Virus record (IMG/VR): IMGVR_UViG_2660238548_000027
Location: 1 to 20,335 of that record
DNA from: a virus
Lineage: Duplodnaviria > Heunggongvirae > Uroviricota > Caudoviricetes
Length of the DNA: 20,335 nucleotides
Direction: 5' to 3' (one strand)
In this document: positions 1 through 20,335 of the stretch, piece by piece
How positions within the stretch are numbered: the stretch's first letter is position 1
How the letters are laid out: every line of letters begins with the position of its first letter
Translations under genes and position numbers: made by a program
Notes under the pieces: model-generated
What the model was told of the DNA's origin: nothing
Seen by the model: the letters and a program-made list of their open reading frames with translations, nothing else
Databases searched by the model: none

Positions 1-68
1 GCCCTGACTTTCCAGAACCATACGAACTGCCCGTTGACGGACCTCGGGGGAAAAACGTGTATTTTTAG
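1..68 (+). CDS. 3' end of an upstream virion structural gene (partial, start outside window)
   Basis: Frame 3 is open from the window edge to TAG at 66-68, immediately upstream of the large tail gene. No further support. Confidence 0.3.
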   Translation, partial: PDFPEPYELPVDGPRGKNVYF

Positions 69-170
69 TCATCCTGTTTACCTCTTTCTCAGGGAGTTTA
101 GTCTCCAGGATTCCCGGGGCGGTTCATTGCCGGTGGTGAGATTGGACCGTCGTTGTACGGTCGTATCGAC

Positions 171-2570
171 ATGGCGAAGTACCAGGTGGCATTGCGCAAG
201 TGCGATAACTTTATCGTGCGGCAGTATGGCGGCGTTGAGAATCGACCTGGTACGCGTTTTGTCGGTGCCGCCAAATACTCAAATCGGAAATGCCGCCTGA
301 TCCCGTTCCAGTTCTCGACGGTTCAGACTTATGCTCTGGAGTTCGGACACCAGTACATGCGCGTTATCAAAGATGGTGCGTTGGTGCTGAACAGCAGCAA
401 TGTTATTTATGAAATTGCCACGCCATATACTGAAGCCGATCTGTTCCGAATTAAATTCACGCAAAGCGCTGACGTGCTTACGCTGGTTCACCCGGCATAC
501 CCGCCGAAAGAGTTGCGGCGCTATGCGCATGACAACTGGCAACTTGTTGATGTGGTAACGAAGAACGGGCCATTTGAAGATATCAATATTGACGAGTCAG
601 TGACGGTTTATGCCAGCGCCAGCACCGGGACAATTACGTTAACGGCAAACGCCTCTATTTTTGGCGCGGAACAGGTAGGCAAATTGTTCTATCTGGAACA
701 GCCAGCAGTGGATTCAGTACCGGTATGGGAAACCAGTAAGAGTACGTCGATTGGCGATATTCGCCGTGCAGACAGTAACTACTATCGCGCTGTTACGGCA
801 GGTAAAACAGGCACTTTGCGCCCTTCGCATACAGAAGGCACATCATGGGATGGCTGGGGCGGATCCGGAGATGATGATACTGGCATTGAGTGGGAATATC
901 TGCACAGTGGTTTTGGCATTGCCCGTATCACTGCTGCAAATGGAACTACTGCAACTGCCGAGGTGATTTCCTATATCCCTTCTCAGGTAGTTGGCGAGGA
1001 TAATGCTAGCTATAAATGGGCTAAATATGCCTGGAACAGTGTTAATGGTTATCCTGGCACTGTTGTTTATTATCAACAACGTCTTTACTTCGCCGCATCT
1101 ACTGCGTTCCCTCAGACTATCTGGGCCAGCCGTACTGGGGATTATAAGGATTTTGGCAAAAGCAATCCTACGCAGGATGACGACAGAATTATCTACACCT
1201 ATGCCGGGCGTCAGGTTAATGAGATCCGCCACCTGATTGATGTCGGTTCGCTGGTGGCACTGACTTCCGGAGGTGAGTACGTCATCACCGGCGACCAGAA
1301 CAAAGTGTTAACCCCATCATCATTTGCATTCAGCTCTCAAGGATCAAATGGCTCAAGCAACGTCCCGCCAATTGCCGTGGCGAATATTGCTCTGTTCGTC
1401 CAGGAGAAAGGCAGCGTTGTCCGTGATCTGGCCTACTCATTCGATGTTGACGGCTATCAGGGGAACGACCTGACCATCCTTGCCAATCATCTTTTTCAGA
1501 AGCACAGCATTGTTGACTGGTGCTTCTCGATAGTCCCTTACTCCAGCGCCTTCTGCATTCGTGATGACGGTAAATTACTGGTGATGACCTATTTGCGTGA
1601 TCAACGGGTTTTTGCATGGGCACCACAGTCCAGTACCGGAAAATATGAAAGCACATGCAGTATCAGCGAAGGCAATGAAGATGCGGTGTATTTCGTCATT
1701 AACCGAACCGTTAACGGGCAAACAGTGAGATACATCGAGCGACTGTCCAGCCGTTTATTTACCAGCGATGAAGATGCTTTCTTTGTTGATTCTGGCCTTA
1801 GCTATGATGGAAGAAATACGTCTGACAGAACGATGACCATCACTGGTGGTTCTGGCGAATGGGATTACCGCGCGGAATATACAATCAGTGTTTCTGGTGG
1901 TGCGTACTTCACCAGTAGTGATGTCGGCGCGCAACTACAGTTCCCTTATACCGGAACTGATCCTGATACTGGCGATGAGGTGTCAAAAGAATTACGTTGC
2001 GACATTATTTCTGTAACCAGCAATACCGCTGTAGTGGTTCGTGCTAACAGGAACGTCCCGCCATCCCTCAGGAATGTGGCCACCACGAACTGGCAGATGG
2101 CGCGCCGGACATTTGGAGGCCTGTCTCATCTTGAAGGCCAGACCGTAAACATTCTCTCTGATGCGAACGTGGAACCACAGAAAGTGGTTTCCGGAGGTGC
2201 CGTCACGCTGGAATCTCCGGGGGCTGTAGTGCACATCGGCCTGCCAATAACTGCTGAATTCGAAACACTGGATATCAACATTAACGGACAGGAAACGCTG
2301 CTGGACAAAAAACAGGTGATCCCCTCCGTTACTCTGGTTGTGAATGCCAGTCGCGGCATCTGGGCGACTACGCCCGGCGGTAAATGGTACGAATATCCAC
2401 AGCGTGAATTCGAGTTCTACGATGATCCTGTTGATGATGCTACCGGAAAAGTAGAAGTGAAACTGGACAGTAACTGGGGCAAAAACGGACGTGTAAAAAT
2501 CCGTCAGCTTGATCCGTTGCCGCTGTCTGTTCTTGCCGTTATTCCTCGCCTTACTGTTGGGGGATTCTGA
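171..2570 (+). CDS. Large virion tail structural protein (about 800 aa), possibly tail tube/nozzle type
   Basis: Long ORF (track 153..2570; 153 is TTG, first ATG is 171). Its stop overlaps the next start (ATGA at 2567-2572). Heads an operon of ejection proteins. Family not recognised from sequence. Confidence 0.6.
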   Translation: MAKYQVALRKCDNFIVRQYGGVENRPGTRFVGAAKYSNRKCRLIPFQFSTVQTYALEFGHQYMRVIKDGALVLNSSNVIYEIATPYTEADLFRIKFTQSADVLTLVHPAYPPKELRRYAHDNWQLVDVVTKNGPFEDINIDESVTVYASASTGTITLTANASIFGAEQVGKLFYLEQPAVDSVPVWETSKSTSIGDIRRADSNYYRAVTAGKTGTLRPSHTEGTSWDGWGGSGDDDTGIEWEYLHSGFGIARITAANGTTATAEVISYIPSQVVGEDNASYKWAKYAWNSVNGYPGTVVYYQQRLYFAASTAFPQTIWASRTGDYKDFGKSNPTQDDDRIIYTYAGRQVNEIRHLIDVGSLVALTSGGEYVITGDQNKVLTPSSFAFSSQGSNGSSNVPPIAVANIALFVQEKGSVVRDLAYSFDVDGYQGNDLTILANHLFQKHSIVDWCFSIVPYSSAFCIRDDGKLLVMTYLRDQRVFAWAPQSSTGKYESTCSISEGNEDAVYFVINRTVNGQTVRYIERLSSRLFTSDEDAFFVDSGLSYDGRNTSDRTMTITGGSGEWDYRAEYTISVSGGAYFTSSDVGAQLQFPYTGTDPDTGDEVSKELRCDIISVTSNTAVVVRANRNVPPSLRNVATTNWQMARRTFGGLSHLEGQTVNILSDANVEPQKVVSGGAVTLESPGAVVHIGLPITAEFETLDININGQETLLDKKQVIPSVTLVVNASRGIWATTPGGKWYEYPQREFEFYDDPVDDATGKVEVKLDSNWGKNGRVKIRQLDPLPLSVLAVIPRLTVGGF

Positions 2571-3034
2571 TGATCGATGTTCAAATTATTCCCGCAACCG
2601 AAGAGCATCTTCAGATGATTTTGCCGGATGTTCGTCAGGCTGATATTGACGAACTGTATGCGGTATCACTGATGACTACCGAAGATGCGCTGCGTGTTGG
2701 TCTGCGTACTGCGACTATGGCCTGGTCAGGATTTGCGAACGGAGAACTGGTAACCATGTTTGGCGTATCTCCGGCGTCAATGATCGGTGGCAATGGTACG
2801 CCCTGGCTGGTCGGAACCAGCCGTATCGAAAAATATCAGAAGACATTTCTTCGCCACTGCCGCCCTGTATTGCAGCAGATGCTGGCAGTTTATCCGCGCC
2901 TGGAAAACTATGTCGACGAGCGAAACCATGTTGCCAAAGCATGGCTGCACTGGCTTGGATTCAGGCTTGAAGAAGCCGCGCCTTATGGTGCTCTTGGTCT
3001 TAATTTCCACAGATTTCACATGGAGAGAAAATAA
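2570..3034 (+). CDS. Small virion/assembly protein, 154 aa
   Basis: ORF coupled by start/stop overlap on both sides (ATGA at 2570, TAATG at 3032-3036). No TM segment. Confidence 0.55.
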   Translation: MIDVQIIPATEEHLQMILPDVRQADIDELYAVSLMTTEDALRVGLRTATMAWSGFANGELVTMFGVSPASMIGGNGTPWLVGTSRIEKYQKTFLRHCRPVLQQMLAVYPRLENYVDERNHVAKAWLHWLGFRLEEAAPYGALGLNFHRFHMERK

Positions 3035-3579
3035 TGTGCGATCCGGTTATTGCTGGTGGCGCAATGCTCGCCATGAGTGGCATTCAGGCATACACCCAGT
3101 ACCAACAGGGAAAGTATGCCTCGAAGGTTGCAGAAGCGAACGCAGATATAGCCACAGCTCAGGCAAATGATGCAATAAACAGAGGTAACGCTGAAGCTGA
3201 GCAACGGCGCAGAGAGACCCGACAGCGGCTTGGTACACAGGCGGCGACAATGGGGGCGACCGGCGCTGATTTATCTACAGGTAACGCGCTGGATATATTT
3301 GGCGACACTGCCCAGTTTGGCGCTCTTGATTCTCTGACGACGGTGAATAACGCGCAACGCGAGGCTTACGGTTATCAGGTTCAGGCTGCCAACTATAAAG
3401 CAGAAGCCAGTTCAGCCCGTAAACAGGGGAATGTGGGAGCAGCAACAACATTGCTCACTGCGCCTCTGAAGGCATACGGTGCGTACCAGATGTTTGGTGG
3501 GACGTGGAGTCCGTTTACTCAAAGCACTCCTGCGCCAATCGGGGCAGCAGCAGGAACCAGATTACCCGGAGGATTATAA
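3034..3579 (+). CDS. Internal virion (ejection) protein, 181 aa, T7 gp14-like by pattern
   Basis: SD GGAGAG upstream; N-terminus MC + hydrophobic stretch then Ala/Gln-rich coiled region; position directly before the large internal virion proteins. Confidence 0.55.
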   Translation: MCDPVIAGGAMLAMSGIQAYTQYQQGKYASKVAEANADIATAQANDAINRGNAEAEQRRRETRQRLGTQAATMGATGADLSTGNALDIFGDTAQFGALDSLTTVNNAQREAYGYQVQAANYKAEASSARKQGNVGAATTLLTAPLKAYGAYQMFGGTWSPFTQSTPAPIGAAAGTRLPGGL

Positions 3580-6287
3580 TGCCAGTCGTACCAACAGTAT
3601 CCGGACGCCAGGTGCAAAGTCGTGGTGTGCAAACCGGTGGTTTTCAGACCTTCGATGTTCCTCAAGCAGGTCAGGTGCTGGCGAATGTCGCAGATCAGTA
3701 TGCGGTGGCATATGGTGAAGCCAGGAAGAAAGCGAATGTTGCATTGTCTCAGGATGCCATCCTTCAGCTTAATCAGCGCAGCAATGAACGTCTTTATAAC
3801 CCTCAAACCGGTTTTTATGCACAACAAGGCAAAAATGCGATTGGTAAGGGGCAAGAGTACATATCTGGATTTGATCAGGATGTGGAAGAAATAGCTGCTT
3901 CATTGACTGATGAAGCAGCAAGAAATATGTTTTTGCAACAAGCCAGAACACAGAAAATTCAGTTCAGTACTGGAGTTCTCAGACATGAGATAGGGCAGAC
4001 AAATGCCTATGAAGATGAGCAATATCAGGCAACGAGAAAATTATGGATACAAAATGAAGCGGATGCCTGGAATGACCCGCAAACTGCCACTTTAGCCAGA
4101 AATTCCAGAATGGTAGCCATTGCTAGATATGGAGCTGCCAGGGGATGGTCACAAGAACGCATTCTGGAAGAAATAGAAAGTGATGATCGCCGTGCCACAG
4201 AAATGCGGGCGAAGAATTATGCCGCTGCCAATCCAGAAGGATGGCTAAATGGTCTGTTTCAGAAAAATGATTCTGGAGGCATGGACATGCGTGCCATACG
4301 CCTTGTTGAATCAGGTGATCGACATTTTAATCCTGATGGTAGTCTTCTTGAAGGACCGATAACATCTTCTGGAGAGAGAGCCCAGGGGAAATACCAGTTA
4401 ATGCCGGGCACAGGGAAAGAACTGGCGGCCAAGCGTGGCGTTAAATACAACCCTACGGACGAACAACAGCATGAAATGCTCGCCAGTGACTATGTAAATC
4501 AACTGTATGGTAAGTACGGCTCCGAAATATTGACCGGAGCAGCATATAACTGGGGGATGGGTAACGTGGATAAACTGATCGCCAAAGTCGGTGATCCACG
4601 TAAAGGTGAAATATCAGAAGAAGAATTTATCCGAAATCTTCCATCAGAAACACAAGGGTGGCTTTCCCGATATAGAAAAAATAAAACTGGAATGGATCCG
4701 CTGACTATTTATCAAATAGATAACCTTGCTAATAGTCAGATAGAAAAGCAAAGGAAGTTAATATTAGAACAGCTTGAGCCAGCTATTAATAACACCATGG
4801 CCCAGCTATATAACGGTGAGGTTCCAGATTATATACCGGCTCAGGAGACTATCATCAGGGGGTATGGAAAAAATGCAGATAAAATAATCAATCAACTGGA
4901 TATAGCGATTGATAACGCGAGAATATTCCAGGCAATTCAGTATTTACCTCCTTCTCAGCAGCAAGAAGAAATGCAGAAAGTGAAGCCTGAGGTTAACGAT
5001 CCTCACTATGCGTTAAAACTCGATGCTTACGGAAAATTGTCTGCATTGCTTCAGCGATCAAATGAAGCAATTCAGGCGCAACGTGATTCACGCAGATTCA
5101 ATGAGGCGCTGACAATAGGTGAAAAATTAGACCCAAGCAACAAATCAATGCAGAAAGCTGCTGATTACACAGAAATGGCGCAGAACTTTCGTATTAATGA
5201 TGCCTCCACTCATGATGGGGTTGTTCGGCTTGTGGCTCAGACTGGCATCATGCCTTCGCAGGTCATCACGCAGCTTTCAGCAGTATCCAGATCCAGCAAT
5301 CAGGAAGTGGTTAAAAATGCAGCGAATTTGTTTAGTCGGTTATATGAAACAGACAATGCATCTATTGGAAATATGCCGAAGGATATGCAGGGTTTTTATC
5401 TGACTGTTAAGCAACTAACTGATGCAGGGATGTCTTCAGATGCTGCTATTGTGGAAGCGCAGAGTAAGACATACAACCAGACAGATGCACTAAGGGCGCA
5501 GCTCTCATCTGTTCAGAGTACAAGAGAATACAAAAAAGAGCGTGACAGCGCAGCCAATTCTGCTGTCAGTAATATGGCTCACTGGCTTCGCTGGGATCCG
5601 TCTGCGGATGACCAGACGCCGGAAGCAGCGCTCTTTCGCAATGACTATCAGATGCTCTATGACGTTAACTATCGCCTTGCTGGTGGTAACGCTGACGTAG
5701 CGAAGCAAATGACCAACCAGCAGATAGCTCGCACCTGGAGTATCAGCGAGGTCAACGGGGAAGCACAGTTTATGAAATATGCACCGGAGGCGCTTTATCA
5801 ATATGGGCCGTCAGGCTGGATTGCAGCGCAATGGAAGGCTGAAAAAGAAAAAATCATGTATGGCGATGACTTGCATAAACTGTCTCCTTCATTTAACCGA
5901 CCTTCAACTGAGGCTGGTGCATTGGGACTGAATACGCCACGCTCACTGGTTGGAGGTGAGTTGATTCTTGTTCCTGATTTATCAACTCCGAGAGATAAGC
6001 TTTATTCAGTTGTGATCAGAACAAAAGATAAAGATGGTATTACGAGGGATGATTTATTTTATGACAAGCATGGAAGACAGATGCGCTGGGGGCCATCACT
6101 AGAAGATTGGGAACCTTATAAGAAAATGCAGCAGGAACGGGAGCAGCACGAGCAGGAAGAAATTATGCGTGGACAGGCTATACAAAACTTCAAAGACAAG
6201 CATCGTGCTCTGGATGAGCAGTATCAGCGCCTGCATAACGAACGTATGGACAAATTTAAAGATTACTTTTCGTGGGGATCTAAATAA
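3579..6287 (+). CDS. Internal virion protein with lytic transglycosylase (SLT) domain, 902 aa
   Basis: SD GGAGGA 7 nt upstream of ATG 3579 (track ORF begins at 3504 inside the previous gene; start reassigned). SLT motifs present: RLVESGDRHFNPD (catalytic Glu-Ser), GKYQLMPGTG, AAYNWGMGNV. Confidence 0.8.
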   Translation: MPVVPTVSGRQVQSRGVQTGGFQTFDVPQAGQVLANVADQYAVAYGEARKKANVALSQDAILQLNQRSNERLYNPQTGFYAQQGKNAIGKGQEYISGFDQDVEEIAASLTDEAARNMFLQQARTQKIQFSTGVLRHEIGQTNAYEDEQYQATRKLWIQNEADAWNDPQTATLARNSRMVAIARYGAARGWSQERILEEIESDDRRATEMRAKNYAAANPEGWLNGLFQKNDSGGMDMRAIRLVESGDRHFNPDGSLLEGPITSSGERAQGKYQLMPGTGKELAAKRGVKYNPTDEQQHEMLASDYVNQLYGKYGSEILTGAAYNWGMGNVDKLIAKVGDPRKGEISEEEFIRNLPSETQGWLSRYRKNKTGMDPLTIYQIDNLANSQIEKQRKLILEQLEPAINNTMAQLYNGEVPDYIPAQETIIRGYGKNADKIINQLDIAIDNARIFQAIQYLPPSQQQEEMQKVKPEVNDPHYALKLDAYGKLSALLQRSNEAIQAQRDSRRFNEALTIGEKLDPSNKSMQKAADYTEMAQNFRINDASTHDGVVRLVAQTGIMPSQVITQLSAVSRSSNQEVVKNAANLFSRLYETDNASIGNMPKDMQGFYLTVKQLTDAGMSSDAAIVEAQSKTYNQTDALRAQLSSVQSTREYKKERDSAANSAVSNMAHWLRWDPSADDQTPEAALFRNDYQMLYDVNYRLAGGNADVAKQMTNQQIARTWSISEVNGEAQFMKYAPEALYQYGPSGWIAAQWKAEKEKIMYGDDLHKLSPSFNRPSTEAGALGLNTPRSLVGGELILVPDLSTPRDKLYSVVIRTKDKDGITRDDLFYDKHGRQMRWGPSLEDWEPYKKMQQEREQHEQEEIMRGQAIQNFKDKHRALDEQYQRLHNERMDKFKDYFSWGSK

Positions 6288-9200
6288 TGCCGTTCTATCC
6301 TGTATCTGAATCAAACAATAACGGATTTATTTCTGCTGGTCTCGCCATTCCTGAACCTGATGAACAGAGTTTTGATGTGCATCCGCCAGAAGGTAAGAAC
6401 CCTGAGCCTCGCCCAAAAGAGCCTTCATTGCTTGCCGCAGCAATACGACAGAACAATATTCTGGCTGGTTTTTTCCGTCCTGCCAGACAGTTTGAACCGG
6501 TCGAAGGTTATAACCCATATGCTGATAAAAATGAGTTGCACGGCTATGAATACTGGGGGGCGAAATTTGCAGGTTCCCGCTCGCCAGAAGAAACAGCGTG
6601 GATTAAGCAGCAGATAGATGATGAAAATGAAGATCGGCGTTTTATCTCTGAAGCAGGCTTGGCTGGTGGAATAGCCAGTGCAACAGCGATGCTTTTTGAC
6701 CCGGTTACTGTTGCGTCAATGTTTATCCCTGGTGCTCAAGGAGGGGCACTGGCGCGTATTGGCTCACAGATTGCGATTGGTGCTGCCGGTACTGCATTAA
6801 GCGAGGTTGTACTGAATAATCAGCAAATAACACGCTCATGGGGTGAAAGTGCCGCTCACGTTGCAGCGGGTGCGATGATGAGCGGCGTGTTTGCCAGTGC
6901 TGGTGTTGCGCTTTCGCCATCCGTCCGGGCTGCAGCCACACGTGAGGTTGCTGATGCTCTTGATAATATGAGCATTACATCAGCGACTGACAGGGCTGCC
7001 GCTTCGCTTTCCGATGGTGGTAGTGTTGGTGCTATGAAAATTGATACAGCGACTCTGGATGATTTAACCCCTGTTTCTGGTGGGGTGGTTGGAAAGGCTG
7101 CATGGAAAGCAGGGAGCTATCTTACTCCTTTGACAAGGTTAATGGAGTCTCCGTCCAAGACGGTGCGAAAAACAACGCTGGAGTTAGCCGAAAATAATTT
7201 CACCCTTAAAGGAAATGAAAGGGGGATTGAAACACCGGTAGCTGTAGAAACCCGTACACGTGGATGGCAGCGTGAAGAAGCTGCTGTTGTTGTCGGAAAT
7301 AAACAGGCATACGCAAAGTATAAAGCTGATGGTGGTGACATGAGTTTTGATTCATTTCGTCAGCAGGTTGGGAATGCTATGCGAAGCGGTGATGTGCATG
7401 CTAATCCTGTTGTTCAGGAAACGGCGCAGGCGATGCGAACTGTATTAAATCGGGTGAAAGTTGAAATGCAAAAGCTTGGTTTATTGCCGCCAGATGAAGA
7501 ACTGAAAGCATTAGGCCAGGCAAGCTATTTCCCACGCATATATAAAGTTGGAAAAATAATCAGTGAACGCGATAAATTTCGACGTATTTTGGTTGACTGG
7601 TGGTCGAGAGGAAATAAAACACTGGATCCTGAGGATGCTGAAATTGCAGCGGATATCGTAATTAATAAAATTACTGGTGCTAAGGTTCCACAGGATTTTG
7701 TCAGCGTATTTTCTGTAAAAGCCGCAGGTAGTACGAAAGAAAGAACATTAAATGTTCCTGATAGTCTTATCAGGGATTATCTTGAAAGTGATGTGAATTA
7801 CGTGCTGCAACGTCATATCCGTGAAGCGGCAGCAGAAATTGAGTTGACGAGAACATTTGGCAAACGAACTATGACTGAGCGTCTGCAATTAATTGAGGAC
7901 GAATATGACAGTCTGTTACGGGAAGTGCCTGAAAAAATAAAGGCGAAATATGACGAAAGTGTGGCAAATCTGAAAGCACGTTATGAGAGCAATGGTGAAG
8001 TTGTTCCTCAGGGTAAACTCGATTCATTAATGCGAAAGTACGAAAAGGAATTACGGAAAGAACAGTCCAGACTTTCAAAATCAAGAGCAAATGATCTCAG
8101 AGACATAACAGCATTACGCGATCGTCTTGTTGGTACATATGGTATGCCTGATGATCCGTCTTCGTTTTTTGTTCGTGCTGGCGCTTTTCTGCGGGATGTG
8201 AACTTCACGACCAAACTCGGTGGAATGACAGTATCAGCTATTCCAGATCTGGCCAGAGGGGTTATGGTTAATGGTTTCCGTAACACCATGAAAGGCTATG
8301 CTTCTCAGATATCCCAATCACCGGCATTTAAGGCCAGCAAAGAAGAGATGTTGAAGATGGGGATTGGATTGGAAGCTGTACTACATTCACGTTCTCGTGC
8401 AATTGGTGATCTTGTTGACAGTTCTTCCAGGACAACAGCAGTCGAAGCAGGAATGGAGCGAATTACTGATGCCTTCGGCAAGCTGACACTCATGGATCGA
8501 TTTAATGACATAAACAAATCCATGAACGGAATGCTCACGTCAGACGGTATTTTGTCTGGTGCGTTTTCTGCACGTCGCATGGCAAAACTCGGTATCAACG
8601 ACAATATGGCTGCGCGTATTCGCAGTGAGTTCGAGAAACATGGTGAGGTAATTGATGGATGGCACATTGGTAACTTTGATAAATGGGACGATCAGTACGT
8701 TGCCGGAGTATTCCAGTCAGCGGTTCTGAAAGACGTTAATAACACTATCATCACCCCCGGTATTGGTGACACACCTTTATGGGCGAGTACTCCAATGGGG
8801 CGAACGATATTTCAGTTTAAATCATTCACAACGGCTTCATACAACCGTGCGCTACTTGGTGGGTTACAGGAAGGAACTGCGCAATTTTATTATGGCACTG
8901 CATTTCAGATTGCTCTTGGCTCACTGGTCTATGCGCTAAAAGAAGCATCGAAAGGGAAAAATGTTGACTGGTCACCAGAGAAGCTGGTGCTTGAGGGTAT
9001 AGATAGATCCGGTATTCTTGGGCCATTGATGGAATATAACAACATGGCTGAAAAGGCTACTGGTGGTGCTGTTGGGCTGGGGGCTTTATTTGGCACTGGC
9101 ACACAGTCTAGGTATGCCAGTCGTGGATTCGTAGGATCTCTATTCGGACCGTCATTTGGTCTTGCGGATAGCATCATTGATGTGACCGCAGGAGTGTTGA

Positions 9201-9310
9201 ATGGTGATGCCGGTGATCGTATTGTGCATAATGTCCGAACCCTGATACCCGGCAATAACCTGTTCTGGATTGCGCCACTAATAAACCAGGTGGATCCGGT
9301 GATGAAGTAA
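6287..9310 (+). CDS. Large internal virion/ejection protein, 1007 aa
   Basis: Start overlaps previous stop (TAATG at 6285-6289); Ala/Gly-rich hydrophobic segments near residues 120-210 consistent with a membrane-interacting ejection protein. Confidence 0.6.
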   Translation: MPFYPVSESNNNGFISAGLAIPEPDEQSFDVHPPEGKNPEPRPKEPSLLAAAIRQNNILAGFFRPARQFEPVEGYNPYADKNELHGYEYWGAKFAGSRSPEETAWIKQQIDDENEDRRFISEAGLAGGIASATAMLFDPVTVASMFIPGAQGGALARIGSQIAIGAAGTALSEVVLNNQQITRSWGESAAHVAAGAMMSGVFASAGVALSPSVRAAATREVADALDNMSITSATDRAAASLSDGGSVGAMKIDTATLDDLTPVSGGVVGKAAWKAGSYLTPLTRLMESPSKTVRKTTLELAENNFTLKGNERGIETPVAVETRTRGWQREEAAVVVGNKQAYAKYKADGGDMSFDSFRQQVGNAMRSGDVHANPVVQETAQAMRTVLNRVKVEMQKLGLLPPDEELKALGQASYFPRIYKVGKIISERDKFRRILVDWWSRGNKTLDPEDAEIAADIVINKITGAKVPQDFVSVFSVKAAGSTKERTLNVPDSLIRDYLESDVNYVLQRHIREAAAEIELTRTFGKRTMTERLQLIEDEYDSLLREVPEKIKAKYDESVANLKARYESNGEVVPQGKLDSLMRKYEKELRKEQSRLSKSRANDLRDITALRDRLVGTYGMPDDPSSFFVRAGAFLRDVNFTTKLGGMTVSAIPDLARGVMVNGFRNTMKGYASQISQSPAFKASKEEMLKMGIGLEAVLHSRSRAIGDLVDSSSRTTAVEAGMERITDAFGKLTLMDRFNDINKSMNGMLTSDGILSGAFSARRMAKLGINDNMAARIRSEFEKHGEVIDGWHIGNFDKWDDQYVAGVFQSAVLKDVNNTIITPGIGDTPLWASTPMGRTIFQFKSFTTASYNRALLGGLQEGTAQFYYGTAFQIALGSLVYALKEASKGKNVDWSPEKLVLEGIDRSGILGPLMEYNNMAEKATGGAVGLGALFGTGTQSRYASRGFVGSLFGPSFGLADSIIDVTAGVLNGDAGDRIVHNVRTLIPGNNLFWIAPLINQVDPVMK

Positions 9311-9328
9311 TTTTATAGAGGTGCTTAT

Positions 9329-9493
9329 ATGGATATTAAAGAGTTTAGTGAGTTAGAGAGACGCTATGAGCAAGCTAAAACGAACCGAGCTATAGGGGCA
9401 TTTATTGGCGGCGGTGGGGTATTTGCTCTGTTAGCCGATTTTTTATGGGATGTTGCGAACCCAATATCAATAGGGGTATTAATAGGCGGCTGA
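9329..9493 (+). CDS. Small hydrophobic protein, 54 aa (not in ORF track because <60 aa)
   Basis: SD AGAGGTG at 9317-9323, ATG 9329, stop TGA 9491-9493; Gly-rich hydrophobic segment AIGAFIGGGGVFALLADFLW. Confidence 0.3.
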   Translation: MDIKEFSELERRYEQAKTNRAIGAFIGGGGVFALLADFLWDVANPISIGVLIGG

Positions 9494-9625
9494 CTTGTTT
9501 TTTTTGCTGTATGCCACGAACAGGTTCGAAGTTCATTAAGAAAGTTGGATGAAGAATGTTATTTGAAGTATGGCAAGTCTTACTCTCAATCATTCCATGA
9601 AATTTTTAAAGACAAATATAATTAG

Positions 9626-9973
9626 TTAGTGGCGGGAGAAATAGGACACACGGAAATAAGTTACCGTCATAATCAACCGTGTCGATATCGATACGGTTGA
9701 TGTTTCAATACTTTCGCGGATTTCAGGGCGGACTTTGTTAGGGCTGATGCTGTTCAACCAAGCTGCCAATTTTCGTAAAGCCATACAAATCATGGCTTGC
9801 ACCCCACCGGCAGAAGGTATGGTGATTTCCACCATACCCTTCGAGAAGCGTTGAGAAATCTTCTTATGTTGAGATTTCCAGTCTAGCCCCATTCCCTCAA
9901 CGATAGGTTTCATTGGGGTATATGGTTCGCCGTTGTGATTGACAACATAAAGCTCTGCGCCGTGGAATGGCAC
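9626..9973 (-). pseudogene. Probable remnant of an antirepressor-family gene (N-terminal DNA-binding-type domain only)
   Basis: Conserved-looking PFHGAELYVVNHNGEPY...IVEGMGLDW...GGVQAMICMALRKLAAWL, but no ATG (first start is GTG at 9973, frame open to 10033) and a low-complexity C-terminal tail, suggesting truncation. Confidence 0.4.
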
Positions 9974-10091
9974 GTTGATAATAGTGACAAATTTGAAACA
10001 TCGCTGGTTGTAAGCCAGCAGATGCTCGTTATTTTACGTCGCGGCACAATTTCTCGCTGCTGGCTCTTTTATACGCATTAACCAAATATGG

Positions 10092-10121
10092 TTGATTTTA
10101 ATATTTCTTAGCGCTTATCAT
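10092..10121 (+). promoter_or_regulatory. Candidate sigma70 promoter for leader RNA copy 1 (TTGATT-N18-TATCAT)
   Basis: -35 TTGATT 10092-10097, -10 TATCAT 10116-10121; copy 2 has TTGCAA-N17-TATATT at the equivalent position before the conserved TTACCTTTGCGG start. Confidence 0.35.
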
Positions 10122-10250
10122 TACCTTTGCGGTAAATTTACATCGCACTCCTCTTGTGCCATAGTAATCATGCACTGGCAAAATCCAGTGCCGGGATTGG
10201 TCTCCCGGATTACTAAGTGGCGCATACCACGCCAGACGTGGTTTTTTTTA
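10121..10250 (+). ncRNA. Structured leader/sRNA-like element, copy 1 (three-way junction plus terminator-like hairpin/T8)
   Basis: Outer stem TAGTAATC/GATTACTA (10162-10169/10208-10215) encloses hairpins CACTGG-CAAAAT-CCAGTG (10173-10190) and CCGGGA-TTGGTC-TCCCGG (10191-10208); then CCACG-CCAGA-CGTGG + T8 (10227-10249). Homologous copy on the minus strand at 13003-13135. Confidence 0.5.
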
Positions 10251-10407
10251 TGCGTATAGCACAGTCATGCCAGAATTATGGTGGGCTGAATGGGGGTCCG
10301 AAAGGACGCCGGTACCACTTAGGCCGGTAAGACCAACTCCGTTCAGTTCACCACCATCTGATTGGTCTCAGCGGTGGTGATGTAATTCGCTAAGTGGAGA
10401 CGCCATC
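10251..10407 (+). promoter_or_regulatory. Structured 5' leader of antirepressor 1 with co-varying pairing sites
   Basis: GAAA-tetraloop hairpin GTCC-GAAA-GGAC (10296-10307); AGACCAA (10330-10336) complementary to TTGGTCT (10362-10368) in the loop of hairpin CACCACC/GGTGGTG (10349-10379); SD GGAGA 10396-10400. Confidence 0.45.
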
Positions 10408-11064
10408 ATGAACGCTCAACTCATCCCCGTATTCAACGGCACTATATCTAACGAAACAGCCCTACTTTGTAATGCCCGCGATCTGCACGCTTTTTTAGGT
10501 GTTAAAAAGGTGTTTGCAGCATGGATTACAAATCGCATATCAGAATACGAATTCATTGAAAATCAAGACTATATTTTGCTTTCCAATTTGGGAAAGCAAA
10601 CATCTGGTAGAGGCGGCCACAACCGCAAAGAGTACCACCTCACCCTTGATACAGCCAAAGAGCTGGCGATGGTCGAGCGTAACGAAAAAGGTCGTCAGGT
10701 ACGACGCTACTTCATTGAATGCGAGAAACGTTTAAGACAACAAGAAACAAAAGTGGAGAAGGTCTTGTCAGGCTTCATGCCCGCCATTATGGAGGCGATC
10801 AAGCTGGAAGACAAAAAAGAATACAGCGCCCCACTGAAGCCCGGCTACCGCAGTTTGATTCACTCGCCGTCTGGTGTTCTCGGCCTGACGGAGAACTCAC
10901 TGCTGATGAATCTGCTGAACCAGTTACAGGAAGACGGGCACGACGTATCGGGCGCGGCGGCGGAGCTGACCACCATGTTCTGCTACATCGTCGGTGTGAG
11001 CAAATGCCTGCGTGATATCCAGACGCACGCGGAGTACATCAACGACAAGGCAGGGTTCTTCTGA
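10408..11064 (+). CDS. Antirepressor, AntA-type N-terminal domain plus shared C-terminal domain, 218 aa
   Basis: SD GGAGA 7 nt upstream; N-terminal pattern LIPVFNG...[10 protein letters not shown]...FAAWITNRI typical of AntA-type domains; C-terminal ~85 aa essentially identical to the C-terminus of the minus-strand gene at 12169-12858. Confidence 0.8.
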
Positions 11065-11087
11065 CGGGCGGCGGCACAGGGACGTGC
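10822..11087 (+). repeat. Inverted repeat arm A (3' coding region of antirepressor 1 plus ~23 nt past the stop)
   Basis: Reverse-complement match to 12146-12411; identical over the 84 nt compared (10981-11064 vs 12169-12252), with a few synonymous differences further 5'. Confidence 0.8.
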
Positions 11088-11113
11088 AAAACGAAACTAG
11101 CGTGACATGTCAC

Positions 11114-11138
11114 AGGCCGCTTTCGCGGCCTTGTTTTT
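11114..11138 (+). terminator. Intrinsic terminator after antirepressor 1
   Basis: AGGCCGC-TTTC-GCGGCCT hairpin followed by TGTTTTT. Confidence 0.6.
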
Positions 11139-11298
11139 AACGAATGCCACCGCCGCCCGGGCGGGAATCCGCAGAACGCCCACCGCAGCGGGAGCCGTCA
11201 GCAGCAGTGTCGCTGTCGTGCTGACAACGACCGGCAAAGGCCTGAGTTGAAGCTACCAGAGACAACAAAACGAACAGTGCAGCAAATGCTTTTTTCAT
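11137..11298 (-). CDS. Small secreted peptide, 53 aa (signal peptide + ~31-aa mature part with 2 Cys)
   Basis: Track ORF 11137..11370 trimmed to ATG 11298 (MKKAFAALFVLLSLVASTQAFA / GRCQHDSD...); the upstream part of the track ORF overlaps a promoter-like sequence. SD weak. Confidence 0.4.
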   Translation of the reverse strand: MKKAFAALFVLLSLVASTQAFAGRCQHDSDTAADGSRCGGRSADSRPGGGGIR

Positions 11299-11311
11299 TG
11301 TGAAATTTCCA

Positions 11312-11339
11312 TCTATAAGCCACCTCAATGTGGCGTCAA
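11312..11339 (-). promoter_or_regulatory. Candidate promoter for the small peptide gene (TTGACG-N16-TATAGA on minus strand)
   Basis: -35 = reverse complement of 11334-11339, -10 = reverse complement of 11312-11317. The -10 lacks the terminal T, so weak to moderate. Confidence 0.3.
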
Positions 11340-11370
11340 TGAGTGTAGCACTGACTTTTGTTTCGTCCAC

Positions 11371-11394
11371 AAAAAAGCCCGCGCTGCGGGCTTC
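11371..11394 (-). terminator. Intrinsic terminator directly after the 210-aa cargo gene
   Basis: Minus-strand reading: GCCCGC-CAGC-GCGGGC hairpin followed by TTTTTT (plus-strand A6 at 11371-11376). Confidence 0.6.
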
Positions 11395-11396
11395 TA

Positions 11397-12029
11397 TTAA
11401 TGCAGTTTATCTTTGCTTATAACCAGTAGTCTGTGGGTATGCACATCTTTATCACTGCCCCAACAGAAATCAGCCCACTGGCTATAGAAATCATCCCATG
11501 ATGTCATGAAGCTAAGAGGTCTATCTTCTTCAGAGCCATCTGAAACGTATACATTATATCCCGGGGTGTTTATAGCCCAAGAAATCATTCTTTCCCAGAA
11601 TCTTCTCCCATCGATTGTTTGTTGCTCATCAGATACAACGATCGCATATTGCTCTAGGAAGAACTGAAAAAAAATCTGAGGCAAACCATGAACAGCACGG
11701 TCATGAATAACATTAGGCGTACGCCATACCATGATCTGCGTACATGTTCTTTTGGCTTCGACGATATCTTCCCGAAAGATTAACTTAACCGCATACACCG
11801 TTTCTGGAGTATCGCTGGTAGTAATCATTCTGTAATGATCGCCATTACAAGATTTTACAAGGCGATAACCATAAGGTGTTGTGAATCCCGGAAGAACGAA
11901 ATCAACCACACCTTTCGCTAAGTAGCTTTCGGTGTGACTAGTGTTCTTCTCAGACATGTTCAGTTTTCTATCGAAATCTGCTTCTGGGATAATGTATGGC
12001 ATCGCTTTTCTTGTTGTATTTGTTCTCAT
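11397..12029 (-). CDS. Hypothetical cytoplasmic protein, 210 aa (cargo/moron gene of unknown function)
   Basis: Strong SD GGGAGGA 5 nt upstream of ATG (12029); own terminator; visibly lower GC than flanking phage genes; no TM or signal peptide; no motif recognised. Confidence 0.7.
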   Translation of the reverse strand: MRTNTTRKAMPYIIPEADFDRKLNMSEKNTSHTESYLAKGVVDFVLPGFTTPYGYRLVKSCNGDHYRMITTSDTPETVYAVKLIFREDIVEAKRTCTQIMVWRTPNVIHDRAVHGLPQIFFQFFLEQYAIVVSDEQQTIDGRRFWERMISWAINTPGYNVYVSDGSEEDRPLSFMTSWDDFYSQWADFCWGSDKDVHTHRLLVISKDKLH

Positions 12030-12145
12030 TTCGTCCTCCCATGTTTGGCTACAGGACGTGTTTTGAAGGGAAGATTAAAAATGCTTTCTTACCCTTGAGG
12101 TAATAGTACGCTATTCACCTGCAATCTGTACAGAATTATTTAAAG

Positions 12146-12411
12146 GCACATCCCTGTGCCACCGCCCGTCAGAAGAACCCTGCCTTGTCGTTGATGTACT
12201 CCGCGTGCGTCTGGATATCACGCAGGCATTTGCTCACACCGACGATGTAGCAGAACATGGTGGTCAGCTCCGCCGCCGCGCCCGATACGTCGTGCCCATC
12301 GTCCTGTAACTGGTTCAGCAGATTCATCAGCAGTGAGTTCTCCGTCAGGCCGAGAACACCAGACGGCGAGTGAATCAGGCTGCGGTAGCCTGGCTTCAGC
12401 GGGGCGCTGTA
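12146..12411 (-). repeat. Inverted repeat arm B (3' coding region of antirepressor 2)
   Basis: Reverse complement of 10822-11087 (see arm A). Confidence 0.8.
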
Positions 12412-12858
12412 GGTTTTGTTCTCTATCTTCATCGCCTTCATCACTGCTGACGCCGTGGCGTTGGCTACCTGGTCGGCAACCATCTTTATGCGTTCTTCCT
12501 GCGGGAGCGAGTTTTTAATGTAACTTCCGGTGCGGCGGATCTGAGGAAGAACCTCACCTGTAACCCATTTACGAAAGCGGTATGGGATAGTGCCTGGTGT
12601 CACCGCATCGCGGCAGCGGAGGATCAGTGTGTAGAGGCCTGACTCGTTGATAATATTGGTTTCGCCTTGACGGCCTAAGTTAAATTTAGCCCTTTCATCA
12701 TCATCAAGAGATTTTATTGACATAGTGGGGTTTGTCAGTTGAAGAGCTTTAATAACGTCTTTGGCAACAAACCAAGGATTTCCATCAATAACAATGGCTC
12801 GAATGGTTGCTTCTGATTCAAAATGAAAAACAGATGGGGTTACGTTAGCAGTCATAGT
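12169..12858 (-). CDS. Antirepressor, Bro-N-type N-terminal domain plus shared C-terminal domain, 229 aa
   Basis: SD AAGGTGA upstream of ATG 12858 (track ORF extends to 13008 through the leader; start reassigned to MTANV). Bro-N hallmarks GNPWFVAKDV and LDDDERAKFNLGRQGE; C-terminus matches gene 10408-11064. Confidence 0.8.
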   Translation of the reverse strand, partial: TMTANVTPSVFHFESEATIRAIVIDGNPWFVAKDVIKALQLTNPTMSIKSLDDDERAKFNLGRQGETNIINESGLYTLILRCRDAVTPGTIPYRFRKWVTGEVLPQIRRTGSYIKNSLPQEERIKMVADQVANATASAVMKAMKIENKTYSAPLKPGYRSLIHSPSGVLGLTENSLLMNLLNQLQDDGHDVSGAAAELTTMFCYIVGVSKCLRDIQTHAEYINDKAGFF

Positions 12859-13002
12859 GATCACCTTTGTAGTTAGGTTAATCACCACTACCGACGCCAA
12901 TCGGTTGGTGGTGAACTGTGCAGGGTTGGCGTAACCGGCTACAAAGGACCCGGCGCACCTTTCGGTGCCCCCACACAGCCCACCATAGAATAGGTGCGTT
13001 TT
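12859..13002 (-). promoter_or_regulatory. Structured 5' leader of antirepressor 2 (copy 2 of the co-varying leader)
   Basis: Minus-strand sense: GCACC-GAAA-GGTGC hairpin; ACGCCAA (plus 12918-12924) complementary to TTGGCGT (plus 12886-12892) inside a CACCAC/GTGGTG hairpin. Confidence 0.45.
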
Positions 13003-13135
13003 ACACATAAAAAAACCGCTTATGCGGCATATGTGCCTCTGTAGTAATCCGGGACGCCAATCCCGGCACTGGATTTTGCCAGTGCCCGATTACTATGGCA
13101 CAAGAGGAGTGCGATGTAAATTTACCGCAAAGGTA
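13003..13135 (-). ncRNA. Structured leader/sRNA-like element, copy 2
   Basis: Same three-way junction as copy 1, with hairpin B loop TTGGCG instead of TTGGTC; CCGC-ATAA-GCGG hairpin + T7; identical 5' 40-nt segment TTACCTTTGCGGTAAATTTACATCGCACTCCTCTTGTGCC. Confidence 0.5.
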
Positions 13136-13167
13136 AATATAAGCACTCCACTTGGTAATTGCAAACC

Positions 13168-13425
13168 TTATCTGGTTTGTTTTCGTAATTGTTCGGCACA
13201 ATAGTCGAGATGTGTTTGCAGATCCCGCATAGACATCTGTGAGCTGGTGACGTAGTTAATCAGTGCAGTCAGTTCGGCAAGTGGGCCATCGACATTAAAT
13301 CCATCCTTATCGAGATCCCGGAGTAATTTCATCAAGTGCGATCCCTCCACCAGTGACCTGACGCCTCCCGGCGTGTGAATCCTTTCGGTAAATCCGTCTT
13401 CCAGTGGATAGTGATACTGCTGCAT
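13168..13425 (-). CDS. Small stand-alone paralogue of the antirepressor C-terminal domain, 85 aa; probable SOS-induced antirepressor
   Basis: ATG 13425 (MQQYHYPL...) with SD GGAG; track start 13443 is TTG. About 45% identity by eye to the shared C-terminal domain (IHxPxGV...AELT...RDxQTH). LexA box just upstream. Confidence 0.7.
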   Translation of the reverse strand: MQQYHYPLEDGFTERIHTPGGVRSLVEGSHLMKLLRDLDKDGFNVDGPLAELTALINYVTSSQMSMRDLQTHLDYCAEQLRKQTR

Positions 13426-13444
13426 CTTATCTTCTCCATGCAAT

Positions 13445-13464
13445 AACTGTATAAATATACAGTA
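13445..13464. promoter_or_regulatory. LexA (SOS) box AACTGTATAAATATACAGTA overlapping a promoter
   Basis: Exact CTGT-N8-ACAG palindrome with AT-rich spacer, about 20 nt upstream of the minus-strand ATG at 13425; -35-like TTGATA immediately adjacent on the minus strand. Confidence 0.7.
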
Positions 13465-13620
13465 TCAAATAATTTGTTTGCTATCCAGCACGTTTTGCGA
13501 ATCACCTGAAAGGTAATATCTGTTCGTATTTATGGGTTATATATCCATATGTGGTTTTTCAGGTAATAGAATAACCGGATATGCGGCGCAACGGGTGCTG
13601 CGACTATCCGGAGATTTAAC

Positions 13621-15714
13621 ATGACGGTCTCAACCGAAGTTGACCACAACGAATACACCGGTAACGGTGTTACAACGACATTCCCTTATACCTTCAGGAT
13701 TTTCCAGAAATCTGATTTAGTAGTGCAGGTTGTTGACCTGAACGAGAACATCACAGAGCTGATTCTTGACACTGATTACATAGTTACTGGGGCTGGAGGA
13801 TACAATGGTGGCAATATAATTCTGTCGAAGGCATTGGTTAGCGGTTATCAGATTTCTATATCACGAGAGCTCCCGTTTACGCAGGAAACTGATTTGCGTA
13901 ATCAGGGGAAGTTCTTTGCAGAAGTGCATGAGGATGCTTTTGATAAGCTAACGATGCTGATCCAGCAGGTTCGAAGTTGGTTTAGCTTGGCGCTGCGTAA
14001 GCCGTCATTCGTGGCAAATTATTATGATGCGCTTAACAATTACATCAGAAACTTACGCGATCCTTCAACCCCCCAAGATGCAGCCACTAAAAATTATGTT
14101 GATACACAGCTCAGTTCTAACCTGGGGTGTACTTTGCGCGTTCAGGAGCAGATACCGCAACTTCCTGATGCTGCCTCCCGCGCAAACAAGATGCCTGCTT
14201 TCGATAACGATGGTAACCCTATTGTTGTGCTTCCTCCATCAGGGTCTGCGTCTGACGTATTGATCGAGCTAGCCAAGCCAACTGGATCTGACTTGGTTGG
14301 TTATGGGTCACAGACGGTTAAAGCAACCCTTGATAGCCTGAATAGCATGCGGGAGGAGCTTCTTGATAAAACAGGATTTAATGCGCTGGGGCGCTTCCTT
14401 AATCTTTCAGAGCTTCGCTCCTGTGTTCCGGAGGAGGCGGGGCAGATTGTATACGTAGCATCAGCAGCTAGCACTACACATGCTGAAAACCACCTTGGTG
14501 GCGGCTTTTTCGAGTCTGTTGATAACATTCAGGCGTGGGCTGATGATGGTGGAATTGTAATCAAGCCAGAAACTGGAACGATGGTATGGAGACGAATTAA
14601 TTTTACCACTTACGACATGCAATTTTGGGGGGTGAAACCTGACGGAGTCACAGATAACGCAACAGCTATAACTCTTGCAACTAACTTTGCTCGCTCAAAC
14701 AAATGCATTCTAGAGGCTCCTGCTGGAAACATAAATACATCAAAAACAATCCCAATTTATGACAATATGGGAATTAGAGGACAGGGAAAGGCTGAAGCGA
14801 CAGTTTTTTATAAAACAACAAATGACAAAATAGATCTCACAAAAAATGGAGAAGTAATTCTTCAGGTGGATGCATTATGTGCTTTTATACCAAAGCAATG
14901 GGATCTAACAGATAACTCAATGAGTTCATTTTGTGTTAACGGTAGAGTTGAAAACTGCATGTTTAGAAGGCTTGGCTTAACACAAGAAAATGTAGATTCT
15001 TATAGAAATTATTACGGACTGTTTTTAGGAAAATCAGCAGCACCAGTTATCAGACAGTCAATTTTTGAATGTGCTTATATCGGATGCTTCTCTTATGCGC
15101 CGTTCTCTGGCGTAATGGAAATGGTCGGTTTCCCACAATATCCAGGGAAAGGATATGCTGGAGTTTTGTTTGAAGATTTTAGGGATGGTCAAATAAAAGT
15201 AATTGGCACTTCTATGGATATGCGCCTTGTTCAAGTTAATGGTTATCAGTTGTCATTTAGAATGTCCGGGATGCAATATACTACCATGACCAATTGTACA
15301 GCTGAAAACTGCACGCCAATGGATGGGGAATCAACTTGCTACGCATTTGATTTTGTAAATCCGTATTGCATTGTCATGAATACTTGTGCAACAGAATTTG
15401 TTAAAGGGGGGCAATTGCGTGTTAGCGTTCAGGGAAACCCATCATTCCGCCCATCTATTATTGTCAATGGCTTTCTACCAATTGACCAACAAAGTCCAGT
15501 AGTGCAAACACCTATAATTGATATTGACAATGGTGGTGTTGTTGAAATGAGTGTCATATTGAATGGTGGTGATTGGGCAATAAATCCATCGGCTGTAAAT
15601 TTAACTTCTCCAAAAGCAAGTGGTAATGGGTTGAAGGTAAGATTGATCGGTGTAAATGGCTCTCCTTCTTCGGTGTGGAGTGCGTCTTCTGGTGCAGAAG
15701 TAAGGGAGTTCTAA
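13621..15714 (+). CDS. Tail fibre/tailspike, 697 aa (T7-type N-terminal adaptor region; C-terminal receptor-binding, possibly enzymatic, domain)
   Basis: SD GGAG upstream; N-terminal pattern YTGNGVTTTFPYTF...LILDTDYIV and DAATKNYVD motif resemble podovirus tail-fibre N-terminal domains; Gly/Asn-rich repetitive C-terminal part. Confidence 0.75.
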   Translation: MTVSTEVDHNEYTGNGVTTTFPYTFRIFQKSDLVVQVVDLNENITELILDTDYIVTGAGGYNGGNIILSKALVSGYQISISRELPFTQETDLRNQGKFFAEVHEDAFDKLTMLIQQVRSWFSLALRKPSFVANYYDALNNYIRNLRDPSTPQDAATKNYVDTQLSSNLGCTLRVQEQIPQLPDAASRANKMPAFDNDGNPIVVLPPSGSASDVLIELAKPTGSDLVGYGSQTVKATLDSLNSMREELLDKTGFNALGRFLNLSELRSCVPEEAGQIVYVASAASTTHAENHLGGGFFESVDNIQAWADDGGIVIKPETGTMVWRRINFTTYDMQFWGVKPDGVTDNATAITLATNFARSNKCILEAPAGNINTSKTIPIYDNMGIRGQGKAEATVFYKTTNDKIDLTKNGEVILQVDALCAFIPKQWDLTDNSMSSFCVNGRVENCMFRRLGLTQENVDSYRNYYGLFLGKSAAPVIRQSIFECAYIGCFSYAPFSGVMEMVGFPQYPGKGYAGVLFEDFRDGQIKVIGTSMDMRLVQVNGYQLSFRMSGMQYTTMTNCTAENCTPMDGESTCYAFDFVNPYCIVMNTCATEFVKGGQLRVSVQGNPSFRPSIIVNGFLPIDQQSPVVQTPIIDIDNGGVVEMSVILNGGDWAINPSAVNLTSPKASGNGLKVRLIGVNGSPSSVWSASSGAEVREF

Positions 15715-15725
15715 CTATACAAACA

Positions 15726-15754
15726 TTGACATAATTAATATGTTAATCTAATCT
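15726..15754 (+). promoter_or_regulatory. Candidate sigma70 promoter of the acyltransferase gene (TTGACA-N17-TAATCT)
   Basis: Perfect -35 TTGACA 15726-15731, 17-nt spacer, -10 TAATCT 15749-15754; followed by hairpin GCCGGAA...TTCCGGC (15755-15778). Confidence 0.4.
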
Positions 15755-15784
15755 GCCGGAAATTTCAACCATTCCGGCAGAGTT

Positions 15785-16891
15785 ATGAATAATAAAGGTA
15801 ATATAATTCAAAGTCTTACATCGTTGAGAATGTTTGCAGCTCTTGGTGTTTTTGTTAGTCACCTTGGGCTATTGTCTCAATCATCAATTGGTGTGTTTAA
15901 TACTGCGGCAAAGTATTTTTTTAATGGTTATATAGGTGTGACATTTTTCTACATTCTTTCTGGTTTTATTATAAACTATAGTTTCATAAATCATGTAAAA
16001 AAAGAAGCATTCAGCAATAAAGATTTTATTGTGTACAGAATAGCAAGAATATTTCCTGTGCATATTGTAGCTCTTCTTTGCTTTATTTTAATATTTATGC
16101 ATGGTAAGATGGGGGATGGTATTAGTAAGGAAATGCTTATTTCAAATGTGTTTCTGGTGCAGTCATTTATCCCAATTCAGGATTATTATTTTTCTTTTAA
16201 CTCCGTTTCATGGAGTATCTCATGTGAGATGTTTTTCTACGTTTCATTCTGCTTCTTAACAAGGCTAAAAACAAAATATTTAGCCTGTGTTCTGTTATTT
16301 GTTCTTGTGATTAATTTCTATTTCTTAATTAACCCGCCCATAACAATATCACAGCACTGGTTGTTTTATATAAACCCAGCATTTAGAATTGGTGATTTTA
16401 TTATAGGGATGATGCTCTGTAGAGTATTTATTAATACTAGTGCAAGACCTAACAATACTGTTTGCAGTATCATTGAAATTGCATCAATATTGTCATTGCT
16501 TTTGACAGTATATATAGCAACAAACTATATTACATATATGAATATAAAGTATGATGTTCTATATATTCCTTGCATGGCATTTATAGTTATTGCCTTTGCT
16601 TTTAATGGTGGGATATTATCTAAAATTCTTAAAAATAGATTTATGGTTTTGCTTGGCGAGGCTTCTTTTTCATTTTATATGTTTCACTGGATGATTATTC
16701 AAATAGTAACAAAAATATTGAGCGTAGAAAAAGACAACTTTATCGATATGTTGGTGTATGTTGTTTTATCTTTGTTTGTTTCTATTATTGCATCAATACT
16801 ATCATTCAAGTTGATAGAAATGCCAATAAATAAAACAATAAGAAGATGTTGGAAAAAATATAGGGGGATGCAGTCTGTCAGGAGTGCATGA
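15785..16891 (+). CDS. Integral-membrane acyltransferase-3 family protein, probable O-antigen acetylase (serotype conversion)
   Basis: N-terminal LTSLRMFAALGVFVSHL (R...H motif) and FFYILSGF motif; many TM segments; strongly AT-rich coding sequence compared with neighbours. Confidence 0.8.
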   Translation: MNNKGNIIQSLTSLRMFAALGVFVSHLGLLSQSSIGVFNTAAKYFFNGYIGVTFFYILSGFIINYSFINHVKKEAFSNKDFIVYRIARIFPVHIVALLCFILIFMHGKMGDGISKEMLISNVFLVQSFIPIQDYYFSFNSVSWSISCEMFFYVSFCFLTRLKTKYLACVLLFVLVINFYFLINPPITISQHWLFYINPAFRIGDFIIGMMLCRVFINTSARPNNTVCSIIEIASILSLLLTVYIATNYITYMNIKYDVLYIPCMAFIVIAFAFNGGILSKILKNRFMVLLGEASFSFYMFHWMIIQIVTKILSVEKDNFIDMLVYVVLSLFVSIIASILSFKLIEMPINKTIRRCWKKYRGMQSVRSA

Positions 16892-16931
16892 GTATTTTTT
16901 CTTTTGTTCGTTTTAGGTGTACAAAGATTGA

Positions 16932-16968
16932 AACAGGCAACCCCACATTGATGGGGTTGCCTGTTTTC
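16932..16968. terminator. Strong hairpin terminator after the acyltransferase gene
   Basis: 14-bp perfect stem AACAGGCAACCCCA / TGGGGTTGCCTGTT with 6-nt loop, flanked by A-run and T-run. Confidence 0.65.
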
Positions 16969-17247
16969 AATGCGTTATAAAAATAAGTTTTTTTGTTATT
17001 TAAACTTTCTTTATTACTGATGAATCCTCACCAAATAAATTCAAGGTATAAGTCAATATATGGCATATAATAAATATATCTAAACTCACCTAATTATATA
17101 TAATGTAATTTTGAACACTTAATAGATAATTGCTCCTGTTCTTTCTTCCATTCATAAAATTAAATTATGTTTATCCATATATGGTTTGTTGTGTATGATA
17201 TACCCACTCAACTAAGGGGGTGTCATGAACAGTAAACGGTGGTTGCA

Positions 17248-17652
17248 ATGTCTGCTGGTCTAACAAGTGAATCATTAAATCAGTGGCTTAGTGTGAGTTC
17301 TCTTGCTGCGGTGATAGCGGGAGTTCCTCCAGAGGTCGCTTTGGGATCTTTGGCTGGTGCGGTAATTTTTGTTACCTCTGCAGTAGAATACCCAATCCGT
17401 CGTCGTGTTCTTCTGTCGATGCTCAGCTTTCTCTGCGGCCTTCTTTTCTACAAACCGGCAGCATCAATTCTTATCGGCATAGCTAGCCTGATTCCAACCA
17501 TCACGCAGGACTCATTCGAGAAAGGGATTGTATTTTCTGCAGGTGCGTTCGTGTCGGCAATTGTCGCTGTTCGTATTGGTATATGGCTCTATCACCGTTC
17601 CGATAATCCACGCGAGTTAATTCCGGGGAGAAAAGACGATGGTAACGCATGA
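17248..17652 (+). CDS. Holin (three predicted TM segments, charged C-terminus)
   Basis: ATG 17248 with GGTGG 6 nt upstream (track start 17239 is GTG); hydrophobic segments; C-terminal [19 protein letters not shown]; first gene of the lysis cassette. Confidence 0.65.
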   Translation: MSAGLTSESLNQWLSVSSLAAVIAGVPPEVALGSLAGAVIFVTSAVEYPIRRRVLLSMLSFLCGLLFYKPAASILIGIASLIPTITQDSFEKGIVFSAGAFVSAIVAVRIGIWLYHRSDNPRELIPGRKDDGNA

Positions 17653-17947
17653 CCTTTTTTTACTTATCACCAATGCAGTTATTTGTACTGGCATAGCAAT
17701 TCGCGTTGTCACTTTCCAGCGTAACGGATCTCAACACCGAAGATGGGGTGGGTGGATTGCTTATTTCCTGATTGTTGCTGCGGCCAGTATTCCTGTTCGT
17801 GTCGTTTATGCAATCTGGTTACGCACGCCAATGGCTGTGGATTTATCTGAGGTCATTATCAACGCTGTCATGCTTGCTGCGGTTATTAAAACGCGCGGTA
17901 ACGTTGTGCAGATTTTTAAAATAACGAGGTCTAAACATGGAGATTAA
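17639..17947 (+). CDS. Second holin-like small membrane protein (possible antiholin or lysis regulator), 102 aa
   Basis: Start overlaps holin stop (ATG 17639, TGA 17650-17652); 2-3 hydrophobic segments; stop overlaps the endolysin start. Confidence 0.5.
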
Positions 17948-18566
17948 ACAATTCCAGCGAGCTGCTGGTATTAGCGAGGCGTTGGCCGCACGCTGGTTCT
18001 CGCATATAACTTCTGCGATGAAAGAGTTTGGTATCAGCAAAACCGAAGATCAGGCAATGTTTATTGCTCAGGTCGGGCATGAGTCTGGTGGTTTCACCCG
18101 GTTGCAGGAGAATTTCAACTACAGTGTCAGCGGTCTAGCTAACTTCGTTCGGGCTGGGCGTCTCACTCAGGGGCAGGCTAATGCACTGGGTCGCCGTGCT
18201 GGTGAACCACCATTGCCACTTGAGCGCCAGCGCGCGATCGCAAATCTGGTATACAGCAAACGCATGGGTAACAATGCTCCCGGCGATGGCTGGAATTACC
18301 GTGGGCGCGGGCTTATCCAGATTACCGGTTTGAATAACTATCGTGACTGTGGAAACGGTCTGAAAGTTGACCTGCTGGAGAATCCTGAACTGCTGGCGCA
18401 GGACGAATACGCGGCTCGTAGCGCGGCGTGGTTCTTCTCCGGCAAAGGCTGCATGAAGTATACCGGCGATATTGCTCGTGTAACTCTGATTATCAATGGT
18501 GGCAGGAACGGCATAGACGACCGGCGAGCGCGATACATCACTGCCAGTAAGGTGCTGACGGTATGA
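17937..18566 (+). CDS. Endolysin, GH19 (chitinase-like) lysozyme family, 209 aa
   Basis: Motif [12 protein letters not shown]...ENFNYS typical of GH19-type phage endolysins; no N-terminal hydrophobic (SAR) segment; located between holin and spanin genes. Confidence 0.85.
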
Positions 18567-19045
18567 TCCTGACATTCGTAAAATCATATTGGAAACAGCT
18601 GCTTATCGTGTTGATGCTTGCTGCTCTGTTCATCGTCGGAGTGGTTGCCTGGAATATACACGGCAGCCGCCAGTACGATGCCGGGTATGCGCAGGCGGAA
18701 GAAGACCGCAAAGCCGAAGAAGACAAAGTTCGTCAGTACTACGAACAGGAGAAAGTGACCAATGAACGTGAAGCGCAGCAGAGAATCGATCAGGCGCGCA
18801 GTGATGCTCTTGATGCTGCCGCTCGCGCTGGCAGGTTGCAGCGACAGCTCGTTGCCATCCGTGAGCAGCTCAGGCAATATAACGCCATTGTCGGCGCTGG
18901 GGCGTCAGCCGCAGATACCGGAGTTTTGCTTGCCGACGTGTTCAGCAAATCTCTCGAGAGAAATAGACAACTGGCAGAGTATGCTGACCGGGCAGCCGAA
19001 GCCGGAAGAGTCTGCGAAAAACAGTATGACACCCTGACCAGATAG
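18563..19045 (+). CDS. i-spanin (Rz-like), 160 aa
   Basis: N-terminal [20 protein letters not shown] followed by charged coiled-coil periplasmic region; start overlaps endolysin stop (ATGA). Confidence 0.75.
18804..19037 (+). CDS. o-spanin (Rz1-like) lipoprotein embedded in the +1 frame of the i-spanin gene
   Basis: Lipobox LALAGC, Pro/Ser-rich mature part, entirely nested within 18563-19045 (track ORF 18762..19037 trimmed to Met 18804). Confidence 0.6.
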   Translation: MLLMLPLALAGCSDSSLPSVSSSGNITPLSALGRQPQIPEFCLPTCSANLSREIDNWQSMLTGQPKPEESAKNSMTP

Positions 19046-19196
19046 CATGGTATTTTTCATGGTACTGATTTCCGGTGACGGTATATAAAACGGTACGGGA
19101 AAAATTGAGCTTTGGAAAAATGTTACCACTCAATTGGTTATGGTATCCGTAAATAATTGAGTGGGAATGATTTTAATCCCTGCACTATGAATGAAC

Positions 19197-19226
19197 AAAA
19201 CCCTCTGTTACTACAGAGGGTTTTTT
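19197..19226. terminator. Bidirectional intrinsic terminator
   Basis: AAAA-CCCTCTGT-TACT-ACAGAGGG-TTTTTT; lies between the convergent phage lysis cassette and the minus-strand gene. Confidence 0.7.
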
Positions 19227-19264
19227 ATCTTCAAGAATCATAGGCTTGAAGTTACTAACATCGA

Positions 19265-19804
19265 TTAATTAAACCAGCTGTCCGATTTGTTCTCTTCTGC
19301 TTTGCCCACGCTTTTCATCAGATCGCGACCGCCTTCAGTCATATTTCTGTTGGCGTCAGCTTCAGATTGCACCACATCGGTTTGCGCAGCTTTGTGCTTC
19401 AGTTCCTGATCGATAAATTCGTTTTCTCGCTTAACGCGGGCTTCTTCTTTTGCCAGCGCCAGTTTTTGTTTCTGAATCTCTAAGCTGCGTAGCTCATCTT
19501 CATAACTTTGATCGCGTTTTTTGTCCGCAGAGGCTTCGGCGTCCAGTTTATCCTGACGAGCTTTCTTATTTGCTGCTGCCGTTGCCGCTCTTTTGTTAGC
19601 GGCGGCCTGGGCATTTGCGCGACGTTGCTTCTCTTGCTGGATTTCCCTGTTGCGCTCCGCGACCCATTCGTCATGCTGCTTTTGCTCTTCATTTTTACCT
19701 TGCTGTTCCGCTTCTGCGACAGCCGAGAGTTGATCCTGCAATGATGAGGCGATAGCCGGATAGCTTAAGGAGGCCAAGATGGCGCAAAGAAAAACTTTCT
19801 TCAT
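19265..19804 (-). CDS. Secreted Ala/Lys/Glu-rich coiled-coil protein, 179 aa (host-like envelope protein)
   Basis: Signal peptide MKKVFLCAILASLSYPAIA then low-complexity helical sequence; SD AGGAGGAG upstream of ATG (19804). Confidence 0.7.
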   Translation of the reverse strand: MKKVFLCAILASLSYPAIASSLQDQLSAVAEAEQQGKNEEQKQHDEWVAERNREIQQEKQRRANAQAAANKRAATAAANKKARQDKLDAEASADKKRDQSYEDELRSLEIQKQKLALAKEEARVKRENEFIDQELKHKAAQTDVVQSEADANRNMTEGGRDLMKSVGKAEENKSDSWFN

Positions 19805-19819
19805 GACTCCTCCTGATTA

Positions 19820-20335
19820 TTAGCTCTTTTCAGGACATTTAGTATTTGGCTGAATACGCGTTTCGTTATACGTCGTGGTAATAACAACGGCTAAACCTGT
19901 CGTAAACTGGCACTTTTTACCCACCTGGGTGGAGGTATACACTTTGGTGCCTTCCTTATACGTTAAAGAAACACCTTCCACTAAGGTTTTATCATTCACC
20001 ATAGAACCCGCTGCCGCGCCTACAGCTCCGCCGCCAACTGCCCCTGCCGTCGTTCCGGAATTGCTGCCAGAACCGACGTTGTGGCCGATAACACCGCCAG
20101 CGACTGCGCCAATAAGCGCGCCGAAGGCTTGTGCGTTCCGTTTATTTTGGGAGTTGTCTACGGCAACTTTTGCGGGAAGAATGGAAATAATATTAACGGT
20201 TTTAGTTTCTTGTTTGGTATTCAGTTGATCGGTTTGATAAACATCGGCGGCATGATCGTCAGCATTTGACTGGCATCCTGCCAGAGTGAATGACGCTAAC
20301 ATTGCTACAGGCAGAAGACATTTTTTAAATTTCAT
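19820..20335 (-). CDS. Glycine-zipper outer-membrane lipoprotein, 171 aa
   Basis: Lipobox FTLAGC; Gly-zipper GALIGAVAGGVIGHNVGSG...GAVGGGAVGAAAG; start codon sits exactly at the window edge. Confidence 0.7.
   Translation of the reverse strand: MKFKKCLLPVAMLASFTLAGCQSNADDHAADVYQTDQLNTKQETKTVNIISILPAKVAVDNSQNKRNAQAFGALIGAVAGGVIGHNVGSGSNSGTTAGAVGGGAVGAAAGSMVNDKTLVEGVSLTYKEGTKVYTSTQVGKKCQFTTGLAVVITTTYNETRIQPNTKCPEKS

Follow-up and report, generated by a model that had tools for sequence, protein, structure and literature searches.

Results

The window, by which we mean the whole stretch of 20,335 nucleotides analysed here, comes from an epsilon15-like (Uetakevirus) E. coli prophage and carries two convergent antirepressor genes. 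Antirepressor 1 (10408–11064, plus strand) has an AntA N-terminal domain (PF08346, E 4e-26) and matches phrog_377, anti-repressor Ant (E 3e-66). Antirepressor 2 (12169–12855, minus strand) has a Bro-N N-terminal domain (PF02498, E 4e-20) and matches phrog_130, also an anti-repressor Ant. The two share a C-terminal domain, the last ~78 amino acids of antirepressor 2 being ~99% identical to antirepressor 1.

Immediately 5′ of each gene lies a region of ~290 nt, and the two regions are inverted, diverged copies of each other, as a sequence-only reading of this DNA had proposed. Aligned head to head (10092–10420, plus, against 12843–13165, minus), they have a mean column identity of 84%, with one run of 49 and one of 29 identical nucleotides near the 5′ end. 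A repeat search recovered matching inverted arms at 10110–10215/13042–13147 (106 nt, 93%), and a second pair at 10307–10381/12881–12955.

Both copies, hereafter modules 1 and 2, begin with the same putative control elements. A sigma-70-like promoter with a TG extension, TTTACA-17-CATAGT, is found in identical sequence at 10137–10165 (plus) and 13092–13120 (minus). In module 1 transcription would then start at about 10172, where the isrK match described below begins. Visible in the sequence is also an operator-like palindrome, TTACC-N5-GGTAA (10121–10135, adjoining the −35 element, and 13122–13136), whose half-sites are kept in related prophages while the spacer varies. A repressor may bind it, to judge from the C1 operator Oc4 of P1.

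Downstream of the promoter, each module encodes two RNA elements in series, so that the earlier view of a single leader per copy was rejected. The Rfam search that had been suggested placed both elements of each copy above the gathering thresholds (50 bits for isrK, RF01394, and 45 for C4, RF01695). The first is an IsrK-like RNA, or a1b1 element, with its own intrinsic terminator, located at 10172–10248 (plus, 67.7 bits) in module 1 and at 13009–13085 (minus, 76.8 bits) in module 2. In module 1 it comprises two hairpins and the terminator, and has a fold z-score of −2.9. The terminators lie at 10226–10242, followed by a T-run, and at 13028–13015; the hairpin plus U-tract with differing stems was confirmed (ACCACG/CGTGGT against GCCGC/GCGG(T)). 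The third family, c4-a1b1 (RF03163), stayed under its gathering score of 46.7 bits, with 37.6 bits over 10159–10211 in copy 1 and 45.1 bits over 13046–13098 in copy 2.

The second element is a C4 antisense RNA (10274–10358, plus, 61.2 bits; 12904–12990, minus, 79.5 bits). In module 1 a long closing stem, a GAAA hairpin and a second hairpin meet in a three-way junction (minimum free energy −41.2 kcal/mol, z-score −5.5); the module 2 element reaches −45.2 kcal/mol and a z-score of −3.6. The predicted folds agree with the Rfam family models. The three-way junction of the sequence-only reading thus exists, but in the downstream C4 element and not in the 5′ part, which folds into three hairpins in a row. 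As described, a hairpin with a GAAA tetraloop is present, and its stem changes are compensatory. No terminator-like site was found between C4 and the start codon in either copy, and a small upstream open reading frame, such as icd of P1 or orf45 of Gifsy-1, is absent from both modules.

Each module carries two sets of short complementary sites, all on one strand. The 7-nt motif noticed from the sequence, with its complement and its repeat, corresponds to the a sites of P1 (a1, a′ and a2), and the three do change together between the copies. In module 1 (plus strand), a1 (TTGGTCT, 10197–10203) occupies the loop of IsrK hairpin 2, a′ (AGACCAA, 10330–10336) is on an unpaired strand of the C4 junction, and a2 (TTGGTCT) is at 10362–10368, all exactly as first reported. 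There, a2 can be displayed in the loop of an alternative hairpin (CACCACC/GGTGGTG, 10349–10379, plus), which uses the 3′ strand of the C4 closing stem as its 5′ arm. In module 2 (minus strand) the sequences and the position of a1 (TTGGCGT, 13054–13060) were given correctly, but a′ (ACGCCAA) and a2 (TTGGCGT) lie at 12926–12932 and 12894–12900, 8 nt away from the positions originally assigned (12918–12924 and 12886–12892).

A second co-varying triple, missed in the first reading, represents the b sites. In module 1 (plus), b1 (CTAAGTGG, 10213–10220) sits in the unpaired linker of the IsrK-like RNA, b′ (CCACTTAG, 10315–10322) in the loop of C4 hairpin 2, and b2 (CTAAGTGG, 10390–10397) overlaps the Shine-Dalgarno sequence GGAG (10396–10399) of antirepressor 1. 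In module 2 (minus), b1 (CTACAGAGG, 13036–13044) pairs with b′ (CCTTTGTAG, 12939–12947, again in the loop of C4 hairpin 2) with one G.U, and b2 (CTACAAAGG, 12864–12872) overlaps the Shine-Dalgarno sequence AAGGTGA of antirepressor 2. In the minimum free energy structures of both full-length leaders, a1b1 is paired with a′b′ in a long-range helix.

The two modules differ from each other at all six a and b sites. Predicted helices within a module reach −9.2 and −10.3 kcal/mol for a and −12.4 and −12.0 kcal/mol for b, against −4.4 and −5.7 (a) and −5.3 and −5.4 kcal/mol (b) between modules. No cross-reaction between the two is therefore predicted, and the proposed presence of two specificities holds.

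Compensatory changes were examined across a non-redundant set of 66 homologous leaders, drawn from many Enterobacterales and from Aeromonas; among them are 18 a-variants and 56 b′ loops. The a1:a′ helix is 92.9% paired and a′:a2 91%, each with compensatory changes at six of the seven pairs. The C4 closing stem (98.5% paired, changes at 12 of 17 pairs) and the alternative a2 hairpin (93.8%, five of seven) covary as well. None of 500 shuffles reached the observed values, and slid controls were 31–45% paired. The reverse complement of a1 falls within the a′ window in 64 of the 66 leaders and a1 is repeated at a2 in 62, compared with 20 of 3632 mismatched sequence pairs in the same test. The longest match of b′ to the region before the start codon averages 7.9 nt for the leader's own target and 3.9 nt for the targets of other sequences. 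In unrelated phyla, where the search pattern was matched by chance, no triple was seen. One homolog (L083) has an a1 mismatched to its own a′ and a2, which suggests that a1 may be dispensable. Together with published compensatory mutants of Gifsy-1, G28A/C162U and G31A/C159U, which fall in a1:a′ (PMC4825925), the covariation supports the functional RNA–RNA pairing that had been postulated from the two copies.

Discussion

The RNA elements of the window belong to a known kind, the c4 RNA of P1 and P7 with its upstream IsrK/a1b1 partner, and the system has already been described. The resemblance to c4 pointed out earlier is in fact homology, since C4 and isrK exceed their gathering thresholds in both copies. 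From the family membership, site architecture, covariation and predicted orthogonality described above, we consider it very probable that both copies are c4-type “immI” antisense modules, each of them complete, with a repressing C4 and an IsrK-like mimic that relieves the repression.

Transcription would begin at the promoter common to both copies, beside the operator-like palindrome. The first 77 nt would form the IsrK-like RNA, with a1 in a hairpin loop, b1 in the linker and the intrinsic terminator at its end. Read-through would add C4, with b′ exposed in the loop of a hairpin and a′ on an unpaired strand of the junction, and then the antirepressor mRNA, with a2 just 3′ of C4 and b2 over the Shine-Dalgarno sequence. 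Pairing of C4 through a′/a2 and b′/b2 would block translation of the antirepressor, and thereby keep the prophage repressor safe. The IsrK-like RNA, carrying the a and b sequences of the target, could act as a target mimic, binding C4 over ~30 nt and relieving the block. In cis, an uncut read-through transcript would form the same a1b1:a′b′ pairing and adopt an inactive fold. The excision of C4 and its action in trans, as well as the activator role of the IsrK-like RNA, are presumed from the work on P1/P7 and Gifsy-1.

The immI regions of P1 and P7 share the layout of the window. A repressor-controlled promoter is followed by a1b1 with a terminator-like hairpin, the C4 three-way junction, a2 in a hairpin loop built with the 3′ strand of C4, b2 on the ribosome-binding site, and the antirepressor. 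P1 immI matches the same three Rfam families, and its record annotates a1, b1, c4, a2, b2, icd, ant and the C1 operator. In P1, however, b2 lies over the ribosome-binding site of a small gene, icd, whose translation is coupled to that of ant, whereas in the window it lies over the antirepressor's own. Since no reading frame of the icd or orf45 type is present, control would have to act directly on the antirepressor ribosome-binding site, which is plausible. Furthermore, P1 and P7 are plasmid prophages with antirepressors of other families, while the window, with its AntA and Bro-N proteins, belongs to a podovirus-type integrated prophage and holds two modules in one genome.

The isrK-orf45(STnc1160)-anrP locus of Gifsy-1 in Salmonella also has isrK, c4-a1b1 and C4 in the same order 5′ of an antirepressor. 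Its a-code is that of module 2 (TTGGCGT/ACGCCAA/TTGGCGT), with a different b-code. There, IsrK in trans raised anrP translation 139-fold (PMC4825925). The circuit further downstream, from AnrP to AntQ, is that of a lambdoid phage and need not apply to the window. Similarly, APSE phages of Hamiltonella have isrK and c4 sRNAs directly 5′ of a BRO-N gene (Rouil et al. 2020, PMC7313666), and APSE-7 shows the same three-family Rfam pattern. The APSE record annotates a′ and b′, with labels swapped relative to P1; only a single module is present, and the authors made no connection between IsrK and a1/b1 (PMC7313666).

The sar RNA of P22 also limits antirepressor translation, and P22 immI sits at a similar genome place, between injection/tail genes and the tailspike gene. 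Yet sar is encoded on the strand opposite to its target, while the partners in the window are short, separated sites on one strand, so the mechanism class differs and the comparison with sar drawn earlier does not apply.

The Gifsy-1 study read the C4 region as an mRNA segment of a cis switch and not as a trans repressor (PMC4825925). A purely cis bistable leader, in which a1b1:a′b′ locks the mRNA, C4 is never a free repressor and only the IsrK-like RNA acts in trans, is also possible for the window, though we hold it to be doubtful. The long-range helix in both full-length leaders corresponds to structure A of that study (Hershko-Shalev et al. 2016, PMC4825925), where native gels and compensatory mutants back the structure and IsrK activates in trans, and covariation is seen in the C4 closing stem as well as in the downstream hairpin that competes with it, as a switch predicts. 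However, such a leader leaves unaccounted for the covariation of a2 and b2 with a′ and b′, which is as tight as that of a1 and b1. P1/P7 c4 complements in trans and determines immunity specificity (review PMC12197685), and a processed species of ~80 nt, STnc1160, exists in Salmonella (PMC4825925). In addition, the coupling step of Gifsy-1 needs orf45; this frame, whose start lies in the C4 closing stem and which is coupled to anrP, is missing here. The cis fold and the c4-type module are compatible, not exclusive.

A control like that of the satellite phage P4 is unlikely. The P4 CI RNA is a single processed RNA complementary to an upstream and a downstream site (seqA and seqC) of its own transcript, and thus follows the same logic as the window; its mode is premature transcription termination. 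A processed RNA pairing with a1b1 and a2b2 could likewise act mainly by termination instead of blocking ribosome binding. The IsrK paper cites the P4 CI RNA as a structural parallel and raises termination, with reference to seqA/seqC (PMC4825925), and in both copies an intrinsic terminator follows directly 3′ of a1b1. Against this, b2 lies on the Shine-Dalgarno sequence not just in both copies but also in P1 and Gifsy-1, the stretch from C4 to either start codon is free of terminator-like sites, and in Gifsy-1 IsrK-mediated growth arrest still occurred when the C4 region was co-expressed (PMC4825925). A small leader peptide like the translated orf45 of Gifsy-1 (PMC4825925), or a non-functional duplication relic with incidental motif repeats, is highly improbable, for despite a conserved ATG/GTG 3′ of the terminator (in copy 2 ATG 13008, in the antirepressor frame) no reading frame is conserved, the frame equivalent to orf45 meets a stop after 3 codons in copy 1 and after 15 in copy 2, the changes over the 18 a-variants and 56 b′ loops are those of compensatory base pairing and not of codon conservation, and the Gifsy-1 authors themselves found the nucleotides conserved and the amino acids variable (PMC4825925).

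For the c4-type modules, the divergence of the two copies has a direct parallel. Nearly all differences between P1 and P7 are at a1/a′/a2 and b1/b′/b2, all six sites differ as they do between the window copies, and c4 reportedly blocks the translation of ant and forms the basis of the heteroimmunity of the two phages (review PMC12197685). With all six sites different between modules 1 and 2, either C4 is expected to control no antirepressor but its own, as with the heteroimmune phages P1 and P7.

RNA families of the two leaders

Each of the two antirepressor leaders is made up of two known RNA elements, one after the other, and then the target sites, because the same three Rfam families match in the same order in P1 immI, Gifsy-1 (Salmonella) and APSE-7 (Hamiltonella). 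A covariance-model search, which the sequence-only reading had proposed as a check, returned four matches above the curated thresholds in the whole window. These are isrK (RF01394, gathering score 50 bits) at 10172-10248 (+, 67.7 bits) and 13085-13009 (-, 76.8 bits), and full-length C4 antisense RNA (RF01695, gathering score 45 bits) at 10274-10358 (+, 61.2 bits) and 12990-12904 (-, 79.5 bits). By the families' own criteria, the elements belong to C4 and isrK. In a more permissive scan, the c4-a1b1 family RF03163 ("a1, b1 targets of C4 antisense RNA") scored 37.6 and 45.1 bits over the 5' part of copies 1 and 2, just below its gathering score of 46.7 bits. As a point of reference, P1 scores 68.8 bits for C4 and 51 for RF03163, and Gifsy-1 79.3 for isrK.

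Of 5426 complete E. coli genomes, 467 contain the leader, and the RefSeq relatives examined carry no ncRNA annotation at its position. The system itself was described earlier, by Citron and Schuster 1990 (as cited in PMC12197685), in Gifsy-1 (PMC4825925) and in APSE phages (PMC7313666), and both c4 and c4-a1b1 are in the list of Weinberg et al. 2010 (PMC2864571). The APSE-7 record, as deposited, marks isrK, C4, a' and b' in front of a Bro-N gene. The inference drawn from the sequence alone was sound, yet it concerned a system already known: the three-site covariation that defined P1/P7 heteroimmunity in 1990 was recovered blind, without tools, and none of these points overturns the current understanding.

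The names IsrK (RF01394) and a1b1 element (RF03163) denote a single element. This identity joins the work on an "activating sRNA" in Gifsy-1 and on a "repressing antisense" in P1 into one scheme.

As regards the databases, RF01394 and RF03163 match overlapping parts of one element in the window (10159-10248 and 13009-13098) and in P1, Gifsy-1 and APSE-7 (with coordinates L200, 8218-8312, and L202, 34240-34329, for two comparison records). The Rfam clan CL00128 groups C4 with c4-a1b1, and isrK is absent from it.

Architecture of the leaders

Compared head to head, the regions 10092-10420 (+) and 12843-13165 (-) share 84% identity over 332 alignment columns, with identical runs of 49 nt and 29 nt near the 5' end of both copies. 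A repeat finder run on the window returned inverted arms matching the two leaders, in agreement with the alignment and with the earlier description of two diverged, inverted regions in front of two antirepressor genes. These genes, of AntA type (10408-11064, +) and Bro-N type (12169-12855, -), begin 50 and 49 nt past the C4 match, on the same strand as their leader.

In both copies the IsrK-like part comprises two 5' hairpins and then an intrinsic terminator, as indicated by the folds and the terminator-like sites. We infer that a short RNA and a read-through mRNA are two isoforms of the IsrK-like transcript. The minimum free energy (MFE) folds of C4 show, in both copies (z-scores -5.5 and -3.6), a long closing stem and two hairpins, the second of them with a variable loop; the 3' strand of the junction is single-stranded. 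The 3' end ACCACC(A) of C4 is conserved. Much of what the sequence-only reading had outlined reappears in this anatomy, namely the hairpin with its U-tract in both copies, and the GAAA-tetraloop hairpin with compensatory stems, which is found in the Rfam match and in the fold. The three-way junction had been misplaced, however: the 5' part to which it was assigned folds as three hairpins in a row, and the true junction is C4, further downstream.

The recurring motif and its complement, on which the original observation was built, correspond to the a sites in P1 nomenclature. In both copies, the loop of IsrK hairpin 2 holds a1, the single-stranded junction strand of C4 holds a', and a2 follows directly 3' of C4. 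In copy 1 the sites were located exactly (TTGGTCT, 10197-10203; AGACCAA, 10330-10336; TTGGTCT, 10362-10368). In copy 2 the sequences TTGGCGT, ACGCCAA and TTGGCGT and the position 13054-13060 were right, and the other two coordinates were 8 nt off, the correct ones being 12926-12932 and 12894-12900. Besides this triple, a second one, the b sites, was found in both copies. Site b1 lies in the IsrK linker (CTAAGTGG, 10213-10220, in copy 1; CTACAGAGG, 13036-13044, with one G.U, in copy 2), b' in the loop of C4 hairpin 2 (CCACTTAG, 10315-10322; CCTTTGTAG, 12939-12947), and b2 before the start codon (CTAAGTGG, 10390-10397; CTACAAAGG, 12864-12872). Exact matches extend over 7 nt for a and 8-9 nt for b in both copies, and b2 overlaps the downstream gene's Shine-Dalgarno sequence in both (GGAG in copy 1, AAGGTGA in copy 2). 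We named the sites after the P1 record, with the loop site as b' and the junction site as a'; the labels in the APSE-7 record differ.

A sigma-70-like promoter, TTTACA-17-CATAGT with a TG extension, is the same in both copies, and the transcription start predicted from it would be the first base of the isrK match. The palindrome TTACC-N5-GGTAA (10121-10135 and 13122-13136) adjoins the -35 element of both module promoters. It looks like a protein operator, putatively one for a repressor, because in related prophages the half-sites are kept and the spacer varies.

Directly after the T-run of the IsrK terminator there is an ATG (10250-10252; 13006-13008, -), and most homologs have an ATG or GTG at this place. 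In copy 2 this ATG is in frame with the antirepressor and opens a 279-aa ORF, with no clear Shine-Dalgarno sequence.

Covariation in homologous leaders

Homologs were collected with a pattern that was fixed at IsrK hairpin 2 and left its loop free; it returned at least 119 viral contigs and 77 genome contigs. True relatives in the genome set came from Klebsiella, Enterobacter, Citrobacter, Serratia, Erwinia, Edwardsiella, Aeromonas and others. Chance pattern matches in unrelated phyla, which served as an internal negative control in the genome set, all lacked the triple.

Covariation was counted for specified structures on an alignment of 66 non-redundant leaders. The a1:a' and a':a2 helices, whose covariation had been anticipated from the two copies alone, were paired in 92.9% and 91.0% of the cells, and in each helix 6 of the 7 pairs showed compensatory changes. 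The closing stem of C4 (98.5% paired, compensatory changes at 12 of 17 pairs) and the hairpin presenting a2, formed by the 3' strand of the C4 stem and GGTGGTG (93.8%, 5 of 7 pairs), gave a similar picture. None of 500 shuffles reached the observed pairing values, and slid controls were 31-45% paired. Most unpaired cells stem from about nine rows that MAFFT shifted by one base, as their spacer before a' is 1 nt shorter. In a test independent of gaps, the exact reverse complement of a1 occurred within the a' window in 64 of the 66 leaders and a1 recurred at a2 in 62, as compared with 20 of 3632 for mismatched sequence pairs. Chance repetition of the motifs is rejected on this covariation.

The 66 leaders carry 18 distinct a-codes (the sequence variants at the a sites) and 56 distinct b' loops. 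For the b sites, the longest Watson-Crick match between b' and the pre-start region averaged 7.9 nt within a leader versus 3.9 nt with the regions of other sequences.

The leader at 11097-11381 (-) of the comparison sequence L083 is chimeric, with a1 of the TTGGTCT type and a'/a2 of the ACGCCAA/TTGGCGT type; thus, through recombination, the upstream site can become separated from C4 and its target. Furthermore, individual b' loops (TACCACTTAGG, GTCCTTTGTAG and GTCCTTTTAG among them) were found with both common a-codes, TTGGTCT and TTGGCGT. Thus the a- and b-specificities re-assort, though each needs three coordinated sites.

Proposed mode of action

In P1, RNase P cuts C4 out of the joint transcript, and the freed RNA determines immunity in trans. 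The window modules most likely work through a scheme in which C4 blocks and the IsrK-like RNA relieves. C4 would pair with a2 and b2 and thereby hide the ribosome-binding site of the antirepressor. The short IsrK-like RNA would act as a mimic, because it shares the a and b sequences of the target and would bind C4 more extensively, thus relieving the repression. In an uncut read-through transcript, the same a1b1:a'b' pairing could form in cis. IsrK:C4 duplexes over about 30 nt, spanning a, CCGG and b, are predicted at -30.1 and -35.1 kcal/mol, and the MFE structures of both full-length window leaders contain the long-range a1b1:a'b' helix. In every helix, one partner lies in a hairpin loop and the other is single-stranded, which is the usual arrangement for fast antisense recognition. 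Processing, action in trans and the direction of the IsrK effect would follow P1 and Gifsy-1 by analogy.

The GenBank record of P1 annotates in immI the C1 operator, promoters, a1, b1, c4, a2, b2, icd and ant. According to a review (PMC12197685), c4 blocks the translation of ant in the region of the ribosome-binding site and underlies P1/P7 heteroimmunity. Over 292 nt, P1 and P7 differ almost only at a1/a'/a2 (TTGACAG vs TTAGCAG) and b1/b'/b2 (GTTAGTG vs GATTGTG). Gifsy-1 has an a-code identical to that of window copy 2, and its "structure A" is a long-range a1b1:a'b' helix, the same as in the folds of the window leaders (PMC4825925). The Gifsy-1 mutants G28A and G31A, with the compensatory C162U and C159U (Hershko-Shalev et al., PMC4825925), fall in a1 and a', respectively, when counted from the isrK start. 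In that system, anrP translation rose 139-fold with IsrK in trans (PMC4825925).

The window modules would work like P1 immI but lack its icd, whose coupling to ant is a feature of the P1 operon and does not define the RNA family. No ORF of more than five codons ended at the ATGA of either antirepressor start when icd-type coupling was sought in both copies. In Gifsy-1, activation proceeds via translation of orf45 coupled to the antirepressor, whereas the window copies have no such frame: the orf45 frame, starting at the ATG of ATGGTGGG, runs into a stop after 3 codons (copy 1) or 15 codons (copy 2). A control by a leader peptide or orf45 is rejected, as there is no conserved frame. Since both icd and orf45 are absent, the control would have to act directly at the ribosome-binding site of the antirepressor. 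The resemblance to the P1/P7 c4 RNA, suggested from sequence and here borne out by C4 matches above threshold, does not extend to P22 sar, which had been named alongside it. A sar-like cis-antisense RNA is ruled out, since the six sites of each module are short, separated stretches on one strand.

Antirepressors and genomic setting

The downstream genes encode antirepressors, one with an AntA N-terminal domain and one with a Bro-N domain, whose last ~78 residues are nearly identical. A 279-nt inverted repeat with 95% complementarity (10809-11087 / 12146-12424) codes for the common C-terminal domain. Because this repeat is shared and the N-terminal domains are unrelated, the pair suggests a recent domain shuffling or gene conversion.

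The window is placed, judging by its gene content and DNA matches, in an epsilon15-like (Uetakevirus) E. coli prophage, since the neighbouring genes encode a tail protein, internal virion proteins, a tail fibre, an O-acetyltransferase, a holin and an endolysin, and the best DNA matches are phiV10 and TL-2011b. Between the shared 5' parts of the leaders, a ~3-kb segment (10110-13136) holds both antirepressor genes and two cargo genes. In E. coli EcPF40 and about 18 more of the complete genomes listed, this segment runs the opposite way with respect to its flanks; of the matches listed, strain AH20E044 alone has the window orientation. Because the segment contains no recombinase gene to account for the inversion, it is most simply explained by homologous exchange between the two inverted leaders.

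The cargo (11137-12029, -) encodes two proteins, one of 210 aa that belongs to phrog_1349 and one of 77 aa, a membrane-associated "moron" protein; phage TL-2011b has a YafO-family toxin at the equivalent place. Directly upstream of module 2 and co-directional with it lies ORF91, a 91-aa frame (13168-13443, -) that stands alone and is homologous, at 41% identity, to the ~80 C-terminal residues common to both antirepressors (phrog_450/15539). No Pfam, PADLOC or NCBIfam family matched the cargo genes (11397-12029 and 11137-11370) or ORF91. A third antirepressor gene (9626-9973, -) is truncated, retains only a P22_AR_N N-terminal domain and is annotated as a pseudogene in RefSeq relatives; the Rfam scan found no C4 or isrK element adjoining it.

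Two specificities in one prophage

That one prophage holds two specificities was already proposed from the a sites, and the window copies indeed differ at all six sites. The predicted self helices are stronger than the cross helices, both for b (-12.4 and -12.0 versus -5.3 and -5.4 kcal/mol) and for a (-9.2 and -10.3 versus -4.4 and -5.7 kcal/mol). These per-helix energies, together with the exact-match tests, replaced a whole-segment duplex-energy matrix of 61 leaders, in which self and non-self pairs were only roughly resolved, since the conserved GCCGG/CCGG stems pair with many partners. On the predicted energies, the window is the P1/P7 situation within one genome. In other two-module prophages among the collected loci, b was always different and a usually.

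It is a speculative and rather improbable reading that the orthogonal modules, with their identical promoter/operator sequences on either side of a 3-kb segment that occurs in both orientations among strains, form a deliberate two-channel anti-immunity device and that the freely re-assorting a- and b-codes amount to a combinatorial RNA "immunity barcode" across enterobacterial prophages. If true, one prophage would check two heteroimmune antirepressors and silence incoming relatives of either RNA code. On this reading, flipping the segment might also alter which of the two antirepressors is reached by read-through from outside. For the family as a whole, the predictions indicate that c4 modules may act directly on the ribosome-binding site of an antirepressor, without icd or orf45, and that two modules predicted not to cross-react can coexist in one prophage.

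What the first reader, a model, noticed from the sequence alone, without database searches (positions are those of the whole stretch)
11137..11339. Small signal-peptide peptide with two cysteines and a promoter-like sequence, downstream of the cargo gene
ATG at 11298 opens MKKAFAALFVLLSLVASTQAFA (classic signal peptide with AFA cleavage site) followed by a ~31-aa Gly/Ser/Asp-rich mature part with two Cys. A TTGACG-N16-TATAGA promoter-like sequence lies just upstream, between it and the terminator of the 210-aa gene. Small exported peptides in prophage islands are under-annotated and could be a partner (for example an immunity or modulator peptide) of the adjacent cargo protein. Caveat: the 3' end is GC-rich and overlaps the antirepressor terminator, so it could be a chance ORF.
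Basis: seen in the sequence. Interest (0 to 1): 0.45.

Follow-up and report, generated by a model that had tools for sequence, protein, structure and literature searches.

The report
Conserved small exported prophage peptide
This is a real, already catalogued 53-codon prophage gene for a tiny exported peptide with one likely disulfide loop; it belongs to a widespread but unstudied family and is a self-contained add-on gene, not a partner of the neighbouring cargo gene.

Summary
The ORF exists on the minus strand at 11298..11137: MKKAFAALFVLLSLVASTQAFA|GRCQHDSDTAADGSRCGGRSADSRPGGGGIR. It is not a chance ORF. Across 16 Enterobacterales loci, all 25 third codon positions of the core vary, against 10 first and 8 second positions (pN/pS 0.15). 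The signal peptide drifts but keeps its n/h/AxA layout.

It is not under-annotated. It is 100% identical to RefSeq WP_000708858.1 and to phage TL-2011b gp43 ("transmembrane anchored protein"), matches PHROG 14503, and occurs in 459 of 5,426 complete E. coli genomes.

It is not tied to the 210-aa gene. Eighty viral loci with the identical peptide have at least 9 unrelated upstream and 12 unrelated downstream neighbours.

A conserved TAnnnT -10 (TACACT, 11347..11342) lies further upstream, followed by a covarying hairpin.

The mature part is a mini-domain, C-x4-D-x-A-x-DGSRCG-x-R-x4-RPGG. It is found in 934 protein clusters (Rhizobiales, cyanobacteria, Vibrio and others), alone or fused to membrane proteins. 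It has no Pfam family, solved structure or literature.

Best reading: an autonomous moron encoding a roughly 3-kDa periplasmic peptide that acts on the cell envelope. Its function is unknown. Interest is modest.

The parts
11137..11298 (-). 53-codon ORF plus TAA stop, encoding the small exported pre-peptide
   Evidence: It is 100% identical to TL-2011b gp43 and to WP_000708858.1. It matches PHROG 14503 at E 2e-40.
11233..11298 (-). Signal peptide, codons 1-22 (MKKAFAALFVLLSLVASTQAFA); predicted SPase I cleavage after AFA
   Evidence: The sequence varies but the layout is conserved in 90 of 90 scorable homologues: small residue at -1 (A 63, G 23, S 4), and a hydrophobic window of mean Kyte-Doolittle 2.9. 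pN/pS is 0.37. Cleavage itself is inferred.
11140..11232 (-). Mature 31-aa peptide GRCQHDSDTAADGSRCGGRSADSRPGGGGIR (3058 Da if oxidised), containing the C25-C38 loop and the DGSRCG..R....RPGG motif
   Evidence: C25, A32, G35, S36, C38, R41, G48 and G49 are invariant; D30, D34, R37, G39, R46 and P47 are at least 90% conserved in 92 sequences. pN/pS is 0.15 and all 25 wobble positions vary. Mass.
11306..11310 (-). Shine-Dalgarno-like GGAAA, 7 nt before the ATG
   Evidence: Read from the sequence. A purine-rich GG[AT]AA/AAGGA sits at the same place in relatives.
11319..11334 (-). Hairpin GCCAC-AUUGAG-GUGGC at the predicted 5' end of the mRNA (or a dyad operator in the DNA)
   Evidence: dG is -8.4 kcal/mol. 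A hairpin sits at the same place in 13 of 15 relatives. On 11 hand-picked hairpins, 96% of cells pair and 3 of 5 pairs change on both sides.
11342..11347 (-). Conserved -10 box TACACT (TAnnnT)
   Evidence: T22, A23 and T27 of alignment A4 are at least 90% conserved across 16 Enterobacterales loci. Promoter activity is inferred.
11364..11369 (-). -35-like TGGACG, 16 nt upstream of TACACT
   Evidence: It reads TGGATG or TTGGTA in relatives. The match to consensus is weak (4 of 6).
11312..11339 (-).
   Evidence: Present. Not called by the scan. Neither hexamer is conserved.
11371..11395 (-). Intrinsic terminator of the upstream 210-aa gene (10-bp stem plus U6). It insulates the peptide gene from upstream transcription
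   Evidence: dG is -15.3 kcal/mol, z = -2.8.
11114..11131 (.). GC-rich hairpin 5 nt after the peptide's stop codon. It also serves as the terminator of the convergent AntA-type gene (the T-tract is on the + strand)
   Evidence: An equivalent hairpin with a different sequence follows the stop codon in nearly all relatives.
11100..11393 (-). The conserved roughly 290-bp module (terminator hairpin, ORF, promoter region) that travels as a unit between variable neighbours
   Evidence: Phage matches begin at query positions 100-113 and end at 393-394 of query 11000-11450. Neighbour variation is shown.

Best explanation
The finding is an autonomous moron: a promoter, a 53-codon gene and a hairpin. 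It sits in the antirepressor/immunity region of a phiV10/TL-2011b-like podovirus prophage, between the internal-virion (ejection) protein genes and the tailspike gene.

Shown:
- The reading frame is real and under purifying selection.
- It carries a conserved Sec-type signal peptide with an AxA site.
- Its last roughly 28 residues are a nearly invariant mini-domain with two invariant cysteines, C-x4-D-x-A-x-D-G-S-R-C-G-x-R-x4-R-P-G-G.
- The same mini-domain occurs in hundreds of protein clusters from Proteobacteria and cyanobacteria. It is always placed after a signal peptide or lipobox, or next to a predicted membrane helix. It occurs alone, in tandem, or fused to membrane-spanning proteins.
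- The gene keeps no fixed neighbour.

Inferred:
- Transcription starts about 7 nt after the conserved TACACT, giving a roughly 37-nt leader that begins with a hairpin.
- The pre-peptide is exported by Sec, cut after Ala22, and oxidised to a C25-C38 disulfide.
- The resulting 3.06-kDa basic peptide stays in the periplasm of the lysogen.

Most likely mode of action (speculative): it works alone, without a dedicated helper, by binding a broadly conserved envelope component at the outer face of the inner membrane or in the periplasm. For the prophage copy this would most plausibly give a lysogenic-conversion or superinfection-exclusion effect. The confidence of 0.6 is for the anatomy and localisation taken together. 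For the exclusion/conversion role alone I would say about 0.25.
For: - Frame and identity.
- Selection: pN/pS is 0.15 in the core and 0.37 in the signal peptide. Third positions vary at 25 of 25 codons, against 10 first and 8 second positions.
- Conservation: 8 invariant and 8 near-invariant positions in 92 sequences. All 90 scorable sequences have exactly two Cys in the mature part and a small residue at -1.
- Family size: 57, then 934 clusters at 90% identity; 619 representatives at 50% identity; 57 species in the genome collection, from Enterobacterales to Mesorhizobium, Nostoc, Vibrio and Bacteriovorax.
- Extracytoplasmic placement in fusion proteins.
- No fixed neighbour.
- Own transcription signals: conserved TAnnnT, covarying hairpin, a terminator upstream and a hairpin downstream.
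- Composition unlike its surroundings: GC is 0.70 in the mature part, against 0.46 for the window and 0.41 for the cargo gene.
- Absent from the related phage phiV10, as expected for an accessory gene.
- Position in the phage genome.
Against: - There are no expression, export or phenotype data. No paper mentions the family.
- The conserved promoter is weak (8 of 12 to consensus). In this window the hairpin after the stop codon has no U-tract on the peptide's strand.
- The AlphaFold model is only moderately confident (mean pLDDT 76) and has no structural neighbour.
- Nothing links the peptide to phage exclusion specifically. Many homologues sit among ordinary chromosomal genes with no sign of a prophage, so the family's primary role may be unrelated to phages.
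- Cleavage of the signal peptide cannot be told from a signal anchor by computation.
Confidence: 0.6

Rival explanations
1. The signal peptide is not cleaved, and the product is a small inner-membrane-anchored protein with a roughly 30-residue periplasmic tail. It would modulate a membrane sensor or transporter, in the manner of MgrB on PhoQ. This is what the database name 'transmembrane anchored protein' implies.
For: - The N-terminal helix is predicted with high confidence (H2-16).
- In the fusion proteins the mini-domain is tethered to the membrane by an adjacent helix or a lipobox, so it can work at the membrane surface.
- From my own knowledge: MgrB is also about 47 aa, with an N-terminal helix and two essential periplasmic cysteines.
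Against: - A small residue at -1 and a permitted residue at -3 are kept in 90 of 90 homologues, while the helix sequence drifts. That is the pattern of a cleaved signal peptide.
- The Pfam scan of 92 members returned no MgrB family, and only one weak hit to the unrelated small-protein family MgtS-like (E 0.077).
- The hydrophobic core of 13 residues is short for a stable membrane span.
Confidence: 0.15
2. The disulfide loop is a minimal metal-binding (Ca2+) loop related to the Excalibur / DxDxDG type. The peptide would act as a metal-binding or metal-dependent module.
For: From my own recollection of the Excalibur motif, DRASDGSRCG lines up in register with DRDGDGIACE (D, R, D, G and C shared). 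Acidic residues D30 and D34 are conserved. This is a lead from memory, not a test.
Against: - No hit to Excalibur or any other Pfam family for the window protein at E up to 1. Excalibur is not among the families listed for the 92 homologues at E up to 10.
- The third ligand position of DxDxDG is an invariant alanine (A32), and the glutamate after the Cys is a glycine.
- The Cys-Cys spacing is 12 residues, against about 30 in Excalibur (from memory).
Confidence: 0.1
3. One reading: the peptide is a dedicated partner (immunity, chaperone or modulator) of the adjacent 210-aa cargo protein.
For: The two genes are adjacent on the same strand in this window and in 71 E. coli genomes.
Against: - The identical peptide is found next to at least 9 unrelated upstream genes and different ones in TL-2011b, BUCT711 and ST512-KPC3phi13.3.
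- A strong terminator separates the two genes.
- The 210-aa gene belongs to a different family (PHROG 1349) of very different GC content.
- Homologues outside phages have no recurrent neighbour.
Confidence: 0.03
4. It is a chance ORF inside a conserved non-coding module (a bidirectional terminator, an sRNA or a recombination site).
For: - The roughly 290-bp module is conserved as DNA and bounded by hairpins.
- The mature part is GC-rich.
- An antisense frame also looks conserved.
Against: - Substitutions concentrate at third codon positions and pN/pS is 0.15.
- The protein is recognisable at 42-60% identity in Rhizobiales and cyanobacteria, where the DNA is unrelated.
- There is no Rfam match in 11088-12145.
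- The antisense frame shares its wobble positions with the sense frame and has no conserved start codon.
Confidence: 0.02
5. It is a type I toxin of the Hok kind: a small membrane-damaging peptide held in check by an antisense RNA, here possibly read-through from the convergent antirepressor gene.
For: The size is about 50 aa, the N-terminus is hydrophobic, the gene is on a mobile element, and it faces convergent transcription.
Against: - The conserved part is the hydrophilic tail, not the helix.
- An AxA cleavage site is conserved.
- The leader is short.
- The same domain is fused as an extracytoplasmic module to larger proteins.
- No antisense RNA family was detected here.
Confidence: 0.03

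Closest known systems
NCBI 'transmembrane anchored protein' / PHROG 14503 ('membrane associated protein', moron category) / PHROG 3117
   Same: It is this family. The window protein is 100% identical to WP_000708858.1 and to TL-2011b YP_007001994.1, and matches PHROG 14503 over its full length at E 2e-40.
   Different: Nothing differs in sequence. The family name is only a topology guess. There is no Pfam or NCBIfam model, no solved structure and no publication.
Morons of temperate phages (promoter-gene-terminator units inserted between conserved phage genes; described for HK97 and lambda-like phages; from my own knowledge)
   Same: - It is a self-contained unit with its own -10 box and flanking hairpins.
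- Its base composition is atypical.
- It is present or absent among related phages.
- It lies in a region where neighbours are swapped freely.
   Different: Here the small gene is the constant element and the larger 'cargo' genes around it are the variable ones. Expression from the repressed prophage has not been shown.
Periplasm- or membrane-acting superinfection-exclusion proteins (T4 Spackle and Imm, P22 SieA; from my own knowledge)
   Same: It is phage-encoded and exported to the envelope. Like P22 sieA, it lies in the immunity/antirepressor region between the ejection-protein genes and the tailspike gene.
   Different: There is no sequence relation: the only trace is one of 92 homologues touching the Spackle Pfam at E 0.14. 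It is far smaller. Homologues are common in bacterial chromosomes without phage context. No exclusion phenotype has been tested.
MgrB-type small membrane regulators of sensor kinases (from my own knowledge)
   Same: Similar size, an N-terminal hydrophobic helix, and two conserved periplasmic cysteines about 10-13 residues apart.
   Different: No sequence similarity. A conserved AxA site argues for cleavage. The distribution is much broader than Enterobacterales.
Excalibur calcium-binding domain (Pfam PF05901; motif recalled from memory)
   Same: A secreted, disulfide-containing small domain with a D-R-x-x-D-G-x-x-C string in the same register.
   Different: No hit to Excalibur. The middle acidic ligand is replaced by an invariant Ala, and the loop is much shorter.

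Membership tests
PHROG 14503 / NCBI 'transmembrane anchored protein' | Full-length match to the family profile, or identity to named members | tested here: met
   E 2.3e-40 over residues 1-53 of 53. 100% identical to TL-2011b gp43 and WP_000708858.1. Homologues carry this name.
Sec / signal peptidase I substrate | Positive n-region, hydrophobic h-region of about 10-15 residues, small residues at -3 and -1 | tested here: met
   MKK / AFAALFVLLSLVA / AFA in the window. Kept in 90 of 90 scorable homologues. A22 is at least 90% conserved.
Sec / signal peptidase I substrate | Actual export and cleavage | not testable with these tools
   Needs PhoA or Bla fusions and mass spectrometry.
Bacterial lipoprotein (SPase II substrate) | Lipobox [LVI][ASTVI][GAS]C, with Cys as the first mature residue | tested here: not met
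   The residues before C25 are A-G-R in the window and A-G-N in most relatives. Some distant members and fusion proteins do carry lipobox-like strings, such as TGCSSG.
Moron | Own promoter | tested here: inconclusive
   A conserved TAnnnT box with a weak -35. No transcript data.
Moron | Own terminator, and insulation from flanking transcription | tested here: met
   An upstream terminator at -15.3 kcal/mol with U6, and a downstream hairpin at -17.9 kcal/mol. A hairpin follows the stop codon in nearly all relatives. In this window there is no U-tract on the peptide's strand.
Moron | Present or absent among otherwise related phages; atypical composition | tested here: met
   phiV10 lacks it, while TL-2011b, phiv142-3, HEMP4 and EC.W1-9 have it. 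GC is 0.58-0.70 against 0.46 for the window.
Dedicated partner of the adjacent 210-aa cargo (toxin-immunity-like pair) | Conserved gene pairing across genomes | tested here: not met
   At least 9 unrelated upstream neighbours for the identical peptide. Different neighbours. 71 against 459 E. coli genomes.
Excalibur (PF05901) | Match to the Pfam profile; DxDxDG with three acidic ligands | tested here: not met
   No hit for the window protein at E up to 1. Not among the families listed for 92 members at E up to 10. Position 3 is an invariant Ala.
T4 Spackle (PF25676) / MgrB-type small proteins | Match to the Pfam profile | tested here: not met
   Spackle: 1 of 92 members at E 0.14. The MgrB family was not returned; one member gave a weak hit to the unrelated MgtS-like family (E 0.077). 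All of this is noise driven by the signal peptide.
Known anti-phage defence systems (PADLOC) | Match to any PADLOC model, for the peptide or its neighbours | tested here: not met
   No families for the peptide, the 210-aa gene, either antirepressor or two flanking ORFs.
Type I toxin (Hok-like) | Conserved membrane helix as the active part; cis-antisense RNA | tested here: not met
   The helix is variable and the tail is conserved. No antisense RNA family in the region. Toxicity was not tested.

The most novel reading that the evidence does not exclude
The 25-residue core (C-x4-D-x-A-x-DGSRCG-x-R-x4-RPGG) is an undescribed, autonomous extracytoplasmic mini-domain that recognises one universal envelope ligand or enzyme of diderm bacteria. 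Bacteria use it free, lipid-anchored, in tandem, or as the outside sensor of single-pass membrane proteins. A lineage of enterobacterial podoviruses has captured the free form as a constant moron that alters the lysogen's envelope or blocks superinfecting phages.
Probability: 0.25. Interest if true: 0.6.

Novelty: already known. Interest (0 to 1): 0.3.

Why it matters
The gene itself is already catalogued, so its existence is not news. Two things would matter if followed up.

1. A prophage gene carried by about 8% of complete E. coli genomes encodes a peptide small enough to synthesise chemically. That makes its target easy to look for.
2. The same 25-residue motif occurs in over 600 clusters at 50% identity across distant phyla. 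It is the best-conserved part of a family of membrane proteins, yet it has no Pfam entry, no solved structure and no paper.

Finding what it binds would annotate all of these at once. It could also reveal a new way for a prophage to modify its host's envelope.

Tried and rejected
- Pfam, NCBIfam and PADLOC scans of the peptide found nothing. A Pfam scan of 92 homologues at E up to 10 gave only signal-peptide noise.
- A sequence-profile search of the PDB gave 0 hits at E up to 10.
- AlphaFold on a 92-sequence alignment gave mean pLDDT 76: a signal helix plus a small loop with one beta-bridge. Foldseek against the PDB gave 0 matches.
- To get at function through fused domains, I scanned ten fusion proteins with Pfam and found nothing above threshold. 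I looked up the genomic context of one (P0193) and found only metagenomic contigs of small unannotated genes. I modelled the roughly 230-aa fusion family. Its cytoplasmic helical domain is predicted at pLDDT above 92 but has no PDB neighbour (best E 1.6).
- Guilt by association outside enterics failed. Clustering found no recurrent neighbour. No Pfam family occurred more than twice among 126 neighbouring ORFs.
- Literature searches for the motif string, the family name, the RefSeq accession and phage TL-2011b found nothing about this protein.
- Rfam found no RNA family over the peptide gene.
- The terminator scan missed the clear terminator at 11371-11395. I checked it by folding instead.
- The 77-codon GTG-start version (11370, as in PHROG 3117) is rejected. 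The extension is not conserved and runs through the terminator and promoter.
- The antisense ORF at 11144-11224 is rejected. Its apparent conservation follows from wobble positions shared with the sense frame, and its start codon is not conserved.

Full report
WHAT IS THERE. It encodes MKKAFAALFVLLSLVASTQAFAGRCQHDSDTAADGSRCGGRSADSRPGGGGIR. The first 22 residues have the layout of a Sec signal peptide: MKK, a 13-residue hydrophobic core, and AFA at -3/-1. The remaining 31 residues are polar and rich in Gly, Arg, Asp and Ser, with exactly two cysteines (C25, C38). If the signal peptide is cleaved and the cysteines oxidised, the product weighs 3058 Da with pI 8.1.

IS IT REAL? An ORF of this length is no evidence by itself: the same 3.5 kb holds 54 ORFs of at least 25 codons. 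Comparison with other genomes settles the question.
- The identical protein is annotated in E. coli RefSeq genomes (WP_000708858.1) and in phage TL-2011b (gp43, 'putative transmembrane anchored protein').
- Klebsiella phages whose DNA is only about 70% identical here encode the same mature sequence with two or three changes.
- In 16 Enterobacterales loci, all 25 third codon positions of the core vary, against 10 first and 8 second positions. Mean pS is 0.71 and pN 0.105 (pN/pS 0.15). The signal peptide is looser (pN/pS 0.37).
- In 92 diverse homologues, C25, A32, G35, S36, C38, R41, G48 and G49 are invariant. D30, D34, R37, G39, R46 and P47 are at least 90% conserved.
- Of those 92, 90 could be scored. 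All 90 have exactly two Cys in the mature part, a small residue at -1 and a hydrophobic core. The median mature length is 28 residues.
- An antisense frame (ORF 11144-11224, +) also looks conserved. It shares its wobble positions with the sense frame and has no conserved start codon, so it is a mirror effect.
- The 77-codon GTG-start version is not supported, because the extension is not conserved.

IT IS ALREADY CATALOGUED. The protein matches PHROG 14503 ('membrane associated protein', moron category) at E 2e-40. The gene with its promoter region occurs in 459 of 5,426 complete E. coli genomes, and it carries a CDS annotation in all of the 23 full-length records listed. It has no Pfam or NCBIfam model, no PADLOC model, no relative in the PDB by sequence, and no mention in the searchable literature.

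IT IS NOT A PARTNER OF THE 210-aa GENE. The gene just upstream differs between phages: the 210-aa protein here, a YafO-family toxin in TL-2011b, a DUF2335 protein in BUCT711, and a 132-aa protein in ST512-KPC3phi13.3. Among 80 viral contigs that encode the identical peptide there are at least 9 unrelated upstream and 12 unrelated downstream neighbour families. Only 71 E. coli genomes match the stretch that reaches into the 210-aa gene. A strong terminator (11371-11395; -15.3 kcal/mol; U6) separates the two genes. So the small gene is the constant element, and the 'cargo' genes around it are the variable ones. The conserved unit is about 290 bp, 11100-11393.

TRANSCRIPTION SIGNALS.
Neither hexamer is conserved: they read TAAAGC/TGAAGC and TACACA in relatives.
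- What is conserved across 16 loci is a TAnnnT box about 45 nt before the ATG. Here it is TACACT (11347..11342), and it reads TACAAT in Klebsiella. A weak -35 (TGGACG, 11369..11364) lies 16 nt upstream.
- A start site about 7 nt after this box would put a hairpin, GCCAC-N6-GUGGC (11334..11319, -8.4 kcal/mol), at the very 5' end of a roughly 37-nt leader.
- A hairpin sits at this place in 13 of 15 relatives, with different stems. On 11 of them, 96% of cells pair, 3 of 5 pairs change on both sides, and no shuffle reaches the covariation score.
- I picked and trimmed those 11 sequences myself, so this is supportive rather than decisive. A DNA operator with dyad symmetry would look the same.
- A GC-rich hairpin follows the stop codon in nearly all relatives, with different sequences. 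In this window it is shared with the convergent AntA-type gene, and the U-tract is on that gene's strand only.
- GC content is 0.70 in the mature part, against 0.46 for the window and 0.41 for the 210-aa gene.
- Taken together, this is the anatomy of a moron.

GENOMIC SETTING. The window is a phiV10/TL-2011b-like podovirus prophage. In order, it holds a tail protein, internal virion (ejection) proteins including one with an endolysin domain, the antirepressor region, the tailspike (13621-15714), an O-acetyltransferase, and a holin. The peptide gene and the 210-aa gene lie between two convergent antirepressor genes: an AntA-type gene at 10408-11064 (+) and a Bro-N-type gene at 12169-13008 (-). 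These two genes share a 279-nt inverted repeat. Each is preceded by an isrK / C4 antisense-RNA leader of the P1 immI kind. From my own knowledge, this is the position that the immI region with sieA occupies in P22.

THE WIDER FAMILY.
- A pattern scan of one genome per species found the motif in 57 species. Besides Enterobacterales, these include Mesorhizobium, Rhizobium, Bradyrhizobium, Devosia, Methylobacterium, Agrobacterium, Nostoc, Dolichospermum, Vibrio, Bacteriovorax, Rhodoferax and a Polyangiaceae genome.
- A profile search found 934 clusters at 90% identity and 619 representatives at 50% identity.
- The consensus is: signal peptide, then C-x4-D-[RT]-A-[AS]-D-G-S-R-C-G-x-R-[AS]-[AS]-x-x-R-P-G-G-x, then the end of the protein.
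- Outside enteric phages there is no recurrent neighbour. The surroundings are a mixture of housekeeping and mobile genes. The peptide therefore needs no dedicated partner, modifying enzyme or exporter.
- Many representatives are longer proteins: tandem copies; the motif followed by a PPPEY linker and an unknown roughly 120-aa domain; the motif at the C-terminus after a predicted membrane helix; and a roughly 230-aa family.
- That 230-aa family consists of a signal peptide or lipobox, the motif, RNPDTDW, a predicted transmembrane helix, a disordered linker and a helical cytoplasmic domain. The motif is its most conserved part.
- In every architecture the motif lies on the outer side of the membrane. 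This supports a periplasmic location for the phage peptide and suggests a binding or sensing module.
- The fused domains have no Pfam match and no structural neighbour, so they give no functional handle.

MECHANISM: SHOWN AND INFERRED. Shown: a selected reading frame, a conserved signal-peptide layout, two invariant cysteines, an invariant polar motif, autonomy from neighbouring genes, and extracytoplasmic placement in the fusion proteins. Inferred: Sec export, cleavage after Ala22, a C25-C38 disulfide, residence in the periplasm, and expression from its own weak sigma-70 promoter in the lysogen. Speculative: the peptide binds a broadly conserved envelope component, and the prophage copy gives lysogenic conversion or superinfection exclusion. 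I put this last step at about 0.25. The main alternatives are an uncleaved, membrane-anchored small regulator of the MgrB kind (0.15) and a metal-binding loop resembling Excalibur (0.1). The D-R-x-x-D-G-x-x-C register matches Excalibur from memory, but the profile does not hit and the middle ligand position is an invariant Ala. A dedicated partnership with the 210-aa gene, a chance ORF and a type I toxin are each at or below 0.03.

VERDICT. The gene is already known as a catalogued but uncharacterised family. The only mildly new point is how widespread and strictly conserved the 25-residue motif is, and that it also serves as the outer module of membrane proteins. Interest: 0.3.

Noticed in passing
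window 10159-10358 (+) and 12904-13098 (-): There are two inverted copies of a P1-type immI leader, one in front of each antirepressor gene. Each consists of isrK (68-77 bits), the c4-a1b1 target sites and C4 antisense RNA (61-80 bits). The prophage therefore carries two convergent antirepressor units controlled by C4 RNA.
   Followed up: partly
window 10809-11087 and 12146-12424: A 279-nt inverted repeat, 95% complementary, encodes the shared C-terminal domain of the AntA-type and Bro-N-type antirepressors. It brackets the 1,058-bp segment that holds the peptide gene and the 210-aa gene. Further inverted repeats (10110-10381 / 12881-13147) cover the two leaders. Homologous recombination could invert or exchange the central segment.
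   Followed up: partly
window 11102-11113: A perfect 12-bp palindrome, GTGACATGTCAC, abuts the shared terminator hairpin. The same palindrome occurs at the same place in L003, L088, L089 and L097 (Klebsiella, Kluyvera, Buttiauxella). Its function is unknown: it could be a protein-binding site or a module boundary.
   Followed up: no
window 11397-12029 (-): The 210-aa 'cargo' gene matches only PHROG 1349 (unknown function). It has no Pfam, PADLOC or PDB relative, its GC content is 0.41, and it is followed by its own strong terminator. It is one of at least nine alternative genes found at this position.
   Followed up: partly
window 11144-11224 (+): An antisense ORF, MPPPPGRESAERPPQREPSAAVSLSC, looks as conserved as the peptide. 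Its third codon positions coincide with those of the sense frame and it has no conserved start codon. It is an example of mirror conservation that could mislead a frame-conservation test.
   Followed up: yes
proteins P0163, P0166, P0188-P0193, P0198, P0200, P0208, P0213, P0226 (metagenomic); loci L142-L145: A family of roughly 230-aa single-pass membrane proteins has the same mini-domain outside the membrane. Inside is a helical domain of about 100 aa, predicted at pLDDT above 92, with conserved GGNxYDAA and LNxxR motifs. It has no Pfam match and no PDB structural neighbour.
   Followed up: partly
window 9626-9973 (-): This is a truncated N-terminal fragment of an Ant-type antirepressor (115 aa; PHROG 524 and 14366). 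The closest E. coli genome annotates it as an incomplete pseudogene. It looks like a remnant of earlier recombination in this region.
   Followed up: no
window 15785-16891 (+): An O-acetyltransferase gene (PHROG 3333, E 1e-86) lies directly after the tailspike gene. It is a likely O-antigen-modifying conversion gene, as is known for phiV10 (from my own knowledge).
   Followed up: no

Follow-up and report, generated by a model that had tools for sequence, protein, structure and literature searches.

The described proteins closest to the one studied here are the GNAT acyltransferases, among them NatD/Naa40, Hat1, AAC(2')-Ia and RimI. Their core fold runs beta1-alpha1-alpha2-beta2-4-alpha3-beta5-alpha4-beta6-7, with motif A (Q/R-x-x-G-x-G/A) forming the pyrophosphate-binding loop at the beta4-alpha3 junction. 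GNAT folds also occur in toxins of toxin-antitoxin modules (TacT, AtaT and KacT), which acetylate aminoacyl-tRNA and are found in accessory slots of mobile elements. A solitary phage-borne example, Mom of phage Mu, transfers the glycine of Gly-tRNA to adenine in DNA; its GNAT fold is very divergent, with a late helical insertion, and was predicted before the chemistry was known (PMC13219725). With respect to gene organization, the nearest parallels are prophage morons such as lambda bor and the P2-like neaT, one-gene units that carry their own signals, occupy a variable slot and have a GC content below that of their neighbours (PMC3573123).

The open reading frame (ORF) at 11397–12029 (minus strand) of the window, by which we mean the whole 20,335-nucleotide stretch of DNA that was analysed, is a genuine accessory (moron) cassette consisting of a single gene. 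It belongs to an epsilon15/phiV10-like (Uetakevirus) prophage of E. coli whose end adjoins yfgI/yfgH. The backbone of this prophage is common to phages phiV10, TL-2011b and phiv142-3, and the arrangement in the APEC O1 chromosome is identical to that of the window. As had been predicted, the ORF lies between antirepressor genes, an AntA-type gene (10408–11064, plus strand) and a Bro-N gene (12169–13008, minus strand), which are convergent. The features of the locus are as follows.

10809–11087, no strand assigned: left arm of an inverted repeat, 279 nt, at the 3' end of the AntA-type antirepressor gene
11137–11298, minus strand: 53-aa signal-peptide protein (phrog_14503, 'membrane associated protein')
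11371–11394, minus strand: intrinsic-terminator-like hairpin with a 10-bp stem and loop AGC, then a U-run
11393–12088, minus strand: exchangeable cargo cassette of 696 bp, with flanks 97–98% identical to TL-2011b
11397–12029, minus strand: 210-aa coding sequence, a phrog_1349 member with a predicted GNAT-like fold
12034–12040, minus strand: Shine-Dalgarno sequence GGGAGGA; the spacing from GGAGG to the ATG (12029) is 5 nt
12089–12103, minus strand: inverted repeat TTACC-N5-GGTAA, just after the -10, with the cassette junction at its 3' end
12103–12132, minus strand: promoter-like region, with the -10 TACTAT at 12108–12103
12146–12424, no strand assigned: right arm of the inverted repeat, 279 nt, at the 3' end of the Bro-N antirepressor gene

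Homology to TL-2011b ends at window position 11392, covering the terminator hairpin except for its first 2 nt, and restarts at 12089. The intervening segment is regarded as an exchangeable cassette because the sister phages hold other cargo between matching flanks: TL-2011b has a YafO-family toxin gene and a small ORF, phiv142-3 has two small ORFs, and the slot of phiV10 contains almost nothing. The terminator, the -10 region and the TTACC-N5-GGTAA repeat are common to slots with differing cargos, and the copy of the ORF in lambdoid phage LLS is preceded by the same -10 and the same inverted repeat. The locus is a clear example of cassette exchange in Uetakevirus prophages, with a promoter/inverted-repeat element conserved on one side of the cargo and a terminator conserved on the other. 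It shows the marks of a prophage moron, namely cargo swapped between conserved flanks, a terminator and a promoter consensus (with a 7-bp deletion in this copy), and members of the family occupy classical moron positions in several phage types. It differs from lambda bor and neaT in that these encode surface proteins and the ORF a cytoplasmic product.

The original prediction of an autonomous accessory unit in a prophage hotspot was thus borne out, and its description of the gene was largely accurate. The reading frame is intact, is preceded at 5 nt by the near-consensus Shine-Dalgarno sequence that had been pointed out, and specifies a soluble protein of 24.6 kDa (pI 6.0) in which neither a transmembrane segment nor a signal peptide was found (maximum Kyte-Doolittle 19-residue mean, 1.05), again as anticipated. 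The GC content of the ORF, 40.9%, lies below those of the antirepressor genes beside it (49.3% and 51.3%) and of the small 53-aa gene (58%), as had been claimed; it is low only against these immediate neighbours, because the tailspike gene is similar (42.7%) and the O-acetyltransferase gene far lower (29.9%), the whole window having 45.8%. M1 is taken as the start because a strong Shine-Dalgarno sequence precedes it, and GGAGGA(C) precedes the start codon in most homologues. M10-P11 is invariant among close homologues, some of which begin at 'MP', and residues 1–9 are variable and poorly modelled; M10 may be an alternative start. Rfam models gave only chance-level matches in and around the ORF, with nothing at threshold, and searches of the literature by accession and by topic returned no study of the protein.

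The hairpin expected directly after the stop was found as a G+C-rich stem, AAGCCCGC-AGC-GCGGGCUU, followed by U4-U6 and starting three bases past the TAA. It folds at -17 kcal/mol (z = -3.4), a value equalled by none of 200 shuffles, and is absent from the list returned by a consensus terminator scan (hairpin 11394–11371). It is not exclusive to this gene, but is shared with other cargo in the slots of sister phages. Nearly every homologue has a hairpin and T-run of its own directly 3' of the stop. On the upstream side, a TTGCAG-N17-TACTAT promoter is present in 12 of the 14 ORF-carrying Uetakevirus copies checked. The other two, the window copy and one IMG/VR contig, have a 7-bp deletion in the spacer (GACTGGG in most copies; window 12109–12126, minus strand) that reduces it to N10, leaving the usual -35 TTGCAG (12124–12119) just 10 nt from the -10 in the window; an alternative -35, TGTACA (12132–12127), is located 18 nt from it. 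Because of this deletion, transcription of the window copy from its own promoter is uncertain. In most homologues an upstream GTCC or CTCC segment is able to pair with GGAGGAC. A hairpin sequestering the Shine-Dalgarno sequence was considered and dropped, as the mean pairing probability of that sequence is 0.66, versus 0.655 when the upstream bases are shuffled. In a Yersinia/Serratia/Photorhabdus/Mixta subgroup (loci L004, L048, L053, L056 and L074-L084), a hairpin and T-run, CCGAA..TTCGG-CTTTTT, is conserved about 25 nt upstream of the Shine-Dalgarno sequence. It separates the gene from a conserved TTGAAA-N17-TACACT promoter, and might be either an attenuator in the leader or an upstream terminator that has been inherited.

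The product matches phrog_1349, an uncharacterised PHROGs family, from end to end (E = 3e-113, residues 1–210 of a 210-position profile), as do all 106 of the distant members that were aligned. The exact ORF sequence is present on at least 1000 contigs, and 93 of the 5426 complete E. coli genomes carry the ORF with at least 99% identity. A word-indexed search returned 63 clusters, all from Enterobacterales and all annotated as 'hypothetical' or 'phage protein', and an exhaustive profile search gave 894 representatives at 50% identity, of which 257 had E = 1e-10 or better. The family, widespread as it is, has no Pfam, NCBIfam or defence annotation. For the ORF product itself, Pfam, NCBIfam and PADLOC searches gave zero family matches, PADLOC-DB 2.0 having been taken up to E = 1. 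No repeatable Pfam or PADLOC match was seen among the 106 members, the four isolated PADLOC matches being at chance level (E = 0.0015 or weaker), and a profile search (A2) of an indexed collection of 5.8 billion proteins found no named or Pfam-annotated relatives.

Temperate phages of four or more kinds carry homologues as one-gene cassettes, in differing accessory slots: the immI-like slot of Uetakevirus prophages in E. coli and Klebsiella grimontii; the genome end of lambdoid phage LLS, after Rz/Rz1; a position between the tail chaperone and tape measure genes of a Serratia siphophage, beside a P22-type antirepressor and Arc; and one between baseplate genes and an SLT-domain gene in P1-like elements. 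Many further phage contexts are found among IMG/VR contigs. The homologues are monocistronic, with an upstream spacer of 110–450 nt, and no neighbouring gene is conserved across the phage contexts and chromosomal sites. In three backbones a homologue is directly beside an antirepressor gene, of the P22_AR_N, pRha or Bro-N/AntA type (L004, L006 and L007 from Serratia, L023 from K. grimontii, and the window), an adjacency that may reflect a mere shared accessory hotspot.

The family gene is also fixed in chromosomes, as a single-gene insertion between core genes at syntenic, genus-specific sites. In Enterobacter, Leclercia, Lelliottia, Silvania and Huaxiibacter it adjoins a gene that we take, from its translation, to be nfsB. 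The neighbours at the other sites were likewise named by recognising their translations, and are presumably thiD and pagP in Proteus, bamC and purC in Providencia, a cellobiose-type PTS gene and hda in Photorhabdus, and ppc and metF in Xenorhabdus. Morganella has a homologue at a further site of this kind. Pairwise dN/dS is 0.047–0.085 in five of six lineage sets, with dS of 0.8–2 throughout: the Enterobacter clade has 0.047, Photorhabdus, Xenorhabdus, Providencia and the phage copies about 0.08, and Proteus 0.24. The family is mostly under strong purifying selection; decayed copies are found in a few genomes.

More distant members are located in one-directional arrays of small genes in large, apparently lytic phages and on metagenomic contigs, and also in the jumbo phages Atu_ph07 and BCSR5. 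On two contigs, divergent members are arranged in tandem, 15 nt apart (L012, 851–2148; L013, 4186–5480), the second copy matching the family profile with an hhalign E of 8e-45. Rare fusions join the family domain to an SRA-like modified-DNA-binding domain (P0135, a single sequence whose SRA match is below the Pfam threshold), to an MqsA zinc ribbon (P0153) or to DUF5397 (P0149, in which the family domain comes first). Contigs carrying the P0135 or P0153 fusion were not found among viral or metagenome contigs.

The ORF had been described as lacking any recognisable motif, which holds at the level of sequence and gives way at the level of the predicted fold, which is probably GNAT-like. Remote-homology and structural-neighbour searches had been proposed as a check; profile searches found nothing beyond phrog_1349, and Foldseek returned GNAT-like matches. 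Against BFVD, the top matches are uncharacterised phage proteins resembling family members (Atu_ph07, E = 4e-9), followed by proteins labelled 'Acyl-CoA N-acyltransferase/NAT_SF' (E = 4e-4 to 1e-3). Against the PDB, only weak GNAT matches were obtained (E = 0.02 or higher). Nearly all of the top structural matches are GNATs, which the model resembles in predicted alpha/beta topology and in its size of about 200 aa. It differs from them in its additional N-terminal helices, an extra beta-hairpin and a helical insertion (helices 178–197) before the last strand.

The most conserved positions of the family are P11, N29, Y79, Q98, W102, R103, S/T133-D134, Q137-T138, G141, F144-W145, A152, Y161, D164, W190-G191 and I204-S205. 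When TQIMVWR (95–103) is read as beta4, the segment G115-[LFI]-[A/P]117-x-x-F-F-x-x-L-L falls at the position of GNAT motif A. Among the 106 members, G115 is present in 64, position 117 is occupied mostly by A (52 members), P (23) and T (11), and the Q/R at position -3 is not conserved. The best-conserved motif of the family, S/T-D-x-x-Q-T-x-x-G-x-R-F-W, is not canonical for GNATs. No sequence or profile similarity to GNATs is detectable: the Pfam GNAT families have no match to any of the 106 members even at E up to 1, PDB searches with the single sequence and two profiles gave noise only, and hhalign against an alignment of RimI gave a probability of 0.2%, the RimI profile being shallow (close orthologues only). 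The best local match in that comparison falls on QGLGRALLEHL of RimI. Homology to the GNAT superfamily has no support at sequence level, and a GNAT-like fold is regarded as probable. A link to T4 Mrh-like proteins (PF24070) had been raised by one weak Pfam match in a fused relative (E = 0.08); a relation to T4 Mrh or ModA.3 was rejected, hhalign giving a probability of 0.2% or less against both.

On the predicted fold, the product would most likely be an enzyme with a divergent GNAT (acyl-CoA N-acyltransferase-like) domain. An acyl donor, which might be acetyl- or acyl-CoA or possibly aminoacyl-tRNA, would be bound in the cleft between beta4 and beta5, which we picture as lined by the conserved polar residues Q98, R103, S133-D134, T138, R143, Y161 and D164. 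The acyl group would then be passed to a target common to Enterobacterales cells; the protein would act without a partner gene, and would be expressed in the lysogen. We put at about even the chances that it is a cytoplasmic GNAT-fold acyltransferase-like enzyme working alone on a widely shared target. Syntenic chromosomal conservation and purifying selection are more in line with a general role, cellular or enzymatic, than with an immunity gene of rapid turnover, and the long-term retention of a lone chromosomal gene argues against both an antitoxin-dependent toxin and a purely anti-defence role. If the product is an active GNAT-fold enzyme, knowledge of the donor and target would give thousands of 'hypothetical' genes an annotation and could reveal a chemistry of lysogenic conversion common to phages and their hosts.

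Several other functions were weighed against this acyltransferase reading. It is conceivable, though unlikely, that the protein, expressed from the prophage, provides anti-phage defence or superinfection exclusion as a single-gene system, with the GNAT-like domain as effector, acylating for example a phage or translation component upon infection. Such a factor would be at home in a cargo-swapping hotspot where a sister phage has a YafO toxin cassette, and the tandem paralogues, the fusions to the SRA-like domain and the MqsA zinc ribbon, and the position directly beside antirepressors of differing families in three backbones are in keeping with it. However, the SRA match is sub-threshold and comes from one sequence, no PADLOC model matches any of the 106 members, and distant members are found among the gene arrays of jumbo or large, apparently lytic phages and of metagenomic contigs, which speaks against it. 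The defence role is also weakened by the long-term retention of a lone chromosomal gene: defence genes usually turn over rapidly, in contrast to the genus-wide synteny seen here, with dN/dS of about 0.05–0.08 at dS > 0.8. A related and quite unlikely reading is that the family represents a new type of GNAT-fold enzyme whose donor or acceptor is non-canonical, as turned out to be so for Mom, and that it performs a one-gene immunity or exclusion function fixed in phages and in several enterobacterial genera; it could acylate, for example, nucleic acid, tRNA or a conserved protein of translation or replication.

There is a small chance that the product instead serves the phage, as a counter-defence or nucleic-acid-modifying enzyme with a solitary divergent GNAT fold in the manner of Mu Mom. 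Solitary GNAT-fold enzymes of phages can take tRNA donors and DNA acceptors (PMC13219725). Like Mom (PF25680; PDB code: 8bv8), which falls in the range of 200–240 aa, the ORF product is solitary, phage-borne and predicted to be divergent, and the extra helices before its last strand recall the late helical insertion of Mom; moreover, family members occur in lytic and jumbo phages and one is fused to an SRA-like DNA-binding domain. The family differs from Mom in having no com-like regulator and in being a conserved chromosomal gene as well, and 8bv8 is missing from the top structural neighbours. Homology to Mom was rejected: the hhalign probability is 0.1% and no family member matches PF25680, which Mu Mom itself matches at 2.4e-75.

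A GNAT-type toxin of a toxin-antitoxin module, acetylating aminoacyl-tRNA as do TacT, AtaT and KacT, is highly improbable. AtaT, TacT2/3 and KacT do appear among the weak structural matches, the same slot holds the YafO toxin cassette in TL-2011b, and a distant member carries the MqsA zinc ribbon, which binds toxins, as a fusion. The family nevertheless has no sequence similarity to these toxins and no antitoxin-like partner in any of the roughly 148 loci inspected; its genes are monocistronic, with a long upstream spacer and their own terminator, and have been kept for long periods as lone genes between core genes, as at the bamC-purC, ppc-metF and thiD-pagP sites.

The suggestion that the ORF might act jointly with the adjacent small secreted peptide did not survive. 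The 53-aa protein, which has a Gly/Arg/Asp-rich tail, is adjacent to the ORF and on the same strand in the window and in closely related prophages; its gene nevertheless occurs in 498 of the 5426 complete E. coli genomes and the ORF in 93. The small gene keeps its position in slots with YafO or small ORFs as cargo, is present in 20 of 148 loci and absent next to all homologues outside Uetakevirus-type loci, and is separated from the ORF by the terminator, so that a two-gene unit is scarcely credible. Because it is distributed independently of the ORF, the small gene is considered a backbone neighbour and not a partner.

The ORF and the small gene are together bracketed by the two 279-nt arms listed above, which are 95% complementary and code for the C-terminal parts of the AntA-type and Bro-N antirepressors, where the two genes are nearly identical. 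If the arms recombined, a 1058-nt segment containing the ORF and the small gene would be inverted and the antirepressors would exchange their C-termini. Upstream of each convergent antirepressor gene is an isrK Hfq-binding RNA followed by a P1/P7-type C4 antisense RNA (10172–10358, plus strand, and 13085–12904, minus strand), with Rfam bit scores of 61–80, above the gathering thresholds. From these paired copies the locus is understood as a mirrored double immI-type module, the arms of which are partly repeated (inverted repeats I2 and I3). Two further reading frames on the minus strand have the appearance of antirepressor remnants, a 115-aa fragment consisting of P22_AR_N only (9626–9973) and a 91-aa ORF matching the C-terminal antirepressor module (phrog_450) only (13168–13443), which suggests repeated recombination among antirepressor genes in this region. 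After the tailspike gene, a 368-aa multi-pass membrane protein is encoded at 15785–16891 (plus strand) by the low-GC gene noted above, which has 99% nucleotide identity with a TL-2011b gene annotated as an O-acetyltransferase and is probably a serotype-converting moron.

Follow-up and report, generated by a model that had tools for sequence, protein, structure and literature searches.

A putative LexA-controlled antirepressor of the SPC32H type, followed by an isrK/C4 cassette, in an Escherichia coli prophage related to phiV10 and epsilon15

An 85-aa gene in a phiV10/epsilon15-like prophage is very likely the orthologue of ant, the antirepressor gene of Salmonella phage SPC32H, and, in the same joint reading, would be controlled by LexA and drive SOS induction by antirepression, as ant does in SPC32H. 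The gene lies in a 20,335-bp stretch of DNA, all of which was analysed and which is called the window here. The mechanism is already known and, judged from the sequence comparisons below, the locus is a rediscovery of the SPC32H Ant system in an E. coli sister lineage. Beyond the SPC32H model, the comparisons point to a conserved downstream cassette which includes isrK- and C4-family RNAs, a large antirepressor gene and candidate operators for the phage repressor, Rep. An earlier note on this DNA had located a LexA box and the 85-aa gene, and reading the sequence confirmed both sets of coordinates exactly (Table 1).

The region shares 94–99% identity with Escherichia phage phiV10 and relatives of that phage, and ~76–78% with the Salmonella phages epsilon15, SPC32H and SPN1S and with Enterobacter phage Tyrion (phiV10 and these four phages all belong to the genus Uetakevirus). 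Since the phiV10-like genes run into the chromosomal genes yfgI and yfgH, the window is, on its gene order, the right-hand part of a phiV10/epsilon15-like prophage located at guaA/yfgI in E. coli. Among complete genomes the nearest one found, that of E. coli AH20E044, shares this layout and is 95.8% identical at the locus. Of 5,426 complete E. coli genomes, 529 carry the small gene with its box at 95% identity or more; all of the matches listed call the gene product a 'hypothetical protein'.

Table 1. Position of the genes, RNAs and candidate regulatory sites in the window
Feature	Position	Strand	Basis or description
Virion and ejection protein genes	153-9310		
Antirepressor-rich segment	9.6-13.5 kb		
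Cassette leader copy 1	10121..10358	+	Candidate Rep operator, promoter (10137-10165), isrK, C4
Candidate Rep operator	10121-10135		Abuts -35 of isrK copy-1 promoter
isrK copy 1	10172-10248	+	Rfam RF01394, 67.7 bits
C4 copy 1	10274-10358	+	Rfam RF01695, 61.2 bits
Large antirepressor, 218 aa, AntA + Ant-like C-terminal domain	10408..11064	+	Pfam AntA, E 4e-26
Candidate Rep operator	12089-12103		
Large antirepressor, 228 aa, Bro-N + Ant-like C-terminal domain	12169..12855	-	Pfam Bro-N, E 4e-20
C4-family antisense RNA copy 2	12904..12990	-	Rfam RF01695, 79.5 bits
isrK-family sRNA copy 2	13009..13085	-	Rfam RF01394, 76.8 bits
isrK copy-2 promoter, including operator	13092..13136	-	-35 TTTACA 13120-13115, 17-bp spacer, TG-n-CATAGT with -10 at 13097-13092
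Candidate Rep operator TTACCTTTGCGGTAA	13136-13122		Abuts -35 of isrK copy-2 promoter
ant, small antirepressor (putative)	13168..13425	-	PDB 5D50_E, SPC32H_020, PHROG 450, synteny
Shine-Dalgarno GGAG	13434..13437	-	8 nt upstream of ant ATG, kept in homologues
LexA (SOS) box (putative)	13445..13464	.	Consensus match, half-site conservation, SPC32N change
Inferred ant promoter	13459..13487	-	Sequence and conserved geometry
Candidate Rep operator	13502..13516	.	TCACC-N5-GGTAA, between ant and the tailspike gene
Tailspike gene	13621-15714		Divergent from ant
O-acetyltransferase gene, lysis genes, then yfgI and yfgH (E. coli chromosomal)	after tailspike gene, to window end		

The reading frame of the small gene comprises 85 codons, from an ATG at 13425 to a TAA at 13170–13168. 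A TTG start at 13443, which would give 91 aa, was rejected: the homologues start at the ATG, and it is the ATG that GGAG precedes. A phmmer search of the Protein Data Bank with the protein returned a single match, chain E of 5D50 ('Anti-repressor protein'; E 1.4e-46), which covers residues 2–84 of 85. Entry 5D50 is the complex of Rep and Ant from Salmonella phage SPC32H. With SPC32H_020, which is annotated 'ant', the window protein shares 86% identity; it is 82% identical to epsilon15 gp19 and 99% identical to phiV10p24. Its PHROG matches are confined to families 450, 15539 and 1760, the first of which ('unknown function') is matched with an E value of 7e-48, and a Pfam search of the protein found no curated family at E up to 0.01, only a sub-threshold match to DUF724. 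In the GenBank record, SPC32H_020 is a minus-strand gene flanked by the tailspike gene and by a gene for a small membrane protein, and the window gene occupies this same position. Like the Ant genes of Uetakevirus, the window gene stands alone outside the immunity region and is divergent from the tailspike gene, and every feature of an SPC32H-type Ant that the sequence of the window can test was found at this locus.

The putative LexA box upstream of this gene has the sequence AACTGTATAAATATACAGTA, read in its context as catgcaatAACTGTATAAATATACAGTAtcaaa. Its 16-bp core, CTGT-N8-ACAG, is CTGTATAAATATACAG (13447–13462) and has a spacer composed entirely of A and T, while the 20-mer agrees with the E. 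coli SOS-box consensus, TACTGTATATATATACAGTA, at 18 of 20 positions (two mismatches). The box had been described as perfect, which is true of the core with its A/T spacer and not of the 20-mer. The core pattern CTGT-N8-ACAG has a single occurrence in the 20,335 bp, against a mean of 0.23 in shuffled sequence, and a match to the consensus with three or fewer mismatches appeared in none of 100 dinucleotide-preserving shuffles used as the control. The box is 22 bp from the ATG of ant and 157 bp from the divergent ATG of the tailspike gene.

Conservation was assessed in seven phages (the window, phiV10, SPC32H, epsilon15, Tyrion, BUCT554 and ZX5) and in nine further Ant loci obtained by a scan at one genome per bacterial species. 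When the intergenic regions between ant and the tailspike gene of the first six phages are aligned, CTGT and ACAG are invariant and the 8-bp spacer takes five forms; ZX5 contributes a sixth. The SPC32H box, CTGTATAAACATACAG, is equally far from its ATG and has the spacer ATAAACAT, whereas that of the window is ATAAATAT. Among the nine species-level loci the box is present at the equivalent position in eight, again with a varying spacer: five carry a perfect CTGT-N8-ACAG (two species of Citrobacter, Candidatus Erwinia dacicola, Pseudocitrobacter and Scandinavium) and three carry ATGT-N8-ACAG (Superficieibacter, Kluyvera and Klebsiella). No box was found in the remaining locus, that of Morganella, whose homologue is at 35% identity. 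Because the half-sites are invariant while the spacer varies, the alignments indicate that the box is a selected site and not a product of chance. Direct sequence comparison also places a G-to-T change within a half-site of the box in SPC32N (CTTTATAAACATACAG), the named variant of SPC32H, relative to SPC32H itself.

The palindrome might nevertheless be fortuitous, or belong to something else such as the tailspike gene, with ant being expressed constitutively or under the phage repressor only. The box does lie in an intergenic region that the two genes share, and a candidate Rep operator is found 40 bp further upstream. We consider this explanation extremely improbable given the shuffling result, the drift of the spacer across genera between fixed half-sites, the 22-bp distance to the ant ATG with overlap of a conserved ant -10 element, and the fact that SPC32N differs from SPC32H in exactly this box. 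A role for the box in controlling the tailspike gene was rejected because of its distance from that gene and its overlap with the ant -10.

The ant promoter looks like one of the extended -10 type overlapped by the box. It is composed of a -35 TGGATA (13487–13482), a 17-bp spacer, TG (13467–13466) and a -10 TACTGT (13464–13459), and the -10 hexamer overlaps the upstream LexA half-site by four bases. The same geometry recurs in all eight box-bearing species-level loci as TGGA(T/A)N, exactly 17 bp of otherwise unrelated sequence ending in TGn, and TACTGT or TATATG. The proposal that the LexA box lies on the promoter of the small antirepressor gene is therefore upheld at the sequence level by its overlap with the conserved TGn-TACTGT. 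Transcription is predicted to start near 13452, in which case LexA would cover about -12 to +8. A consensus promoter scan of the window did not call this promoter, because its -10 hexamer matches the consensus at only three of six positions. Another arrangement, TTGATA-17-TATTGC with the box filling the spacer, was rejected: its start would fall within the Shine-Dalgarno sequence, and its hexamers lack conservation.

A tblastn search of the 20,335-bp window for a rep homologue returned noise only, as is expected because rep of phiV10 and SPC32H sits in the early region; in the prophage layout it is ~27 kb from ant. Since the window is without rep, the partner repressor was judged from relatives at ~95% DNA identity. 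In phiV10 and in the AH20E044 prophage the repressor has 194 aa and matches chain A of 5D50 ('Repressor') over its full length (E 3.5e-42), and a Pfam search of this protein identified HTH_3 domains only (two HTH) and no Peptidase_S24. The phiV10-type and SPC32H repressors are 42–43% identical, far below the 86% of the corresponding Ant proteins, and recognition of Rep by Ant in the phiV10 lineage is for this reason an assumption.

The palindrome TTACC-N5-GGTAA is a candidate for the operator to which Rep would bind. Allowing up to one mismatch, it occurs four times in the window compared with 0.33 expected, and the copy between ant and the tailspike gene has its centre ~57 bp upstream of where ant transcription is predicted to start. 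In every relative examined a perfect TTACC-N5-GGTAA occupies the equivalent place upstream of ant, and in the GenBank record of epsilon15 the homologous site is annotated as 'repressor' binding. Per 16 kb of early region, phiV10, SPC32H and the AH20E044 prophage contain 9–13 copies against ~0.3 expected; these include sites in the rep-cro intergenic region and are often paired, 62 bp apart. An alignment of the ant-isrK spacer from eight genera has the same character as that of the LexA box, with invariant operator half-sites and a variable 5-bp spacer. From this distribution we infer that Rep uses the palindrome as its operator, in which case the phage repressor would hold the large antirepressor cassettes and LexA the small Ant.

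The following sequence of events is thus proposed. In an undamaged lysogen, host LexA bound at the box would keep ant silent, because the box is proposed to cover both the -10 element and the start site. DNA damage would activate RecA and lead to LexA self-cleavage and transcription of ant. Ant would then bind the C-terminal domain of Rep, a two-HTH repressor which appears to lack a self-cleaving peptidase domain, and this would break the DNA-binding Rep tetramer and release the lytic promoters. That LexA binds the box, that Ant binds Rep and that induction is affected as a result would be carried over to this prophage from the work on SPC32H. The suggestion that induction proceeds by antirepression rather than by repressor cleavage accordingly finds its support in the 86% identity and synteny of the probable SPC32H orthologue.

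LexA-controlled antirepression by SPC32H Ant was reportedly described by Kim and Ryu in 2013 (J Virol 87:11775), and the crystal structure of the Rep-Ant complex (5D50) is said to come from Kim et al. in 2016 (PNAS 113:E2480). One review states that SPC32H Ant is produced after LexA self-cleavage and inhibits the phage repressor by protein-protein interaction (PMC7380047); another describes an Ant tetramer that binds two Rep dimers and so breaks the Rep tetramer (PMC9638917), and a further article a Rep C-terminal domain involved in both tetramerisation and Ant binding (PMC9986798). The window locus shares with SPC32H the protein family and the genus, the length of Ant (85 aa here, 86 in SPC32H), the position and orientation of its gene, the distance from box to ATG, the promoter geometry and the TTACC-N5-GGTAA upstream, as well as, on the evidence of its closest relatives, a two-HTH partner repressor without an S24 domain. 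It differs in its E. coli host and location at guaA/yfgI, and in the lower identity of the phiV10-lineage Rep noted above. In addition, ant is followed here by an isrK/C4/Bro-N cassette on the same strand and there is a second, inverted cassette; SPC32H and epsilon15 have neither. The close E. coli relative vB_EcoP_ZX5 retains an intact box, and its lysogen was induced by mitomycin C to 10^9 PFU; in that study the large Bro-N protein alone was tested as "the" antirepressor (PMC9782041).

Other systems offer a more distant precedent. Coliphage 186 Tum and the Gifsy antirepressors had been cited in the earlier note as models; they do share the regulatory logic, but the closest precedent is SPC32H Ant. 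Tum, a study of which is reportedly due to Shearwin (1998), carries a DinI-like C-terminal region. The 85-aa protein has no DinI-like Pfam match (E up to 0.01), and its membership of the Tum family was rejected. According to a portion of Lemire 2011 (PMC3121763), GfoA and GfhA of Gifsy-1 and Gifsy-3 are LexA-controlled antirepressors which bind the repressor and remove it from DNA; they were compared with the small Ant by regulatory logic only. In all these systems the repressor is not cleaved and a small LexA-controlled antirepressor gene lies outside the immunity region, although 186 is a myovirus and the Gifsy phages are lambdoid siphoviruses whereas the prophage described here is a podovirus.

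Induction may have other routes besides the small Ant, because the two large antirepressors have the same C-terminal fold. Their last ~80 residues are nearly identical to one another, and these C-terminal ends are encoded within an inverted repeat of 279 bp with 95% complementarity. Across those residues the small Ant is 43% identical to the AntA-type protein (E 6e-17) and 41% identical to the Bro-N protein (E 5e-16). Residues 3–79 of 5D50_E are matched by residues 137–213 of the former (E 4.6e-14) and 147–223 of the latter (E 1.9e-13), and the three window proteins all match PHROG 450. By these comparisons the small Ant is the C-terminal domain of the large proteins in stand-alone form, and the paralogy that had been claimed for it is borne out.

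This identity extends across the whole domain and Ant of SPC32H, in the part of PMC9638917 cited above, is a tetramer, so that the fold is one that oligomerises. It could therefore be imagined that the main targets of the small protein are the large antirepressors, with which it would form mixed oligomers with a dominant-negative or an activating effect. We judge this to be very unlikely. The SPC32H orthologue acts on Rep in a phage with no large antirepressor at the locus, the ~40% identity to the large proteins is far below the 86% identity to SPC32H Ant, and nothing in the data points to hetero-oligomers. Direct action of the small Ant on Rep is the reading retained here.

Each large antirepressor gene has an isrK/C4 pair directly upstream, and both pairs score above the Rfam gathering scores (50 for isrK and 45 for C4). 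What the earlier note had called an RNA leader is indeed a repeated leader, and its identity can now be given as an isrK and C4 cassette with its own promoter, candidate operator and terminator. In copy 2 the promoter hexamers are invariant in eight genera and isrK begins 83 nt past the ant stop codon. Its 3' hairpin and U-run (13028–13009) constitute an intrinsic terminator, by terminator scan and folding, located before C4 and the Bro-N gene. Between the ant stop codon and isrK, no terminator was called in the scan of the window and none is conserved in the alignment of relatives; ant transcripts therefore probably enter isrK. A window-specific hairpin (GGAGUGC...GCACUCC) followed by UCUUGU might stop some ant transcripts. 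Read-through from the ant promoter into the leader and on into the Bro-N gene had been predicted; it is plausible as far as isrK and unproven for Bro-N, with the isrK terminator standing between the two.

The order ant-isrK-C4 on one strand is found in phiV10, ZX5, Tyrion and one Klebsiella phage and in seven of the nine species-level loci, five of them with the identical 83-nt spacing. The cassette was not found at this locus in SPC32H, epsilon15 or BUCT554. In Gifsy-1, part of the isrK transcripts pass the IsrK terminator and the short IsrK activates in trans the translation of the downstream antirepressor-like anrP (PMC4825925). By analogy, the ant transcript could supply IsrK or pass its terminator and so unlock translation of the Bro-N antirepressor. 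SOS would then free two or three proteins with one Rep-binding fold in a feed-forward loop in which the Bro-N promoter is held by Rep. Such a coupled cascade would be in keeping with the conserved gene order in other genera, the lack of a called or conserved terminator between ant and isrK, the candidate Rep operators that adjoin both isrK promoters and the Ant-like domain of the large proteins. It seems to us unlikely all the same: a well-conserved promoter serves the cassette itself, an intrinsic terminator precedes C4 and Bro-N, the window-specific hairpin might end some ant transcripts, and adjacency could reflect the plain inheritance of a module. Moreover, since SPC32H and epsilon15 are without the cassette and the small Ant is the reported switch of SPC32H, coupling of ant to the cassette would be dispensable.

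The 83-nt distance from ant to an isrK/C4 cassette with a large antirepressor recurs in most Enterobacteriaceae relatives, the Salmonella model phages excepted. The separate observations could also be assembled into one integrated circuit, in which ant transcripts would bring IsrK or read-through, Ant would clear Rep from the isrK promoter, and the second and third antirepressors would thereby be freed. We hold this to be doubtful. Were it true, the additional antirepressors, with their diverged Rep-binding domain, could lock induction in place or extend it to heteroimmune prophages by cross-induction.

Known counterparts of the downstream cassette, as distinct from the small ant gene, are the immI region of P1/P7 (c4-icd-ant) and the isrK-orf45-anrP region of Gifsy-1, in which isrK/C4 elements likewise precede a large antirepressor and the sRNA has its own, partly read-through terminator. 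Control of the cassette antirepressor by the phage rather than by LexA, as the candidate operators suggest, would resemble that of Fels-1 FsoA, an antirepressor which a section of PMC3121763 places under phage repressor control. Unlike the P1/P7 and Gifsy-1 loci, the cassette described here is directly downstream of a gene that appears to be LexA-controlled and on the same strand, is present in two inverted copies, and encodes antirepressors that end in the SPC32H-Ant fold.

The value of these observations is one of annotation, as the small Ant is unannotated in these prophages and PHROG 450 is without an assigned function. Its recognition would explain the SOS inducibility of these serotype-converting E. 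coli prophages. The ant-isrK-C4-antirepressor order and the genus-wide TTACC-N5-GGTAA palindrome provide modest leads on how several antirepressors of the same fold may be coordinated.

Among 5,426 complete E. coli genomes, 529 carry ant, the gene for the small antirepressor, together with its LexA box (13168-13520) at an identity of at least 95%, and in all of the E. coli genome matches listed it is labelled 'hypothetical protein'. The corresponding family, PHROG 450, is also without annotation despite the existence of a crystal structure.

Ant (13168-13425) of Salmonella phage SPC32H and of the phiV10 lineage share 86% identity. The partner repressors, Rep, compared from three early regions (L008, 11740-12336; L009, 9088-9672; L010, 9272-9856), are only 42-43% identical between the two lineages, with values of 54% over residues 1-70, 31% in the middle part and 44% at the C-terminus. 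At the level of protein sequence, divergence between the lineages is asymmetric: Ant is conserved and Rep much less so. Despite this divergence of Rep, the half-sites of a candidate operator are identical in both lineages.

This candidate is the palindrome TTACC-N5-GGTAA, which occurs four times in the window (one mismatch at most) against 0.33 expected. The three early regions, which are those of phiV10, SPC32H and the E. coli AH20E044 prophage, carry 9-13 copies per 16 kb, including in the rep-cro intergenic region, and these are frequently paired at a distance of 62 bp. In the window, a copy adjoins the -35 element of each isrK promoter and another lies immediately upstream of the ant promoter. 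The palindrome is probably the Rep operator.

The isrK and C4 RNA leader is present in two mutually inverted copies, each preceding one of the large antirepressor genes. The order ant-isrK-C4, with a constant 83-nt gap, is seen again in five other genera. The Salmonella phages SPC32H and epsilon15 are without the cassette.

Features of the antirepressor-rich segment
Feature	Position	Strand	Remarks
TTACC-N5-GGTAA	10121-10135
TTACC-N5-GGTAA	12089-12103		upstream of both the 77-aa and 210-aa genes
TTACC-N5-GGTAA	13122-13136
TTACC-N5-GGTAA	13502-13516
isrK	10172-10248	plus
C4	10274-10358	plus
isrK	13009-13085	minus
C4	12904-12990	minus
115-aa ORF	9626-9973	minus	only P22_AR_N antirepressor N-terminal domain (E 7e-32)
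Inverted repeat, arm 1	10809-11087
Inverted repeat, arm 2	12146-12424
77-aa gene	11137-11370	minus	phrog_3117; possible signal or membrane segment
210-aa gene	11397-12029	minus	phrog_1349; no Pfam match

The Ant-like C-terminal domains of the AntA-type and Bro-N-type antirepressors, together with their 3' flanks, are included in a 279-bp inverted repeat (95% complementary), which suggests either recent gene conversion or a segment able to invert or recombine. Between its arms lie 1,058 bp with two genes of unknown function, the 77-aa and 210-aa genes, which are positioned between the two antirepressor cassettes. The 115-aa ORF is what remains of a third type of large antirepressor in this hot spot; the annotation of E. 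coli AH20E044 gives its counterpart as a truncated pseudogene.

On the minus strand, the Bro-N frame remains open for 51 codons 5' of the point where translation likely begins (MTANV at 12855), spanning the whole C4 element and reaching an ATG at 13008, directly past the isrK terminator. In the close relative vB_EcoP_ZX5 the stretch equivalent to 12855-13008 is annotated as a distinct small 'ash family protein'; in the window this leader peptide frame appears to be joined in-frame to the Bro-N antirepressor.

The final kilobase (19265-20335) is host chromosome, carrying yfgI (DUF5384) and yfgH (glycine-zipper lipoprotein), which places the right end of the prophage between about 19046 and 19264. 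Both host proteins nonetheless have full-length PHROGs families, of which one bears the label 'DNA methyltransferase'; these probably derive from over-extended prophage records.

Upstream of the tailspike gene (13540-13575), the blocks CATAT..GGTT and GGTAATAGAAT, the latter including a single GGTAA half-site, are invariant in all genera and may belong to the tailspike or a late promoter. At the ant loci of Superficieibacter, Kluyvera and Klebsiella (L015, L018, L019 and L006), ATGT takes the place of CTGT in the upstream LexA half-site. This change also converts the overlapping predicted -10 hexamer from TACTGT to the stronger TATATG, and promoter strength may here be traded off against affinity for LexA.

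What the first reader, a model, noticed from the sequence alone, without database searches (positions are those of the whole stretch)
13621..16968. Tailspike plus AT-rich O-antigen acyltransferase: a receptor-recognition and seroconversion pair
The tail fibre combines a T7-type N-terminal adaptor region with a long C-terminal domain of the kind seen in polysaccharide-degrading tailspikes. Immediately downstream is an acyltransferase-3 family gene with its own near-consensus promoter (TTGACA-N17-TAATCT), a 5' hairpin, a strong terminator, and much lower GC than the phage backbone, so it looks horizontally acquired. By established analogy (Oac-type acetylases of serotype-converting phages), the lysogen probably acetylates its O-antigen and blocks superinfection by phages using the same receptor.
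Basis: partly seen in the sequence, partly recalled or inferred. Interest (0 to 1): 0.5.

Follow-up and report, generated by a model that had tools for sequence, protein, structure and literature searches.

The report
Phage tailspike with linked O-antigen acyltransferase
A prophage almost identical to E. coli O103 phage TL-2011b carries its O-antigen-cutting tailspike next to a self-contained membrane acyltransferase gene. This is a further example of the known trick by which resident phages alter the cell-surface sugar so that similar phages cannot attach.

Summary
ORF 13621-15714 is a tailspike. ORF 15785-16891 is an Acyl_transf_3 (AT3) membrane protein with intact catalytic motifs, a promoter, a strong terminator and 30% GC. 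The region is 99.6% identical to Escherichia phage TL-2011b, a phiV10/epsilon15-like phage from an O103:H25 outbreak strain, where the gene is already annotated O-acetyltransferase. The tailspike N-terminus has a T7 gp17-type fold and the C-terminus is a beta-helix depolymerase fold. Published work already assigns its receptor-binding domain to an O103-specific subtype. New here: this receptor-binding domain and this AT3 clade are neighbours, 73-121 nt apart, in 10 of 13 lineages on at least three phage backbones. One is a P22-like prophage in a strain with O103 wzx/wzy. Across 11 lineages the promoter is footprinted: TTGACA, exactly 17 nt of variable spacer, TAnnCT. Corrections: the -10 box matches only 3 of 6, the low GC starts inside the tailspike gene, and the hairpin overlaps the -10 box, so it is probably not in the gene's own mRNA. 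O-antigen acylation and superinfection exclusion remain inferred. PhiV10 Oac is the precedent but is not an orthologue. Verdict: a new member of a known kind, of modest interest.

The parts
13621..15714 (+). Tailspike gene (697 aa), equivalent to TL-2011b gp48.
   Evidence: ORF. The DNA is 99.6% identical to TL-2011b. It matches PHROG tail families. The AlphaFold2 model and Foldseek hits are to phage tailspike depolymerases.
13621..14104 (+). N-terminal particle-attachment (anchor) module, about aa 1-160, conserved among Uetakeviruses and with a T7 gp17-type fold.
   Evidence: DNA is 77-89% identical to phiV10, PAS61 and epsilon15 up to window position 14104. Protein identity to phiV10 gp25 is high over aa 1-215. 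PDB sequence search hits the Carin-1 fibre N-terminus at E 1.5e-24. Foldseek hits T7 gp17 N-terminal structures 7boz, 7ey9 and 8dsp. Pfam PF03906 is below threshold.
14266..15714 (+). Receptor-binding domain (RBD, aa 216-697): right-handed beta-helix of the published O103-associated RBD subtype. GC is lower here (0.39 from codon 301).
   Evidence: It is 92-94% identical to tailspikes of P22-like prophages that have a different N-terminus. It is 52% identical to PAS7 and 44% to Ro103C3lw, both with O103 hosts. pLDDT exceeds 90 over about aa 330-697, and the top PDB fold matches are 24qi, 6eu4, CBA120 TSP2 and the Sf6 tailspike. GC.
15726..15754 (+). Sigma-70-type promoter of the acyltransferase: -35 TTGACA (15726-15731), 17-nt spacer, -10 TAATCT (15749-15754). 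The predicted transcription start is near 15760-15762.
   Evidence: Sequence. Phylogenetic footprint across 11 lineages. The promoter is also kept in L015, where no tailspike lies upstream. The start site is inferred from promoter geometry and was not measured.
15753..15780 (+). Hairpin CTGCCGGAA / TTCCGGCAG with a 10-nt loop and no U-tract. It overlaps the end of the -10 box and ends 4 nt before the ATG.
   Evidence: Fold energy is -16.6 kcal/mol, z -4.2. The inverted repeat CTGCC...GGCAG is kept in most lineages, with 81% of cells paired against 25-55% when the partner is slid. Covariation is not above shuffles.
15785..16891 (+). AT3-only acyltransferase gene (368 aa), equivalent to TL-2011b gp49. 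It is the inferred O-antigen O-acyltransferase.
   Evidence: Pfam PF01757 at E 5e-24. PHROG 3333 'O-acetyltransferase' at E 1e-86. R15-x10-H26, R85-xx-R88, FFxxxSGF and SWSxxxE are invariant in 38 homologues. GC is 0.30.
16927..16971 (+). Intrinsic terminator, readable on both strands: stem 16934-16945 / 16952-16963, then TTTT at 16964-16967.
   Evidence: -30.2 kcal/mol, z -6.7.
16972..17160 (.). AT-rich non-coding spacer at the 3' edge of the non-backbone block. Homology to phiV10 and PAS61 resumes at about 17161, just upstream of the lysis genes.
   Evidence: GC of 16892-17238 is 0.29. blastn to phiV10 and PAS61 resumes at query positions 270-281 of 16892-17300.

Best explanation
The window is a TL-2011b-like temperate podovirus of the epsilon15/phiV10 group. 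Gene 13621-15714 encodes its trimeric tailspike. A T7 gp17-type N-terminal domain fixes it to the tail. A C-terminal beta-helix binds, and probably cleaves, the E. coli O103 O-antigen.

Directly downstream lies an autonomous gene unit of the moron type: promoter, AT3-only integral-membrane acyltransferase, terminator. In the lysogen this gene is most likely transcribed from its own sigma-70 promoter. Its product most likely moves an acyl (probably acetyl) group across the inner membrane onto the O103 repeat unit. The modified O-antigen would no longer be a good substrate for tailspikes of this RBD type. That would protect the lysogen from superinfection by TL-2011b-like and other O103-specific phages and keep released virions from being trapped on cell debris.

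The RBD and the AT3 gene are inherited and exchanged together between phage backbones as a 'recognise and mask' pair.

Shown here: gene identities, folds, motifs, promoter conservation, and the linkage. Inferred: the substrate (O103 antigen), the acyl group, expression in the lysogen, and the exclusion phenotype.
For: Identity. The region is 99.6% identical to TL-2011b over 13400-17300, and RefSeq calls gp49 an O-acetyltransferase. The source literature reports TL-2011b as inserted in guaA, infectious for O103:H25 and serotype-specific (PMC3293862, PMC4315091).

AT3. The Pfam hit is strong. The family's published functional motifs (R/K-x10-H and RxxR; PMC9558356) are present and invariant.

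Precedent. PhiV10 of the same genus has oac in the same slot, between the tail fibre gene and the lysis genes. Expression of that gene modifies O157 antigen, reduces binding and abolishes plaques (PMC11854483). PAS61, Tyrion, SPN1S and others also carry acyltransferases.

Linkage.
- Where the AT3 is at least 50% identical, a homologue of this RBD lies directly upstream on the same strand, 73-121 nt away, in 10 of 13 lineages. It is never there below 45% identity.
- The backbones differ: Uetakevirus (window), P22-like (L003, L005) and lambdoid-type (L008).
- In Franconibacter a 43-aa tailspike remnant still precedes the AT3, beside a gtrABC-like operon.

Host link. The P22-like carrier strain 19KM2326N has O103 wzx and wzy. 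The isolated E. coli phages with this RBD type (TL-2011b, PAS7, Ro103C3lw) all have O103 hosts (PMC10408124, PMC11522302).

Transcription unit. The promoter is footprinted and a strong terminator follows. GC is deviant in every lineage: AT3 0.30-0.40, RBD 0.40-0.43, flanks 0.44-0.57.

Circumstantial. PAS7 clears but does not plaque on O103:H25 strain NVH-848 and on a second O103 strain (PMC11522302). I did not establish whether either strain carries the prophage.
Against: - No experiment on this protein was found. The TL-2011b papers do not mention the gene.
- I found no report in the searchable library that O103 antigen carries O-acyl groups.
- The AT3 has no detectable BLAST similarity to phiV10 Oac. 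It is at most 35% identical to any other acyltransferase in isolated phages. The functional analogy therefore rests on family and context, not orthology.
- AT3 proteins also acylate other glycans, including peptidoglycan, capsules and exopolysaccharides (PMC9558356).
- The -10 box is weak, and expression in the lysogen is unmeasured.
- In L015 and L016 the AT3 with its promoter sits alone next to flagellar genes. Linkage to a tailspike is therefore not obligatory.
- AT3 alleles only 63-83% identical accompany RBDs 92-94% identical. The pair is therefore not one co-evolving unit with a single history.
Confidence: 0.68

Rival explanations
1. The acyltransferase does modify the O-antigen, but its selected role is benefit to the host, such as changed antigenicity, serum resistance or colonisation. 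It would give little or no protection against phages of this RBD type.
For: O-antigen acylation by AT3 proteins is immunodominant and linked to virulence in other systems, such as Salmonella OafB and Legionella Lag-1 (PMC9558356). The AT3 with its promoter also occurs without any phage, next to fliE, in L015 and L016. TL-2011b was reported to infect O103:H25 (PMC4315091).
Against: The gene sits tightly and repeatedly next to the cognate RBD on three phage backbones. That is hard to explain unless the two functions interact. In phiV10, Sf6 and BTP1 the phage-borne acetylase does block the phage's own tailspike (PMC11854483, PMC9558356).
Confidence: 0.12
2. The AT3 protein acylates a surface glycan other than the O-antigen, such as enterobacterial common antigen, a capsule or colanic acid, or peptidoglycan. 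Its position next to the tailspike would then be only the usual cargo slot.
For: The AT3 family has many substrates (PMC9558356). No NCBIfam equivalog names the protein. No solved structure is related by sequence.
Against: The linkage is specific to one RBD family, whose characterised members infect O103 hosts. In Franconibacter the gene lies beside a gtrABC-like O-antigen glucosylation operon. Distant phage relatives are O-antigen acetylases such as BTP1 GtrC.
Confidence: 0.1
3. The gene is silent or decaying cargo with no present function in this prophage.
For: The -10 hexamer matches consensus at only 3 of 6 positions, and the promoter scan found no excess of sites. Some relatives sit next to frameshifted tailspikes (L008-L010).
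Against: The ORF is full-length and all family motifs are invariant across 38 homologues down to 35% identity. The promoter hexamers and spacing are conserved while the spacer sequence is not. The window protein is 99% identical to the representative of a 90%-identity cluster of 151 sequences.
Confidence: 0.05

Closest known systems
Escherichia phage TL-2011b (NC_019445) gp48-gp49
   Same: Essentially the same element. It is 99.6% identical over 13400-17300, with the same gene order, promoter, hairpin and terminator. RefSeq names gp49 O-acetyltransferase. Pas et al. place gp48 in an O103-specific RBP subtype (PMC10408124, PMC11522302).
   Different: Over the whole window identity is 98% with 86% coverage. 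The uncovered part appears to be the antirepressor region, about 9300-13600; I judged this by comparing ORF layouts and did not align it. Neither gene product has been tested experimentally in the papers found.
PhiV10 tail fibre (gp25) plus Oac (gp26)
   Same: Same phage group and the same slot between the tail fibre and lysis genes. The tailspike N-terminal anchor is homologous. Oac is an AT3-only protein shown to modify O157 antigen and give immunity to phiV10 (PMC11854483).
   Different: Oac lies on the opposite strand. It has no BLAST-detectable similarity to the window's AT3 (E 0.35). The RBD is different (O157 against O103).
Shigella phage Sf6 tailspike plus Oac (OacA), and Salmonella BTP1 GtrC/OafB
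   Same: These are temperate podoviruses in which an AT3 acetylase modifies the O-antigen that the phage's own tailspike cleaves, giving superinfection immunity (PMC9558356). The window's beta-helix fold also matches the Sf6 tailspike. The P22-like carriers of this cassette (L003, L005) have the order tailspike, AT3, integrase. From memory, and not checked here, that is also the Sf6 order.
   Different: Sequence relation is only distant (BTP1 GtrC 24% identical). BTP1 GtrC is described as an AT3-SGNH fusion (PMC9558356), whereas the window protein is AT3-only. The O-antigen is different.
Morons: autonomous promoter-gene-terminator units in prophages, as first described for HK97/HK022 (from my own knowledge, not checked here)
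   Same: It has its own promoter, a single gene, a strong terminator and deviant GC.
   Different: The mobile block also includes the 3' two-thirds of an essential structural gene, the tailspike RBD.

Membership tests
Acyltransferase-3 (AT3, Pfam PF01757) membrane O-acyltransferases | Match to the family profile above the curated threshold over the whole domain. | tested here: met
   85.3 bits against a cut-off of 31, covering aa 9-336 of the protein and positions 2-324 of the 326-position profile.
Acyltransferase-3 (AT3, Pfam PF01757) membrane O-acyltransferases | R/K-x10-H motif in the first transmembrane helix and RxxR motif in the first cytoplasmic loop (functional residues in OafA/OafB and OacA; PMC9558356). 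| tested here: met
   R15-x10-H26 and R85-IA-R88 are present and invariant in a 38-sequence alignment down to 35% identity.
Acyltransferase-3 (AT3, Pfam PF01757) membrane O-acyltransferases | Polytopic inner-membrane topology of about 10 helices. | tested here: inconclusive
   A crude Kyte-Doolittle scan (19-residue window, score at least 1.6) finds six well-separated strongly hydrophobic regions. No dedicated topology predictor was available.
Serotype-converting phage O-antigen acetylases (Sf6 OacA, phiV10 Oac type) | Phage-borne, AT3-only architecture, next to the tailspike gene. | tested here: met
   The protein is 368 aa with a single domain. It lies 70 nt downstream of the tailspike in a TL-2011b-like prophage.
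Serotype-converting phage O-antigen acetylases (Sf6 OacA, phiV10 Oac type) | Sequence orthology to a characterised Oac. | tested here: not met
   BLASTP against phiV10 Oac gives E 0.35. Apart from TL-2011b itself, the best match in isolated phages is at most 35% identical. Sf6 OacA was not compared directly.
Serotype-converting phage O-antigen acetylases (Sf6 OacA, phiV10 Oac type) | Adds O-acetyl to the host O-antigen and blocks adsorption of the cognate phage. | not testable with these tools
   This needs LPS chemistry and adsorption or plating assays.
Beta-helix tailspike depolymerases | Right-handed parallel beta-helix fold similar to solved phage tailspikes. | tested here: met
   AlphaFold2 pLDDT exceeds 90 over about aa 330-697. 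Foldseek hits are 24qi (E 2.9e-16), 6eu4, 7vz3, 5w6p and 2vbm.
Beta-helix tailspike depolymerases | Trimeric assembly and an acidic catalytic pair that cleaves the polysaccharide. | not tested
   Only a monomer was modelled. Candidate residues were proposed for PAS7 and compared with TL-2011b by Pas et al. (PMC11522302), but I did not map them here.
T7 gp17-type N-terminal tail-attachment domain | Match to Pfam PF03906 (Phage_T7_tail). | tested here: inconclusive
   19 bits, E 0.0012, below the 25.2-bit cut-off. Only aa 134-168 match profile positions 122-156.
T7 gp17-type N-terminal tail-attachment domain | Fold similarity to gp17 N-terminus as seen in solved T7 tail complexes. | tested here: met
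   Foldseek hits 8dsp, 7ey9, 7boz, 7ey7 and 9jz0 at E 6e-5 to 2e-3, probability 1.0, TM-score (target) 0.4-0.56. The closest is the Carin-1 fibre 8ck1 (E 5e-10). Caveat: only aa 9-84 of the model are confident.
Uetakevirus (epsilon15/phiV10-like) prophage | Collinear nucleotide similarity to genus members across the structural and lysis genes. | tested here: met
   93% identity to phiV10 over 36% of the window, and 94-95% to PAS61, HEMP4 and EC.W1-9 over 29-35%. Gene order is the same.

The most novel reading that the evidence does not exclude
The O103-type RBD and this AT3 clade form a long-lived, portable 'recognise and mask' cassette with its own conserved promoter. The cassette hops between unrelated phage backbones and genera of Enterobacterales. 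In E. coli prophages the mask gene diversifies much faster (63-83% amino-acid identity) than the recognition domain (92-94%), possibly because different alleles acylate different positions in an arms race among O103 phages. Only one of those carrier strains was confirmed as O103. The conserved hairpin that overlaps the -10 box and the ribosome-binding region would then act as an insulator. It would form only in late read-through transcripts from the tailspike gene and keep the acyltransferase from being made from them.
Probability: 0.25. Interest if true: 0.5.

Novelty: new member of a known kind. Interest (0 to 1): 0.3.

Why it matters
O103 is one of the main non-O157 Shiga-toxin-producing E. 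coli serogroups. Phages and tailspikes specific for it are being developed for detection and biocontrol.

If this prophage gene acylates the O103 antigen, carriers would resist O103-specific phages and tailspike-based reagents while still typing genetically as O103. That could explain why some O103 strains are cleared but not plaqued by phage PAS7.

The conserved tailspike-RBD and acyltransferase adjacency also gives a simple genomic rule. It pairs an orphan O-antigen-modifying enzyme with the receptor specificity of a tailspike.

Tried and rejected
- **PhiV10 Oac comparison.** BLASTP found no similarity, so orthology with the characterised enzyme is rejected.
- **Naming the AT3.** NCBIfam gave no family for either protein. 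The PDB sequence search gave only chance matches for the AT3.
- **RNA families.** An Rfam scan of 13000-17700 found nothing at the promoter or hairpin. A sub-threshold rimP-leader match lies on the terminator (30.4 bits against 47) and I treat it as chance.
- **Hairpin covariation.** The test across 11 lineages found 2 pairs with compensatory changes, no better than shuffles. RNA-level selection is not demonstrated. The arms are conserved mostly as sequence.
- **Alternative extended -10 promoter.** TGtTAATCT (15741-15749) is conserved only in the window, TL-2011b and L003. The other lineages lack it, so I rejected it in favour of the N17 promoter.
- **Phase variation.** I considered Dam/GATC-type control as in gtr and oafB. 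By eye there is no GATC in 15715-15784.
- **Complete genomes.** None of 5,426 complete RefSeq E. coli genomes holds at least 80% of 13400-17300, so prevalence could not be measured there. Draft assemblies do hold it.
- **Not done.** Both structure-prediction jobs went to the tailspike, so the AT3 was not modelled.


Full report
**1. What is there**

The window has two adjacent plus-strand ORFs at the stated positions: 13621-15714 (697 aa) and 15785-16891 (368 aa). Region 13400-17300 is 99.6% identical over its full length to Escherichia phage TL-2011b. That phage was recovered from the Norwegian 2006 E. coli O103:H25 outbreak strain. The whole window matches it at 98% identity over 86% of its length.

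In the RefSeq record the two genes are gp48 ('hypothetical protein') and gp49 ('O-acetyltransferase'). A two-holin, endolysin and spanin cassette follows them. The backbone is that of the epsilon15/phiV10 group (Uetakevirus), with 93% identity to phiV10 over 36% of the window. The source literature describes TL-2011b as a 45-kb phage, 53% identical to phiV10 and inserted in guaA. It infects O103:H25 but none of 38 commensal strains (PMC3293862, PMC4315091). Neither paper mentions the acyltransferase.

**2.

*GC content.*
- The acyltransferase is 0.30 and the spacer after it 0.29.
- Neighbouring phage genes are 0.44-0.54.
- The fall begins inside the tailspike gene: codons 1-160 are 0.44, codons 161-300 are 0.51 and codons 301-697 are 0.39.

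*Promoter.*
- TTGACA, 17 nt, TAATCT is present at 15726-15754.
- The -10 box matches TATAAT at only three positions, so the consensus scan did not report it. That scan found no excess of promoter-like sites in the region at all (17 against 16.4 in shuffles). On this sequence alone the promoter would be a weak claim.
- Comparison makes it a strong one. I aligned the region upstream of the acyltransferase from 11 lineages whose proteins are 50-83% identical to the window's.
- The -35 hexamer is 97% conserved (TTGACA in 10 of 11, TTGACT in one).
- The spacer is 17 nt in 11 of 11 but only 45% identical.
- The -10 box is TAnnCT in all (86% identity).
- The sequence just upstream is 26% identical.
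- The promoter is also kept in a lineage where the gene has no tailspike upstream and sits next to fliE (L015). It therefore belongs to the acyltransferase unit.

*Hairpin.*
- The hairpin at 15753-15780 is real (-16.6 kcal/mol, z -4.2). Its arms, CTGCC...GGCAG, are retained in most lineages.
- Covariation is not above shuffled controls: two pairs carry compensatory changes.
- Its 5' arm begins inside the -10 hexamer. A transcript started the usual ~7 nt downstream, near 15760-15762, would lack that arm. That start position is my inference from promoter geometry.
- The hairpin is therefore more likely a feature of read-through transcripts from the tailspike gene than a 5' element of the acyltransferase's own mRNA. 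It has no U-tract, so it is not a canonical terminator.

*Terminator.* It is strong and readable on both strands: stem 16934-16963 then TTTT, -30.2 kcal/mol, z -6.7.

**3. The tailspike**

The first ~160 codons are conserved at the DNA level in phiV10, PAS61, epsilon15 and many prophages (77-89% identity, ending at window position 14104 or earlier). The protein aligns with phiV10 gp25 through about aa 215, and similarity fades by about aa 350.

*N-terminus.*
- The Pfam T7 tail-fibre N-terminal domain scores below threshold (19 bits against 25.2).
- A model of aa 1-170, confident only for the beta-sandwich at aa 9-84, retrieves the fibre N-termini resolved in podovirus tail complexes.
- Those hits are Carin-1 (E 5e-10), PhiM1, Kp7/Kp9 and T7 gp17 (7boz, 7ey9, 8dsp; E 6e-5 to 4e-4, probability 1.0).
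- 'T7-type adaptor' is therefore right as a remote fold-level statement.

*C-terminus.*
- The full-length model has pLDDT above 90 over about aa 330-697.
- It matches solved tailspike depolymerases: Acinetobacter phage Belisarius gp86 (E 2.9e-16), AS12 gp42, Klebsiella Depo32 and K2-2, CBA120 TSP2 and the Sf6 tailspike.

*Host specificity.*
- Among 50,697 deposited phage genomes, seven records hold a relative of the RBD. They are TL-2011b (two records), PAS7 (52%, O103 host), Ro103C3lw (44%, O103 host), two Aeromonas phages and one Enterococcus phage.
- This reproduces the published assignment of TL-2011b's RBP to an O103-specific subtype (PMC10408124, PMC11522302).

**4. The acyltransferase**

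- It matches Pfam Acyl_transf_3 across the whole domain (85.3 bits) and PHROG 3333 'O-acetyltransferase' (E 1e-86).
- It has no SGNH domain, so it is 'AT3-only'.
- The motifs that mutagenesis has tied to function in this family are R/K-x10-H in the first helix and RxxR in the first cytoplasmic loop (PMC9558356). Both are present (R15...H26, R85..R88). They are invariant in 38 homologues down to 35% identity, as are FFxxxSGF and SWSxxxE.
- It is not an orthologue of phiV10 Oac (BLASTP E 0.35).
- TL-2011b is the only isolated phage with a relative above 35% identity. More distant phage relatives include annotated O-antigen acetylases such as BTP1 GtrC.

**5. The pair is a conserved, mobile unit**

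*Carriers on other backbones.*
- No complete RefSeq E. coli genome holds the whole 3.9-kb region.
- The best match is a P22-like prophage at argW/yfdC in strain 19KM2326N. Its tailspike has the P22 head-binding N-terminus but an RBD 94% identical to the window's. An acyltransferase 83% identical follows, and then the integrase.
- That strain carries O103-family wzx and wzy.
- Other P22-like prophages pair a 92%-identical RBD with a 65%-identical acyltransferase.
- A prophage with lambda-like tail genes pairs a frameshifted 56-73% RBD with a 61% acyltransferase.
- In Franconibacter the acyltransferase (60%) lies beside a gtrA-gtrB-gtrC-like operon. It is still preceded by a 43-aa remnant of the tailspike C-terminus.

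*Survey.* I searched 132 loci fetched from genome and viral collections.
- A homologue of this RBD lies directly upstream, on the same strand and 73-121 nt away, in 10 of 13 lineages whose acyltransferase is at least 50% identical.
- Two further lineages have a distant RBD homologue 335 or 612 nt upstream. I counted these among the 10.
- Three lineages have none.
- No locus below 45% identity has one.

*History and boundaries.*
- DNA identity between the window and the 19KM2326N cassette is 97-100% over 14400-15199, 78-96% over 15200-15700 and 69-94% across the acyltransferase. It ends at about 16870-16900. The two genes therefore have different histories yet stay neighbours.
- In every lineage checked the acyltransferase (GC 0.30-0.40) and the RBD (0.40-0.43) are more AT-rich than their surroundings (0.44-0.57).
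- In the window, backbone homology to phiV10 and PAS61 resumes at about 17161. The non-backbone block therefore runs from within the tailspike gene to there.

**6. Most likely mechanism**

This is by analogy with three tested systems.
- In phiV10, expression of oac modifies O157 antigen, lowers binding and abolishes plaques (PMC11854483, citing Perry 2009).
- In Sf6, O-acetylation hinders the phage's own endorhamnosidase (PMC9558356).
- In BTP1, rhamnose acetylation protects against the BTP1 tailspike (PMC9558356).

The best reading is that the lysogen acylates its O103 antigen and so becomes a poor substrate for tailspikes of this RBD type. The persistent adjacency of one AT3 clade to one RBD family is the strongest new argument that the two act on the same polysaccharide.

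The substrate, the acyl group, the position modified, expression in the lysogen and the exclusion phenotype are all inferred. One published observation fits but is ambiguous. PAS7, whose RBD is 52% identical, gives clearing without plaques on O103:H25 strain NVH-848 and on another O103 strain, and plaques on a third (PMC11522302). I did not establish whether those strains carry the gene.

**7. Rivals**

- The modification serves the host (antigenicity or virulence) rather than exclusion.
- The target is another glycan.
- The gene is silent cargo.

The RBD-specific linkage, the gtr neighbourhood, the invariant motifs and the conserved promoter argue against the last two. The first cannot be separated from the main reading without experiments.

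**8. Novelty and verdict**

The element is in GenBank. The gene is already named O-acetyltransferase, the tailspike's O103 assignment is published, and phage-borne O-antigen acetylases next to tailspikes are textbook cases (Sf6, phiV10).

What I did not find described in the papers read:
- the conserved RBD-AT3 cassette across phage backbones;
- its footprinted promoter;
- the faster divergence of the acyltransferase relative to the RBD.

This is a well-supported new member of a known kind, of modest interest. It has a practical angle for O103 phage diagnostics and biocontrol.

Noticed in passing
window 13009-13098 (-): Rfam isrK Hfq-binding sRNA matches at 76.8 bits against a gathering score of 50 (E 8e-16). 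It overlaps a c4-a1b1 antisense-target match just under threshold. Both lie directly upstream of the Bro-N/antirepressor-like ORF 12169-13008 (-). This looks like an immI-type antisense control region for an antirepressor.
   Followed up: no
window 10110-13147: There are nested inverted repeats: 10809-11087 / 12146-12424 (279 nt, 95%), 10110-15 to 10215 / 13042-13147 (106 nt, 93%) and 10307-10381 / 12881-12955. Two antirepressor-like genes (10408-11064 + and 12169-13008 -) share their last ~85 codons and face each other around ORF 11397-12029. The ORF layout here also differs from TL-2011b.
   Followed up: partly
window 15725-15747: A second small hairpin or inverted repeat (ATTGACATA / TATGTTAAT, 9 bp) covers the -35 hexamer and part of the spacer. 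It folds together with the main hairpin (-22.1 kcal/mol for 15715-15800, z -4.7). The spacer is not conserved in other lineages, so it may be chance.
   Followed up: partly
window 16972-17160: About 190 nt of AT-rich (about 29% GC) non-coding DNA lies between the terminator and the point where phiV10/PAS61 homology resumes. It has no Rfam family above threshold. Its function is unknown.
   Followed up: partly
window 19265-20335 (-): A DUF5384 protein (19265-19804) and a glycine-rich lipoprotein-like ORF (19820-20335) follow the lysis genes. RefSeq names the TL-2011b counterpart of the latter 'DNA methyltransferase', which looks like a mis-annotation.
   Followed up: no
L011/L012/L013 (Franconibacter pulveris) 5799-5927 of L011: A 43-aa remnant of the tailspike C-terminus (63% identical, E 2e-11) persists directly upstream of the acyltransferase homologue. 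It lies beside a gtrA-gtrB-glucosyltransferase operon and no phage genes are nearby.
   Followed up: yes
L015/L016 5001-7114: In an Enterobacteriaceae MAG and a Pseudescherichia MAG, the acyltransferase homologue keeps its promoter and hairpin but sits alone next to fliE-fliFGH. A second acyltransferase, fragmented into two ORFs, follows it.
   Followed up: partly
protein P0177 (Logan contig, 714 aa): One predicted protein carries both the tailspike beta-helix family (PF27114) and Acyl_transf_3 (PF01757). It is either an RBD-acyltransferase fusion or an assembly or frameshift artefact.
   Followed up: no
window 13400-17300, against the databases: None of 5,426 complete RefSeq E. coli genomes holds at least 80% of the region. 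One near-identical tailspike sequence alone is recorded on 268 contigs of draft or metagenome assemblies. The window acyltransferase is 99% identical to the representative of a 90%-identity cluster of 151 sequences. The reason for the discrepancy was not examined.
   Followed up: no
L145 733-1613 (E. coli 19KM2326N O103 gene cluster): Between wzx and the next glycosyltransferase, a family-2 glycosyltransferase is annotated as a short 540-nt CDS followed by a 171-nt hypothetical CDS. It may be a disrupted O-antigen gene in the strain that carries the P22-like version of the cassette.
   Followed up: no
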